Program-made: the position numbers and the translations under genes | In this document: positions 1 to 64,000 of the stretch, in pieces | How positions within the stretch are numbered: the first letter of the stretch is position 1 | Layout of the letters: every line of letters starts with the position of its first letter | NCBI RefSeq assembly: GCF_020745735.1 | Contig: NC_083409.1 | Coordinates: forward strand, 9,351,534 to 9,415,533 | DNA length: 64,000 bases | Direction of reading: 5' to 3' | DNA from: Hemiscyllium ocellatum | Lineage: Eukaryota | Notes under the pieces: model-generated | Database searches by the model: none | What the model saw: only the letters and a program-made list of their open reading frames with translations | Told to the model about the DNA's origin: nothing

Positions 1-539
1 ATGGGCTGCCAGAGGGAGTGGTGGAGGCTGGTATGATTACAATATTTAAAAAGCCATCTGGATGGGTATATGTATAGGAAGGGTTGAGAGCGACATGGGC
101 CTCATACTGGCAAATGGGACTAGATTAATTTAGGGTATCTGGTCAGGATGGATGACTTGGACTGAAGGGTCTGTTTCTCTGCTGTACATCTCCATAAATG
201 TAATTGTATTTCAATCGAGCCCCTAACACCTCAGGCTCTCCCAAAGACATTTACATTTTGTTTTAAAACAAGTCACTGTTGCAATGTCAGGAAAGGGACA
301 GCCAATTTCTACACAGCAAGATCCCACTAGAAGCAATGAGATCAAAGAGCATTTTTGATGATGTTGGTCCAAGGATAAATATTGTCCTGAACTCAACCCA
401 AAGAGAAAGGAATTTGGTTCAGTTGGATGGAAAATGAGAAAATGGAAGGTAAAGGAGAAGGCAGGATTGCTGGTTAGTGATGGGATTGATTGTTACCAGA
501 AAATAAAAGGAAGGGATAGAATTTTTGAATATTAAAGGA

Positions 540-3400
540 ACCATAAAAGTGCAGGGAAAACGAAGAATAGAACAAACTTAAAGGGTTTGTATCTAAATGC
601 ACGAAGCATTCTGAGTAAGGCAGACAAAGTGATGCCATAAATCGAGGTAAATTGAGTTTCCAAGGAATTTAAACTAGTTAAAGTGGAGGAGGGCTCAAGA
701 GAGGCTATTCGGTTTCTAGAAGGCATACCAGGAGAGAGAGTACAGAAAGGAACAAGAGTCGAGCATCAAGCACAGCAGATAAGAGGATAATGATGAGAAG
801 GAGGGCAGTCAATGCAGGACTGAAGGTGTTGGACTTAAAAGCACACAGTATACGCAATGAGCTGGTAGTGCAGATTGAAACTGGCAGGTACGATGTTGTG
901 GGTATCACAGAGACATGGCTGTAAGGGGATCCGGGCTGGGAACTAAATATCCAAGGATACATGTCCCATCAAAAGAACAGGCAGATGGACAGAGGGGGAA
1001 GAGTTGCCTTGTTAGTACGATATTAAATTAAATCAAAGCAAGAAGTGAGATAGAGTCAAAAGGTGTAGAATGTGTGTGGGTAGAGTTGAGGAACCGCAAG
1101 AAATAAAGAATCTGATGCAAGTTATGTCCAGATCTCCAAGCAGTAATCAGGGTGTGGGGAAGGAAATCAATCAGGAGACAGAAAAGCCATATACAAAATG
1201 TCAGGGCAGACCTCAATGGATAGGTGGACTGGGTAGCACGTCTCAAGAAAAGGATTTCATGGATGTCTACAAGATCGGTTTTGGAGCAGCTTGCGGTTGA
1301 GCCATTATGGAACAGGCAGTTCTGGATTCAGTGATGTGGAATGAGGCAAACTTGATTAATGAGCTGAAGGTGAAAGTATCCTTCTGGAAAAATGATCATA
1401 ATATGATAGAATTCCCCCTGTAGTTTGAGACGGAGAAGCTGCAATCAGATGGATCTGCATTTCAGTTGAGTAAAGGGAACAACAAAGACATGAGGAAGGA
1501 GTTGACCAGAGTTGGTTGGAAGGGGAGCCGAGCAGGTAAGATGGTGGGGCAGCAAACAGCAGGGTTTCTGGGCATAATTCAGGAACCAGAGCAGGAATTC
1601 ATCCGAAAAAAGAAGAAACATACTAAGGGGAGGACAAGGCAACCATGGCTGGTGAGGGAAGTCACGGACAGCATAAAAGCAAAAGAAAAAAATGCACAAT
1701 GTGGTAGTGAAAAGTGGGAAGCCAGAGGGTTAGGAAGCCTTTAAAAACCTGGAGAGGATAAATAAAAAAGCATTAAAGGTGGAGAAGGGGAAATGTGGTG
1801 GTAGGTGAGCCGGTAATACAAAAGAAGATTATAGGAAGTGAAGAAATAGCAGAGGAATTGAATCGAAGCTGAAAGGTTGAATGTGGATAACTCACCCAGA
1901 CTAGATGAACTACATGAGTGTGTTCTAAAGGAGATCACTGAGTAAATTATGGAGGTATTGGAGATGATCTTTCAGGAATCAATGGAGTCAGGGTATGACA
2001 GTGTGGTGGACAGGGATCTGATGGGGGCAAAGGATTGGAAAGTGGCTCACATAACAGCCCTGTTTAAGAAGGGAGGGAGGAGGGAGAAGATGGGAAATTA
2101 TAGGCCAGTTAGCCTGGACTCAGTTGTTGGTAAGGTTTTAGACTTCAATTTAAGGAAGAAATTGCAGAGGACTTGGAGGTGCAATTGTAAACTAGGGCTG
2201 AGTCAACACGGCTTCATCAAGGGGAGGTCATGCCTGGCAAATCTGTTAGAATTCTTTGAGGAGGCAATGAGCCAGTCAGACAAAGGAGAGTCAAAGGAAG
2301 TAATCTATTTGGATTTCTAGAAGGCCTTTGACATTAGATAAGAGCATACAGTGTGAGGGCCGAGGCACTGGCATGGACTAAGGATTGGCAGGTTGGCATA
2401 AAGCAGAGAGTGAGGAAAAATGGCCGTTGGTGACTGGTAGAGTCATGTAGGGGTCAATGTTAGGACCTTAACTATTCACGTTATACATTAACAATCTGGA
2501 TGAAGGAAGTGGAGACATTGTTGCTAAGTTTGCAGATGACATGAGATAGGTGGAGGGACAGGTAGTGTTGAGGAAGTGGGAAGAATGTAAAAGCTCCTGG
2601 ATAGGCTGGGAGAGTGGGCAAAGAAGTGGCAGATAGAATACAATGTGTTACAGTGTGAGGGTGTGCACTTTGGGAGGAAGAAGAGATGCAAAGACTATTT
2701 TCGAAATAAGAAAAGCTTTTGGAAATCTAAAGCACGAACCTCATTCAGGTTTCCCTTCAGGTTAACAGGCAGGTCCAGTTTGTGCTTGGGAAGGCAAATG
2801 AAATGATAGCATTCATTTCAATAGGGCCAGAATACAAGAGCAGAGATGTACTGCTGAGGCTGTGTAAGGCTCTGGTCAGACTGCATTTGGAATATTGTGA
2901 GCAGATTTCGGACCCATATTCTAAGAAACAATGTGCTGGCATTGGAGGGGTTTACAACAATGATCTTGGTGATGAAGGACTTATCGTATCAGATGTGCTT
3001 GAGGACTCTGGGTCTGTACTCAATGGACTTTAGAAAGATGAGGAGGGATCTTATTGAAATTTACTGAATACTGATCAACCTGGATAGAGTGGATGTGAAA
3101 AAGATGTTTCCAAAAACAGGAGAGAGTCGGTAACCAAGGCACAGCCTCAGTATGAAGGGCCAACCCTTTCGAGCTGAGATGAGGAGGAATTTCTTCAGCC
3201 AGAGGGTGGTGAATCTGTGGAATGTATTGCTACAGAGGGCAGTGGAGGCCAAGTCACTGAGTGTATTTAAGACAGAGGTAGATAGTTTGTGATAGTTAAG
3301 GGGATCGAACGTTCCTGTGGATCAAGCAGAGAATGGGGGTGAGAAGCATATCTGCCAAGATCAACTGGCAGAGCAGATTCAATGGGCTGAATGGCTGATT
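540..3400 (+). mobile_element. Decayed CR1-type LINE (endonuclease + RT)
   Basis: Broken motifs YLNARSI, DWKVAHITALFKKG...NYRPVSL, QHGFIKGRSCLANLLEFFEE, FADD and a CR1 3' end; paralogous copy at ~44470-48150 (-). Confidence 0.9.
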
Positions 3401-3539
3401 TCTGCTCCTATTTCTTAAAGTCTTCTGGAGAGTTTCCCCAAAACCCTGGAACACTGAACCCACTGGACTGTGAGCCCTGCTGGAGCTGTTTGTCATCAGA
3501 ACTTTGCCAAGAGATGACCAAAGGGTGAAGAGAGTGTGC

Positions 3540-6210
3540 ATTTAGGTGGGAACTTCAGAATGCTTCCTAGCTCCTGGAATACCATGAGAACAGAAAGTGT
3601 GGTCAGTGACAGCAGTTGGAACTCCGGGTTTCGGAGCTTGAGCAGCAGCTGGTGTCAGTTCGGAGCGTCCGTGAGGCTGAGAGCTCCGTGGAGAGCACGT
3701 TTCTAGATGTGGTCACTCTGCAGCTTCAGCGAATGCAGGGTGAGAGGGAATGGGGGAGCAGCAGACAGTCTAAAAGGACCAGGCAGCTAGTACAGGACTC
3801 CCCTGAGTGCATCGCACTCTCCAACCAGGATTCAGTTCAGAATCCTGATGAGAATGATGGTTCATCTGGGGAGTGCAGCCAGAGCCAAGCCCATGGCACC
3901 AAGGTGGAGGGTTCAGCTGTACAGGGGGTACAAGGAAGAGGGAGAGCGAGAGGAGATTCGAGAGTGAGGGAAATCGATAGGTGTTTCTGCAGTTGCAGAT
4001 GGGAATCCAGGATGGTGTGTTGTCTCCCTGGTGCCAGGGTCAAGGATGTCTCTGAGCGGCTGCAGAGCACCCTGAGGGGAGAGGGGGAACAGGCAGCAGT
4101 CGTGGTCCACATCGGTCCCAGTGACAGAGGGAGGAAAGGGATGTGGTCCTGCAGTCAGAATTTAGGGGGCTCTGGAGGGAATTAGCACTGGGATCTCAAA
4201 AGTTAGAATCTCCGGATTTCTCCCAGTGCCCCATCCAAGTGAGAATAGGAACAGGAGGATAACACAGGTGAATGTGAAGCTGGAAAGAGGATCCAAGTTG
4301 GAGGACTTTAGATTCTTGGGACATTGAGACTGGGTCTGGGGGAGATGGGACCTGGACAGACCAGACAGCGTTGTTCCTGAACCGAGCTGGGACTGAGTTC
4401 CTTTGGGGTGATTTACTAGTGCAGTTGGCGAGGGTTTAAACTAACTTGGCAGGGCTGTGGGAGCCAGGAGGGAATAACAGAGAGGAACACCAAGGACCAC
4501 AGAATCCTCAGAACAGTCAACAAGTCACCACCCAATGGGAAGGATGCAGAGGAATACAAATGCAAGGAATTTACAGATATCTGCAAACATGATAGAGTCA
4601 TTATAAATGGTTCTTTAATTTTTGAATATAGACTGGGGTAGTAGCAGTGTAACAGGCAGGGAGGGGCCAGAGTTGTGAAAGTCTGTTCAGTTGAATTTTC
4701 AGGTGGCATTGTGGCCAGTGAAGAAGGCTGTCTAAGAGGACAATGGGATCTTGACCAACTGGGCCAGTGGGCTGAGGAATGGCAGATGGAGTTTAATTCA
4801 GATAAATGTGAGTGCTGTACTTTGCAAAGCCAAACCAAGGCAGGACTTTTACGGTTAATGGTAGGGCCCTGCGGAGTGTTGCTGAACAAAGAGACTGAGT
4901 GGTGAAGGTGCAGGTGCAGGTGCATTATTCCTTGACAGTGGAGTCACAGGTAGACAGGGAGATGAAGAAGGTGTTGGGTATGCTTACTTTTATTGGTCAC
5001 TGCATTGAGTAAAGGAGTTGGGACATGATGTTGCAGCGGTACAGCAGTTGGTGAGGCCACTTTGGGAATAATGTGAACAATTCTGATCATCCTGAGATAG
5101 GAAGGATGTTGTTAAACTTAAAAGGCAGCGGAAAAGATTTACAAGGATGTGGCCAGGAATTGGAGGGTTTCCGCTGTCGGGAGAGGCTGAAGAAATGGGC
5201 CTATTTTCCCTGCAGCATCTAAGGCCTCGAGGTGACCTTATGGATGTGCAGAAAATCATGAAGGGCATGGACAGGGTGTATATCCAAGGTCTTTTCCTTG
5301 GGAACGGGAGTCCAAAACAAGAGGGCATAGGTTTAAGGTGAGAGGCAAAAGATTCAAAAGGGACCTGAGTGGTAACTTGTCACACAGAGGGTGGTGTGTG
5401 TCTGGATCGAGCTGCTAGAGAAAGCGTTGGAGGCGGATTAAAATTACAACATTTAAAACACATTGGGATGGGAACATGGATAGGAAGGGTTTAGAGGGAT
5501 GTAAGCCAAATGCTGGCAAATGGGATGAGGTCATTTAGGATATCTGGTTAACACAGGCAAGTTGGACTGAAATGTCTGTTTCCACACTGTATGACTCCAT
5601 GACTATGAGCAGCTGGAAAAGCTGAGACTTTTTTCCCTCTAGTGTAAGAGTCTGAGGAGTGACCTTATAGAGGTTTATAAAATCATGAGGGACATAGATA
5701 ATGTAAATCATTCAGGAAGCAGGTGAAATTTTGTAGAAATGGCAAAAATATTCCCAAAGATCATTCCAGGGATGAGGAACATCAGTTATTAAGATAGTTT
5801 GGACAATTTGGGACTGACTTCTTTGGAGAAGGCTGAGAGGAGATTTGTTGGAGGAATTAAAATCAGGAGGGGCCTGGATACAGTAAATAGGGAGAAAATG
5901 TTCCCAAGAGAAAGGATTGAGACCGAGAGACCACAGATTGAAGGCAATTGGGAAAAGTCACAAAAGTGAGATGGGGAACAACATTTTGGCCAGTGAGTGG
6001 TTAAGGTGTGGAATGCACTGCCTGAGAGTGTGGTGGAGGCAGCTTCAATTAAAACATTCCGAAGGGAATGAGACTGATATTTGAAAAGCAACAATGTTCA
6101 GGGTGACAGGGAGAAGGCAGGAGAATGACACTCAGTGAATTGCTCATTCGGAGAGCCAGTCCAGACAGGATGGGCAGAATGGCCTCCTTGTGCAATGTGA
6201 CAATTCTGTG
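3540..6210 (+). mobile_element. CR1-type LINE fragments incl. ORF1 esterase (SGNH-like) region and RT 3' parts
   Basis: RMVCCLPGARVKDVSERL...VVVHIG (3616-4185); WAEEWQMEFNSDKCE; several stacked 3' ends; paralogous to ~40470-44350 (-). Confidence 0.85.
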
Positions 6211-6643
6211 ATTATGTGATTGAGCAGAGTTAAAGCTGGGGGAGGTGGGAGCTCGGTGTCTCACTGTGCTGCTGCTGCTGCTGAGGTCAGTGAGATCAGA
6301 GACTGGGACAGGGAGCCAGAACTCACATCAAACTCTGCCCGTGTCCGTCACACTGAGACTGGCAGGAGGCTACTCATTGAATTCACTCCATGCTGCAGGA
6401 ATGGGACCACAGGCTGCAAATGGACAGAGCTCCTCCACACGATGAGTAAAACTTACTGACTTATATCTTGCTGTTTAATGGGGTTATAGGACTAAAGAAA
6501 TACAGGTGTACACCGTATGGGACGCGGTGTTCCTCAATCAAACATTTCCTTCACTGCAACACTTCAACAATTCAGTATTTGTGTTTTATAAATTGTGTTT
6601 AGAGATTGAAAGGGTTAATAACAGAGGATTGAGGTTTACTTCC

Positions 6644-6940
6644 TCAGTCTGAGCTTGGTTCCTTTACAGAAAGTAAGGCCAGCTGTAATGCTGCTGACAG
6701 TAATAGTCAGCGACATCCTCATTCTGAACGTTGCTGATTGTCAGGGTGAAACTGGTCCCTGATCCACTGCCGGTGAATCACTCGGAGATTCCTGTGAGTT
6801 GAGTTGCTGCAGCATAGATCAGGAGAGAGGGTTTCAAGCAAGGTAGCTGCTAATGGCCCTACAGGTGATGGTTGCAGTCTGGCCCAGTCCCACTGACAGC
6901 ACCGGGGGAGACTAGGTCATGATGATGTCCTCACTGATAC
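6644..6940 (-). pseudogene. IGKV: Germline-joined kappa-type VJ pseudogene exon
   Basis: Reverse complement aligns to the right V and J with no RSS between them. TAG at 6914-6912, TGA at 6780-6778, 9-nt CDR1 deletion, 22-nt FR2 deletion removing WYQQ, joint one base out of frame, FG changed to FC, donor GT changed to GG at 6643-6642. Confidence 0.95.
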
Positions 6941-7126
6941 CTGAGGGATCAGAGAGAAACACAGTGAAGTCAGAACTTTCACAGAAAGAGCCTGTCAAAT
7001 GAGAGATTGTTGGAGACACTGAGCATTCCTCTGGTTTCAGCATTTTCCCTTCAATCACAAGTCAGTGGAATTGGAGTGAAATGGAGAGCAGCTAAAGATT
7101 CAAGGTGGAAGGAGAGAGATTTGTAC

Positions 7127-7175
7127 CTGCGACACAGAATGCCAGGGGCCAGATCAGCTGGATGTGTGAAATCAT
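7127..7175 (-). pseudogene. IGKV: Leader exon of the joined pseudogene (MISHIQLIWPLAFCVA-G), intact
   Basis: ATG at 7175-7173, GT donor at 7126-7125, one substitution versus 38948-38996; intron present with AG acceptor at 6942-6941. Confidence 0.93.
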
Positions 7176-7235
7176 GGTGTGTGCTCCTGTCCCTGTGCCT
7201 GGTTCCTGATAAACTCTCCCTTCACTGGCCTCTGC

Positions 7236-7332
7236 TTTATAAAGCTGCAGCCTGTGAGAGTCTGACTGGGTGTTCCTCAGTATGTAAATGGCATCAGGCA
7301 GAGAGAGCCACATCAGCCCCTCACACTTCCTC
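7236..7332 (-). promoter_or_regulatory. Promoter of the pseudogene cluster
   Basis: TATAAA region 7236-7243, ATTTACAT (+ strand ATGTAAAT 7282-7289) and PU-box 7324-7332 retained; TGACGTGG changed to TGATGTGG (7308-7315). Confidence 0.75.
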
Positions 7333-9299
7333 TTCTCACTCTCTCTCTCTCTCTCTCTCTGTCTCAGAGAATCATTGATGTGGACAGCACTGAATGAGGC
7401 CATTTGGCCCATTGTGTCTGTGCTGGTAAACAAAGATCTGATGATCCTCCAGCTCTTGGCCCATTACCCTGGAGGCAACAGCAATACAAGGGAATATCTA
7501 AATACTGCTCCAATGTCATGAGAGTTTGTGACTGAACCAGCCTTTCAGGCAGTGAGTTCCAGACTCCCACCACCCTCTGGGTGAAAACATTTCTCCCTAA
7601 CTCTTCTCTCACTCTCCAACTCGATTGGGCCTGGACTCAGAAGGATAAGAGGGGATCTGATTGAAATGTATAATATTCTAACAGGGCTGGGCAGGGAGGA
7701 GGTTTCCCCTGGTTGGGGAGTCTGGAACCGGGGGGACAGTCTCAGGGGGATATGGGGTAGACCATTTCAGACTGAGATGAGGAAACATTTCTTCACTCAG
7801 AGGATGGTCGATCTGTGGAATTATCTTCCACTGAAGGCTATGGAGGACAAGGAACTGAATATATTCAAGAGAAAGAGAGAGATATTTGTTTTGCATTTTA
7901 ACAGCATGAAGGGAATGGGGAGAAAGTAGGAAGGTGACTTCAAGAGAGAGGATCAGCCATGATCATACTGAATGACAGAACAGTCTCAAAGGGCCGAATG
8001 GCCTACTCCTGCAGCACTTCCTTTGTGTCCATGTCTATTTTTCCTTCAATCTCTGTCCCTGGTTATTGAGTCCTTGACTCTTGTAAAAAGTGCCTTCTTT
8101 CTCACCCTATCACTGCCCTGAATAATCTTATCCCCCTCTATCAGGTCCCCTCTCAGCCTTCACTGCTGCATGGAAAAAAACCCCAACCATTCCAATCTTT
8201 CCCCACAGCTGACCCTCCATCCCAGGCAGCATCCTGGTAAATCTCTGCACCCCCTCAAGTACAATCACATCCTTCCAAGAATGTGGTGACCAGGACTTGT
8301 CCCTCTGTCTCTGTCTCTCTCTCTCTTTCTCTCTCACTCTGTCTCAAAGCCACTCTCTCCAACTTACACTTCCTCACTCCGTCTCATAATCTCTATTTCT
8401 GCATCTTTCTCTCTCACCATCACTCGCTCCATTGCTCGCTTCAATTGAAAACCTCCAAATGTTAATTGCCCCTCTCTATTCCTCTCTCTGTCTCTCCTTC
8501 CCTCTCTGCACCCCAATCTACAGTCTCTCTCTCTCCATCTCTGTCATTCTGTCTCTTACCATACTCATGTCTCTCTATCACACTCAACCCTACCCACTCT
8601 CTCTTGATTCCCTTCACTCTTGGTATCACACCCATCCTATCTCTTTTTCTCTATCCATCCCGATCAGTCACATCTTGTTTCTCTCTCTCTCTATCCCTCA
8701 ATCACACCACGTCTACCTCCCTCTACCTCTCTCTTGGCCCCTTCACATATCACACACTGTCTCAGATGCCCCTCCTTCTATCGCTCGATCACACACACAA
8801 TTTGCATCTACCTCTCTCTTTGTCTTGTTTCTCTGTCTTTCTCACAGTGTCCAAGGTGGTGAAAGTTGAATTCAGGATAAATCTCCCTCTGCTCTGCCCC
8901 ACTAATGGATGTTAACCCTTGACCCAAAATCATGTCTTTTCCTGGAGTAACTCCCCATTTCTCACATTGACCAGGGTTTGACCTCATTCAGGACGATGGA
9001 CAGATTCTTGTCAAATGAAGGGGAGTTCTGTTCTGTTGCCCTATTCTCACTGGGGACTGGTTTGGACACAAACCTCATTCCACGAAGGCCCAGCAGAGAG
9101 AGGAGATCCTCAGGCCATCAGTGTGAGCTGGAGGGACAGGACAATTTCTGACCCAGTGACCCAGCCTGTCCATCCACAACATGTTCCAATCCTTTTCCCT
9201 TTCCTTCCCCTTCCATGATCAGTCTCTGAATCAGGCTGTTTGACTGGGATGAGGGCTGGAGCATCACACTGTTACAACAGAAAGGAACTGAACACATAC

Positions 9300-9560
9300 C
9301 CACCATGTGTTCATGACGTACTGGATTCTCCAACAGAGTCCACTAAACATGGAATTTAGTTCACAAGGCTGATCGATAGAGAGACATGGGCCTCCTTCCC
9401 ACTGAAGTTCCCAGAAGAGATCAGTAAACATGAGCTCCTTCCTGCTGGAATCTCCAACAGAGACCAGTAAACATTGGCCTACTTCTGATTTGATCCTCCA
9501 AGAGAGATCAGTAAACATGGGCCTCCTATTCATTGGACTTTCCGATTCAGACAAGTAGAT
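9300..9560. repeat. Degenerate 43-44 bp tandem array, promoter-proximal part, left copy
   Basis: Core (A)GACCAGTAAACATGG recurs at 9341, 9422, 9465, 9509. Confidence 0.85.
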
Positions 9561-9561
9561 G

Positions 9562-10805
9562 ACTTGAGTTTTTGAAGAAGTAATCACAAACCTTGATAAA
9601 GGTAGAGCAGTACACTCTGTCTACTTGGACTTTAGCAAGGCCTTAGACAAGGTTCCTCATGGTAGATTGCTCAGTAAGATTATATCACATAGGATCCAAG
9701 GAGAGTGAGCCAATTAGATATAAAATTGGCCTGATGATAGGAGGCAGAGGCTGGTGAGAGAGGGTTGTTCTTCAGACTGGAGGCCAGTGACCAGCCGTCT
9801 GCCACAAGAATCGATCCTGGATCCACTGTTGTTCGTCATTTATATGAACAATTTGGAGAGAAAATAGCAGGAATGGTCAGGAAGTTTGTGGCTGACATTA
9901 AAATTGTTGGCATCGTGGACAGGGAAGAAGGTTATCGAAGAGTGCAATGTCATCTTCATCAACTGGGCCAGTGGGTCAACAAATCCAGATGGAAATTCTG
10001 ATGAATGGAAGGAGTTACATTTTGGTAAGGCAAACCAGGGCAGGAATTACACAATTAATGGTAGAGCCATGGGGAGTGTTGTTGAACAGAGAGACCGAGG
10101 GGTACAGGTACATAGTTCCTGGAAAATGGTGTCACAGGTAGACAGGGTGGTGAAGAAGGTATTTGGCACGTGCACCTTCACTGGTCAAAGCAGAGAGTAC
10201 AGGAGCTGGGACATCATGTTACAGCTGTACAAGGCATCGGTAAGGCCACATTTGGTCACTGTGTACATTTATGCTCACCCTGCTATAGGAAGGAAGTCAT
10301 TACGCTGGTTTGAATAAAAGAAAGATTAACAGGGATGTTACCAAGATTGGAGGGTTTGAATTATAAGGCGAGGATGGATATGCCAAGATGTTTTTTCCAG
10401 GGAATGCAGGAGATTGAGGGGTGACCTTATATAGGTTTATAGAATCATGAGGGTCATAGATAAGGTAAATAGCCAAAGTCTTTTCCCCAGGGTAGGAGAA
10501 TCCAGTACTAGAAGGAATAGGTTTAAGTTGAGGGGGGAAAGGATTAAAAGGAAACTGAGAGACAACCTTTTCACACAGAGGTTGGTGTGTATGTGTAATG
10601 AGCTGCCAGAGGAAGTGGTAGAGGGGAGTACAGTTACTACATTTCAAGGAGATTTTTACAGCAACATGGATAGGAAGGATTCAGAGAGATTTGGGCCAAA
10701 CACAGGCAAATGGGATTTGTTCAGTTTTGGAAACTTGGTAAGCATGGATGAGTTGGGCTGAAGGGCCTGATGCCATGCTGTAAACCTCTATGACTCTATG
10801 ATGAT
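9562..10805 (+). mobile_element. 5'-truncated CR1 LINE splitting the 44-bp array
   Basis: Begins at EFFEEV of RT, continues through DFSKA..KV and HVRPHL motifs to a (ctctatga)n tail. Confidence 0.88.
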
Positions 10806-10809
10806 GTAT

Positions 10810-10960
10810 ACATGAGCCACCTTCCCATAGAACCAGTAAACATGGACCTCCGTCCCACTGGAACCTCCAACAGACACCAATAAACATGGACCTCCTTCTC
10901 ACTGGATGCTTCAGGAGAGACCAGTAAACATGGGCCTCCTTCCCACTGGACTGTCCAGTA
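10810..10960. repeat. 44-bp tandem array, distal part, left copy
   Basis: Core at 10834, 10878, 10922 (period 44). Confidence 0.85.
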
Positions 10961-12914
10961 CTTGAGCTGCAAACCCCAAATCCACTCCATCATGAAGGTC
11001 CCTTATTTCAGTCTCAACAACACTGTCTGTCTCTGCACGACTTCAGTCCCCTGACCACAGAAACACTAATTCCTGCTTGTCCTAACTATTGATTCCAATG
11101 TCCTCTCCCGGCTTCCTGAAGTCACATTCCATAAACCCCAACTTGTCTGATATGGAGTGGTCCCTTCCTTGTCTGACATCTGAAGTCGTTCAAGAATGAG
11201 CTCACTGCCAACCAATTGCCTCCATGGCCTCCCTCCTCCCTCAATCTGTGTCCTGCTGCAGACTCACTTTCCCTCCCTCCCCTTTCCATCTTCTGTCTCT
11301 AGTCTCCTGCCCATTGCTGCTTCCTCCATCCCACCATTGACAGCAGAGCCTTCAGGCCCCTACAGCATGCTCTCTGACCTCCTGCCCTTCATCCCTCCTC
11401 CTCCTCTCAATTGTTGTGTTACTGAATATATTGTTCAGTCCCATTGCTTTTGGTTTACTGTTCCCTTGTCATTGATTTGCTGACTTACTCTAGTGAATCT
11501 AGTCTGGGCCTGTTTCCTGAGTTGTCAAGAGTGTTTGAGAAAGCATTCTTCTGTAAACTGGATTGTCTGTTTCTCCCAGTCTTTGTGTAAAGGTGAGACT
11601 AAGTGTGTGTAAGTTCTTATACAGCACAGACAGAGGTCATTGGGCCTATTGTGACTGTTAGACAAATTAGTCCAATGAGTCCCATTTCCCCAGCCCTTCC
11701 TGTATAACCCTGCAATTGTTTCCTTTACAGCTATTTCTCCAAAGGCCCTTTTGAAAGTTGCTGTTGAATCCACTCCCACTCACCTTGCAGACAGACATCA
11801 TAAACTCGCTGGATAAAAATGTTCCTATCTTCTCTCTTGTTCTTCAGACCCTTTCTGAAATCTGTGCCCTCTGGTTACTGACCCTCCAGCCTGGAGAAAC
11901 AATTTGTCCTGTATTTACTGCATCCAAACTCTCTAATTGTGAACCCCTCATTGAGTGAGATCTATTTCCAGCACAGGGGGAGAACATTCAGCCTGTCAGG
12001 TAAATGCTGTCATTTCATGGAGCAATCCAGTCAGTCCCACCCCCTCCCCTACTCGACCCCCAGAGCCTTGCAGGTTTATTTCCATCAAGAGCCCATCCAA
12101 TCTGCCATTGCAATCACTGAGTGTCTTCACCTGAATGGCACTAATTTCCAATTTATTACCAATTGCTGTTCAAAACAAAGTTCTTTCTGACATCCCGAAT
12201 CTCTTGCCCAACAAAATGTAAGGTAACTTAAATGTGAAGATGGTATTTTGTCTCCACACGGACTGTGCGGTGGTGACCCTTACTGATACTGTCATGGACA
12301 GATACACCAGCAGCAGGCAGGTTGGTGAGGGTGATAGTGAGTATGTTGTTTCCTCTTGTTGGTTCCCTCACCACCTGCCCCAGGTCCAGTCGAGCAGCTG
12401 AATCAGGTGGAACCTGACCAGCTTGCTCAGTAGTGATGCTTCTGAGCAGCTTTTGATGGTGGACTTTGAAGTCCCTTACTCACGGTATATCCTGCATCAT
12501 TCCCACCCTCAGTGCTCCCTCCAAGTGTTGTCAAACATGGAGGAGGACTGACTGCTCCGTTGAGGTTGGAGCGGAGGGCGGTGCTATGTGGTAATCAGCA
12601 GGAGGTTTCCTTCCCCATGTTTGACCTGCTGTCATGAGGCTTCATGGGTTCCATAGTTAATGGTGAGGACTCCCAGGGCAACTCCCTTCTGACTGTACAC
12701 ACCACTGTGTTGCTTTCCCTGCTTGGTCTATCCTGCCAGTTAAAAACTGAATGAGGGAACAATTCTGTGCAGGTTTCACAGCTTGGAGACAGAGCTGCTG
12801 CTGGATTCTGTTTCTAATCTCGAAGTGCAGGCGTGTGTGTTTGTGAGAGAGTGACTGACACTTTTTCCATCACTGTGCTGTTTCTGAAAAGAAAAATCCC
12901 AGAACCAGCCTCCT

Positions 12915-13205
12915 GTGCTGTCAGGTTCCAGGGAGAGCAGACAGTTCACAGTTTTCTCCCATCTCAGTAACAAACACCCAGCTGCTCCGAGCTCCTTCTT
13001 TCACTTCCTCTTTTGGTGAATTTTCAACCTTGTGCTCTGACAGTCTTTGCAACTATTTTTTACACTGGGGCTTTCTGCTGTGGTCAGAATCTCTAATAAT
13101 AAGTGTCTAATCAGTGACAATCACAGCAGCTAAGAGCAGTCAGGACTGAAAAGCCCGGACTCACTGTGTAACATATTGGGAAGATCAAAGCCATCCTCTT
13201 CATCT
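12915..13205 (-). promoter_or_regulatory. Conserved non-repeat island with Ets-IRF composite element and E-box (left copy)
   Basis: GAGGAAGTGAAA on - strand (12999-13010), CAGCTG 12979-12984; ~90% identical by eye to 34200-34490. Confidence 0.55.
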
Positions 13206-13799
13206 CCTGCTCCAAACTCCATCCCTCTCCCTGGGGGTCTGCTGCACAACCAGACCCTTTACAAACGTGGCCACATCTCTGAGAATGATCTGACCCCTAT
13301 ATCCTCCATATTATACAGACCAGCCACTGAAAATCTCAATCATGTCTGTGGGACTCCAAACATGACCATTCCAATGTTGTGCTAGCACACATCACAGCAA
13401 TCGCCCTCCATAACCTTCAGTTCATCCCAAATTCTGATGCCTGTATTCAAACTTGCATCAAGTCCTGTTCCCCCAACCCCCTGCACCCTGTATCTACATT
13501 GGCTCCTCTCCAGCAACTCCTTGATTGTCGAGTTCTCATCCTTGTTCGCAAAACCCTCTCTGCCCTCCACCCTCCCTATCTCTGCCTCAGTCAGTGTGAT
13601 CAGCAATCTTGGATGTACAGCTCTCTGTTTCTTCATCCAAGTCATTCAGAAATATCATAAAAAGCTGAGCTCCCAGCACAGATCCCTGGGGATACCACTA
13701 TTCACATCTTCCTCACTGGAGGATGCACTCACTATTCTTCCTCTCTGCCTCCTACCTCCAAACTAATTCCTGACCAAAGACAAATACTTTTCTCTGATT

Positions 13800-14850
13800 G
13801 GCTTGATGGTAGGAAGCAGTGGGTAACAGTGGAAGGATGCTTGTCAGACTAGAGGCCTGTGTCTAGTGGAGTGCCTCAGGGCTCAGTCCTGGGCCCATTA
13901 CTCATTGCTATCTACATCAATAATTTGGATGAGAATCTGCAAGGCATGATTGGGAAGTTTGCAGATGACATTACAGTAGACATTGAGGGAGGTTATCAGA
14001 AATTGCAGCAGGACCTTGATCAGCTGTAGAAATGAGCAGAGAAATGACAAAATGAGTTCAGAGAGATAATTGTGATAATTGCACTTTCGGAAGTTTAATC
14101 GAGGTGGGAGTACCATGGTGAATGGTAAGGCCTTAAGGACTGTAGTGAAACAGAGAGATCTTGGAGTTCAGGTACACGGTTCTCTGGAAGTTGAGTCACA
14201 GTTCGACAGGGCAGTGAGGAAGGCTTTTGACACTCTGGCCTTCATCAGTCAGGGCATTGAGTATAGAAGTTGAGAAGTTATGTTACCATTGTACAGAACG
14301 TTGGTGACGTCGCACTTGGAGTATTTGGTCACCTTGTTATAGGAAGGACATTATTAAACTGGAACAAGTTCAGAGGAAATGTACAAGCATGTTGCTAGGA
14401 CTCAACAATCTGAGTTTTTGTGAGAGGTTGGACAAGCTAGGACTTTTTTCAGAGAGTGTAGGAGACTGAGGGTTTTTTTTTAGAAGTGTATAAGACCTTG
14501 AGAGACATGGATAGGGTGAATGCACTCAGTCTTTTTCCCAGGGTTGGGGAATTGAGGATGAGAGGGGTTTTAGGTTAGAGGAGAAAGAATAAAAGGGAAC
14601 CTGAGGGACAACTTGTTTACACAGAGGGTGGCACGCATATGGAATGATCTGCCAGTGGAAGTGATTGAGGCGGGTATATTAACAACTTTAAAAAGGCATT
14701 TGGACAAATGCATGGATAGGAAAGGCTCCGAAGGATATGGGCCAAGTGCAGGGAAATGGGGTTAGCATGGATGGACATTTTGGTCAGCATGGACCAGTGT
14801 GGACCAAAAAGCCTGTCTCTGTGCTGTAGGACTCGATGACTCTTTGACTC
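13800..14850 (+). mobile_element. CR1 LINE, inserted in the left arm after the duplication
   Basis: RT 3' half and tail; its flanks are contiguous in the right arm at ~33320-33360. Confidence 0.85.
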
Positions 14851-16159
14851 TATAATTCCATATGTTTCCATGTTTACGGACAGTCTCTCAAACGCAGAAC
14901 AAAGTAACGAACAGCAGGACTAGGCCATTCAGCCCTTCGAGTGGGGTCTGCCATTAAATATGACCATGGCTGATCATTCAACTTAGTCCCCTGTTCCCAC
15001 TTTTTTCCCATAACCTTAATCCCTTTCGTCCTAAGTCCCTTTAGACCTATCTCCTTCTTGAAAACTTTTAATGTTTTGGTCTCAACTGCTTTCTGTGATA
15101 GAATATTCCATCAGCTTCCCACTCTCTGGCTAAAGAAATGTCTCCTCAGCTCAGTCTGAAATAACCTTTCCCTTTTCTTTAAACTGTAATTCCTGATTCT
15201 GGATTCTCCAATGATCAGGAACATACTTCCTGTGTTTTTCCGGTCTTGTCCTGTTAGGATTTTAAAGGTTCCAACGTGATTCCTCTCAATCTTCTAACCT
15301 CCAGTGAATATAATCCTAACTGATCCAGTTTCTCAACAGATCTAAGTGCTGTCATCCCAGGAATCAGTCTGGTAAACTTTCGCTGTCCTCCCTCCACAAC
15401 CAGAACATCCTTTCTCAGATAAGGAGACCAAAACTGTACACAATACAATCATAAAATCACACAGTACAGAACAGGTCCTTCAGCCCATTAACTGTGTACC
15501 AGCCAAACTACACTAAACCTGCACCAATCCCACTTTCCATTATGAGCCCATAGCTAGAATGTTATGACATTTCAACTGCTCACCCAAGTACTTTTTAAAG
15601 TTTTTGAGGTTTCCCACGTCAACTGCTCTCCCAGGCTGTGCGTTCCAGACACCCACCACCCTCTGGATAAAAAAACATTTTCCTCAAAACATCTTGAAAC
15701 TTCCTATCTTTCACAATGAATGTAAACCAACTTTTTATTGACCCTCCCATGAAGAAGAACAGCTGCTTTCTCTCCTCCCTGTCCATTCCTCTCATAACCT
15801 TATACACCTCGATCAGGTCCCCCTCCACCTTCTCTGCTCTGAAGAAAACAACCGAGCTGATCCAATTTCTCTTCATCACTAAGAGGCTCCGTCCCACACA
15901 ACATCCTGGTGATTCCCCTCTGCACCCCATCCAGTGCAATCACATCCTTCCTACAGTGTGGTGACCTGAACTGCACACAGTACTCCAGCTGTGGGCTAAC
16001 CAATGTTCTGCTTAACTGCACCATATCCTCCTGCTTTTATAACCAATACCTGACATGGCCAAGGCAAGTGTCCTCTGTTAACCTGTCTTGCCCCATTCGG
16101 GGATCAGTGGACAAGTACCCCAAGATCATTCTGTTCCTTTGAGCTTTCTCAGGTCCAAG

Positions 16160-19100
16160 AACAAGGGACAAAGAAAATTACAAACAGGAACAGGCCCTTC
16201 GGCCCTCCAAGCCTGCACTGATCCATAGCTTCAATTTCAACCTATCATCAATTTTCCAAGGATCTGTATCCCTCTGCTCCCTGCCCATTCATGCATCTAT
16301 CTCGATACATCTTTAATGATGCTATCATGCCCGCCTCTACCACTTCCGCTGGCAACGTGTTCCAGGTACCAACCACTCTCTGCGTAAAGAACGTTCCACG
16401 CATATCTCCCCTAAACCTTTCTCCTCTCACCTTGAACCCATGGTCCCTAGCAATTGAACCCCTCACTCTGGGAAAAATCTTCTTGCTATCCATCATGTTT
16501 ATAGCTCTCGTGATTTTGTAGACCTCTAGCAGGTCCTCCCTCAATCTTCAACTTTCTATTGAAAATGATGCTAATCTACTCAACCTCTCTTCATAGCTCA
16601 TGCCCTCCATATGAGACAATCCTGGTTAAGCTCCTCTGCACCATCTCCAAAGCATCCTCATCCTTTTGGTAATGTGGCGACCAGAACTGTATGCAGTATT
16701 CCAAATGTGGCCAAGCCAAATTCTGATACAATTCTAACATGACCTGCCTACTCTTGTACCCCAACCGATGAAGGAAAGCATGCCATCTGCCCACTTGACC
16801 ACTCTATCAACCTGCATTACCACCTTCAGGGTACAATGGACCCGAACATCCAGATCTCTCTGTGCATCAATTTTCCCCAGGGCTTTCCATTCAGCATCTA
16901 GTTTACTCCAGAATTGGATCTTCCAAAATTCATCAGATCACATTTGGCCGGAGTGAACTCCATCTGTCTGTTTCTCTGCCCAACTCTCCAATCTATCTAT
17001 ATTCTGCTGCATTCTCTGACAGTCCCCTTCACTATCTGCTACTCCACCAATCTTAGTGTCATCTGCAAACTTGTTAATCAGACCACCTATTCCTTCTTCC
17101 AGATCATTTATATATATCATATAAACAAGAGTGTTCTCAGCATGTATTCCTGTTCTCCATTTTGAGAAATTCCCTTCCACTACTACTCTCTGTCTCCTGT
17201 TGCCCAGCCTGTTCTATATCCATCTAACTAGTACATACTGGACCCCATGCGACTTTAATTTCTCTATCAGGCTACATGGGGAATGTTATCAAACACCTTA
17301 CTGAAGTCCATGTGTATGACATCTACAGCTCTTCCCTAATCTATCAACTTTGTCACTTCTTCAAAAAATTCTATGAAGTAGGTAAGACATGAAATTCCCT
17401 GCACAAAATCATGTTGCCTATCACTGATACATCCATTTTCTTCCAAATCAGTATCTGCTTCAGCAGCTTCCCTTCCACTGACGTCAGGCTCACCGCTTGA
17501 TAATTACCTGGATTATCTTTGCTACTCTTTTTATACAAGGGGACAACATTAGCTATTCTCCAGTCCTCTGGGACCTCACCCATGTTCAAGATTGCTACAT
17601 AGATATCTCTTAAGGCCCCAGCTATCTCCTCTCTTGCTTTCCACAGTACCCGGGGATAGATTCCATCCTGACCTGGGGACCTGTCCACCTTAATGCCTTT
17701 TAGAATACTCAACACTTTCTCCCGCCTTAAACCAACTTGACCAAGAGTAATCAAACATCTATCCCCAACTTCAATGTCCAGCTTTTCCATCTCCTTGGTG
17801 AGTACCAAAACAAACCACTCTTTTAGAATCTCTCCCATTTTCCCTAACTCCATGCTTAAATTTCCTCTGTCCTTGAGTGGGCCAGCCCTTTCTCTAGTCA
17901 CCCTCTTGCTCCTTATATATGAATAAAAGGCTTTGGGATTTCCTTAACCCATTTTGATAATGATGTTTTGTGACCCCTTTTAGCCCTTTTAATTCCTAAT
18001 TTCAGATCGGTCCTAGTTTCCCAATATTCTTCCAAAGCTTTGCCTGTTGTCAGCCACCTAGACTTTATGGATGCATCCTTTTTCCTCTTAGCTAGTCTCA
18101 CAATTTCACCTGTCATCCAGGGTTCCCTAATCTTGTCATTTCATCCCTCATTGTCACAGGGTCATGTCTGTCCTGCATTCTAATCAACCTCTCTTACAAA
18201 GCCTCCCACATATCAAATGTGGATTTACCCTCAAACAGCTGCTCCCAATCCACATTACCCAGCTTCTGCCGAATTTTGCTATAGTTGGCCTTCCCCCAGT
18301 TTAGCCCTCTTCCTTTCGGACCACTCTTGTCTTTGTCCATTAGCATTCTAAAAACTTACGGAATTGTGATCACTGTTCCCAAAGTAATCCCCGACTGAGA
18401 TTTCAACCACCTGGCTGGGCTCATTCCCCAACACCAGGTCCAGTATGGCCCCTTCCTGAGTTGAACTATTTACATACTATGTAAAATCCTCCTGGGTGCT
18501 CCTTACAAATTTTGCTCTGTCTAAACCTATAACTTTAAATGAATCCCCGTCAATGTTGAGAAAATTAAAATCTCCCATCGCCACCACCCTGTTGCTCCTA
18601 CATCTTCTGTAATCTGTTTACATATTTGACCACTATCTCGTGCTGGCTGTTGGGAGGACTATAGTACAGCCCCAGCATTGTTACTGTACCCTTCCTGTTT
18701 CTGAGGTCTGCCCAAATTCCCCCTCTGCTCAAGTCCTCCATCGTGCCTTCCTTCAGCACAGCTGTGATGTCCTCTCTGACCAGTAATGCTACTCCTCTAC
18801 CCCTTTTACCTCCGTCTTGAACCCATCAGATACATCTGTATCCTGGGATATTTAGTTGCCAATCTTGCCTTTCCCTCGACCAAGTCTCAGTAATAGCAAT
18901 AACATCATACCACCAGGTACAAATCCAAGCCCTAAATTCCTCTGCCTTACCTACTACACTTTTTGCATTAAAACAAATGCATCTCAGACCACCTGTCCCT
19001 TTGTGTTCATCATCTACCTATTCTTACCCTTAATCACGCCCATTTCATTACTTAGTTCCTTACAGGTTTTAGTTACTACCTCCTTACTGTCCACTAACCT

Positions 19101-19520
19101 CCTCATTTGGTTCCCATCACTCAGCTACATTATTTTGAACCGTCCCCAAGAACGTGAGCAAAAGTAGCCTGGAGGACATTGGTTCCAGTCCTGCCCAGGT
19201 GCAGGCATTCTTGATTTGTAATAGTCCCACCTCCCCCAGAACCAATCCCAATGTCGCAAAAATCTGAACCCCCCCCCCCCCCCCCACCACTGCGCCATCT
19301 CTCAAGCCACTCATTCATCCTGCCTATTCTTCCATGTCTATTCTGACTAATACGCGGCACTGGTTGCAATCCTGAGATTACTACCTCTGAGGTCCTTATT
19401 TTTAATGTGGTTCCTAACTCCCTAAATTCTGCATGTTGGACCTCATCCCGTTTATTATGTATATCATTGCGGCCTACATGCACCATCACAGCTATCTGTT
19501 CACCCTCCCTCTTCAGAGCT
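16160..19520 (-). mobile_element. Long CR1 LINE remnant (ORF1 esterase, EN, RT, 3' tail)
   Basis: VHVGRNDI...EFRELG...VVISGL (19130-19489), DWRIANVVPLYKK...NYQAVSLTSV (17371-17901), INKFADDTKIGG (16938-17180). Confidence 0.9.
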
Positions 19521-19979
19521 ATTCAGGAGTCTCGTTTTTGACCACAGAACCACCTATCTATTCCCCTTACAAAGTCCAAATAAACCACATCCGCTGGCTC
19601 CCCCTTGTTAAATCCATTCACTACATCCTCAAACAAGTCCAGTCGATTTGTTAAGCATGATTTTTCTTTTGACAATCCATGCTGACTCTGCCCAATTCTG
19701 TCACTGTTTTCTCAGTGCGAAGCTATAAAATATTTTATAATGAATTTGAGCTTTTTCTCCACTGCTGATGTCCGACTAATTGGTCTAACATTCCCTAAAG
19801 TTAATGCTCAATGTTTCCCTTCATGGGAAAGTAAGGGCAATGCAGAAAACCACTGAGTGACCACTAGGACACGATCCAGGATACAGGAGGATCAGAAAGC
19901 TGAATTGTAGCTATTTCAATGTAAGGAGCTTGACCAGTAATGTGGTTGAACTGAGAACATTGAACGGCACTTGGGAATA

Positions 19980-22900
19980 CAGAGTCAGCGAGACATAGAG
20001 ATGTACAACGTGGAAACAAACCCTTTGGTCCAACCTGTCCATGCCGACCAGATGTCCCAACCCAATCTAGTCCCACCTGCCAGCACCCGGCCCACATCCC
20101 CCCAAACCATTTTTATTCATGTGTGCATCCAAATGCCTTTTAAATGTTGCAATTGTACCAGCCTCCACCACTTCCTCTGGCAGCTCATTCCATACACATA
20201 CCACTCTCTGTGTGAAAAAGTTGCCCCTTGCGTCTCTTTTATATCATTCCCCTCTCACCCTAAACCTATGCCCTCTAGTTCTGGACTCCCCAACCCCAGG
20301 GAAAAGACTTTGACTATTTATCCTATCCATGCTCCTCATAATTTTGTAAACTTCTATAAGGTCACCCTCAACCTCTGCCGCTTCGGGGAAAACAGCCCCA
20401 GCCTGTTCAGCCTCTCACTTTAGCTCAAATCCTCCAACCCTGGCAACATCCTAATAAATCTTTTTTGAACACTTTCAAGTTTCACAACATCTTTTCGATA
20501 GGAAGGAGACCAGAATATTTCAACAGTGGCCTCACCAATGTCGTATACAGCCACAACATGACCTCCTAACTCCTCTATTCGATACTCTGACCAATAAAGG
20601 AAAGCATAGCAAACACCTTCTTCACTATCCTATCTACCTGTGACTCCACTTTCAAGGAGCTATGAACCTGCACTCTAAGGTCTCTTTGTTCAGCAACACT
20701 CTCTAGGACCTTATCATTAAGTGTATAAGTCCTGCTAAGGTTTGCTTTCCCAAAATGTATCACCTCGCATTTATCTGAATTAAACTCCATCTGCCACTTC
20801 TCAGCCCATTGGCCCATCTGATCAAGATCCCGTTGTAATCTGAGGTAACCTTCTTTGCTTAAAAGAAATCCCTGAAGAAGGGCTTATGCCCGAAACGTCG
20901 ATTCTCCTGCTCCTTTGATGCTGCCTGACCTGCTGCGCTTTTCCAGCAACACATTTTCAGCTCTGATCTCCAGCAACTTCAGTCCTCACTTTCTCCGAAC
21001 CTTCTTTGCTGTCCACTCCACCTCCAATTTTGGTGTCATCTGCAAACTTACTAACCATATCTCTTATGCTATTTCATATGCTGTTGCATTGTCTTTTTGG
21101 AATATCATATTGTTGCAATTGCTGAGACAAGATTGAACAAAGATAGGACTGGCCACTCAACATTCCAGGGTAGACAAGTCTGAGGTGGGATAGACAGGAC
21201 GCAAGAGAGGTGGGTGTGTTGCATTATTGATAAAAGAAACCATGACTGCAGTATTGCTACTGAAGGAGCATTTCTTGGAAGGGTCTTCAAATGACGCCGT
21301 CTGGGTAGAGCTAGACAAAAGGACAATCACTTTGCTGGGCTTATACTACAGCCTCCCCAATAGTCAGATGGAGAGAGAGGAGCAGATATGTCGGCAAATC
21401 ACTGAGAGGCGTGAGAGGAATAGGGCTATATTAGCAAGGAATTTCAACTTCTCTAACATAAACTTTATGTTTGACTTCATGTGAATGGAATTTTTAAAGT
21501 CCATCCAGGAGAGCTTTTGGTGCCAGTACGTAGATAGTCCCACTAGACATGGGCAGTGCTGGGCTCAATCCGAGTAATGTCAAATTGTTGAAGAGTCAAT
21601 GGGTGAGCATTTTGGAGATAGTGAACATAACTCCGTACGTTTCCTAACTATTATGGAAAGGAATAAGGGTAGTGCAGAAGTTAAATGTCTAAAGTGAGGC
21701 AAGACCAATTTCAATTTCATTAGACAGGATCTGGCAAATATAGACTGGGATCAGTTACTTGGAGGTCAGTCTACATTTGGAAAATGGGGATCTTTTTAAT
21801 GTAGTTCAGGGCCAGCTCAGAAAGAAAGGCAAGGACAGCAGCTCCTGGGATCCTGGATGTCAAAGGACATGGATAGTTTGTGAAAGAAAAAGGAATAAGC
21901 ACATACCAAGTACAGAGCTTTAAAAAGAGGGGAGGCCCTTCGGGAGAAGCGAAAGTGTGGGGGGGTACTTAAAAAATAGGAGGACAAAGAGGGGCCATAA
22001 AATATCTTTGGCAGCCTGATCCCCTCACCCCAGAATACTTAGGAAAGTGGTATTAGAAAGAATAGATGCACTCGTCATCATCTTTCAGAAATCTAGACTC
22101 AGGAGCAGTTCCTATGGACTGGAAAGTGGCTAAAATAACCCCACTATTTTAAGAAGGAAGACAGATAGAACACAGTGTTTTTTGTCGACCAGTTAGCTTG
22201 GCATCAGTAGTGGGAGAAATACGGGAGTCTATTATAAAAGATACGCAGCAAATGTTGTTGTAACCTGTGCCTTATGAACCGGCATTCTTGACAAACCGGC
22301 AAAAGTTATATCCCTCAAATGCTGCAAAGTTTAATATATCATTCTGTCCAATTATTATACATTTATAATTTATTAACTTCAGTGTAAATATACTTGTTTT
22401 CCAATTGAATGGCCACATGAAATACCAACAGTTGATTCAATTTCGAGTCAATTTCTCCTCAAACACGGCAAGCTGGGTAATCAGTTGAGAGTGTGAGTGA
22501 GAAGGATATGGGGACAAAGTGGGCTATTCTAGATACAAAGCATTGCTGACCACAATCATCTAGTGGCCTGCAGGGTGTAGCTTGTCAGGAGCTGAACAAG
22601 AAAGAAAGAGTCATTAGGCTGAACAAGAAAGTTTGCAATTAAAGATGCCCAAGTACATCAGTCACATACTGAGAGCAAAAGGATTTGCCTGGATTCTGGA
22701 AAGGTAAGAGCGGTGGCAGTGATGTGGTGACTGACAGATGTGAAAACAGTGTAAGGGTTTGTTGGATTCATCAAATACGAAGTGTCAATTTCTAATTAGA
22801 GTGACAATCATGATGCTAGCCAACTATTCCCATCCCAACTGCTGGTATTATTGGACAACACAGATCTCAGACTGAAACACAAACAAACTGCTGAAGAAAT

Positions 22901-23560
22901 GCAGTTGGTCTGCAGCATCTGCAGAGCATAAGTACGCAATGCTGATGATTTAGATTGAATAATAAGACCTCAGTGCACAAAAGAAATGACGATAAAATAA
23001 AACATACTGACAGAAAACACAATTGCAAAAGATTTCAAAACAAGGCAAAATAAAATCCTTTCTATTCAAACATTATAGCTTTATTGTATTGAAATAACAG
23101 TGAGAAGGCGTTCATTTCTCTAACGTGTCTTTAGGTTTAACTTAACTGTAGTTTTCATTTCATTGTCTTGAAAGTTTAATTGCCTTTTCCTTGATGGATA
23201 CTTCGCTGGCCACAGGTGAAGTGCCAGACTGGAGGATTGTCAATGTGGTTCCTTTGTTCAAGAAGGGCAGCAGGGATAGGCGAGGCAATTCCAGACCAGT
23301 TAGTCTGATGTCAGTGTGAGGGAAATTATTAGAAAAAATCCTGAAGTACAGGATTAAGCAATACTTGAAGAGGTCGGGATGCCAGTATTGATTTGTTTGA
23401 CAAAGGCCCCACATGGAAGGCTGATCCAGATGGTCAGAGCCCATGGGATCCAAGGCAAGTTGACAAGTTGGTGAAGGGTTGTCTTCGTAATTGGAAGCCT
23501 GTGACCAGTGGTGTATGACAGGAATTGGGGCTGCGACATTTTCTGTTTGTAATGTACCTT
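19980..23560. mobile_element. Nested CR1 fragments on both strands with a Penelope-type tail
   Basis: WAEKWQMEFNSDKCEVIHFG on - (20575-20817); endonuclease motifs VWVEL...YSLPNS on + (21227-21484). Confidence 0.75.
20867..20903 (+). ncRNA. Minimal type I hammerhead-ribozyme-like motif in a Penelope-type tail
   Basis: CTGAAGA-A-GGGC(TTAT)GCCC-GAAA-CG-TC; palindromic ACGT stem III; short stem I potential. Confidence 0.6.
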
Positions 23561-23779
23561 AATGAATTGACTGTGATTGTATAATTAGAAAGTTTTCAGA
23601 TGCCACGTAAATTGGTGGTGTTGTTGATATTGATTTTATTTTATTGTTACATGGACTCAAGTACAAAAGTATTGGAGTACAGTGAAAAGTATGTGATGTC
23701 ACCTTGGAAGGAGCCATCTTAGGTACAAGGACCGAGATACAGAATCTTAAGAACAAGGTATAAAGAAAGAATAAATTTA

Positions 23780-24385
23780 AAAGTTACACGTTACAGACTT
23801 TTTTACCTTTTTAGTTTTAAGAATAAAATAAAGAAATAAATCTGGAAGTTCAATCATTCCAGTCTTTCTTAAGTGCTTAGCTACCGTGGGATCATACTTT
23901 GAATCATTCACTTCGAGACCGGAAGGCAAGCTGAGGCTGTGCTGGGCTGAAAGACCACTATATACAGCAAAAGACCACACTGTGGGCCGAGAGACAACCA
24001 CGTTGGTCCATTGAGAGATCGCCATGCTAGGCCGAGAGTTCGTCACGCTGGAGTGACAGTCGAGCATTCTGAGCCGAGAGGCCTCCACATTAAACTGAGA
24101 GCCCAACACGTCAGACCGAGAGTTTGCCTCACCGAGCTGGGAGGTCTCTGTGCCAAATTAGGACTCTGCCACACCAAGTCAAGAGGCCGCAACACTGGGG
24201 CTGCACTGGTCAGAGGCCTGGCGAGTGAGGCTGGAAGTCCGTGGCTGGGAGAGAAAAGAAGAGAGAACCGCAAAAGAAAAGCACAAAAGAAAATAAAAAC
24301 CAGTGGAAGAAAAAGCAGAAAAGGAAACAGACGGAGCAGATGAACTTGGTCTGAAGAGTCCTACTCTGCTGCCATCTTGGATTAC
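23780..24385 (-). mobile_element. Probable 5' UTR of a non-LTR retrotransposon
   Basis: Starts on - strand with CCAAGATGGCAGC (24380-24368), resembling the YY1 site at LINE 5' ends; CpG-rich; GCCGAGAG sub-repeat at 23986, 24031, 24073, 24115. Confidence 0.45.
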
Positions 24386-24399
24386 TGGGTCTCAGGCTA

Positions 24400-25960
24400 C
24401 AGTCTGATATTGATCAGCTGGTAACTGGGCAGAACAATGGCAGATGGAATTTAATCCTGACAAGTGTAAGGTGATCCAGTTTGGGAGGTCTAATAAGGGA
24501 GGGATATACACAATGAAAGGCATGTGCCTTGAGTGTCCTTATGCATGAATCACAGAGGGTTGGTCTACAGGTACAACAAGCAATTAGAAAGGCAAATGGA
24601 ATTTTGTCCTTCATTGCTAAAGGGATTGAGTTTAAAAAGCAGAGAGGTTATACTGCAGCTGTACAGGATGCTGGTGAGGCCACACCTGGAGTACTTTGTG
24701 CAGTTTTGGTCTCCTTACTTGAGAAAGGATGTACTGGCACTAGAAGGGGTGCAGAGAAGGTTGACTCCAGAGTTGAGGGTATTAGCTTATGAGGAGAGAC
24801 TGGGTAGACTGGCATATATTCATTGGAACTTAGAAGAATGAGGGGGGATCTTATAGAAACATATAACATTATGAAGAGAATAGATAAGACTGAAGTAGAG
24901 AGAATATTTCCACTGGCAGGTGAAACTTGGACAAGAGGGCATCGCCTCAAAATTAAGGGGAGCAGATTTAGGATTGAATTGAGAAGGAACTTCTTCACCC
25001 AGAGGGTCAAAATCTATGAAATTTCTTGTCCAATGAAGTAGTTGATGTTTCTTCAGTAAATATTTTTAGAGCTCAGATTTTTTTTTGAAAAATAAAGGAA
25101 TTAAGAGATAAGATGAGAGTGCAGGTATGTGGATTTGAGTCCAGGAAAAGATCCGCCATGATCTTATTGCACAGTGGAGCAGGCTCGAAGAGCCAGATGG
25201 CCAACTCCTGCTCCTGGCTCTTATGTTCTCATGTTCTTGGGAGTAGTGAGGAACAAAGGGACCTTGGTGTACAAGTCCACCGATCCCAGATGGAATCAGC
25301 ACAGCTAGACAGGGTGGTGAAGAAGGCAAATGGGATGCTTGCCATCATTAGCCGGTGTGCAGAATATCGGAGTAAGGAAGTCTCATTGTTAATTTACAGA
25401 GCATTGGTTAGGCCATATCTGGAACACTGTGTACATATCACTGTTGGACAAACATGATTGGACTGGAGAGGGTGGAGAGTAGATTCACCAGGATGTTGCT
25501 TGGGATGGAAAGTGTTAGTTATGAGGAGAGAGACTTGATCAACTGAGTTTGTTTCCTGTGGAGCAGAGGAAGCATGGCGGGGGTGGGTGGGGGTGGGGGC
25601 GTGGTGGAAGGGGTTGGTGAATCTGATTCTGAGAGACATAAACAAAGTCAATTGTGATCATCTTTTCCCCATGGCAGACATGTCTATGACCGGAGGAAAT
25701 AAGCTTAATGTGATGAAAAGGTGGTTGAGAGGGAATTGAGGATTTTTTTTACCCCAGAGGGTGGTAGAAATATGGAATGTGCTGCTTGAGAAGGTGATGG
25801 AGGCAGCTCCTCTCACAACATTTAAGACACATCCAGATGAGCACATAAAATGCCAGGGCATGGAATGCTATGGACCAAGTGCAGGTAAATGGGATTAGTG
25901 CAGTTTGGTGTTTACTGATCAGCACTAACATGGTGGGCAGAAAGGCCTGTTTGTTTGCTT
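24400..25960 (+). mobile_element. Tandem 5'-truncated CR1 3' fragments
   Basis: LYRMLVRPHLEYFVQFWSPYL and RNFFTQRV motifs repeated twice. Confidence 0.85.
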
Positions 25961-27500
25961 TATGACTCTATGACTATGAAGAGAAGGAGGTGGAGACATT
26001 TTTCATGCCTTTTGAGAAGATATTTAAACAAGTGAGGCGAGGAAAAACAATGGAGTTTGCCCATGCAAAATGAACTTGGGAAGCACAAGAAGTTTCTATA
26101 CCCCTGCCAGAGGAACATTCTCAGGATCACAAGGAAGTGAAAAGGTGAAAAGCACATATGCATCGATCCCAGAAACAAACAGACAGATGTTTCAGAACTT
26201 ACAGAAACAGCCTCCACAAACTTCTACTGAGTTTGAGAGAATTCAGCAAAATAATGTTGACAGGTGGATAAGAGCATTAACAGCTGAGAATACTTACAAT
26301 GCTGTCGGAGAAATTATTCTCTGAGAAGGATTTAAAACTTTCTTCCCTACTAGAATCAGAATTCATGTAAAAGCCTGAAGGGGAAGAACAGCATGACAAG
26401 CAGCTAGAATGGTTAATGATTATAGTCTTCATTAAAGCCAAAACCTTGCAGATGCTGGAATCCAAAGTCGACAAACAGGAGGCTGGAAGAGCACAACAAG
26501 CCAAGCAGCATCAGGAGGTGGAGAAGTCACCTGATGGGCGATTAATCCAGAAGCCTTTTTCCCATCAGGCCCAGAAATGGGAGAAAAATAAAAATTGGGA
26601 GTGTGTGTGGAAGGCAGGTAGACAGGGGAGAGAATGGACAGGAGGGACCTGCCGGAGAACTACTCTTCAGATTAAGAAAGAAATTGCTGAGGCTGGAAGC
26701 GATGATCAGAAGTTGAAACGATTCTCTTGGAATAAGGTGGGCCATGTGCGTATGGAATGTTGGAAGCTGTGAGGTAAGACCCAGGAGATTTATGGGAGTT
26801 AGTAAAAATGAGTCAGAAGAGGGAATGCAAACAGATAATCCCACGGAGCAGGTTGTAGCTGTAACTATAACAAAAAGGCTGGAGGTGAATTCTGTCATCA
26901 GTAAAGGAAGTTGTAAAATAGATGAGAGGTGGACAGGATTTTTATCAAAAGGAATGGTGACTCCTTTTTCTTCAGCTAAACCCAGAATCAAACTGAGAGA
27001 TACAGGGGCAATACAATCACTTTTACTGGAGAAAGAATCGATTTTCCCTCCAGAGAGCTCAATGGATTCTAAGGTGTTCATCAAAATGTACAACTGGAAT
27101 GTGATTTGTTATCAGGAGAAGTAATTGTCGGAGTGGGGAAAATATTCCCTGTTGAGGGAGTTGATTTTCTTCTGGGGAATATTTTGTCAGGATTAAAGGC
27201 AGTATCTTCCCCGATAATTACAGAATGTCCAAAGGAGGGCCAAGAAACAGAACAATGACAGGAACAGGTTCCTGGTCTCTCTCCTTCACGTGAGGTAACC
27301 AGAGCAATGGTTAAACAAAATCCATCAATAAGGGTTGATGTGACATCACAGCAAGTGAAAGGATCGCTGAAACTTTCCAAAAGGGTGAAGATAATCCAGG
27401 TGGAGTGGTTGGTATGATGTCCCTAATTACAACAGATCCAAAAAGCAGATCCCGAATGAAATAAATGAGCACTGTCAGTTCAGACTGAGGTCGAGGCTGG
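25960..27500 (+). mobile_element. Ty3/Gypsy LTR-retrotransposon gag-protease remnant
   Basis: Degenerate zinc knuckle NKVGHVRMECWKL (~26730-26768), aspartic protease motif LRDTGAIQSLL (~26993), VTRAM-like motif at ~27295. Confidence 0.75.
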
Positions 27501-27539
27501 AGGGGTTTCAGAATGCTATTATCTTCAGAATGGAGCACT

Positions 27540-29000
27540 GATGAGGAAGTGGAGACCGCCCCTCCACCACCGTCCCTCCATGGACCCCCAGATGAAGAAT
27601 GGTTGGTTAGATATTGGCTCGTGGTACCATCCAGCTATCACAGGGAGATATCGTGAGGAGCACATCAGATTTCCATGACAGGACCGTGGGGATTTGGAAA
27701 TTGTCCAATTGTCCACAGGCATCCAGAATCAGGTGTTTTATTGAGCCAAAATTATATAAAGATGTGGCACAGTTTTATAAATGTAACATACTTGAACTCA
27801 TTTTTACCAATCTGCCAGCTGCAGATGCTTCTGTCCACGAAAGTACCAGTAAGGGTGACCACCGCACAGTCCTTGTGAAGACCAACACCCGCCTTCATTG
27901 AGAATAGCCTCCATCGTGTTGTGTGGCACTTTCACGAGACTAACTGGGACAGACTTACAACCAATCTCACAACTCATGACTGGGCATCCATGAAGGACTG
28001 TGGGCCATCAACAGCAGCAGAATTGTGCTCCAGCCCCGACACGACCATTATCATCAAACCAGGGAATCAACACTAGTTCAATGGAGAATTCAGGAGGTCG
28101 TACCAGGAGCAGCACCAGTCATTCATCAAGATGAGGTATTCCTGCATTCCTGATGAAGGGTTTTTGCCCGAAAGGTCAATTTTACTGCTCCTCGGATGCT
28201 GCCTGAACTGCTGTGCTTTTCCAGCACCACTCTAATCTAGACTCTGGTTTCCAGCATCTGCAGTCATTGTTTTTACCAAGATGAGGTATTTACCTGGTGA
28301 AACCACCAAACATGACTACTCGCATAGCAAGCAGCACAAGCAGCAATTGACAGACAGTATTAGACAACACACAACCAATGGATCAGGTCTAAGCTCTGCA
28401 GCCCTGTCACATCCAGTCATGAGTACTGGTAGACGATTAAACATCTCACTGGATGAGCGGGCTCCACACAAATATCCCCACCCTCAATGATGGAAGAGTC
28501 CAACACATCAGGGCAAAAGATAAGGCTGAAGCTTTTGCAGAAATCCTCAGCTAGAAGTCCTGAGTGGATGATCCATCTTGGCCTCCTCCAGTGGTCCTCA
28601 GCATTAAAGATAACCATCTTCAGTCAATTTGATTCACTCCACGTGTTATCAAGAAATGGGTGGAGGCACTGGGTACTGCAAAGGCTATGGACCCTGACAA
28701 CATTCTGGTAATAATACTGAAGACTTGTGCTCCAGAACTTGTCACTTCCCTAGCCAAGCTGTTCCAGGAAAGCTATAACACTAGCATCTGCCCGACAATG
28801 TGGATAATTGCCCAACAATGTCCTATACATAAAAAGCAGGACAAATCCAAGCTAGCCAGTTACCGCCCCATCAGCCTCCTCTCGGTCATTAGCGAAGTGA
28901 GGGAATGTGTCATCAACAGCACCTGCTCAGCAATAACCTGCTCAGTGATGCCCAGTTTGGGTTCCACCAGGGTCACTCAGCTCCTGGCTTCATTACAGAT
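27540..29000 (+). mobile_element. Second non-LTR (CR1/L2-superclade) family, EN-RT remnant
   Basis: KAMDPDNI...KTCAPEL...LAKLFQ...KKQDKS...YRPISLLS (28660-29097); related pieces at 12230-12740 (-) and ~54000-54600. Confidence 0.8.
28141..28276 (+). mobile_element. 136-bp Penelope-tail mini-element with 14-bp target-site duplication
   Basis: CAAGATGAGGTATT at 28127-28140 and 28277-28290; insert begins with a hammerhead-like core. Confidence 0.85.
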
Positions 29001-29399
29001 TGGTTCAAACGTGGACAAAAGAGTTGAATTAGGGATGAGCAATAAATGCTGGCCTTGGGCAACTGGGGATAAGCAACTAATCCTGGCCAGCCAGTGATGC
29101 TCACATTACACAAAATGAATAATTTTTTAAAAACACTTGTCAAGTTATAGGTAAACCTCAACATGTGATTGAACCAGCATCCTTAATTCCTCTCTCAGTT
29201 TTTGAGGAACCATTCAGTCGTGTACAGGTGTGTCAAGTAGTGAGTATAATGGAGGAGGGGATGAGAAAAAGCATGAGATCCAAAGGCAATTGGACAATTT
29301 CCAAAGTGAACTTCCTCCTATGAGGTGAACAAATTCAGAGATATTATAGAATTCAGACACTGTATTTTTGCATCTGGAGGAAGATCAACAGAGGGACAG

Positions 29400-32300
29400 A
29401 GTGAGATTGCTCAGAGAATACAAAGAAGTTTGTCTGAGGAGTGGTTGGAGCCAGTATTCAGTCTGTACTTGATGGAGTTTGGAAGGATGAGGGGCAATCT
29501 CAGTGAAACATACTGTATACTGAGAGGCCTGGATAGAGTAGACATGGAGAAGATGTTTCCACTTGGCAGAGAGACTGAGGGCACAGCCTCAGAGTGAAGG
29601 GACCATCCTTTGGAACTGAGATGAGGAGGAGATTTTTCATCCAGAGAGTGGTTAATCTGTGGATTAATCATTGCTGCAGAATGCTGTGGAGGCCAAGTCA
29701 TTGAGTGTATTTAAGACAGAGATAGATGGATTCTTGATTGGTAAAGGGATCAAGGGTAATGGAGAAAAGGCAGGAGATTGGGGTTGACAAACAAATCAAT
29801 TATGATCGAATGGCAGGGCAGACGTGATGGGCTGAATGGCCTAACTCTACACTGATACATGGTCTTTAGAAGATACACTTAGGTGTCCCAGATTAATCGA
29901 ACATGATGTGGATGTAGGTTATTCAGACCCAGTAAAACAAAATCCATTTTGATTAAAACCAGAGAAATAAGTCAAAGTAACAAATGAAGCTCAATTCATG
30001 TTGGAGAATCAATTGATTGAACTGTCAGCGTAATTGGAGTTCTCTTGTGTAGGATTGAGCAAAAGTCACTATCATCTAAAACCCTGGATTTTTTGTAAAA
30101 AATGGCTGCCTGGAGCTATTGTTCTGCCTGGAATTCCAGTTCACACTTCAACTCTGAAAGGGACACCAACCAGAACACAATCTCTTGACTAAAACTAACT
30201 TTTACAACCTCGGCCTACTAACACACACTACCAACAAGCAGCTTTAGAACCAACAACTACAGAGGCTGAACAGAGAAGCTGAATCCAGACACCAAACCAA
30301 GAGCATCATCGTAACAAAGGACACCCGAGAGCAGGAACACCAACCAAACGCTATCTGAACAAGAGCTTCCAGACACAGGCCTGTTCTGAATAAACACAGA
30401 GATTCTTTTGCCCTGAAACACCTGTCTATTGCCTTCTCAATTTCACAGTTTTAAATCAGCCCATTTGTGGAACCAGGGATCTGGGGATGATTCAAACCAC
30501 CTAAAAATCAGCAAATTACTGATCACAAACAAGAGAGGGTCCCCTGATTGAACTGTTAAGAGTAGTTGGAGTTCTCTTGTTTGGTGACTCAGCCAGATGT
30601 TTCAATTCGATTCTGTGTACACTATAGGAAAGTGAATGTAGTCACAAAGATGGATTTGTAACCTATTCCCAGGTCAGAAGATTGCATTGAAATGGTGGGT
30701 AGTGTGTCATTCCTATTGAAAATTGATTGGATGAAAGTATATTGACAAGTATCGCTGACAAAAGCTGACAAGGAAAATTCTGCCTTTGCTCCATTCTGGA
30801 TCTTTGTACACAAAGGAAAACTCAAATCCATTTGAAACATGTTGGGACGTCAGGGTATAGACTGAGGGCAGAACTGAAGAAAATTAGTTTTATTCGGGAA
30901 ATGGTTTTGGAAAGTTTATGGGATTAAAGTTTGATAAATCCGCAGGGACCAATAACCTACATTTCAGATTACTTCAGGAATTGCCCAAAAATTTTGGGAA
31001 CATTGGTGTTCAAGATTCTATTGATTCTGGAACTTTCCCAGTGACTGGAGAGTTGCGAATGTAACATCACTGTTTAAAATGGGAGGGAGAGAGAAAAGTG
31101 GGCAACCTGGACCAGTCAGCCTGGCATTGGTATTGGGAAAAATAGTCAAGTTCGTTGTGAAAGATTTAATCACTGGGCACGTGGAAGACAGTGATAGGAT
31201 TAGACAGAGTCAGCATGGTTTGTGGAAAGGGAAATCATGCAGAACAAATTGACTGGAATTGTTCGAGGATGGAATGAGCAGATTTGACAAGGGGGAGCCA
31301 ACGGATGTGGTTTATCTGGAACCTTCAGAAGGCTTTTAAACAGTCCCACAGTAGAAATTAGCGAGTAAAAGTAAGACTCAATGGACTGGGGCAGTGTACT
31401 GACATGGATAGAGAAGTGGTTGGCAGGCTGGAAACAAAGAGTAAAAAAAAAACAGACCTTTTCAGAAAAAGGTCTGTTTTTTTTACTCTTTGTTTCCAGC
31501 CTGCCAACCACTTCTCTATTCATGTCAGTAATGTTCATATTTGTTCATGGTTTAGATGAGGGAACTTAAGAGTAATATCTCCAATTTGCAGATGACACAA
31601 AGCTGGGTGGGAGGGGGAGCAGTGAAGAAGATGCAGAGATGCCTGTGTCCGTGTATACCAGTCACTGAAAGTCAGCGTGTAGGTGCAGCAGGCAGTGCAG
31701 AAGGTAAATGATATGTTACCTTTATAGTGAGAGAATTTGCGTACAGGAACAGGGATGTCTTGCTGTAATTGTATGGGGCCTTAGTGAGTCCACTCCTGAA
31801 TATTCAAACCAAAACTGGTTCAGTGACAGGAGACAGAGGGTGGAGGCAGAAATTTGTTTATGTGACTGGGCCCAGTGTGCAGTGGGATACCACAGGGATC
31901 AGTGCTGGGTCCCTTATTGTTCAGGATGTATTGAAACAATGAAGATGAGAATGTGAGAGGTGAGGGGTGGGGGTGAGTGGATGATGACTGAGTTTTTGGA
32001 TGACACGAGGTTTGGCAGATGGTTGACAATGAGGAAGAAGGTCTTGGGTGACACGAGGATCTAACTGGATTGGTCAGATGGGCAGATCAGAGTCAGATGG
32101 AACTTACCCCTGATAAATGTGAGGTGATGAACTTTGGACAATGTAACAGGTGAATAAAGTATTGATGAAATCATATGGGACACTTGCCTTTATCATTTCA
32201 GGTATAGATGAGAAGACCAGGGAAGATATGTTGGAGCTATTCAGAATTTTTGTTAGGCCACAGCTGGAGTACTGTGTGCAGTTCTGGTCACCACGCAATC

Positions 32301-33330
32301 GGAAGGATGGGATTGTATTGGAGGGGGTGCAGAGAATAGTCACCAGGATGTTGCTTGGGATGAAGCATTTCAGCGATGAAGAGAGGCTGGATAAACTCGG
32401 GTTGTTTTCTTTGAAGCAGAGAAGGTTGAGAGGACCTGATAGAGGTGTAAACGGCTATGAGGGGAATGGACACAATGAATAGAAAGCAGTTGTTCCTCTT
32501 CTTCGGAGTTGGCACACATTCACTGTGAAAGACAGGAGCTTCATAGGGGATTTGAAGAGGAGATTTTCACCCAGAGGGTGGTGGGGGTCTGGTTTGCATT
32601 GTCTGGGCTGGTAGTTGAGGAGGACTTTTAAAAGTACTTGGATTAACCCTTGAAATATCATAACATTTAAAGCTATGGGCCTTGTGTTGGAAATTTGGAT
32701 GAATGCAGGTTTACTGTAGTTTGGATGGTACAGGTACAATGGGTCGAAGGGCCTCTTCTGTACTGTGCGATTTTACGATTGTATTGTGTGCAGTTTTGGT
32801 CTACTTATCTGAGGAAAGATGTTCTGGCTGTGGAGGGAGGGCAGCGAAGGTTTACCAGGCTGACTCCTGGGATGACAGCAATTAGACTTAGATCTGATGA
32901 GAAACTGGACCAGTTAGGATTATATTCACTGGAGGTTAGAAGATTATGGGGAGTCACACTGAAAACTCTAGAATCCTAACAGGACAAGACAGGATGTTCC
33001 TGATGACGAAGGAGTCCAGAATCAAGGATTAAAGTTTAAGGATACGGGAAAGGACATTTAGAGCTGAGATGGAGAGAAATATTTTCATTCTACAGGAAGC
33101 CTGTAGACGTTTCTGTCACTGAAAGCAGTTCAGCTCAAACCACTGAATGTTTTCCAGAAAGGGCACAATACAGTTCTTAGAATGAAAGGGATCAAAGGTT
33201 ATGGGGATGAAGCAGGAACAGGCAGCTGAGTTGGATGATCAGCCATGATCATATTGAATGGCAGAACAGGCTCGAAGGGCTGAATGGCCTATTCCTGCTC
33301 CGAGTTTCACTGTTTGAGAGATTGTTCATC
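29400..33330 (+). mobile_element. Stacked CR1 fragments with an unclassified segment at ~29880-30840
   Basis: RT and 3' motifs (QHGF, IEKWLAG, LEYCVQFWSP, FTQRV) on +. Confidence 0.7.
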
Positions 33331-33927
33331 AACGTGGAACCATATTGAATAAGAGAAAAAACATTTGCCTTGGGTTAGGAATTAGTTTGGAGATAGGAGA
33401 CAGAGTGAGGGAATAATGTGTGTGTCCTCAAATGAGCAAGAGGTGAATAGTGGTGTGCCCAGGGATCCGTCCTGGGACTTTAGCATTTCATAATATTTCT
33501 GAATGACTTGGATGAAGGAATAGAGAGCCATATATCCAAGATTGCTGACCACACTGAGTGAGGCAGCTAGGAGGAGGTTACAGAGATGGGGAGGGTCGAT
33601 GGACAGGGAGGGACTTCAGAACAAGGACGAGAATTTGAAAATCGAGGTGTTATTGGACCGGGAGCCAATGTCGCTCAGTGAGGACAGTGGGGGATGGGGA
33701 TGGGATTTGTTGCGAGTTCGGATTCGGGCAGCAGAGTTTTGGTGTGAGCTGAAGTTTACAGAGGGCAGTGGCTGTGATGTGGCCCAAGACAACATTAGAA
33801 TGGTCATGTTTGGAGTCCCAAAGCAACGAGTGGGACTTTCAGTGAGTGATCTCTGTGCTGTGGAGGATTTGGGGCTCAGATCAGCCTCAAAGATGAGGCC
33901 AAGATTTTAAGGAATCTGGTATGAAAT

Positions 33928-34149
33928 AAAAGCCGAAAAAGCTGCAGATGCTGCAAATGAGGAACAAAAACAGAAATTGCTGGAAAAGCTCGGCAGGTCT
34001 GGCACCATCTGTGGAGAGAAAGCAGAGTTAAAATTTTGGGACGTGAACCTTCTCAGAACTGTTCTGAGGAAGGGTCACTCGACCTGAAAGGTTAACTCTG
34101 ATTTCTTTCCCCAGATGCTGCCAGACCTGCTGAGGTATTCTGTTTTTGT
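33928..34149. mobile_element. Palindromic Penelope-tail-derived element with back-to-back hammerhead-like cores
   Basis: Imperfect inverted arms centred on CTCAGAAC-T-GTTCTGAG (34052-34068); absent from the left arm. Confidence 0.75.
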
Positions 34150-34199
34150 AAAGAGTCTGGTTGAGCAGCAGACAGTGCTCAGGGAGAGGGATGGAGGTT

Positions 34200-34495
34200 G
34201 TACCGGGACCTGAAGGGGATGGCTTTGATCTTCCCAATGTGTTTCCCAGTGAGCCTGGCTACTCAGTCCTGACTGCTCTTAGCTGCTGTGATTGTCACTG
34301 ATTGGACACTTATTATTAGAGATTCTGACCACAGCAGAAAGCCCCAGTGTAAAAAATAACTGCAAAGGCTGTCAGATCGCAAGGTTGAAACTTCACCAAG
34401 TGAGGAAGTGAAAGAAGGAGCTCGGAGCAGCTGCACATTTGTTACTGAGATGGGAGAAAACTGTGAACTGTCTGCACTCCCTGGAATCTGACAGC
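34200..34495 (+). promoter_or_regulatory. Conserved non-repeat island with Ets-IRF composite element and E-box (right copy)
   Basis: GAGGAAGTGAAA 34402-34413, CAGCTG 34428-34433, inverted CCAAT (GATTGG) near 34300. Confidence 0.6.
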
Positions 34496-35464
34496 ACATA
34501 AGAACATTAAAACCAGGAGCAGGAGCAGGCTCTCTGGCCTCTTGGGCTGCTCTGCCATTCAGTAAGATCATGGCTGATCTTTTCATGGCATCAGCTCCCC
34601 CTTATCCACCTTTTCACCAAAACCCTTGATTCATTTACTGTTCAAAAAATTACCTAAATCAGCTTTAAAAACATTTACTGAGGAAACCTCAACGACTTCG
34701 CTGGGCAGGGAATTCCATAGATTCACCACCCTCTGGGTGAAGAAGTTCCTTCTCTATTTAGTCCTAAACCTGCACCCCCCCCCCCCCGCACCTGTGGTGT
34801 CTGTGAGTGATCCAATTATTCCCACTGCCCCCTCTCTCCCCATAACCCAGCAAATCTTTCCTTTCAGCTCGATCTCCAGCTGCCTCTTGTTGACTTGGGT
34901 CCACAGCAGAGACTGTCCCTAACCTGGGCTCCAAGCTGGCATCTCATTCATTCATTGGGAGGCAAACTGCCTGGGCTGGGAAATGGAGCTCAGGACCCTG
35001 AACATTCCCTCTCCCCTCCTGAGGGACATTTGATGCTGAGGTTTAATTCTATGGAACTTTACAATATATGCCTACAATACACACTTCTCCATTCTGTGTG
35101 TAAAAGGCTGGAGCCTGCCAGCAGGATATTCAACTGCAGGAGCCGTCATCAATTTGACCAATTCTGACCACACCCACTCTCCGTAAACTTTCAACTAATT
35201 ACTAAAATCAAATCTGTCAATCTCCTCCTTGGTATGAGACAGGGAAGGGGCCATTTCATTCCAGACAATTTGGAATTTATGGAGCACAGATGGAGTAAGC
35301 TGAGAGAGGACATCAGAATGTTGGAGTTTGGAGGTGGGATGAGCAGGAATAAGAGTTTCTGTGGTCAAGGGGCTGATGTAGTGCAGAGACAAACAATGTA
35401 GTGGAGATTGAAATAAGAGACCTAGGTGATGGAGAGGAAGTGGGGTTTGAAGCTCCAATACTGG

Positions 35465-37010
35465 AGGGTCCAGTGGGAAAGAAGCTCAGGCTTATTGCTG
35501 TCCATTGGACATTCCAGTGGGATGGAGGCCCATGTTTCCTGATCTCTGTTGGAGGTTCCAATTGAGTCCCATGGAATTGGAATGTTGGCATTTCTTGCAG
35601 CAATTGGAATCTTGGTATTTATTATAAAAGGACTGAATTACAGAAATAAAGAAATATTGTGACAATTCTATTAGGCATTGGTGAGACCACATCTGAAGCA
35701 TTGTGTCCAGTTGTGGTCTCCTTACTTGGTGAAGGATATGGTGGCACTGGATTCAGTTCAGAGGATGTTCACCAGACTGATTCCCCGGATGAAAGGGCTG
35801 CCATATGAGGAATGGTTGAATAGCTAGGGCTTGTACTCACTGGAATTCAGTTGTATGAAGGGGAGATCTGAGTGAAGTATATAAGATGCTAAAGGAGATT
35901 GATAGGGCAAGCATTGAACAGATGTACTCTCTTGTGGGCCAGTCTCGAACAAGAGGTCATAGACATAGAGTGAGAGGAGGTATGTTTAAAACTGAGATGA
36001 GGAGAAACTACAGGTGACAGAGTGGTGCAGTGGTGAGCACTGCTGCCTCACAGTGCCAGGGCCCCAGGTTCGACTCCACCCTCAGGCAACTGCATGGAGT
36101 TTGCACATTCTCCCCCTGTCTGTGTGAGCTTCATCTGTGTGCTCTGATTTCCTCCCACAGTCTAATGATGTACACGTTCAGAGGATTGGCCATGCTAATT
36201 TACCCATAGTGTCCAGGAAAGTGTAGGTTAGATTCATTAGTCATGGGAAATATAGGGTTACAGGGAAAAGGTTCCAGAATGGCTCTGGGTGGAATGCTCT
36301 TTGAAGGGTTGGTGTGGACTTATTGGGCTGAATGGCCTGGTTTCATACTGTATGGAATCTGTTCCATTCCAACTACTTCTCGCAGAAGGTTGCGAATCTG
36401 TGGATGTCAGTGCGCACCATCATCTCCACCCCCCCTCCCCACTCCCCCCCCCCCTCCCCACCCCCTTCCTCAAGCACAGTGGAGGCAGAATCAATCAACA
36501 GATTCAAGAAAGAAACAGATATCTTTCTGATGAAAAGCAGGATAGAGGGCAATAGGTAGCCGTCTGGAAAGTGGAGAGGAGGTTAAGTTCAGCCATGATC
36601 ATGTTAAATAGGAAACGGGTTTGATTACCTATTCCTGCTCCTCATTCCGAAGTTCAATCTTGCAATGAGATCCTTGTTTACTGGTCTGTATTGGAGGATC
36701 CATTCACAAAGAGTCACATCTTTACTGGTCTGTATTGGAGGAGCCAGTTTGAAGCTCGTCTATATTTACTGGTCTGCACTGGAGAGTTCAAAGAAATGGA
36801 GGCCTTTCTCTCCTGGTTTCTATTGGAGGGCCCAGTAGGAATAAGGTCCATGTTAACTAGGCTCTGCTCGAGTATTCAGTGGGAAATAGATCCATATTTA
36901 CTGGTCTCCATTGGAGGCTCCAGCGGCAAAGATGCCTATGTTTAATGGTCTCTACTGGAGAGTTCTGTGGGAATGAATTCCATGCTTACTGGTCTCCACT
37001 GGACAGTCCA
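35465..37010. repeat. Right copy of the 44-bp array (35465-35580 and 36670-37010), split by CR1 and SINE insertions
   Basis: Repeated TTTACTGGTCT cores (reverse complement of the left-array core); + strand CR1 and a SINE at ~35590-36660. Confidence 0.8.
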
Positions 37011-37477
37011 GTGGGACATGGATACTGTAGTGAGTGTGGGGCTCATTTCCTTTCTGTAGTAACTGTGTGATGGTCCAATCCTCATACCAATAAAACTGGA
37101 GCTTGACCATGGAAGGGAAAGGTGAGGGGAAAGGATTGGAACATGTTGTGAATGGATAGGATGGGTCAATGGGTCAGATCCTGTCCTATCCCTCCAGGTC
37201 ATACTGATGGCCTGAGGATCTCCTCCCTCTGCTGGGCTTTCATGGAATGAGGTTTGTGTCCAAACCAGTCCCCAGGAAGAATGGGCCAACAGCACAGAAT
37301 TGCCCTTCATTTGACAAGAATCTGACCGTCTTCCTGAGAGAGGCCAAACCCTGGTCAATGTGGGAAATGGGCCTTTATTCCAGGAGTAGACATACTCCTG
37401 GTGTCAAGGGTTAACATCCATTAGATTTGGAGGAGATATAACCTGTATTTAACTTTTACCACTTGGGACCTTGTTGG

Positions 37478-37494
37478 AAAGGCAGAGAGTGTGC

Positions 37495-37530
<36 letters not shown>

Positions 37531-38763
37531 ATGTTGACGAGAGAGACATAGAAGGGCAGGGTGTGAAAGTGAGAGAGAGCAGGATAAAGAATCTCAGGCA
37601 GTGTAAGATGAGTAAAAGCGGGGGGAGAGAGAGAGGTAGAGAGAGGTAGAGATGGTGGAGTTGAAGAATAGAGATAGAGCGAGATAGAGTATGAGACAGT
37701 GTGACTGAGAGAGAGGGGACAGAGAGAGAGACAGACAGACAGAGTAGGTGTGAGACAAAGAGTAGAGGCAATCCAGTGAAAGAGAGAGACAGACGTGCAG
37801 AGATGTTCTGGTCACCATATTATGAGAAAGATATGACTGTACTCGAGATGGTGCAAAGATTTCCCAGGATGCTGCCTGGCCTGGAGGGTGTGAGCTATGA
37901 GGAAGGATTGGAAAGTTTGGGATTGTTTCTCTTGGAGCAGTGAAGGTTGAGAGGGAACCTGCTGAAGGGCAAAAAGATTATGAGAGGCAGGGATAGAGTG
38001 GACAGGAAGGCAACTTTTTCCATGAATAGAGGGATCAATATCCAGGGACAGAGATTGGAGATTACACAGACATACAAAGATAGAAATAGAGAGCAGGAGT
38101 AGGGTTAGGTTTAGGGTTAGGGTTAGGGTAAGGGTTAGGGATTGGCCCTGTGAGTCTGTTCTGCCATTCAATATGACCATGGCTGATCCTCTCCCTCAAT
38201 GCCAAGCTGGGATTGATGTTGCTAGATCATTGATGATCAGTAGAGACTTGTTAAATGCTGTTCATGTCATTGAACTTTTGATTGAGAGAGACACAGAAGA
38301 CACACACAGACAGAGACAGAGAGCAAGTGTACATTGTGAGATTGAGTGAGAGAGGGCGAGGCATTTAATTGCTGCCCCAGGACTCACTGTTCCAATGTCC
38401 TGGAATAATGCCTGCTAGAGAGTGACTGGAGGGAGGGAAACAAAGAGAGAGTGAGGCAATTAGAGATTGAGGGTATAAGGAGAGAATGAGTGAGGAATTA
38501 GGTAGTAATATAAGTGAAGGAGAAGAATGAATGATCAGAAAGAGAGAGAGAGAGAGACCAACCAAAACAGAAGGGAGGGAGATAAACAGAATGTCAAACA
38601 TACATGGAAAAAAGGAAAGATATAAGTAGTTATATAATTGGGAGAGGACAGAGTTGGAGACGGAAATAGAAAAAGAGAGAGAAAGTCAACGAATAACAAG
38701 AACGTATACAAGAGAAGGGTGAGAAAGAGAAAAAAGGGAAAAGGGAGAAAGAAAAGAAAGGAT

Positions 38764-38790
<27 letters not shown>
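37478..38790 (+). repeat. GA-rich low-complexity tracts upstream of the V promoter
   Basis: (GA)n and purine-rich runs 37478-37800 and 38280-38790; mirrored as CT-rich 8300-8845 and 7331-7360. Confidence 0.85.
38100..38140 (+). repeat. Interstitial telomere-like (TTAGGG)~7
   Basis: tagggttaggtttagggttagggttagggtaagggttaggg. Confidence 0.9.
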
Positions 38791-38794
<4 letters not shown>

Positions 38795-38887
38795 AAGTGT
38801 GAGGGGCTGACGTGGCTCTCTCTGCCTGATGCCATTTACATACTGAGGAACACCCAGTCAGACTCTCACAGGCTGCAGCTTTATAAA
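38791..38887 (+). promoter_or_regulatory. V promoter: PU-box, CRE/UPRE-like site, variant octamer, TATA
   Basis: GAGGAAGTG 38791-38799, TGACGTGG 38808-38815, ATTTACAT 38834-38841 (octamer ATTTGCAT with one change), TATAAA 38882-38887; order and distance to ATG match Ig light-chain promoters. Confidence 0.8.
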
Positions 38888-38947
38888 GCAGAGCCCAGTG
38901 AAGGGAGAGTTTATCAGGAACCAGGCACAGGGACAGGAGCACACACC

Positions 38948-38996
38948 ATGATTACACACATCCAGCTGATCTGGCCCCTGGCATTCTGTGTCGCAG
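38948..38996 (+). CDS. IGKV: Ig kappa-type light chain leader exon (MITHIQLIWPLAFCVA-G)
   Basis: ATG at 38948 (cacaccATG), 16 codons + 1 nt, GT donor at 38997; hydrophobic signal peptide; phase 1 joins in frame to the V exon at 39183. Confidence 0.95.
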
Positions 38997-39182
38997 GTAC
39001 AAATCTCTCTCCTTCCACCTTGAATCTTTCGCTGCTCTCCATTTCACTCCAATTCCACTGACTTGTGATTGAAGGGAAAATGCTGAAACCAGAGGAATGC
39101 TCAGTGTCTCCAACAATCTCTCATTTGACCGGCTCTTTCTGTGACAGTTCTGACTTCACTGTGTTTCTCTCTGACCCCTCAG

Positions 39183-39493
39183 GTATCAATGGGGAGATTA
39201 TCATGACCCAGTCTCCCCCGGTGCTGTCAGTGGAACTGGGCCAGACTGCAACCATCACCTGTACGGCCAGTCAAAGCATTAGCAGCTACCTCAGTTGGTA
39301 CCAGCAGCGAGAAGGTCAGAAACCCTCTCTCCTGATCTATGCTGCAACATCTCGATTCACAGGAGTCTCCGAGCGATTCACCGGCAGTGGATCAGGGACC
39401 AGTTACACCCTGACAATCAGCAACGTTCAGAGTGAGGATGTCGCTGACTATTACTGTCAGCAGGATTACAGCTGGTATAGCAGCTCCGCTCAA
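39183..39493 (+). CDS. IGKV: Ig kappa-type V exon, unrearranged, open ([23 protein letters not shown]...WYQQ...[19 protein letters not shown])
   Basis: Pyrimidine tract + AG acceptor at 39181-39182; both V-domain Cys, [12 protein letters not shown] and DYYC motifs; no stops; ends directly at a heptamer. Confidence 0.97.
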
Positions 39494-39521
39494 CACAGTG
39501 ATACAGAGCCATACCAAAACC
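39494..39521 (+). other. V recombination signal, 12-bp spacer
   Basis: CACAGTG (39494-39500), 12-nt spacer ATACAGAGCCAT, nonamer ACCAAAACC (one mismatch to ACAAAAACC). Confidence 0.97.
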
Positions 39522-39953
39522 TCAAGACACACAGCACCACCTCATGCACTGACACATCAATCAGTTATATAAAATGTATAATAATGGACACACAGTCCCA
39601 CAGCCTGAACTGACACATCCACAATTAGATACAAATGAAACTGAACAAATTACCCCATGCTGGGATTGTAACTGTCCATGACACACTCCAGTCCCTGTGG
39701 TGTCCACCGCTCACTGAAGGCCTCAAGTTTCCCTCTGACACTCCATGACCACGCGTGAAGAACAGCTGCAAGATTTAATATCGAAAAATAAATTTCACAA
39801 AGCTCCCAAGCCCAGCTGGACACAGAGAGAGATGGAGACAGAAAGACACATGAATGAGGGAGAGACAGAGAGGGGCAGAAAGAAGTTGAGAGTGAACGAG
39901 AGACTGGGAGACAGGGAGAGGTTGAGAGTGATGGGGGGGAAGCAGAGAGCAGA

Positions 39954-39992
39954 GGTTTTTGTACAGCCTCTGCACTGGGAACTCTCACTGTG
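39954..39992 (-). other. J recombination signal, 23-bp spacer
   Basis: On + strand GGTTTTTGT (39954-39962), 23-nt spacer, CACTGTG (39986-39992); perfect consensus. V12/J23 is the kappa configuration. Confidence 0.98.
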
Positions 39993-40027
39993 GGACACGT
40001 TCGGTAAAGGAACCAAGCTCAGACTGA
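39993..40027 (+). CDS. IGKJ: Ig kappa-type J segment (DTFGKGTKLRL)
   Basis: FGxG motif right after the 23-RSS; consensus donor A|GTAAGT at 40028, phase 1, compatible with the C exon. Confidence 0.97.
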
Positions 40028-40400
40028 GTAAGTAAACCTCAATCCTCTGTTATTAACCCTTTCAATACTGAAACACACTTTCTAAAATACAGTTACTGAT
40101 TTGTTGAAGGTGTTAGTGGGGAGCTGCAGTGAACGAAATGGTTGATTAAGGAGCACTGTGTCTAACAGTTGTCCAACCGTACCACTTCAGTTCCATTGCC
40201 CCCTTTAAGAAGCAAGATATAAGTCAGTCAGTTTTACTCACCGTGTGGAGGAGCTCTGTCCATTTGCAGCCTGTGGTCCCATTCCTGCAGCATGGAGTGA
40301 AATCAGTGAGTAGCCTCCTGCCAGTCTCAGTGTGACGGACACGGGGCAGAGTTTGATGTGAGCTCTGGCTCCCTGTCCCAGTCTCTGATCTCACTGACCT

Positions 40401-40430
<30 letters not shown>
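40401..40430 (+). repeat. (CAG)10 microsatellite; paralog is (CTG)5 at 6269-6283
   Basis: Direct count. Confidence 0.95.
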
Positions 40431-40432
<2 letters not shown>

Positions 40433-43400
40433 CAGTGAGACACCGAGCTCCCACCTCCCCCAGCTTTAACTCTGCTCAATCACACAATCACAGAATAGTT
40501 ACAGTGCACAAGGAGGCCATTCCGTCCATCCTGTCTGTCATGGTTCTCCGACTGAGCAATTCACTGAGTGTCATTCTCCTGCCTTCTCCCTGTCACCCTG
40601 CACATTGTTCCTTTTCAAATAACAGTCTCATTCCCTTCGGAATGTTTTAATTGAAGCTGCCTCCACCACACTCTTAGGCAGTGCATTCCACACCTTAACC
40701 ACCCACTGGCTGAAAATGTTGTTCCCCCTCTCACTTTTGTTACTTTTACTTATTACTTTAAATCTGTGTTCTCTCGGTCTCAATCCTTTCTCAATTGGGA
40801 ACATTTTCTCCCTATTTACCCTGTCCAGGCCCCTCCTGGTTTTAATTCCTCAAACAAATCTCCTCTCAGCCTTCGCCAAAGAAGACAGTCCCAAATTCTC
40901 CAATCAATCTGTATAACTGATGTTCCTCATCCCTGGAAGGATCTTCAGGAATATTTTTTGCCATTTCTACAAAACTTCAGCTCCTTCCTGAATTATTCAC
41001 ATTTTCTATGACCCTCATGATTTTATAAACCTTTACAAGGTCACTCCTCAGACTCTTACGTGTCAGAATAAAAAGTTTCAGCTTTTCCAGCTTCTCATCG
41101 TCATGGAGTCATACAGCGTGGAAACAGACCTTTCAGTTCAACTTGTCCATACTAACCAGATATCCTAAATCACCTCATCCCATTTGCCAGCATTTTGCTT
41201 ACATTCCTCAAAACCCTTCCGATTCATGTACCCATCCCAATGCGTTTTAAATGCTGTAATAGTATCTGCCTCCAATACTTACTCTGGCAGCTCGATCCAG
41301 ACACATACCACCCTCTGTGTGACAAGTTACCCCTCAGGTCCCTTTTGAATATTTTGCCTCTCACCTTAAACCTATGCCATCTTGTTTTGGACTCCCTTTC
41401 CCAAAGAAAAGGCCTTGGATATACACCCTGTCCATGCCCCTCATGATTGTATAAACATCTATAAGGTCACCCCGAAGCCTTAGATGCTGTAGGAAAAATA
41501 GACCCAGTTTCTTCAGCCTTTCCCTATAGCTCAAACCCTCCAATTCCTGGCCATGTCCTTGTAAATCTTTTCTGCAGCTTTATAAGTTTAACAGCATCCT
41601 TCCTATTTTCAAGGTGATCAGGATTGTTCACATTATTGCCAAAGTGGCCTCACTAATCTCCTGTACAGCTGCAACATGATGTCCCAACTCCTATACTCAA
41701 AATAGTGACCAATAAAAGCAAGTGTACCCAACACCTTCTTCATCACCCTGTCTACTTGTGACCCCACTTTCAAGTAATAATGCACTTGCATCTTCAATCC
41801 GAGGTCTCTTTGTTCAGCAACACTCCACAGGGCCCTCCCATTAACTGTCTAACTCCTGCCCTGGGTTGCCTTTCCAAAATGCAACATCTCACAGTTATCT
41901 AAACTGAACTCCATATGCTACACCTCTGCCCATTGCCCCATCTGATGAAGGTCCCGCTGTACTCTGAGATGAATTTCTTCGCTATCCACTATCGTACCAA
42001 TTTAGATATCATCTACAAACTTACTGTAACTCCTATATTCACATCCAAATCATTTCTATAAAATAGTGAATCCAGCACCAATGTTAGTGGCACACAGCTA
42101 TTCACAGATCTCCAGTCTGAAAAGCAACCTTTTACCACCACTCCTGTCTCCTATCTTCAATCCAATTTTTTTATCCCAATGGCTCACTCCCCCTGGATCC
42201 CATGTGGTCTAACCTTACTAACCAGTCTATCATGTGGAACCTTGTCAAAAACTTTACTGAAGTCCATATTGACAATGTCTATTGTTCTATCTCCATAAAT
42301 CTTCTTTGTCACCTCCTCAATCAAATTCAGGAGACATGATTTCCTATGCATAAAACCACATTGATTATCCAAAGAATGTAAATCCTATCCCACAGAATCC
42401 ACTCCAACATCTTACCCAACACTGACATCAGGCTCACTGGTCTATAATTCCCTGGCTTTTCCTTACAGTCTTTCTTTCTTAAATAATGGCATAACATTAG
42501 CCAACCTCTCTGGTTCTCCAGCACCTTACCCATAGTTGTCAGTGATACACATATCTCAGTAAGGGGCCCAGCAATCTCTTCCCTAGTTTGCCACAATGTT
42601 CTGGGATACACCTGATCAGGTCCTAGGGTTTATCTACTACTTTTATGTGTTTTCAGATCTTGAGCGTCTCCTCATTTGTGTGTGGTCTCTTTTCAAGACA
42701 TCACTATTTTTCCAAATTCCCTAGCTTTCTCCACAATATATACTGACCTGAAATATTTGTTTGGGATCTCACCCATGTCTTGTGTCTTACCAAAATATAG
42801 CACTCACATGTATCTGAATTAAACTCCATCTGCCATTCCTCAGCCCACTGGCCCAGTTGATCAAGATTCCATTGTATTCTTAGACAGCCTTCTTCACTGC
42901 CAATGATTAGATTAGAGCCTCTACGGGGTCGAAACAGGCCCTTCTGCCCAAAAAGTCCTCACCGATCCTCCGAAGAGTAACCCACCCAGACCCATTTCCC
43001 TCTCAGTAATGCATCTAACACTGTGGGCAATTTAGCATGGCCAATTCACCTGACCTGAACATCTTTGGACCATGGGAGTAAACCAGAACACCCGGAGGAA
43101 ACCCACGCAGACACAGGGAGAATGTGCAAACTCCACACAGACAGTTACCCAAGGCTGGAATCGAACCTGTGACCCTAGCTCTGAGAGGCTGCAGTGCTAC
43201 CCACTGAGCCACCGTGCTGCCCCACCTGAGCCACCACTGAGCCACCGATGCCACCTGAAAATTCACCTGAACACACTCTCACAACTCTGGGCCCTTCCTG
43301 CCCATTACACTGCTACTATCCCAGTCTATATTCAGAAGCTAAAGACCGCCCCGCCCATTTATAACAACTCTATCATATTTGCAGGTCTCTGTAAATTCAT

Positions 43401-45272
43401 GCATTTGTATTCTTCCACATCCTTCCCACTGGGAGGTGACTTATTGACTGAACTGAGGATTCTGTGTTCCTTTGTGTTCCTCTTTGACATTCTCTCCTGG
43501 TTCGCACAGCCCTGCCAAGTTAGTTTAAACCCTCTCTAACTGCATGAGTAAACCACCTCACAAAAATCCAAAGACCTCCCTCATGGATCCTCTTTCCAGC
43601 CCCACAGTCACCTGTGCTCACCTCCTGATTCTATTCTCACCTGCATGTAGCACTGGAAGTCATCCGGAGATTCCTCCTTTTCAGTTCCTGCTGCTAATTC
43701 CCTCCAGAGCTCCCAACCTTCTGACTGCAGGACCACGTTCCTTTTTCTCCATCCATCACTGGGACCAATGTGGACTATGACTGCTGGCTGTTCCCCCTCT
43801 CCCCTCAGGGTGCTCTGCAGCCGCTCAGTGACATCCTTGACCTTGGCATCAGAGAGACAACACACCATCCTGGATTCCCATCTGCAGCTGCAGAAACACC
43901 TATCGATGCCCTCACTCTCAAATATCCTCTCACTATCGCTCTTCCAGTTTTCCTTCTGCCCTCCTGTATAGCTGAGCCCCCCCCCCCACCGTGGTGCCAG
44001 GGACTTGGCTCTGGCTGCACTCCCCAGATGAACCATCATTCTCATCAGGATTCTGAACTGAATCCTAGTTGGAGAGTGGGAGGCACTCAGGGATTCCTGT
44101 ACTAGCTGCCTGGTCCTTTTGGACTGTCTGCTGCTCCCCCATTCCCTCTCTCCCTGCATACTCTGAAGGTGCAGAGTGACCACATCTAGAAACGTGCTCT
44201 CCACGGAGCTCTCAGCCTCACAGATGCTCTCCACTGACACCAGCTGCTGCTCAAGCTCCAGAACCTGGAGCTCCAACTGCTGTCACTGACCACACTTCCT
44301 GCACTCATGGTATTCCAGGAGCTGGGAAGCATTCTGAAGTTCCCACCTAAATGCACACTCTCTCCACTCTTTGGTTATCTGTTGATAAACAGCTACAGCA
44401 GGGCTCACAGTCCAGTAAGTTCAGTGTTCCAGGGTTTTGGGAAACTCTCCAGAAGACTTTAAGAAATAGGAGCAGAAATCAGCCATTCAGCCCATTGAAT
44501 CTGCTCTGCAATTTGATCTTGGCAGATATGCTTCTCAACCCCATTCTCCTGCCTACTCCACAGGAATTTTCCATCCCCTTAACAATCACAAACCTATCTA
44601 TCCCTGTCTTAAATACACTCAGTGACTTGGCCTCCACTGCCCTCTGCAGCAATAAGTTCAACAGATTCACCACCCTCTGGCTGAAGAGATTCACCCTTAT
44701 CTCAACTCTAAAGAGTCGGCCCTTCATTCTGAGGCTGTGCCTTGGTTACCGAGTCTCTCCTGTTTTTGGAAACATCTTCTCTGCATCCACTCTATCCAGG
44801 CCTGTCAGTATTCTGTAAATTTCAATAAGATCCCTCTTCATCCTTCTAAAGTCCATTGAGTACAGACCCAGAGTCCTCAAGCACGCCTGATATGACAAGC
44901 CCTTCATTGCCAGGATCATTCTTGTAAACCCCTCCAATGCCAGTACATTGTTCTATTAAAATATGGGTCCCAAAAATGCCCACAATATTCCAAATACAGT
45001 TTGACCAGAGCCTTACACAGCCTCAGCAGTACATCTCTGCTCTTGTATTCTGGCCCTATTGAAATGAATGCTATCATTTCATTTGCCTTCTCAAGCACAA
45101 ACTGGACCTGCCTGTTAACCTGAATGAGGTTTGTGCTTTAGATTTCCAAAGGCTTTCCTCATTTAGCAAACAGTCTTTGTATTTCTTCTTGTGTTCTATC
45201 TGCCACTTCTTTGCCAACTCTCAGAGCCTATTAGGACCTTTTACAGCCTTCCCACTTCCTCAACACTACCTT

Positions 45273-45597
45273 TAGATTAGAGATTACTTTAGATTACTTA
45301 CAGTGTGGAAACAGGCCCTTCGGCCCAACAAGTCCACACCGACCCACCGAAGCGAAACCCACCCATACCCCTACATTTACCCCTTACCTAACACTACGGG
45401 CAATTTACGTGGCCAATTCACCTGACCCGCACATCTTTGGACTGTGGGAGGAAACCGGAGCACCCGGAGGAAACCCACGCAGACACGGGGAGAACGTGCA
45501 AACTCCTCACAGTCAGTCGCCTGAGTTGGGAATTGAACCCAGGTCTCTGGCGCTGTGAGGCAGCACTGCTAACCACTGTGCCACCGTGCCGCCCCTC
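45273..45597 (-). mobile_element. Young tRNA-derived elasmobranch SINE (HE1-like)
   Basis: A/B-box head GGCACGGTGGCACAGTGGTTAGCA...GGTTCAATTCC on -, (taatctaa)n tail; empty site in left arm near 2565. Confidence 0.9.
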
Positions 45598-47232
45598 CTG
45601 TCCCTCCACCTATCTCATGTTGTCTGCAAACTTAGCAACAATGTCTTCACTTCCTTCATCCAGATTGTTAATGTATAACGTGAATAGTTATTGTCCCAAC
45701 ATTGACACCTGCAGAACTCTACCAGTCACCAGCTGCCATCTTTCCTCACTCTCTGCTTTATGCCAACCTGTCCGTTCTCAGTCCATGCCAGTACATTGCC
45801 CCTAACACCGTGGGCGCTTATCTTATGTCAAATACCTTCTGGAAATCAAAATACATTACTTCCTCGGACTCTCCTTTGCCTGACTGGCTCATTGCCTCCT
45901 CAAAGAATTCTAACACATTTGCCAGGCATGACCTCCCCTTGATGAAACCGTGTTGACTCAGCCCTATTTTACCATTGCACTTCCAAGTCCACCGGGTGAC
46001 ACTGTGGCACATTGGTTAGCACTGCTGCCTCACAGCGCCAGGGACCTGGGTTCAATTCCTGCCTCAGGCGACTGACTGTGTGGAGTTTGCATGTTCTCCC
46101 CGTGTCTGTGTGGGTTTCCTCCAGGTGCTCCGGTTTCCTCCCACAGTCCAAAGATGTGCGGGTCAGGTGAATTGGCCTTAGCCTTAGGCAAGGGGTATAT
46201 ATCCCCCATCAAATCTCCACCTCCACACCCTGACTCCATTGATTCCTGAAAGATCATCACCAATGCCTCCACAATCTCTTCAGTGATCTCCTTCAGAACA
46301 CACTGGTGTAGTTCATCCAGTCTGGGGGAGTTATCCAAATTCAGACCTTCCAGCTTCCCCAGTACCTCCTCCTTACTGATGGCCACTACACGCCTGAACT
46401 GCCCCCTGACAGTCTGGAAGTACTGGTACACTGCTGGTGTTTTCCATGGTGCAGACTGATGCAAAGTATCGATTCAATTCCTCGGCTATTCCTTCATTTC
46501 CTACTATTCTTTCTCCAAACTCATTTTCCAGTGATCCAATGTCTAGTTTTGCCTCCCTCTTCCTTTTTATATATTTGCTAAAACTCTTGCAATCTTCTTT
46601 TATATTACTGGCTAGATAACTCCCAGATTTCATCTTCTCCACCCTTAATGCTTTTTTAGTTATCCTCTATAGCTCTTTAAAGACTTCCTAATCCTCTGGC
46701 TTCCCACTATTCTCCACCACATTGGATGCTTTTTCTTTTGCTTTTATGCTGTCCTTGACCTCCCTCATCAGCCATGGTTGCCTTGTCCTCCCCTGAGAAT
46801 GTTTTTTTCTTTTTTGGGATGAATTCCTACTCTACTTCCTGAATTACCCCCAGAAACTCTGCTGTTTGCTGCCCCACCATCTTACCTGCTCGGCTCCCCT
46901 TACAACCAACTCTGGCCAGCTCCTTCCTCATGTCTTTGCAGTTACCTTTACTCAACTGAAATACAGTTCCATCTGATTGTAGCTTCTCTCTCTCAAACTA
47001 CAGGGGGAATTATGGTCACTTATCCAGAGTGATACTTTCACCTTAAACTCACTAATCATGTTTGCCTCATTCCACATCACTGAATCCACACCTGCCTGTT
47101 CCATCATGGCTCAACCACAAGCTGCTCCAAAAACCATCTCGTAGACATTCCATGAAATCCTTTTCTTTCGATGCACTACCCAGTCCACCTATCCATTGAG
47201 GTCTACCCTGACATTTAGTTTATCCCTTTTCT

Positions 47233-47525
47233 GGGCGGCATGGTGGCACAGTGGTTAGCACTGCTGCCTCACAGCGCCTGAGACCCAGGTTCAATTCCTA
47301 TCTCAGGCGACTGACTGCGTGGAGTTTGCTCGTTCTCCCCATGTCTGCGTGGGTTTCCTCCCACAGTCCAAAGATGTGCAGGTCAGGTGAATTGGACATG
47401 CTAAATTGCCCGTAGTGTTAGGTAAGGGGTAAATGTAGGGGTATGGGTGGGTTGCGCTTCAGTGGGTCGGTGTGGACTTGTTGGGCTGAACAGCCTGCTT
47501 CCACACTGTAAGTAATCTAATCTAA
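47233..47525 (+). mobile_element. Young tRNA-derived SINE with TTTTCTG target-site duplication
   Basis: Same family; TTTTCTG at 47227-47233 and 47526-47532; single copy at the left-arm empty site 1179-1185. Other copies: ~36015-36365 (+), ~42905-43250 (-), ~45985-46170 (+), ~48310-48625 (+), ~54860-55095 (-). Confidence 0.9.
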
Positions 47526-50500
47526 TTTTCTGTCTCCTGATTGATTTCCTTCCCCACACCCTGATTACTGCTTGGAGACCTGGACATAACTTGCATCAGA
47601 TTCTTTATTGTGGTTCCTCAGCTCTACCCACACAGATTCTACACCTTCTGACTTCTTGCTATTGATTGAATTTTATTTCACACTAACAAGGCAACTCTTG
47701 CCCCTCTGCCCATCTGCCTGTCCTTTTGATAGGACATGGATCCTTGGATATTTAGTTCCCAGCCCAGACCCCCTTACAGCCATGTCTCTGTGATACCCAC
47801 AACATCGTACCTACCAGTTTCAATCTGCACTACAAGCTCATTGTGTATACTGTGTGCATTTAAGTACAACACCCTCAGTCCTGCATTGACTGCCCTCCTT
47901 CTCATCATTGTCCTCTTATCTGCTGTGCTTGAAGTTCGACTCTTGTTCCTTTCTGTACTCTCTGTCCTAGGTTGTCTTCTAGAAACTTGAATAACCTCTC
48001 CTGAGCCCTCCTCCACTTTAACTAGTTTAATTCCTTGGACACTCAATTTACCTTGATTTATTGCGTCACTTTGTCTACCTTATTCGGAATGCTTTGTGCA
48101 TTTAGTTACAAACTCTTTAAATTTATTCTATTATTGATTTTCCCTGCACTTCTTTAGTTCCTTTGATATTCAAAAAATCCGTCCCCATCTTTTATTTTCT
48201 GGTAACAATCAATCCCACCACTAACCAACAATCGACCTTCTCCTTCACCTTCTGTTTTCTCATTTTCCATCCAACTGAACCAAATTACTTTATGTGTCGA
48301 TTGACCTAAGGCATGGTGGCTCAGTGGTTAGCACCGCTACCTCACAGCGCCAAGGATACGGGTTCAATTCCTGCCTTGGGAAACTGTCTGTGTGGTGTTT
48401 GCACATTGTCCCTGTGTCTGTGTGGGTTTCCCCCAGGTGCTCTGGTTTACTCCCACTGTCCAAAGATGTGCAGGCCAGGTGAATTGGCCATTCTAAATTG
48501 CCTACAGTGTTAGATGAAATAGTCAGGAGTAAATGTATGGAATGTTTCTGGGTGGGCTGCTGTTTGGAGAGTTGGTGTGGACTTGTCAGGCTGAACTGCC
48601 TGTTTCCACACTGGAGGGAATCTAATCAGGCCAATATTTCTCATTATTGCTCTTTGATCTCTTGCTTCTACTTGGATCCTGCTGTGTAGAAACTGGCTGC
48701 CACCTTCCTGACATTGCAACAGTGACTCCTTGTCAAACAAAACTGTCTGTAAATGTCTTTGGAAGAGCCTGAAATGTTAAGGGCTGGATTGATGCCCATA
48801 TGCTCTAAACTTTTCTGATTTACATATCCATGCCTTTTAAATGTTTTAATCATACCAGCCTTCACCACTTCTTCTGGCAGCCCATTTCATACATTTAACA
48901 CCATCTGAATGAAAACGTTGTTCTTTAGGTCCCTTTTAAATCTTTCCCCTGTCACCTTCAACCTATGCCCTCCAGTTCTGGACTCCCCCACTCTGGAGAA
49001 AAGATCTTCTCTATTCACCCTATCTATGCTGCTCATGATTTTATAAACCTCCATCCGGTCACCCATCAACCTGCAATGATCCAGGGAAAACAGCCTCAGC
49101 CTATTCAGCCTCTCCCGATAGCTCAAACCCTCCAACCTTGGCAACATCCTTGTAAATCTTTTCTGAACCATTTTAAGGTTCACAACATTTTTCCTCCAGC
49201 AGGGAGACCAGAATTACACACAGTATTCCAAAAGTGCCCTAACCAATGTCTGTCAGCCACAAGAGCTCCCAACTCCAATACTCAATGCACTGACCAATAA
49301 AAGAAAGCAAACCAAATGACATTGTCACCCCCCCCCCCCCCCACCCCCCCCACCTACCTGCAACCTCACTTCCAGTGAAGTATTCTTTTTTTTTGGATGA
49401 ACTGAGAGTCTTCCAGTTGTGAAAGATGCCATTCCATGGACTTTTGGATGAAGAGCAGGCAGTTCCCCCTGGTGTCCCTAATCAATATTTATCCCCCAGT
49501 CAAAATCAATGAAAATCTGTTTCTCTTCTTTTTATCATATTGTGTTTGGGATCTCGCTGTGCACAGTCTGCAGGAAAGATCCATTGGGACATCTTGATTT
49601 GGGGACAGGTGCTTCACAAATGCAAGTCTTTCTTTAAGTTTGAAGTCTCCTGATCCGAACACTCACCCATTGTCTGTGCACTCTCACCTTCCGGGGGCAT
49701 GGGGTCATTAGGAGCAGTGACCCAAAGGACACTGAGACTCTTTGCAGCCTCACCCTTGACCTCAGCCCAGCAGTGTGCAGCAAGGTTTGAAATGTAATCT
49801 AGAACCTTCTACACAGACACCCCAATGTGACTCATTCCCGAAGTGTGTGGATCCGAGTCTGCTCCAAAGTTCTCGGATAAATTTCTCCTGATCTGTGGGT
49901 GATCGGAGGTTTGTTAAAGAAGTATCAAGATCCGTCCCACTTTCCAGCTCTTGCTCCATAGCTCTGGAGGTTTCACTGTTTGAAGTGAATACCCAAGTGT
50001 TTTTTTCAAAGTGATGAGGGTTTCTGCCTCTCCCACCCTTTCAGGCTGTGAGTCCCACATCCCACCAAGCTCTGGGTGAAAACAAATACCCTCAACTCCC
50101 CTATAATCCTGCCCCCAACTGATTTCAATCTCTCCCCATGGTTATTGCCCTCTGTGCTGGTGGAAATCAGTCCTTCCTACCCACTCTGTCCAGGCCCCTC
50201 ATCATTTTACACACCACCATCAAATCTCCCCTCAGCCTCCTGTGTTCCAACAAAAACACTCCCAGCCAATCCAAACATTCCTCAAAACTCAAAGTTCCCA
50301 TTCCAGACAAACTCTTCCTCTGTCCTGGTCTCCTGTGGGATCACATCCTTCCTATAATGTGGTGACCAGAACCGTACACTGTTCTCTCACTGTGCTCTAA
50401 CTGGGGTTTTATACAGTTCCAGAATAAACAAACTCCTTGCTTTCACAGTCAACCAAAAATGAGATAAGGGAGGTGATGGTCTAATGGTGTTATTGCTGAG

Positions 50501-51876
50501 CTGTTAATCCAGAGATCCAGATAATGTTCTGGGGACCAGGGTTAGAATCCAGCAGATGGTGGCATTCAAATTCAATCAAAAAAAATCTGGAATTAAGTCT
50601 AATGACGACCATGAAACCATCTTTGATTGTCAGGAAAACGCCATCTGATTCCCTAATGTCCTTTCGGGAAAGAAACTGCCATCCTTACCATGTGACCCCA
50701 GACCCACAGCAATGTGGTTGACTCTAAACTGCCCTTTGGGTGATTAGCGATGGACAATAAATGCTGCCGATCCAGCAATTGCCCTCATTCCATCAAGGGA
50801 AAATGAAGAACAGTTTATCCCATGTGTCTTCTTACCACCTCACTGACCTGCATTAAACACCATGGCCAAATCTTCCATCTCCACATGACTTGCAGTTTCA
50901 AATTCCTTCATTATCTGAGATACAGATAGAAACATCCAAACTACGAGCAACCGTAGGCCATTTGGCCCCCGAGCCTGCTCCACCATTCATTATGATCATG
51001 GCTGATTATCCAACACAGTCCCCTGTTCCTGCTTTCTCCCCACATTCTTTGATCCCTTTCATCCGAAGAACTACATCTAATTCCTTATTGAACACATACC
51101 GCATCTAATTCCCTCATGCTGGTAAAATGGATGAGAATTATTGGGTTGTTGTTTTTTGACCAGTATGGACACAATGGGCTGATGGGCCTTTTGGGTCTCT
51201 CTGACTCGATGATTCTATTATTATACTTTAAGAATAACTGAGTACCAAGGACTGACCACTGTGTAACTACCTGTCATTCAGAAAAAGACTCATTCTTTCT
51301 GTCCTGTCTGCCAACCAGTTCCCAATCCATGTCAGTATGTGAACCCCAATCCTCTTGTTCATTTGGTCTAGATCTGGAAGCCACACCCTTACTAATTGTG
51401 GGACCAGATTCTGAACAGTCTGTCTCATCCTTCGAGGGCTCCTACTGCCCTGACACTGATTTCCCATCATGCCATTGGTTCCGATCCACTTTTACCAAAG
51501 CACCACACAGTTTAGTAAAATGAAAACTTTTACACTTGCTCCATGGTTCTCCATTTCCATCCCTACTCTCAATCTCACTGAGTTCTGATCACTGTCACGA
51601 AAATGCTCCCCCATTGACAGCCCTTCCAGCTGCCCAGAAACTGTCCCTTCTCTCTATGCTACTTCACCATCACCTTCTCAGGGGCAATTAGGGATGGGTA
51701 ATAAATGTTGGCCCTGCCAGTGACACCCACATCCCAAGAAGCAATGTGAACAATGCTTGGTCATTTGTTGGGTTTATTCTGTATTGACGACAAATGTTCA
51801 AAAAGATTGTATGGCCAGATTATGGTTGAATTCCCTTCCAGTGGCAGGAATTAAAATTGTTTCTCTTGTCTTTCAG

Positions 51877-52205
51877 GCCGTGAGAACTCTCAGCCCAAGC
51901 TGACCTTGCTGCCCCCCTCCCCGGAGCAGGTCAATGCCAAGGGCACTGCCACCCTGGTGTGCCTTGCCAATCACTTCTATCCCGATGAGCTGGAGGTGCA
52001 GTGGAAGAAGGACGGTGCAGTCATTTCGGACGGGGTTCAGACCAGCAACTACCTGCGAGCTTCAGACAGCACCTACAGTGTCAGCAGCCTGCTGACCCTC
52101 TCTGGGTCTGACTGGGAGTCCGACGCTCGCTTCTCCTGTGCCCTCACCCACGTGACCCTCCCCTCTCCCCTCAGCAAGAGCATCAGGAGATCAGAATGTG
52201 TGTAG
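51877..52205 (+). CDS. IGKC: Ig kappa-type constant exon (RENSQPKLTLLPPS...ATLVCLANHFYP...VQW...FSCALTH...RSECV*)
   Basis: tttctcttgtctttcAG acceptor ending 51876; intact C1-set domain with both Cys and the Trp, penultimate Cys for the H-L bond; in frame with J; resembles shark type III/NS4 C as I recall it. Confidence 0.96.
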
Positions 52206-52701
52206 AGTGTTGGAGACAGTCCACAGAGGAGACACAACTTTAAACAGAACAGGGCTGAGCTGGCAGGACAAAGGTCATTGTCAGCACTGAATTTCAACTC
52301 TCTTCCTTCTCAGGATTGCTCAGAGAAACTTCTGAGGTTTGGATATTAAAGCAGGTCATCGCGACAGTGTCAAGAGAGCTTTACACTGTGTCAAACCCCA
52401 TGCTGTCCTTGTCCTGGGAATGTTTGATGGGGACAGGATTGCCTTGTTATGTTAGCTGCACAAAACAATGTGAACCTCAGAAGTCTCTGCTTCAGTAAAC
52501 CAGATCTCCTTCCTGCTCAGCTGCCAGTTCCAGTTTAAGGTTTTGTCACTGTTTAAAGGGGCAGGATTCTCGTGTTATTGAGAAAATCTCTCCAAGTGTT
52601 TTCCTCAAGCTCCATTGGGGCTATGAATTTGAGCAGCTTCCTCTGTCTGGGCTGTTAATTGCAGTTGTTTCTTTTTCTGTGAATGTGAATGTGGAAAAGG
52701 G

Positions 52702-52707
52702 AATAAA
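52702..52707 (+). terminator. Likely polyadenylation signal of the light-chain mRNA
   Basis: AATAAA ~500 nt after the C stop, followed by a GT/T-rich tract (tctctgtctccgtgtgcttt); ATTAAA at 52345-52350 is an alternative. Confidence 0.55.
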
Positions 52708-53062
52708 GGTGAAAATTCAGTCTCTGTCTCCGTGTGCTTTGGAAATAACTGACTTTCTCCTCCCCCATCTTTCAGTTGATTGGCTGTATTTCAGCAGGTC
52801 ATTGTCACAATTGGTTACTTGGCCTGTCAATCAATTACAATCATCAATCATCAATCATTTTCAAATGATCCCTTTAATCAGGAATTTATGTAGATTCCAA
52901 AAAGAACAGAAACTGAAAGTTGTTGGGACTCAGTAAGTGCAATCTGATGCATTCCCTCTTCACTCTGTTGGTACATGCCCAGCTGATGGGATCGAACTGT
53001 GCAATCTCTGCTGCATGTCGGATAGCCCCTGAAATAATCTTCGGCCAATCACAGACATTGTT

Positions 53063-53376
53063 GGCTGTGTGCCTCTCTGAGTGTGAGTGTTTAACTCAAT
53101 ACTGCCTGTAGATGTCTCTCTGAGTGTGGCTGTGTTACTCAGAGACACACCACAGACAGTATTCAGAAACACACCCACATTCGGTGAGACACCGATCCGC
53201 AGCATGGAGTGTGAGTGTGTTACTCAGTGCTGCCTGAAGGTGTCTCTCTCAGTGTGTGTGTGTTACTCTGTGCTGCCTGTAGGTGTCTCTCTCAATGTGA
53301 GTGTGTTACTCTGTGCTGCCTGTAGGTGTCTCTCTCAGTGTGAGTGTGTTACTCTGTGCTGCCTGTAGGTGTCTCT
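53063..53376. repeat. 43-bp minisatellite containing one inverted unit
   Basis: TACTC anchor at 53221, 53264, 53307, 53350; unit 53138-53182 is the reverse complement of the repeat. Confidence 0.9.
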
Positions 53377-54212
53377 GAGGTCTGTGTCTCCGAGCGATGG
53401 ATTGAGAATGGGCTTTGTGCTGGGGATTGAAGATTAGGCTTTAATCTTCTCAAATCATGAATGAAAAACAGCTCAGCTGATTCAGTCTGAGATGGCAGCT
53501 CATTCAGATGGCCAAAGTTAAAAAACACACAACACCAGATAATAGTCAACAGGTTTATTTGGAAGTAAAAGCATTCGGAGTGCTGCCCCTTCATTAGGTA
53601 GCTGGAAGGGCAGGATCATTGGGCACAGAATTTATAGCAAATTCAGATAGCAGCTGTAAAAGGTGAATACTGAGAGTGTATTCTCAGGAAGGGAGGGATT
53701 TCAGAGGCAGTGGGCACTGTGCTCCCAAATGTGTTGATCAATTCCGAGGAGATTTTTTGAATCCAGGGCCAGAGGAGTTGTGGCTGCCTGCCCAGCCAAT
53801 GCTGGCTCCCCATAGTCATATTTCAGTGGTTAATTAACCCAAAACTAGGTGCAGCAATATTACCTTCCAGGGAGAGGAGTTGTCTGAGGGAGGGAGGTTG
53901 AATTCTTGCAGCCCCAAGAGAGGTTGTGGTGGATTAATGACAGGTATGACCACCATGAAGGTGCCACCTTCTCTCCCCCTGCTACAGCTGTGATGACCCT
54001 CAGGTTAAAAGTGTGACTGCTCTGGGATAATGACCACATTCCTGGGTGATGGAGGGAAGGCCAACCTCTCCCAAAGGCAGCACAGGCTGGATTGAAGGTG
54101 AAACAAGAGTAAGCAGGGGGAGATTGAGGATGACAGAAGGAGGGGGTTGGTTGGCAGGTTGTTATTCAGAGTCAGGTACCAGAGTTTCAGTCCTTCTGAC
54201 ACTCCTCTTTTT

Positions 54213-54557
54213 TCTTTTTTTCTTCTTTTTTTCTTACTTACACGTGGAGAGTCCTTGACACTGATCCAGCTCCCTCAGAGCCAGCTCTCAGAATGTTCAG
54301 AACCCCTAACATGCCTGTTTTATTTCACCCCCACACTGCCGCCGAATGCAGGGGAGCTTATTTTTTTTCCCCAGCACCCATGGTGTGTGTGTGTGTAGGT
54401 GTGAGACACAGTGAGAGACACAAAGCGCACGAATCTTTATTCAATTTCCACCACCAGGAAGATAGGAAAACATCCGCGTGGCCAGTGACAAGCAGTGCAC
54501 TTCACATCAAAGGGCAATGTTGTGTGATCAAACAGTGAAGGGGAGGGCAGGGATTAA
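54213..54557 (-). mobile_element. 5'-truncated retroelement 3' end with 15-bp target-site duplication
   Basis: GACACTCCTCTTTTT at 54198-54212 and 54558-54572; T-rich left end (A-rich tail on -). Confidence 0.8.
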
Positions 54558-55094
54558 GACACTCCTCTTTTTATCTGCCAGCCAGGACTCCTTGATTGGA
54601 CAAAGTTAACTGTCCCTGTCAGGGAACTCATATTTTATCAAAAAGAATAAATCATTTATTGAACAAGGAGCTCAAGAGCTAAACGACACGAGACAAAATG
54701 AATGGTTTGAAATATTTCATCATGGGCACCACAAATAAGATTTGGGGAAGAATGTTTTCACTCAGCGGGTGGTGGGAATCTGGAATGGCCTGTCATAGAA
54801 TCCCTACTGTGAGGAAACAGGCCATTTTCACCAACACGTCCACACTTATCCTTGGAAGAGTAACCCACCCAAGACCCAATCTCCTATCCCATTACTCTAC
54901 TTTTGCCCTGACTAATGAACCTAACCTACACATTCCTGATCACTATGGGCAACATTAAACAGCCAATTCACCTAACCTGCATGTCTTTAGAATGTGGGAG
55001 GAAACCAGAGCACCCAGAGGAAACCTACGCAGACATTTGGAGAATGTACACACTCCACACAGACATTTGCCTGAGGCTGGAATTGAACCTGGGT

Positions 55095-57830
55095 CAAAAC
55101 ACTCAGACTGGCCTTGACTTCGCTCCAGCTTCTGCCTCCACTTCAGGCCCCTCCCACTCTGCAACCAAGACTCAGACTGCATTTCCCACAGTCACCCTGA
55201 GTCCAACTGCCTACCTGCAGCCAGCCAGCACACTCGCTCTCCCTCCTCACCCATCCACCCCCACAATGCACCCTCTCCCTCCACTTCTCCCTCTTCACCT
55301 CATCCCCACCTTCCCACTCCCCCACCTCACTCCACAGCCCACCTCCGCCCCAATCTCCTTTCTCTCCAACACCCATTCCCCCGTGCTACACCACAACCAA
55401 CCCTCACCCACTGCATGCCATCACACTTCCCCCTCCCCTCTTTCAGCCAACTTGGGCCCCCCTCCAAAACCTCAACCCTGAGCTTTGCCCCATATTTACT
55501 ATACCGCCCTGACCTCAAACTGTCTGAGGCCAAAAGATCCATCCTCAGGAAAGGGCTCACAGTCATTCCCGCCCGACCCCACCTCAACGACACCCACACC
55601 CACCACGATGCGGAGCTCTTCTTCTGCCGCCTCAACCTCCGTGTCTTCTTCTTTAACAAAACTTCCAAACTCCCTCTGAGGAACCTTTCTCCCATCTCTA
55701 ACTTTACTCCTCCATTTGGTCTCCCCCTATTAGCTGTGTACACACTCGAGACCTCTTCATTGCTGACTGTTGATGTGCCATCACCCGCCTCCATTTCTCC
55801 CCTCACCCATTCCAACCACACCCCCTCTGATCAAGCACTCCACTCTCTATGTGCCAACCCCTGTTTCACCAACAAACCTGCTGACAAATGTGGGGTGGTG
55901 TTAGTCTGGAGAACAGACCTAAAAGTCACAGAGGCTGAACCCCAACTCTCAGACACCACGTCCTACCTCCTCCTTGCCCATAACCCCACTGTGACCCATC
56001 AGGCCAAAATCACTCACACTGTCAGTGACCTCATTGCCTCCAGTGATCTCCCCTCCACTGTCTCTCATAGTCCCTCAGCCCTGCATTGCCCAGTTCTCCC
56101 TGGTCCCCAAAATCCACAAGCCCAACTACCCAGTTGACCCATCATCTCAGCATGCCCCTGCCCCACCGAACTCCTCTCATCCTACCTCAACTCTCCTCCT
56201 TGGTTCAGGCACTGCCCACCTACATCTGATACATCAACCATGCCCTGCACCTCTTCAGTAGCCTCCAGTTCCTTAGGCCTAAGTGCTTTATCTCCACGAT
56301 GGATGTGCAGTCCTTATACATGTCCATACCCCACAAGGATGGCCTCCAGGCCCAACACCTTTTCCTTTGCAACGGACCCATCCAGTCCCGGTCCACCAAT
56401 ATATTCCTCCGCCTTGCCAAACTAGTCCAGGGGGTGGCCATGGGCCCCCGTTTGAGCAATGTCGACCAGTCCCTCTTCAGTGACTATACAGGCACTGTGC
56501 CATTACATCAGTGACTATATCGGTGCAGCATCCTGCATCCAGGCTGAACTGGAGTGGTTCACTGACTTTCTTCATAACTTCCACCCTGTCCTCAAAATCA
56601 CCTCATCCATCTCAGACACCTCCCTGCCCTTTCTACACCTCTCCATTTCCAATTCTGGCGATAATCTTCAAACAGGCAATTACTACACACCCACTGACTG
56701 CCATTACTACCTGGGCTACACCTGCTCCCAACCAGTCTCCTGCAGAACTCCATCCCATTCTCCCAATTCCTCTGCCTCCACTCCATCTGCTCGGATGAGG
56801 AGACATTTCGCTGATCACAGATGTCCACCTCTTATGAACAACATGCTTTTCCTCCTTCTGTCATCCTTCTGTCATCCACTGCACTACCTCCATTTCCCGT
56901 TCCATTGCTCTAAACCGACCCCTCTCCAAACACAATGAAGTCAGACTCACCATTGTCCTCAACTATTACCAATCCCTGTACCAATTAACGCATCATCCTT
57001 AAACACTTCCACCAACTCCAACTAGACTAACCACCAAGAACATTTTCCTCTCCCCACCCCTGGCTGCCTTCCACAAGGACTGTTCCCTTTGACAATTCTT
57101 GGTTTGTGGCATCTGCCCACCTACCCTCCCGAACCCCCAGGAACCTTCTTTTGCAACACCAAAAGATGCAAAGCCTGCTGGTACACCAATCCGTCCCCTC
57201 CATCCAGGGCCCCCAAACAGTCCTTCCAGGTGAGACATTGCCTCTCCTCCAAACTAGTTTACTGCATCAGGTGCCCGTGATGTGGTCTTCTCTACATTGG
57301 GAAGACCAAATATAATCTTAGGGAACGTTTCACCGAGCATCTCAGCCAGGCCTGCAAGGGCCGATCAGACCTCTCAGTCACAGTCCATTTCAATTCCCCT
57401 TCCCATTCCCTTTCCGACATGACCATCATCAGCCTCCTCCATTGCCACAATGAACCAAACCACAAATTGGTGGAACAATACTTCATCTTCCATCTGGGCA
57501 GCCTACAGCCCAGATGACTCAACATTAAGTTCTCCAATTTCAAATAACCACTCTTCCCTTCCCCCGATTCCCTTCCCAGCCCCTCTCCCTCCCTTCCACT
57601 CCTGCCTGCCACCTACCGGATTCATTCCTCCCATTGACCAACCAAGTTGTACCATCTACCTGTCTTCACCTATCCTCACTTAATCATCCTGTCCCCACTA
57701 CCCCCTTTATCTGCTTCCTCTACACCTAACCCCATTCCTGAAGAAGGATTACACCCAAAACATCAACTTCTCCACCACCTGATGCTGCCTGCCTTGCTGT
57801 GTTCTTCCAGCCTCCTGCCTGTCACTGAAT
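55095..57830 (+). mobile_element. Decayed Penelope-like element (RT + GIY-YIG endonuclease)
   Basis: ILRKGLTVIP...DAELFF.RL, KPADK, MDVQSLY.SIP, QGVAMG, YISD (YIDD), VYCIRC...LYIGKT (57250-57310), terminal tail with degenerate hammerhead core at 57738. Confidence 0.88.
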
Positions 57831-58446
57831 GGAACCAGAAAAGGGTTAGACAATCAAGTATCAGGGCCATCAACAAATGGGAATGGGACATGCTACAGAC
57901 AGATGCATTGAGACAGTCAATCACAAAGAGAAGACCAAACTGGAAATGAAACACTAATACACAGTGGATGGAATTTAATGTCAAAAAGTGTGAGACCATA
58001 CAGTTGGGTCAGAATAATCTAAAGGCCGACTATTATTTAAGTAGTGAGAGATTCCAACAAAGTGCAGTACAGAGTGATCAGGGTAGTATTGTGCATGAAA
58101 CACAGACAGTTAGTGCAGGAGCAGCAAGTAATCGAGAAGGCGAATGGAATTTTCACCTTTATTGCTGGGGGTTGGAATTTAAAAGTAGAGAAATCTTGTT
58201 AAAACTATCGAGGGTGTTAGTGAGCCTGCATTTGGAGTATTTGTCCCTGTATTTAAGAAAGGATGGACAGCTATTGGAGGCTTCCTCCTGCTCCTATTTC
58301 CCATGTCCTTGTGTGCTCCAGTGTCCTTCCCTCACAGCAGAGCTGGTTGGAGCCTGCCTGCAGTAGCAGCCTCCAGTCTCTGGGTGGTGCTGTGAAAAGA
58401 TCTGCCTTGCCCAGGCTGTCACAGTTCCCACATCAAAACAATGTCT

Positions 58447-58474
58447 GGTTTTTGGAAGTATTCCATTGACTGTG
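58447..58474 (-). other. Orphan near-consensus 12-RSS
   Basis: Minus strand CACAGTC-AATGGAATACTT-CCAAAAACC; one mismatch each in heptamer and nonamer; exact 12-nt spacer. Confidence 0.55.
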
Positions 58475-60727
58475 AAACATTTCCAAACATCCTAAGTTCA
58501 AGAAACGTATAGCATAAATATAATTCTGTCTCCTTTTATATTTTATCTCCATGTCTCCCAGCTGTCGCCTGACAACATCACACACTTGCGCTAAATCTAG
58601 AATGAATCATGAATCTCTGGGAGAACTTAATCTATGACAACACTGGGATTAATAACCACCTCCTCAGTGGGCTTTGAGGGTGAAGGTCAACAGCAGTCTC
58701 ACTGGGACTTGATCTGGGTTATCTTGATCGTGATCCAGTCAGTCAGTGTTTTTGTCTGGGTCCAGATAGTACAGACCAACCTCGGACCCTGTGATCTGAT
58801 TGAAGTGAAGGGTTAGCTGTGCTGGGCTTTCACACATGGCTCACACACATAGTGAAGCAGGGATTACACATTTCATGAGAGTAAATGGAACTAACAAACT
58901 GGTTGGTTGTGACATCCCCAACCTGTCCCCAAGAGAGTGGGGACAGGAACAGTAGTATTCTCAGACAGAAAGGGTGGTAAAAATTATATCCTGCAAGGAG
59001 AGCGGAGACAGGAAAAGCGACGCTCCGCAGAGACAGGCGAACAGTAACTGTCTGCTCCCCACTTTCTTGTTGTGACATATGCCCTTGGGAAATGGGTTTG
59101 GTTTTTATTTTCTCAATTGTATTTAGGTTTGCCGAGGTGATTCGGGAACAAGGATTCCAATTCAATATTTTGTGTAGCAGCAGATCTACTGAAGGTCATG
59201 GTTTCATTTGGAGTTTGCCCAGGATTCTGTCCAGGCTGATACAGCATGATTTACCAGTGTTGCTCCTATTGGGCTAAACCATCACACACGAGGGAATCTG
59301 ACAGGCACTTTCTCTTTGTGCTGGCAAATGAGAGATTTGCTTTTACTGCAATGGTGGCCAAAGAAATGAGTCAGTGGAGGTAGTTCCACAATGTTCTGAT
59401 GTTCATGATGGGATTAACCTCGACAGTTCCCACTTGCTTTAAACACCGACAGTGGAACAGGAAGTCACCACGCAGTGGTCTCCTGGCTCACACTGAGAAA
59501 CCAAATTGATGGTATAACTGCAGAGAGCAAGACAATGGCTTGGACTCACCGAACAACCAGAGGCTTCAGCCAACAATTGGATCAAAGGCAAATGGAGTGT
59601 TGTATAAACTCTCAGTATCTCGGGAACAAACACAACTGCTGAGCTACAAAACCGAACAGAATATTTTTACAACAAATTGTCATTCCAAAAGTAAAATACA
59701 AACACAATATGCATAAAACCTGAGTACAATCTAATTTCAGAGACTACAGCATTTTCTTTGAAAGTTGGATGATAATGAGATGAGAATTCAAACAGCCACC
59801 CATTCCGTCACACAGTGTTGAAGTTGCACTGTCGTCATCATTACACGTTTGCAAGCTTCTTAATACATGAAAGGGGAGAGAACCATTGCAAACTGTATTA
59901 CCACGAGTCGGGATCCATTAAAAACTAAGACCATGATATTAAATGCTCCCAGCCAGATGCAACACTGACGCATTCACATCATTGGAATGTTAAATGATGT
60001 TAAAAAGTCTGCCAACCACTTTCATGAAGACAGAGTATTTAAATCTCAAGAGGCATTGATGATTTTTTTTCAGTTCTATAGCAAGGAAGCAGCAGCTGAC
60101 ATATGAACTCCAACAAACTAATGATAACAGGCACTGAATACAGAGCAGGTTCCTGAGAGAGAAAAAAAACAGCAGAGATCTGTCCAAGCTAGGAATATTT
60201 TAGACCAGACACCTTGTTGCCAGCAAGTTACTGCAACTTGAAAATTCCAGTATGGTTAGAGAGAGAAAAAGGACAATGTGCAGATTGTTGAACAGGCCCC
60301 TACACCTGGGCCTGAGGCAGGAGCCCAAGCTCCAACACACTGGCCTCACTTCACACCAACCTTCACACAGTGCGGGGTCATGAACTCCGGCCATCAATCC
60401 CTCTGGGACCGGGACGGAGTGAGGGAACAGGGGCAATTGTAGAAGAGTCAATAAGGAGTAAAGCAAGATGGAGAGGGTGTTTTGGAAAGGGGTTAGAGGA
60501 GGAAATATACTTTGTGTCACTCAGTACTGACATCATCACAGAATGAACAAAACAGCACACTGTGAAGACAAACAAAAGTCACATCAAATTACTTTTCTTT
60601 ATCACACGGGACATTTTCATTGAGGTGCTTCTGAAGCTGTACACTCTCTCTATGGGTCTCTGCAGATTGAGCCTGTCAGCTCCAAGCAGAGTCCCACTTT
60701 ACGTTTCACTGATCAGGGACAGTGAAG

Positions 60728-60747
60728 CAGCTGCCCTCTAGTGGCGA
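60728..60747 (-). promoter_or_regulatory. CTCF core motif pointing toward the cluster
   Basis: Minus strand CGCCACTAGAGGGCAGC matches CCASYAGRKGGCRS; lies in a small CpG-retaining non-repeat patch. Confidence 0.65.
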
Positions 60748-63700
60748 GAGAGCGCTTGCACGGCTGCTGAGGATTATGGGTAAAGTCCCCTTCCATTCGC
60801 GCCCACACAAACCAGCAGCTACTTCAGCTGCTTTATTGAAAACCACAAGCTTTCAAGGCGCTGTTCTTTCAACGGTGGAACTGGCCACACGATCAAACGA
60901 ATTAGGGGCAGATGAAGGAGATTCATCCTCTTGAGCCTGCTCCCCATGGCTGACCTGATTATTCACATTCTTGCCTTACTCTGATAGATTCTTGAAAGCA
61001 ATGGCTATCTACTTCTTCACTACAAGCATTCAGAGGTTTCATTTCTATGTTTGAAGGAGAGTTCCAAAGATCTATGACCTTATGCAAGAAGAAAAAAAAC
61101 CTGCTTTTCTTGGTCTTAAATGAGGGAACTTATTTTAGTTTTATATTCTCCCTGTAAAGGAAGCATTCTTTTCATATCCACGCCATTGATATGGCATCTG
61201 CTTTTAATCAGCTGCTCTCTTATGAGAACAGCTGCCTATCCTGCCACCTTCAGTAACTGATGCACAATTGCATCCAGGTCATACTGCCCCTCCACCCACC
61301 CATACTTGTACTCTTTAGTTTGTTGGTCTCTCCAAGTTTCCTTCCAAAATGATTGTGACATCTCTTTCCATTAAATTGTTTCTACAGCCATCTGCTCATT
61401 CCATTAACTTACCTACATGTTTTTCGAAGTTCGAAGCTATCTTCTTCAGCAGCTGTAATACATCCAAGTTTCATACCATCAGCAAATTTTGAAATTATGC
61501 CTTGTGCACTCAGGTTAACATTTATTTAACTATTTTAAGTATTTTTAAAAAAAAATTTTACAAACTATTTTAAATCAAACCTAAAATGTATTGCCCATCT
61601 CTAGTTGCTCGGACTGAGTTCTGAGCCAGATCATGGGGCCGTTAAGAATGAATCACGTCACTGTGTGGGACTGGAGTCACAGACCGGGTGATGACTGGGT
61701 TCCCTTGTCCAAACCACATTCATGAACATGACATTGAGTTTCATGGTTTTTTTTTGTTCAGATCCCAGCACCTTCCTTCCCAGATATTACATGGCTCACC
61801 ACCGTCCTCTCGGACAATTAAGGAAAGGGCAACAAATAGCAGCCATTTTTGTGCCCGCCCATCCCAGGAGAAATCAAAATAAATTAGGTACACTTCAAAT
61901 GATCAAACTGGTGAGGCTTGAATTCATCTCTTTGAGAGACTGTAGGCTAGGCTAAAAGTAGGGCCATGACACGGGTGACCCTGGTTTGTCAGACTGAAAG
62001 GTGGAGTGTCCTTCAGATTGACACTGGGATCAGGCACAAAATGAATTACACTCAAAGACCGAACAAACGGCTATCAAACTGCAGAGAACAGTAATTTATC
62101 CAAGGGAACTCAACAGGTATCAGTGGGTGTAAGAGCATTAGGCAGGCAAGTGTCAGATCTTGTTGAATACACCAGAAACACAGTCACTCATTAAGAGAAG
62201 CAGGGAAATGGGAATAATTGAAATCTCTGCTGAGAGATGGAAGGGGTTTTCTCGGTTGTAACGCCTCTGAGAACGATAAAACTTGAAGGGTCGTTTATAT
62301 CATAAACAACATTGCAGCATGGTGAACTGCTGCCTTCCTGAACCCGCTGCAGCCATGTGCTGTAGGTAGACCCAGAATGCCCTGAGGGAGAGAATGCCCT
62401 GATTTTAACCCAGTGACAGTGAAGGAACAGGGATATATTTCTAAGTCAGGTTTGGGGAAAATCTTACAGCTGGCAGTGTTCCCATGTGTGTACTATTTTA
62501 AAAGATGTTAATAACCTGAAAAAGAGGAATAATAAAGGGAAAGTAATGCTAGAAAGCATTCGACTGGATGGTGATGGATTAATTATTGCGGTGACTTTTT
62601 GGGTAGAGTTGGCTGTTCTTGTCCAGCAGCAACATTCTCCATGGTAACGCTTTATTGCATTCCAAAAGAAGACGTTTAAACCTCAAAACTCTGACCTCAC
62701 TCAAAGGCAGTGCTAATTATTGACAGATTTTATGATTTTTTTAAAAGAAGTTTCAGCCTTGGCTAAGTTTATAGAACTCCTTCCATGGAGTCAGAAAGGT
62801 TTGGCTTCAGTTCACTCTAAGGTGGGTCAACAACTATCTCATCCATCAGTGACAGAACTGCTGGGAAGTTCCTTTTGGCTCCTGGGAAGGTCCGCAGTTG
62901 GAAGCGAGCAGAGCAATGCTTGTTGGAGACAAGGCTATCACTGGAGACCTTGGCTTATTATGGAAGCCCAGACTAAATGCAACTAAAGGCAGGTGTGGGT
63001 CATGGGAGAGGTGGCAGTTTAACATGAGGACATCATCTGAAGCTCGGTCCCTTGATTGGACACATTGTGGGAAAGCCAAGCTGATTTAATCCTTGAGCTG
63101 CCATTAAATCAGGATAGATTCAGGAATTTAGGGGTCAATTGGTTCCTCAGTCTAGTTGATATCGTCTGATGGTGGCTGAGAATTCCAGTTCACTACTTCT
63201 GTCCTGATATTCATTGGGAGAAATTTTAGCTGCCATTGGGGATATTGAAATCGGCTACTTGAGTGATTAAATGTGCCTGGAGTCATGTTTCCAACTGTAT
63301 TAAATCTGGGTCAAAGTGTAAACATCAAACCTGATATTTCGTTTGCAAAACTGAGAGAAGATGTGCAGGTTAGGTGGTTGGCTGTGCTAAATTACTCATT
63401 ATGCCCAAGAGATGTGCAGGCTAGCAAATGGAAAATGCAGGGTTACAGGGATAGGGTAGGGGATGTGTGGGTCTGGGTGGAATGGTCTTCAAAGTGTCGA
63501 TGTGTACTTGATTGGCCTCCTTCCACACGGAAAGAATTCCTCGATTCTATAATTGTATGAAGGCTAGAACAGGATCTCGACAGTGGAGGGAGGGTATTCT
63601 GATGTTCAAAAATTCATAAACAAAGAAACACAGTAAATGTAGATTTACCATCAGCGCTGACAAACTAAAAGGCAAAATGACACATTCTCCAGTCATATAC

Positions 63701-64000
63701 CAGGTACAGAAAGGAGATCAGGAAAAATATTTTGATGCAGTTATTTGAATTTAATGATTATAAACTGAGTGCTCTGTTCAAAAAAGTACAGAATTACTTT
63801 TTAGGATTTCAACAGGTCTGAAGCAAAAGAGGAAATCAGGATCAGTCAGTTCAGAATACAGAATTTGAGTGAGACAAAACCCTTCTTGCGAAAGCGTTTC
63901 ATTTTGCCTTGCTTTCTCTCCATGGATGCCGCATGACCCGCTGGGATCTTCAGTCTACATGGTATTTGCCTTTGCTGTGCTATTTCTTGCAAATTGTCCT

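What the first reader, a model, noticed from the sequence alone, without database searches (positions are those of the whole stretch)
6644..7175. Germline-joined kappa VJ fixed in the genome, next to an unrearranged paralog
Seen: V runs directly into J with both RSSs and the ~500-bp V-J spacer gone, while the promoter, leader intron and J-C intron remain. Two stops, two deletions and a dead donor show germline ageing. Known: germline-joined Ig genes occur in cartilaginous fish and are attributed to RAG activity in germ cells. Inference: this is a fossil of such an event, with a near-ancestral unjoined copy 32 kb away as a built-in control.
Basis: partly seen in the sequence, partly recalled or inferred. 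Interest (0 to 1): 0.8.

Follow-up and report, generated by a model that had tools for sequence, protein, structure and literature searches.

The report
Germline-joined shark kappa light-chain pseudogene
This is a dead antibody light-chain gene whose V and J pieces were fused in the inherited genome, beside an intact unfused sister gene; the reading is sound, but this kind of gene, dead copies included, was described in nurse sharks in 2000.

Summary
On the minus strand, a kappa-type leader (7175-7127), a 186-bp leader intron and a V exon run straight into a J segment (joint at 6678/6677). No recombination signal sequence (RSS) is present. An inverted paralogue, cluster B (38948-40027, + strand), keeps a canonical V 12-RSS, a 499-bp intervening sequence, a 23-RSS, J, an 11.85-kb J-C intron and an intact C exon.

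The joined copy (cluster A) is a pseudogene in the window. It has TAG and TGA stops, 9-bp and 22-bp deletions, Gly>Cys in the J FGxG motif, a GT>GG splice donor, and a join that is out of frame by one base.

The best explanation is RAG-type V-J deletional joining in the germ line, followed by decay. This matches the nurse-shark NS4/kappa germline-joined genes of Lee et al. 2000, including their joined pseudogenes R6 and R19. Leader-intron length and amplicon sizes agree to within about 10 bp.

Three caveats apply:
- Cluster B is a paralogue, not the progenitor.
- "Fixed" was not shown. Short public contigs confirm the deleted V and the intron flank in a second sample, but bridge the joint only imperfectly.
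- The TAG stop and the dead donor were seen in none of the four runs laid.

First readers of this scan also noted other germline-joined kappa genes elsewhere in this genome. Interest is low: a new member of a known kind.

The parts
7176..7359 (-). Promoter block of joined cluster A. It holds an octamer-like ATTTACAT (7289-7282), a TATA-like TTTATAAAG (7243-7235) and a PstI site (7245-7250). A (GA)n tract at about 7324-7372 bounds it upstream.
   Evidence: It has 3 mismatches in 184 nt against the paralogue (38764-38947).
7127..7175 (-). Leader exon of cluster A (ATG at 7175-7173; 49 nt, phase 1).
   Evidence: It matches the nurse-shark NS4 leader primer NSL exactly.
6941..7126 (-). Leader intron of cluster A, 186 bp, GT..AG.
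   Evidence: Nurse-shark NS4 genes have the same 186-bp leader intron. It has 4 mismatches in 188 aligned columns against the paralogue.
6679..6940 (-). V part of the fused VJ exon. Lesions: TAG at 6914-6912, 9-bp deletion at 6856|6855, 22-bp deletion at 6836|6835, TGA at 6780-6778. It ends in ...TAC AGC TGG.
   Evidence: tblastn with the paralogue's V gives E = 7e-26. An X1 unitig matches 6750-6889 exactly, confirming both deletions and the TGA.
6677..6678 (-). V-J coding joint. C6678 is the only base not assigned to V or J. J starts at 6677 (CTTAC...). No RSS remnant is present. The join is +1 out of frame relative to the J frame.
   Evidence: The J flank G|CTTACGTTCGG, directly after the heptamer, was recovered from split paralogues as loose ends at 6677.
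6644..6677 (-). J segment of cluster A (CTT ACT TTC TGT AAA GGA ACC AAG CTC AGA CTG A). GGT>TGT at 6668 breaks the FGxG motif.
   Evidence: tblastn J hit at 6674-6645.
6638..6643 (-). J splice donor mutated from GTAAGT to GGAAGT (G at 6642 on the minus strand).
   Evidence: All contigs of all four runs read the intact T at this place, so the change may be private to the assembled haplotype.
393..6637 (-). Retained J-C intron of cluster A, collinear with the paralogue's intron (40034-48304) and full of transposon fragments. The C exon lies outside the window.
   Evidence: (collinear blocks at 84-90% identity).
38948..39493 (+). Split paralogue, cluster B: leader exon 38948-38996, 186-bp leader intron 38997-39182, and an intact V exon 39183-39493 with an open reading frame.
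   Evidence: (Pfam V-set, E = 6e-17).
39494..39992 (+). V-J intervening sequence of cluster B, 499 bp in all. It holds the V 12-RSS (CACAGTG, 12 nt, ACCAAAACC; 39494-39521) and the J 23-RSS (GGTTTTTGT, 23 nt, CACTGTG; 39954-39992). All of it is absent from cluster A.
39993..40027 (+). J segment of cluster B (..ACG TTC GGT AAA GGA ACC AAG CTC AGA CTG A), followed by the donor GTAAGT at 40028.
   Evidence: It matches the nurse-shark primer JL5 exactly.
51878..52205 (+). C exon of cluster B (phase-1 acceptor, C1-set domain, ends ..RSECV, stop). An ATTAAA signal lies at 52345-52350. The J-C intron is 11,850 bp.
   Evidence: (Pfam C1-set, E = 1e-22).

Best explanation
Cluster A is a germline-joined immunoglobulin kappa (shark NS4 / type III) light-chain gene that is now a pseudogene.

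Inferred history: in the germ line of an ancestor, a V(D)J-type (RAG-mediated) deletional recombination took place inside one V-J-C minicluster. It cut at the V 12-RSS and the J 23-RSS, discarded about 500 bp with both signals, and ligated the coding ends with minimal processing. J lost one base, and at most one base is untemplated. The resulting joint is one base out of frame, so the gene was probably dead on arrival, or died by a later 1-bp change. It then accumulated two stops, two deletions, a broken FGxG motif and a broken J donor.

Shown here: the anatomy, the absence of RSSs, the retained introns and promoter, the lesions, and the family match.

Inferred: that RAG was the enzyme, that the event happened in germ cells, and the order of events.
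For: 1. Precise loss of both RSSs and the 499-bp spacer, with both coding flanks preserved to within about 1 nt. The flanking homology is collinear on both sides.

2. The split paralogue 32 kb away has canonical kappa-type signals, V 12-RSS and J 23-RSS. The family is therefore a RAG substrate.

3. The J flank used in the joint (CTTAC) stands directly after the heptamer of unrearranged J segments in contigs of three runs. Those loose ends continue with the sequence CCACAGTGAGAGCTCCCAGTG..., which is the reverse complement of a J 23-RSS. The joint therefore needs no more than one non-templated base.

4. The promoter, the 186-bp leader intron and at least 6.2 kb of J-C intron are retained. The join was made in DNA, not through mRNA.

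5. Decay argues against a lymphocyte rearrangement. The 9-bp and 22-bp deletions and the TGA stop are confirmed with zero mismatches in an independent run, at the depth of the unique flank: X1 record 5 at depth 6.6 against record 4 at depth 8.2.

6. In run X2 a contig bridges 6630-6717 without gaps. Depth accounting at 6668 and 6672 indicates that it carries the two J changes peculiar to this locus.

7. Exact precedent: nurse-shark NS4 genes.
- About 10% are germline-joined, shown from erythrocyte DNA of several individuals.
- Two of the joined genes, R6 and R19, are pseudogenes. R19 has stops and one extra nucleotide in CDR3.
- The leader intron is 186 bp and the V-J spacer is about 500 bp.
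- Read off the window with the published primers, the NSL-to-JL5 distance is 520 bp in A (551 bp with the 31 deleted bases) and 1,068 bp in B. The published values are about 550 and about 1,078 bp.
Against: - No contig with zero mismatches was shown bridging 6640-6750. The three bridging contigs carry 6, 11 and 8 mismatches, so they may come from other joined paralogues.
- The tissue and individual behind the assembly are unknown to me.
- The progenitor's V coding flank is unknown, so P or N nucleotides and V trimming cannot be scored.
- RAG involvement rests on the position of the breakpoints and on the literature, not on a direct test.
- The TAG stop and the dead donor are absent from all four runs laid. 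Part of the "ageing" may be private to one haplotype.
Confidence: 0.87

Rival explanations
1. A somatic (B-cell) V-J rearrangement, or an assembly chimera, was captured in the reference because the DNA came from blood or lymphoid tissue.
For: No exact-match contig was shown across the joint. The joint is out of frame, as many non-productive somatic joints are.
Against: - Any one somatic joint at one of dozens of clusters is present in a tiny fraction of cells, so it would not win an assembly consensus.
- The V carries a frame-shifting 22-bp deletion, a 9-bp deletion and a TGA stop. All three are confirmed at single-copy-like depth in another sample (X1).
- A gapless bridging contig that shares the locus-specific J changes exists in a second sample (X2).
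- Germline-joined kappa genes are documented from erythrocyte DNA in sharks.
Confidence: 0.04
2. A RAG-independent deletion (replication slippage or end joining after a random break) happened to remove the V-J spacer.
For: The enzyme cannot be identified from sequence. The progenitor's V flank is unknown, so microhomology cannot be excluded.
Against: - Both breakpoints fall within about 1-2 nt of the heptamer/coding borders of a canonical 12/23 RSS pair.
- For a random 500-bp deletion this is very unlikely.
- The same outcome recurs in several independent NS4 genes.
Confidence: 0.05
3. The joined state is ancestral: a relic of an unsplit V exon. On this view the split paralogue arose by insertion of an RSS-bounded element.
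For: The idea has been discussed historically for shark joined genes (abstract).
Against: - The joined copy is 92-98% identical to a split paralogue over promoter, leader, intron and V.
- There is no target-site duplication at the paralogue's RSS borders...CTCAA|CACAGTG against CACTGTG|GGACA....
- Phylogeny in nurse shark places joined genes inside clades of split genes.
Confidence: 0.02
4. A retro-copied or gene-converted copy of a rearranged transcript returned to the germ line.
For: None specific.
Against: - The 186-bp leader intron, the promoter and upstream collinearity, and more than 6 kb of J-C intron are all retained.
- There is no poly(A) tail at the locus.
Confidence: 0.01

Closest known systems
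Nurse-shark NS4 (kappa / type III) germline-joined genes, especially the joined pseudogenes R6 and R19 (Lee, Fitch, Flajnik and Hsu, J Exp Med 2000; PMC2193156)
   Same: - Same isotype-level architecture: octamer, PstI site, leader, 186-bp leader intron, then a V fused to J with the RSSs completely excised.
- Split family members have a spacer of about 500 bp.
- The published leader and J primers match.
- Predicted amplicons are 551 and 1,068 bp, against about 550 and about 1,078 bp published.
- There is little or no N addition and a small loss from the J flank.
- R19 likewise has stop codons and one extra nucleotide in CDR3. R6 has many disruptions.
   Different: - The species of the window is not known to me.
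- This copy sits on a predicted 2.49-kb EcoRI fragment (6379-8868), whereas R6 and R19 were on 2.1-kb fragments. It is probably not one of the cloned genes.
- Here the genomic context is visible: a head-to-head inverted pair with a split paralogue, and a J-C intron of 6 to 12 kb or more.
Uniformly germline-joined light-chain families of cartilaginous fish: lambda/type II in all species studied, and type I/sigma-2 in skates (Anderson et al. 1995, PMC2192082; review PMC5192425)
   Same: The V-J fusion is inherited in the germ line, within the minicluster organisation.
   Different: Those families are entirely joined and functional. Here a single member of a mostly split family is joined and dead.
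Chicken heavy-chain pseudo-V genes with germline VD fusion
   Same: These are fused, non-functional V-region segments in the germ line, attributed to germ-line recombinase activity followed by duplication (discussed).
   Different: They serve as gene-conversion donors and lack promoters and leaders. No donor role is shown here.

Membership tests
Germline-joined NS4/kappa light-chain genes of sharks (Lee et al. 2000) | Kappa/NS4-type V gene: leader, 186-bp leader intron, V-set exon, upstream octamer | tested here: met
   The leader intron is exactly 186 bp in both copies, and the NSL primer matches.
Germline-joined NS4/kappa light-chain genes of sharks (Lee et al. 2000) | V and J contiguous, with no RSS and no intervening sequence | tested here: met
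   There is no heptamer/nonamer pair near 6600-7200, and the paralogue's 499 bp are absent.
Germline-joined NS4/kappa light-chain genes of sharks (Lee et al. 2000) | Close split relatives with V 12-RSS, a spacer of about 500 bp, and J 23-RSS | tested here: met
   The signals are at 39494-39521 and 39954-39992, and the spacer is 499 bp including both.
Germline-joined NS4/kappa light-chain genes of sharks (Lee et al. 2000) | Joint shows the coding-end processing of V(D)J recombination: small deletions, P nucleotides, little N | tested here: inconclusive
   J lost 1 nt relative to the flank G|CTTAC seen in split paralogues, and one base (C6678) is unassigned. The progenitor's V flank is unknown.
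Germline-joined NS4/kappa light-chain genes of sharks (Lee et al. 2000) | Present in non-lymphoid DNA and shared by unrelated individuals | tested here: inconclusive
   The flanks and the deleted V are confirmed exactly in X1. Bridging contigs in X2, X25 and X9 carry 6-11 mismatches. The tissues are unknown.
Germline-joined NS4/kappa light-chain genes of sharks (Lee et al. 2000) | A linked C exon completes the V-J-C minicluster | not testable with these tools
   The J-C intron is collinear with the paralogue's up to window position 393. By that collinearity the C exon would lie about 3.6 kb beyond the window start.
Processed (retro-copied) rearranged Ig gene | Loss of introns, a poly(A) tail, target-site duplications, no promoter | tested here: not met
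   Both introns and the promoter are retained.
Somatic lymphocyte V-J rearrangement | Joint private to a lymphocyte clone; V otherwise identical to its germline gene | tested here: inconclusive
   The V with both deletions and the TGA stop is present at unique-sequence depth in another sample. This does not fit a private clonal rearrangement. Exact bridging of the joint was not shown.

The most novel reading that the evidence does not exclude
The joined/split head-to-head pair may itself be a unit of duplication.

Supporting hints:
- First readers of this scan noted two further [quoted passage not shown], one 7.1 Mb away and one on another piece (unchecked).
- Run X2 holds a bridging contig that shares this locus's J changes yet differs at 6 of 88 bases.

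If all these joined copies share the same TGG-C-CTTAC joint, one ancient germ-line joining event was amplified together with its split partner. That would imply the pre-assembled light chain was once useful.

In addition, the promoter, leader and intron of the dead copy stay about 98% identical to the paralogue. In a second species label, contigs over this block differ at 1 of 248 bases. This suggests ongoing conversion or selection on that block.
Probability: 0.2. Interest if true: 0.45.

Novelty: new member of a known kind. Interest (0 to 1): 0.25.

Why it matters
Germline-joined antigen-receptor genes are the standard evidence that the V(D)J recombinase has acted on the inherited genome of cartilaginous fish. 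This locus is a clean example because both states sit in one 64-kb window.

It adds little to what Lee et al. showed in 2000. Its modest added value is the genomic context that clone-based work could not see:
- a head-to-head inverted pair of miniclusters;
- a J-C intron of about 12 kb;
- a sharply bounded 5' block that stays almost identical in a dead gene.

It also gives a concrete locus for dating and counting germ-line joining events once all kappa clusters of this genome are compared.

Tried and rejected
1. A run search with only the 91-bp junction sampled just 6 words. No run held more than one of them, so it is uninformative.

2. Read laying returned only short Logan unitigs, not raw reads.
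- It cannot prove or disprove exact bridging of this joint.
- It says nothing about tissue.
- Bridging contigs with 6-11 mismatches may be other joined paralogues.

3. A protein search with the C exon returned only four hits. Two were mislabelled fragments in bacterial records at 86% and 79% identity, and one was a catshark fragment. It gave no isotype name and no species.

4. PDB searches rank multi-domain antibody constructs first. They do not separate kappa from lambda. The kappa assignment rests on 12/23 RSS polarity and the match to NS4 architecture.

5. A lookup of earlier findings by sequence was blank.

6. Retrocopy, relic-of-unsplit-V and palindrome-by-hairpin ideas were considered and rejected.
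- Introns and the promoter are retained.
- There is no target-site duplication.
- The centre of the inverted duplication, at about 24 kb, is 16 kb from the V-J ends.

7. I could not identify the species. Run labels are coded.

Full report
**What is there**

Read on the minus strand, the flagged stretch is an immunoglobulin light-chain gene, called cluster A here.
- Promoter elements: an octamer-like ATTTACAT at 7289-7282 and a TATA-like TTTATAAAG at 7243-7235.
- Leader exon 7175-7127, then a GT..AG leader intron of exactly 186 bp (7126-6941).
- A V exon starting at 6940. After ...TAT TAC TGT CAG CAG CAT TAC AGC TGG (to 6679) and a single C (6678), it continues directly into a J segment: CTT ACT TTC TGT AAA GGA ACC AAG CTC AGA CTG A (6677-6644).
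- After J comes GGAAGT, then intron sequence.

**The paralogue**

Self-BLAST finds an inverted paralogue, cluster B, on the plus strand.
- A 6679-7359 aligns to B 39475-38764 at 92.0% over 712 columns.
- A 6400-6674 aligns to B 40283-39997 at 81.6%.
- Between these two blocks, B has 499 bp that A lacks.

Reading B together with an RSS scan of the whole window gives:
- a V 12-RSS, CACAGTG-12-ACCAAAACC, at 39494-39521;
- a J 23-RSS, GGTTTTTGT-23-CACTGTG, at 39954-39992;
- J at 39993-40027, with a consensus phase-1 donor A|GTAAGT.

No other canonical RSS exists in the window. In particular there is none near cluster A.

B looks functional.
- Its V translates as an open V-set domain (Pfam E = 6e-17).
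- Its C exon (51878-52205) is an open C1-set domain (E = 1e-22). It has a phase-1 acceptor, a terminal Cys and a downstream ATTAAA.
- Its J-C intron is 11,850 bp.

V-12/J-23 polarity and the kappa-like V sequence place the family with kappa, which in sharks is NS4 or type III (review).

**The lesions**

- CAG>TAG (6914-6912);
- a 9-bp deletion in CDR1 (6856|6855);
- a 22-bp frame-shifting deletion in FR2 (6836|6835);
- CGA>TGA (6780-6778);
- GGT>TGT in the J FGxG motif (6668);
- donor GTAAGT>GGAAGT (6642).

In addition, the V frame and the J frame are offset by one base at the joint. The V frame runs into TAA at 6666-6664.

**The joint**

Against B alone, six bases (CCTTAC) seem to belong to neither end.

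The contigs laid resolve most of this.
- In three runs, contigs match the window up to 6677. They then continue as CCACAGTGAGAGCTCCCAGTG(CAGAGGCTG).
- That sequence is the reverse complement of a J 23-RSS heptamer and spacer. It differs from B's spacer at one position.
- So unrearranged J segments elsewhere in this family read heptamer-G-CTTACGTTCGG.
- The CTTAC of the joint is therefore J-templated, J lost a single base, and only C6678 is unassigned. It may be V-derived, P or N.
- No RSS remnant is left.

This is the pattern Lee et al. describe for nurse-shark joined genes: small losses and little evidence of TdT.

**Not a retrocopy, relic or random deletion**
- The promoter, the leader intron and at least 6.2 kb of J-C intron are retained. 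The intron is collinear with B's, 6643-393 against 40028-48304.
- B's RSS borders show no target-site duplication.
- Both breakpoints lie within 1-2 nt of the heptamer/coding borders.

**Germ-line status**

Only Logan unitigs were available.

In favour:
- X1 (organism A, sample S1) has a 140-nt unitig matching 6750-6889 with no mismatch or gap. It therefore carries both deletions and the TGA stop.
- X1 also has a 134-nt unitig matching 6507-6640 exactly. The two depths are 6.6 and 8.2, whereas multicopy parts reach about 90.
- X2 (another sample and study) has an 88-nt contig that bridges 6630-6717 without gaps, at depth 6.2. The depth sums at 6668 and 6672 indicate that it carries the window's locus-specific J letters.

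Against, or unresolved:
- That contig differs from the window at 6 positions.
- The other two bridging contigs are X25 with 11 mismatches and 2 gaps, and X9 (a second species label) with 8 mismatches and 1 gap. They may come from other joined paralogues.
- No contig in any of the four runs carries the window's letters at 6914 (TAG) or 6642 (dead donor). Those two changes may be private to the assembled haplotype.
- "Fixed" is therefore not demonstrated.

A somatic origin is nevertheless very unlikely. A single clone's joint would not win an assembly consensus. The V it uses is itself a decayed gene, present at unique-sequence depth in another animal.

**Comparison with the literature**

Lee, Fitch, Flajnik and Hsu (2000, PMC2193156) reported the following for nurse-shark NS4 genes.
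- There are about 50 genes, and about 10% are VJ-joined in erythrocyte DNA.
- The joined genes were detected in all seven sharks examined.
- They nest phylogenetically among split genes and are dated to between less than 7 and about 49 Myr.
- Two of them, R6 and R19, are pseudogenes. R19 has stop codons and one extra nucleotide in CDR3. R6 has "too many disruptions".
- They report a 186-bp leader intron and a V-J intervening sequence of about 500 bp.
- With primers NSL and JL5, they report amplicons of about 550 bp (joined) and about 1,078 bp (split).

In the window:
- NSL matches A's leader exactly, and JL5 matches B's J exactly.
- The NSL-to-JL5 distance is 520 bp in A, or 551 bp when the 31 deleted bases are added back. 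In B it is 1,068 bp.
- B's PstI fragment is 1,251 bp, compared with the published bands of about 1,150-1,400 bp. In A the downstream PstI site is mutated to TTGCAG.
- The J-RSS of the other split paralogues contains the SacI site that the paper mentions for clone S5.

The locus is therefore a member of this described class. A lies on a predicted 2.49-kb EcoRI fragment (6379-8868), not the 2.1 kb reported for R6 and R19. It is probably not one of the cloned genes, and I cannot name the species.

**How good a "control" is B?**

Identity between A and B is mosaic.

| Region | Mismatches | Divergence |
|---|---|---|
| Promoter + leader + leader intron | 8 of 419 | 1.9% |
| V exon | 19 of 261 | 7.3% |
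| J-C intron | 210 of 1,912 | 11% |

- In the V exon, 17 of the changes are non-synonymous and 2 are synonymous.
- The first 250 bp of the J-C intron are 13.7% diverged.
- Upstream of a (GA)n tract at about 7324-7372, identity falls to about 75%.
- The 5' block is significantly more conserved than V (Fisher p = 9e-4) and than the intron (p = 5e-11).
- In a second species label (run X9), contigs covering 6949-7196 differ from the window at 1 of 248 bases, at more than 100 times the unique depth. This block is therefore conserved or homogenised across the whole family.
- Given the different J flank as well, B is a paralogue of long standing and not the progenitor. It controls for architecture, not for dating.

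**Wider context**
- The two clusters are arms of an inverted duplication: 1 to about 16,073 against more than 48,304 down to about 32,178. A unique centre of about 16 kb separates the arms.
- The two promoters face away from each other's J-C introns, so the genes are head-to-head.
- First readers of this scan noted other germline-joined kappa genes in this genome. One lies 118 kb before the window and one on another piece.
- They also noted two further split/joined inverted pairs. These notes are unchecked, and I could not reach that DNA.

**Verdict**

The thing is real, but it is a new member of a kind described in 2000, pseudogene examples included. Interest is low. The only open angle is whether the joined/split pair is an amplified unit derived from a single joining event.

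Noticed in passing
window 6941-7359 versus 38764-39182: The promoter, leader and leader intron of the dead gene are 98% identical to the paralogue, while V differs by 7% and the J-C intron by 11-14%. The block starts abruptly at a (GA)n tract. In a second species label, contigs over it differ at 1 of 248 bases, at more than 100 times the unique depth. This suggests family-wide conversion or selection on the 5' block.
   Followed up: partly
window 12914-13265 versus 34498-34145: An island of about 350 bp with 90% identity lies inside upstream arms that are otherwise about 75% identical. It sits about 4.5-5.7 kb upstream of each V. Another first-reader note calls it a candidate enhancer.
   Followed up: no
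window 1-16073 versus 32178-48304: The two kappa miniclusters are arms of a large inverted duplication. The genes are head-to-head, with a unique, transposon-rich centre of about 16 kb. Scan notes report the same split/joined inverted arrangement at two other places in the genome.
   Followed up: partly
window 39476-39493: The split paralogue's V coding end is unusually long: 36 bp after the Cys codon, reading [12 protein letters not shown]. It carries about 18 more bases than the joined copy retains.
   Followed up: no
window 40028-51877: The J-C intron of the intact cluster is 11,850 bp and is filled with LINE/SINE-like fragments, including reverse-transcriptase-like ORFs. This is far longer than the classical picture of compact shark light-chain miniclusters.
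   Followed up: no
window 6914 and 6642: The window's TAG stop and its GG (dead) donor are seen in none of the contigs of four public runs, three from the same species label. They may be private to the assembled haplotype.
   Followed up: partly
P0001, P0002: The best protein-database matches to the shark C exon, at 86% and 79% identity, are labelled Aeromonas veronii and Salmonella enterica. They look like host-DNA contamination in bacterial records.
   Followed up: no

What the first reader, a model, noticed from the sequence alone, without database searches (positions are those of the whole stretch)
34200..34495. Candidate upstream B-cell enhancer: conserved island with PU.1/IRF composite site plus E-box at fixed spacing
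Seen: ~290 bp of non-repeat DNA ~90% identical between arms (12915-13205) amid ~75% flanks. Both copies keep GAGGAAGTGAAA and CAGCTG exactly 14 nt apart; AAGTGAAAG also fits IRF/Blimp-1 sites. Known: Ets-IRF composite elements (GGAAnnGAAA) with E2A boxes drive mammalian kappa 3' and lambda enhancers. Inference: each shark cluster may carry its own enhancer 4.6-5.9 kb 5' of V, an upstream position unlike mammals. I am not aware of it being described.
Basis: partly seen in the sequence, partly recalled or inferred. Interest (0 to 1): 0.7.

Follow-up and report, generated by a model that had tools for sequence, protein, structure and literature searches.

The report
Candidate upstream enhancer, shark kappa clusters
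A 354-base non-coding block about 4.5-6 kb upstream of the V gene in most of this shark's ~265 kappa-type antibody light-chain mini-loci carries the binding-site set of bird and mammal light-chain enhancers and is kept alike partly by copying between clusters, so it is a good but untested candidate for each cluster's own B-cell switch.

Summary
The island is 34145-34498 (+) and 12914-13265 (inverted), 354 bp rather than about 290. The two copies are 89.9% identical amid 74-75% upstream flanks. GGAAGTGAAA and CAGCTG lie 14 nt apart in both.

It is not a dispersed repeat. About 230-255 copies exist, all listed ones inside the kappa light-chain array (contig C9, 5.6-24.3 Mb, plus small contigs), against about 265 C exons. 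Each paired copy lies 4.8-7.1 kb upstream of a V exon on the same strand. Both motifs at exact spacing survive in 202 copies, and the spacer changes more often than the motifs. A canonical MEF2 site also lies in the best-kept core. MEF2, EICE and E-box are three of the four motifs of the Ig-lambda enhancer.

The main caveat is that the conservation is confounded. Island variants are shuffled among clusters (gene conversion, P<0.005), and recent copies evolve about as fast as their flanks. The J-C intron holds patches of 96-98% identity. RNA contigs show no island-specific transcription. No activity or chromatin data exist.

Verdict: a cluster-specific conserved non-coding module, probably regulatory (about 0.5). 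Enhancer function is unproven. The scan found the same element before on other DNA of this genome (s1-228455, s1-228462).

The parts
34145..34498 (+). Island copy B: conserved non-coding block, 4.45-4.8 kb upstream of the leader ATG of the intact V-J-C cluster
   Evidence: 89.9% identical to copy A. Across 18 subfamily representatives, mean pairwise identity is 90-98%, against 75-86% upstream. More than 40 copies at 95-100% exist in the genome.
12914..13265 (-). Island copy A: the same block, about 5.7 kb upstream of the germline-joined VJ pseudogene of the head-to-head partner cluster
34404..34413 (+). Ets-IRF composite element GGAAGTGAAA (EICE consensus GGAANNGAAA)
   Evidence: 7 matches in the window against 3.66 expected, two of them in the islands. 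The run AGGAAGTGAAA is invariant in 37 distinct copies; only 2% of island 10-mers are fully invariant.
34428..34433 (+). E-box CAGCTG (CASSTG class), 14 nt after the EICE
   Evidence: the composite pattern occurs only in the two islands, against 0.10 expected per window. Both motifs are intact at this spacing in 202 genomic copies.
34310..34319 (+). Canonical MEF2 consensus TTATTATTAG (YTAWWWWTAR) in the best-conserved core
   Evidence: 3 matches in 64 kb, two of them in the two islands. One singleton variant among 37 distinct copies. It lies in the 34305-34336 32-mer, which is found 237 times.
34323..34333 (+). Invariant run TTCTGACCACA holding a Runx/CBF-like ACCACA core
   Evidence: 11-nt invariant run. 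Naming the motif rests on my own knowledge, and a 6-mer is not significant alone.
12979..13008 (-). EICE + 14-nt spacer + E-box of copy A, identical to copy B
13093..13102 (-). MEF2 consensus of copy A (reported on the + strand as CTAATAATAA)
33921..34144 (.). Hairpin-like repeat insertion specific to the B-type subfamily. It makes the sharp 5' edge of copy B and is not part of the element.
   Evidence: Absent from the other subfamilies, where the upstream block abuts the island. Depth is 25,000-94,000 in contigs of other runs. It matches itself in reverse.
34499..34797 (.). Second repeat insertion. It makes the 3' edge of copy B and is not part of the element.
   Evidence: Skipped in the L017-type copies and in a contig of run X4. 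A related copy lies at 24957-25237.
38949..39493 (+). Leader (ATG 38949), intron and V exon of cluster B, the presumed target. J is at 39994-40030 and C at 51906-52205.

Best explanation
The island is a cluster-specific cis-regulatory module of the kappa-type light-chain mini-loci, most likely an enhancer-type element. Each V-J-C cluster carries one copy 4.5-7 kb upstream of its V promoter.

Inferred mechanism: in B-lineage cells an Ets factor of the PU.1/SpiB group recruits IRF4/8 to GGAAGTGAAA. An E protein binds CAGCTG 14 nt away, and MEF2 and possibly Runx bind the core about 70-90 bp upstream. The complex then opens the cluster and activates the V promoter, and with it possibly rearrangement and hypermutation.

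Shown here: the element exists, belongs to the clusters, is better kept than the DNA around it, carries these motifs, and exchanges sequence between clusters by gene conversion.

Inferred only: every step of binding and activity.
For: - Unit part of the clusters. Genome counts are 227 and 237 for the two island 32-mers and 265 for a C-exon 32-mer, each at up to 3 mismatches, with 0 for reversed controls. All listed copies lie on C9 5.6-24.3 Mb or on small contigs that also carry V and C.
- Fixed position. Of the first 42 exact cores, 28 have a listed V exon 4.76-7.13 kb downstream on the same strand, although the V list is cut at 150.
- Conservation across all deep subfamily comparisons. Mean K2P distance is 0.061 in the island against 0.161 in the adjoining upstream block, and the island is lower in 110 of 136 pairs. 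The profile peaks at 97-98%.
- Motif grammar. The EICE-N(5-30)-CASSTG pattern occurs only in the two islands (0.10 expected). Two of the three MEF2 consensus sites in the window are in the islands. Buerstedde et al. report conserved E-box, NF-kB, MEF2 and PU.1-IRF4 motifs in chicken, mouse and human Ig-lambda enhancers (PMC3972084).
- Footprint-like pattern. The EICE is one of the three longest invariant runs. Both motifs are intact in 202 copies, but the whole 30-mer in only 126. So 76 copies changed only in the 14-nt spacer, against roughly 25-35 changed in the 16-18 motif positions.
- Ongoing constraint in intact clusters. B-type recent copies have fewer segregating sites in the island than in the flanks (0.042 against 0.073, p=0.035).
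- Other organisms. Contigs from runs of three other organism labels cover the island at 96%, 94% and 90% identity, with no listed difference inside 34402-34433. DNA runs of four labels hold 33-63% of its 31-mers.
- Other kinds of feature excluded. It is not coding, not a structured RNA and not a dispersed repeat.
Against: - No functional data of any kind.
- Conservation is confounded by gene conversion. 49.5% of informative site pairs in the island fail the four-gamete test, against 11.6% upstream. Tree-like simulations never reach the island's value (P<0.005) but fit the upstream block.
- The island tree is star-like, with terminal branches as long as those of the flanks. Within close groups the island is no better kept than its flank, for example L031 against L047: 94% island, 95% flank.
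- The A-B island identity (90%) equals that of the repeat-laden J-C intron (84-90%, with patches of 96-98%).
- The EICE consensus is not enriched in the window (7 against 3.66 expected).
- There is no NF-kB site.
- The CCAAT-like ATTGG is lost in the A group.
- Copy counts are not independent events.
- Island depth in RNA-type contigs equals that of neighbouring unique intergenic DNA, so no enhancer or exon transcript is seen.
- The other organisms are coded, so their evolutionary distance is unknown.
Confidence: 0.5

Rival explanations
1. The island is a neutral patch kept alike by gene conversion. It has no function of its own and is a tract that is repeatedly copied between clusters (concerted evolution). 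The motifs are chance matches carried along.
For: - There is a strong recombination signal in the island only.
- The tree is star-like, and recent rates equal those of the flanks.
- In the dead A-type clusters the island is not lower in diversity than its near flanks.
- Patchy 96-98% identity also occurs inside repeat-derived J-C intron DNA.
- Only 3 CpG are present, so the homoplasy is not recurrent CpG mutation.
Against: - The same 354 bp stands out in every comparison between four deep subfamilies, which needs several independent tracts with the same ends.
- The island sits 4.5 kb from the nearest exon, with 75% DNA on both sides. Nothing but its own similarity can seed conversion, and that similarity had to be kept first.
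- The joint presence of MEF2, EICE and CASSTG is unlikely by chance.
- The spacer varies more than the motifs.
Confidence: 0.3
2. The island is a regulatory element of another class: a boundary or insulator between the two divergently oriented clusters, or the promoter of a non-coding (germline) transcript that opens the cluster, rather than a classical enhancer.
For: - The islands lie between head-to-head V genes, about 21 kb apart, one per cluster.
- The longest invariant run is a G-rich 13-mer, CAGGGAGAGGGAT, unrelated to the EICE.
Against: - No joint or start at the island is listed, and depth equals the intergenic background in Ig-rich RNA-type runs. However, contigs cannot show starts, and the raw-read run gave nothing.
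- I saw no CTCF-like consensus by eye; this was not tested with a matrix.
- The motif set is that of lymphoid enhancers.
Confidence: 0.12
3. The island is a relic of an old mobile element or exon that was part of the ancestral cluster, with no present role.
For: It has many copies, and in copy B it has sharp edges.
Against: - The edges in B are made by later insertions, and other subfamilies run on without a break.
- The only copy found outside the array is one chance motif hit on C2.
- Depth in other runs is about 10-25, against 10^3-10^5 for true repeats next to it.
- There are stops in all six frames, and variable sites show no 3-base periodicity (37/35/32).
- There is no Rfam match and no fold signal.
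Confidence: 0.05

Closest known systems
Ig-lambda enhancers of mammals and chicken (Elambda2-4/3-1, human IgL enhancer, chicken cIgLambdaE, also active as a hypermutation-targeting DIVAC element; PMC3972084)
   Same: A short module with a MEF2 site, a PU.1-IRF4 composite site and a CASSTG-type E-box after the composite site. GGAAGTGAAA fits the composite consensus exactly.
   Different: Those enhancers lie 3' of C, while this block lies upstream of V. No NF-kB site is present here. There is one copy per mini-locus, about 230 copies in all. No sequence homology beyond the motifs was tested. No activity is known.
Mouse and human Ig-kappa 3' enhancer (PU.1-IRF4 composite element plus E-box)
   Same: An Ets-IRF composite site with a nearby E2A-type E-box in a kappa-type locus.
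   Different: Position (3' of C against 5' of V), and a single enhancer for a translocon locus against one per cluster. Binding and function are unknown here.
Teleost light-chain enhancers in cluster-type loci (Atlantic cod CL-VL intergenic enhancers; from my own knowledge, not found in the searched library)
   Same: A cluster-type organisation in which regulatory DNA lies in the intergenic space next to V.
   Different: The cod elements were defined by reporter assays.
Concerted evolution (gene conversion) in tandem multigene families
   Same: Mosaic variants shared among paralogues, a star-like tree and collapsed deep branches.
   Different: Here the exchange is confined to a 354-bp non-coding patch flanked by DNA that evolves in a tree-like way.

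Membership tests
EICE-containing Ig light-chain enhancer (kappa 3' / lambda type) | Ets-IRF composite element GGAANNGAAA | tested here: met
   GGAAGTGAAA lies at 34404-34413 and 12999-13008. It is invariant in 37 distinct copies and intact together with the E-box in 202 copies.
EICE-containing Ig light-chain enhancer (kappa 3' / lambda type) | E2A-type E-box (CASSTG) close to the composite site | tested here: met
   CAGCTG lies 14 nt downstream in both copies. The composite pattern is expected 0.10 times per window and is seen only in the islands.
EICE-containing Ig light-chain enhancer (kappa 3' / lambda type) | MEF2 site (lambda enhancers) | tested here: met
   A YTAWWWWTAR match lies at 34310-34319 and 13093-13102, two of the three matches in 64 kb.
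EICE-containing Ig light-chain enhancer (kappa 3' / lambda type) | NF-kB site | tested here: not met
   GGGRNNYYCC has one match in the window, at 62863, and none in the island.
EICE-containing Ig light-chain enhancer (kappa 3' / lambda type) | Location in the J-C intron or 3' of C | tested here: not met
   The island lies 4.45-5.7 kb 5' of the leader ATG in both arms, and 4.8-7.1 kb 5' of the V exon in 28 other clusters.
EICE-containing Ig light-chain enhancer (kappa 3' / lambda type) | Binding of PU.1/SpiB with IRF4/8, E2A and MEF2; B-cell-specific enhancer activity; open chromatin | not testable with these tools
   No chromatin or binding data are available. The raw-read single-cell RNA run laid nothing, even on V.
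EICE-containing Ig light-chain enhancer (kappa 3' / lambda type) | Conservation above neutral DNA across paralogues and species | tested here: inconclusive
   The island is 2.6-fold slower than the adjoining block in deep comparisons. It is not slower on recent branches, it is confounded by gene conversion, and it equals J-C intron DNA in identity. Other organisms hold it at 90-96%, but their names are coded.
Dispersed repeat / transposable element | Copies scattered outside the Ig array; terminal repeats, target-site duplications or element ORFs | tested here: not met
   All listed copies lie in C9 5.6-24.3 Mb or on small V/C-bearing contigs, and the single outside hit (C2) is a chance motif match. 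Depth is low in other runs. There is no ORF.
Structured non-coding RNA | Rfam match or folding energy below shuffles | tested here: not met
   There is no Rfam match in the island. The z-scores are +0.55 and -1.10.
Protein-coding exon | Open frame kept in the copies; third-position bias of changes | tested here: not met
   There are 2-9 stops in every frame of both copies. Variable columns number 37/35/32 by phase.

The most novel reading that the evidence does not exclude
Each of the roughly 230 kappa-type mini-loci of this shark carries its own upstream enhancer with the MEF2 / PU.1-IRF / E-box grammar of tetrapod lambda enhancers. That grammar would then predate the split of cartilaginous and bony vertebrates. 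The copies are kept uniform by gene conversion, and the element is the cis-switch through which one or a few clusters are chosen for rearrangement, expression and hypermutation in a B cell.
Probability: 0.3. Interest if true: 0.75.

Novelty: new member of a known kind. Interest (0 to 1): 0.5.

Why it matters
How sharks regulate hundreds of separate Ig mini-loci is an open question: which clusters open, rearrange, are expressed and hypermutate in a given B cell. The searched literature describes no cis-element beyond the V promoter octamer for shark light chains.

This is a defined 354-bp block with named, mutable sites and natural variants in the same genome. About 35-50 copies have altered motifs, and about 10-15% of clusters seem to lack the block. 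That makes the question directly testable by ATAC-seq, reporter assays and repertoire data.

If active, it would show that the lambda-type enhancer grammar is as old as jawed vertebrates. It would also show that gene conversion homogenises regulatory DNA as well as coding DNA in Ig cluster families.

Tried and rejected
Association with V was therefore shown from coordinate lists only, and the V-to-C parts of other clusters could not be compared.
- The raw-read single-cell RNA run X22 laid no read at all, even on V, so it is no test of expression.
- The RNA-type contig runs are only guessed to be RNA. Leader-V splicing is seen in X1, but island depth equals that of neighbouring unique DNA, so they give no evidence for or against transcription of the island.
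- Rfam, RNA folding and coding tests were negative.
The comparison was made from three shorter counts instead.
- EICE enrichment in the window is not significant.
- The NF-kB search found no site in the island.
- Literature searches found no shark light-chain enhancer and did not find the cod enhancer paper.
- Rejected: dispersed repeat, exon, structured RNA.

Full report
**What is there**

The window (G000, contig C9, 9,351,534-9,415,533) holds two kappa-type light-chain clusters arranged head to head.
- Arm B (plus strand) has an octamer-like box and TATA near 38,830-38,890 and a leader ATG at 38,949. Its V exon runs to the heptamer at 39,494, J is at 39,994-40,030 and C at 51,906-52,205.
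- Arm A (minus strand) carries the germline-joined VJ pseudogene noted earlier by the scan. Its C lies off the window.

Self-comparison gives a collinear inverted duplication (chained).
- From V to C the arms are 84-90% identical, and the promoter/leader/V part is 92%.
- Upstream of the promoter every collinear block is 74-75%, with one exception: 12,914-13,265 against 34,498-34,145, at 89.9% over 355 columns with a single 1-base indel.
The island is 354 bp rather than about 290.
- GAGGAAGTGAAA (34,402-34,413) and CAGCTG (34,428-34,433) are 14 nt apart, and the same 30-mer is in arm A.

**What makes the edges**

In copy B the island is bracketed by two later insertions.
- 33,921-34,144 is a hairpin-like element, very abundant in other runs. 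It is absent from all other subfamilies, where the upstream block runs straight into the island.
- 34,499-34,797 is another abundant repeat. It is skipped in the L017-type copies and in a contig of run X4.

These points rest. The island is therefore not an inserted unit. It is a stretch of an older continuous sequence that has changed less than its surroundings.

**Is it a repeat unrelated to Ig? No.**

- Searching the whole assembly with either copy gives about 250 first-look candidates. The 40 scored ones are 92-100% identical.
- Counts at up to 3 mismatches, all with reversed-pattern controls of 0:
  - 227 for the EICE-to-E-box 32-mer
  - 237 for the core 32-mer 34,305-34,336
  - 265 for a C-exon 32-mer
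- All listed places are on C9 between 5.6 and 24.3 Mb or on small contigs. At least 150 V and at least 150 C exons of this type also lie there.
- Of the first 42 exact cores on C9, 28 have a V exon from the truncated list 4.76-7.13 kb downstream on the same strand. Several of the rest have a listed C at 15.5-19 kb. The chance rate for the V association is about 1%.
- Islands mostly come as minus/plus pairs 20-25 kb apart, so the head-to-head pair is the old duplication unit.
- The window's own pair recurs at least 10 times at 99-100% identity.
- Roughly 85-90% of clusters thus carry the block.

**Is it better kept than its surroundings?**

I clustered the 59 fetched copies (3.35 kb each) into 18 subfamilies.
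- In a multiple alignment the mean pairwise identity is 75-86% in the adjoining upstream block and 90-98% in the island. It peaks at 97-98% at 34,265-34,344 and is poor downstream.
- Pairwise, mean K2P is 0.161 upstream against 0.061 in the island. The island is lower in 110 of 136 pairs.
- The ratio is not constant with depth. Between the four deep groups the flank is 80-86% and the island 91-97%. Within groups the island is as diverged as the flank or more so, for example L031 against L047, L051 and L055: flank 95%, island 93-94%.
- The trees say the same. The upstream block has long internal and short terminal branches. The island is star-like, with terminal branches as long as those of the flank and poorly supported nodes.

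**Gene conversion**

- In the island 49.5% of pairs of informative sites fail the four-gamete test, and the consistency index on its own best tree is 0.44. In the upstream block the figures are 11.6% and 0.76. Neighbouring island sites are more compatible than distant ones (permutation p<0.001).
- I simulated evolution on each segment's own tree, with and without strong rate heterogeneity. The simulations never reach the island's value (0 of 200 each, at most 0.485) but fit the upstream block (P 0.11-0.70).
- The island has only 3 CpG, so recurrent CpG mutation is not the cause.
- Island variants are therefore exchanged among clusters. This collapses deep divergence and inflates recent divergence, so conservation alone overstates constraint.
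- In the A-B comparison the island's identity equals that of the J-C intron, which is full of shared repeat remnants and has patches of 96-98%.

**Why I still favour function**

- The same 354 bp stands out in every deep comparison. It lies 4.5 kb from the nearest exon between 75% DNA, so only its own retained similarity can seed conversion.
- Among 37 distinct copies, 250 of 354 columns are invariant, but only 2% of 10-mers are fully invariant. The three longest invariant runs are CAGGGAGAGGGAT (13 nt), AGGAAGTGAAA (the composite site) and TTCTGACCACA, which has a Runx-like core.
- Genome-wide, both motifs at exact spacing survive in 202 copies, plus one chance hit on C2. The whole 30-mer survives in 126. 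So 76 copies changed only in the 14-nt spacer, in at least 13 different ways. About 25-35 copies changed in the motif positions.
- That makes a motif position roughly two to three times less often altered than a spacer position. Copies are not independent events, so this is suggestive only.
- A canonical MEF2 consensus occurs three times in 64 kb, and two of those are in the two islands, inside the best-kept core.
- The pattern EICE-N(5-30)-CASSTG occurs only in the islands, against 0.10 expected.
- MEF2, PU.1-IRF4 and E-box are three of the four motifs reported as conserved between chicken, mouse and human lambda enhancers, with a further E-box after the PU.1 site in mammals (PMC3972084). The fourth, NF-kB, is absent here.
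- Among recent B-type copies (intact V) the island has fewer segregating sites than the flanks (0.042 against 0.073, p=0.035). In A-type copies (dead VJ) it does not. This fits constraint only where the gene is alive, but it is weak evidence.

**Other organisms and RNA**

- Runs of four organism labels hold 33-63% of the island's 31-mers as DNA. Three further labels hold 7-33% in runs guessed to be RNA.
- Laid on 33,500-39,499, one contig each from X1, X4 and X6 covers the island:
  - X1: 96% (9 differences in 233)
  - X4: 94% (21 in 332)
  - X6: 90% (35 in 357)
- The X4 contig continues into 34,797-35,028 at 91%, skipping the repeat. No listed difference falls inside 34,402-34,433, but the table is truncated.
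- Names are coded, so I cannot say how distant these species are. Paralogy also clouds the comparison.
- Island depth (10-24) equals that of neighbouring unique intergenic DNA, while V reaches 10^3-10^6. No joint from the island is listed. So there is no sign of an exon or a strong transcript.
- The only raw-read RNA run laid nothing, even on V.

**Other kinds of feature**

- No Rfam match falls in the island. The weak miRNA-like hits lie in the inserted hairpin repeat.
- Folding is no better than shuffles on either strand.
- There are stops in all frames and no codon periodicity.

**Known or new**

- Searches of the held literature found no described shark light-chain enhancer.
- The NS4 paper mentions only the octamer and 'other regulatory sequences' near V.
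- The shark IgH exclusion paper invokes a promoter-enhancer complex without naming an element.
- The scan itself noted the same block in two other windows of this genome. Follow-up agents there also read it as a candidate enhancer.
- My work agrees on presence and motifs. It adds the copy counts, the MEF2 site and the spacer-versus-motif comparison. Its main caveat is the evidence for gene conversion.

**Verdict**

The island is a real, cluster-specific, conserved non-coding module with lambda-enhancer-like grammar.
- It is probably regulatory (about 0.5 for an enhancer-type element).
- A serious rival (about 0.3) is that it is a neutral patch homogenised by conversion.
- Function is wholly untested.

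Noticed in passing
G000 contig C9, about 5.6-24.3 Mb, plus contigs C10-C13, C291, C375, C388, C456, C597, C628, C694, C741, C1873: There is a very large kappa-type light-chain array. A C-exon 32-mer matches 265 times at up to 3 mismatches. At least 150 V and at least 150 C exons were scored, most with open frames.
   Followed up: partly
window 1-48300 and its copies (for example C9:11.49-11.52 Mb, 13.28-13.31 Mb, 14.69-14.71 Mb, 16.55-16.58 Mb, 17.01-17.04 Mb; C10, C13, C456, C628, C694): The whole head-to-head pair (dead germline-joined cluster plus intact cluster, islands 21.2 kb apart) recurs at least 10 times at 99-100% identity. This is either very recent segmental duplication or assembly redundancy.
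   Followed up: partly
window 33921-34144: A 224-bp hairpin-like insertion specific to the B-type subfamily is flanked by an imperfect 16-17 bp direct repeat. Its depth in contigs of other runs is extremely high (25,000-94,000). It gives weak miRNA-like Rfam hits (mir-4524, E 0.011, far below gathering score). It is probably a MITE-type element.
   Followed up: partly
window 40201-40400, 40526-40725, 44001-44575, 44926-45175, 47526-47950: The J-C intron has patches of 95-98% identity between the arms amid an 84-88% background. The first two lie 0.2-0.7 kb after J, where an intronic enhancer would sit. Others lie in repeat-derived DNA. They are either further conversion tracts or further conserved elements.
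   Followed up: no
window 43679-43688 (-), 57388-57397 (-), 57942-57951 (+), 26133-26142 (+): Further EICE consensus matches occur here. One is in the J-C intron inside a LINE-like ORF, two are 5.2-5.7 kb 3' of C, and one (identical GGAAGTGAAA) is in the DNA between the clusters. The total is not above chance.
   Followed up: no
L054 (G000:C9:12838433-12841785); cores at C9:12838978 (-) and 12840191 (+): Two island copies lie in inverted orientation only about 1.2 kb apart, one of them partial (256 bp). Each has a different spacer variant. This looks like a local inverted duplication of the block.
   Followed up: no
window, whole: The NF-kB consensus GGGRNNYYCC is found once in 64 kb, where dinucleotide shuffles give 26 +/- 6. 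This is a striking depletion or a quirk of the scan.
   Followed up: no
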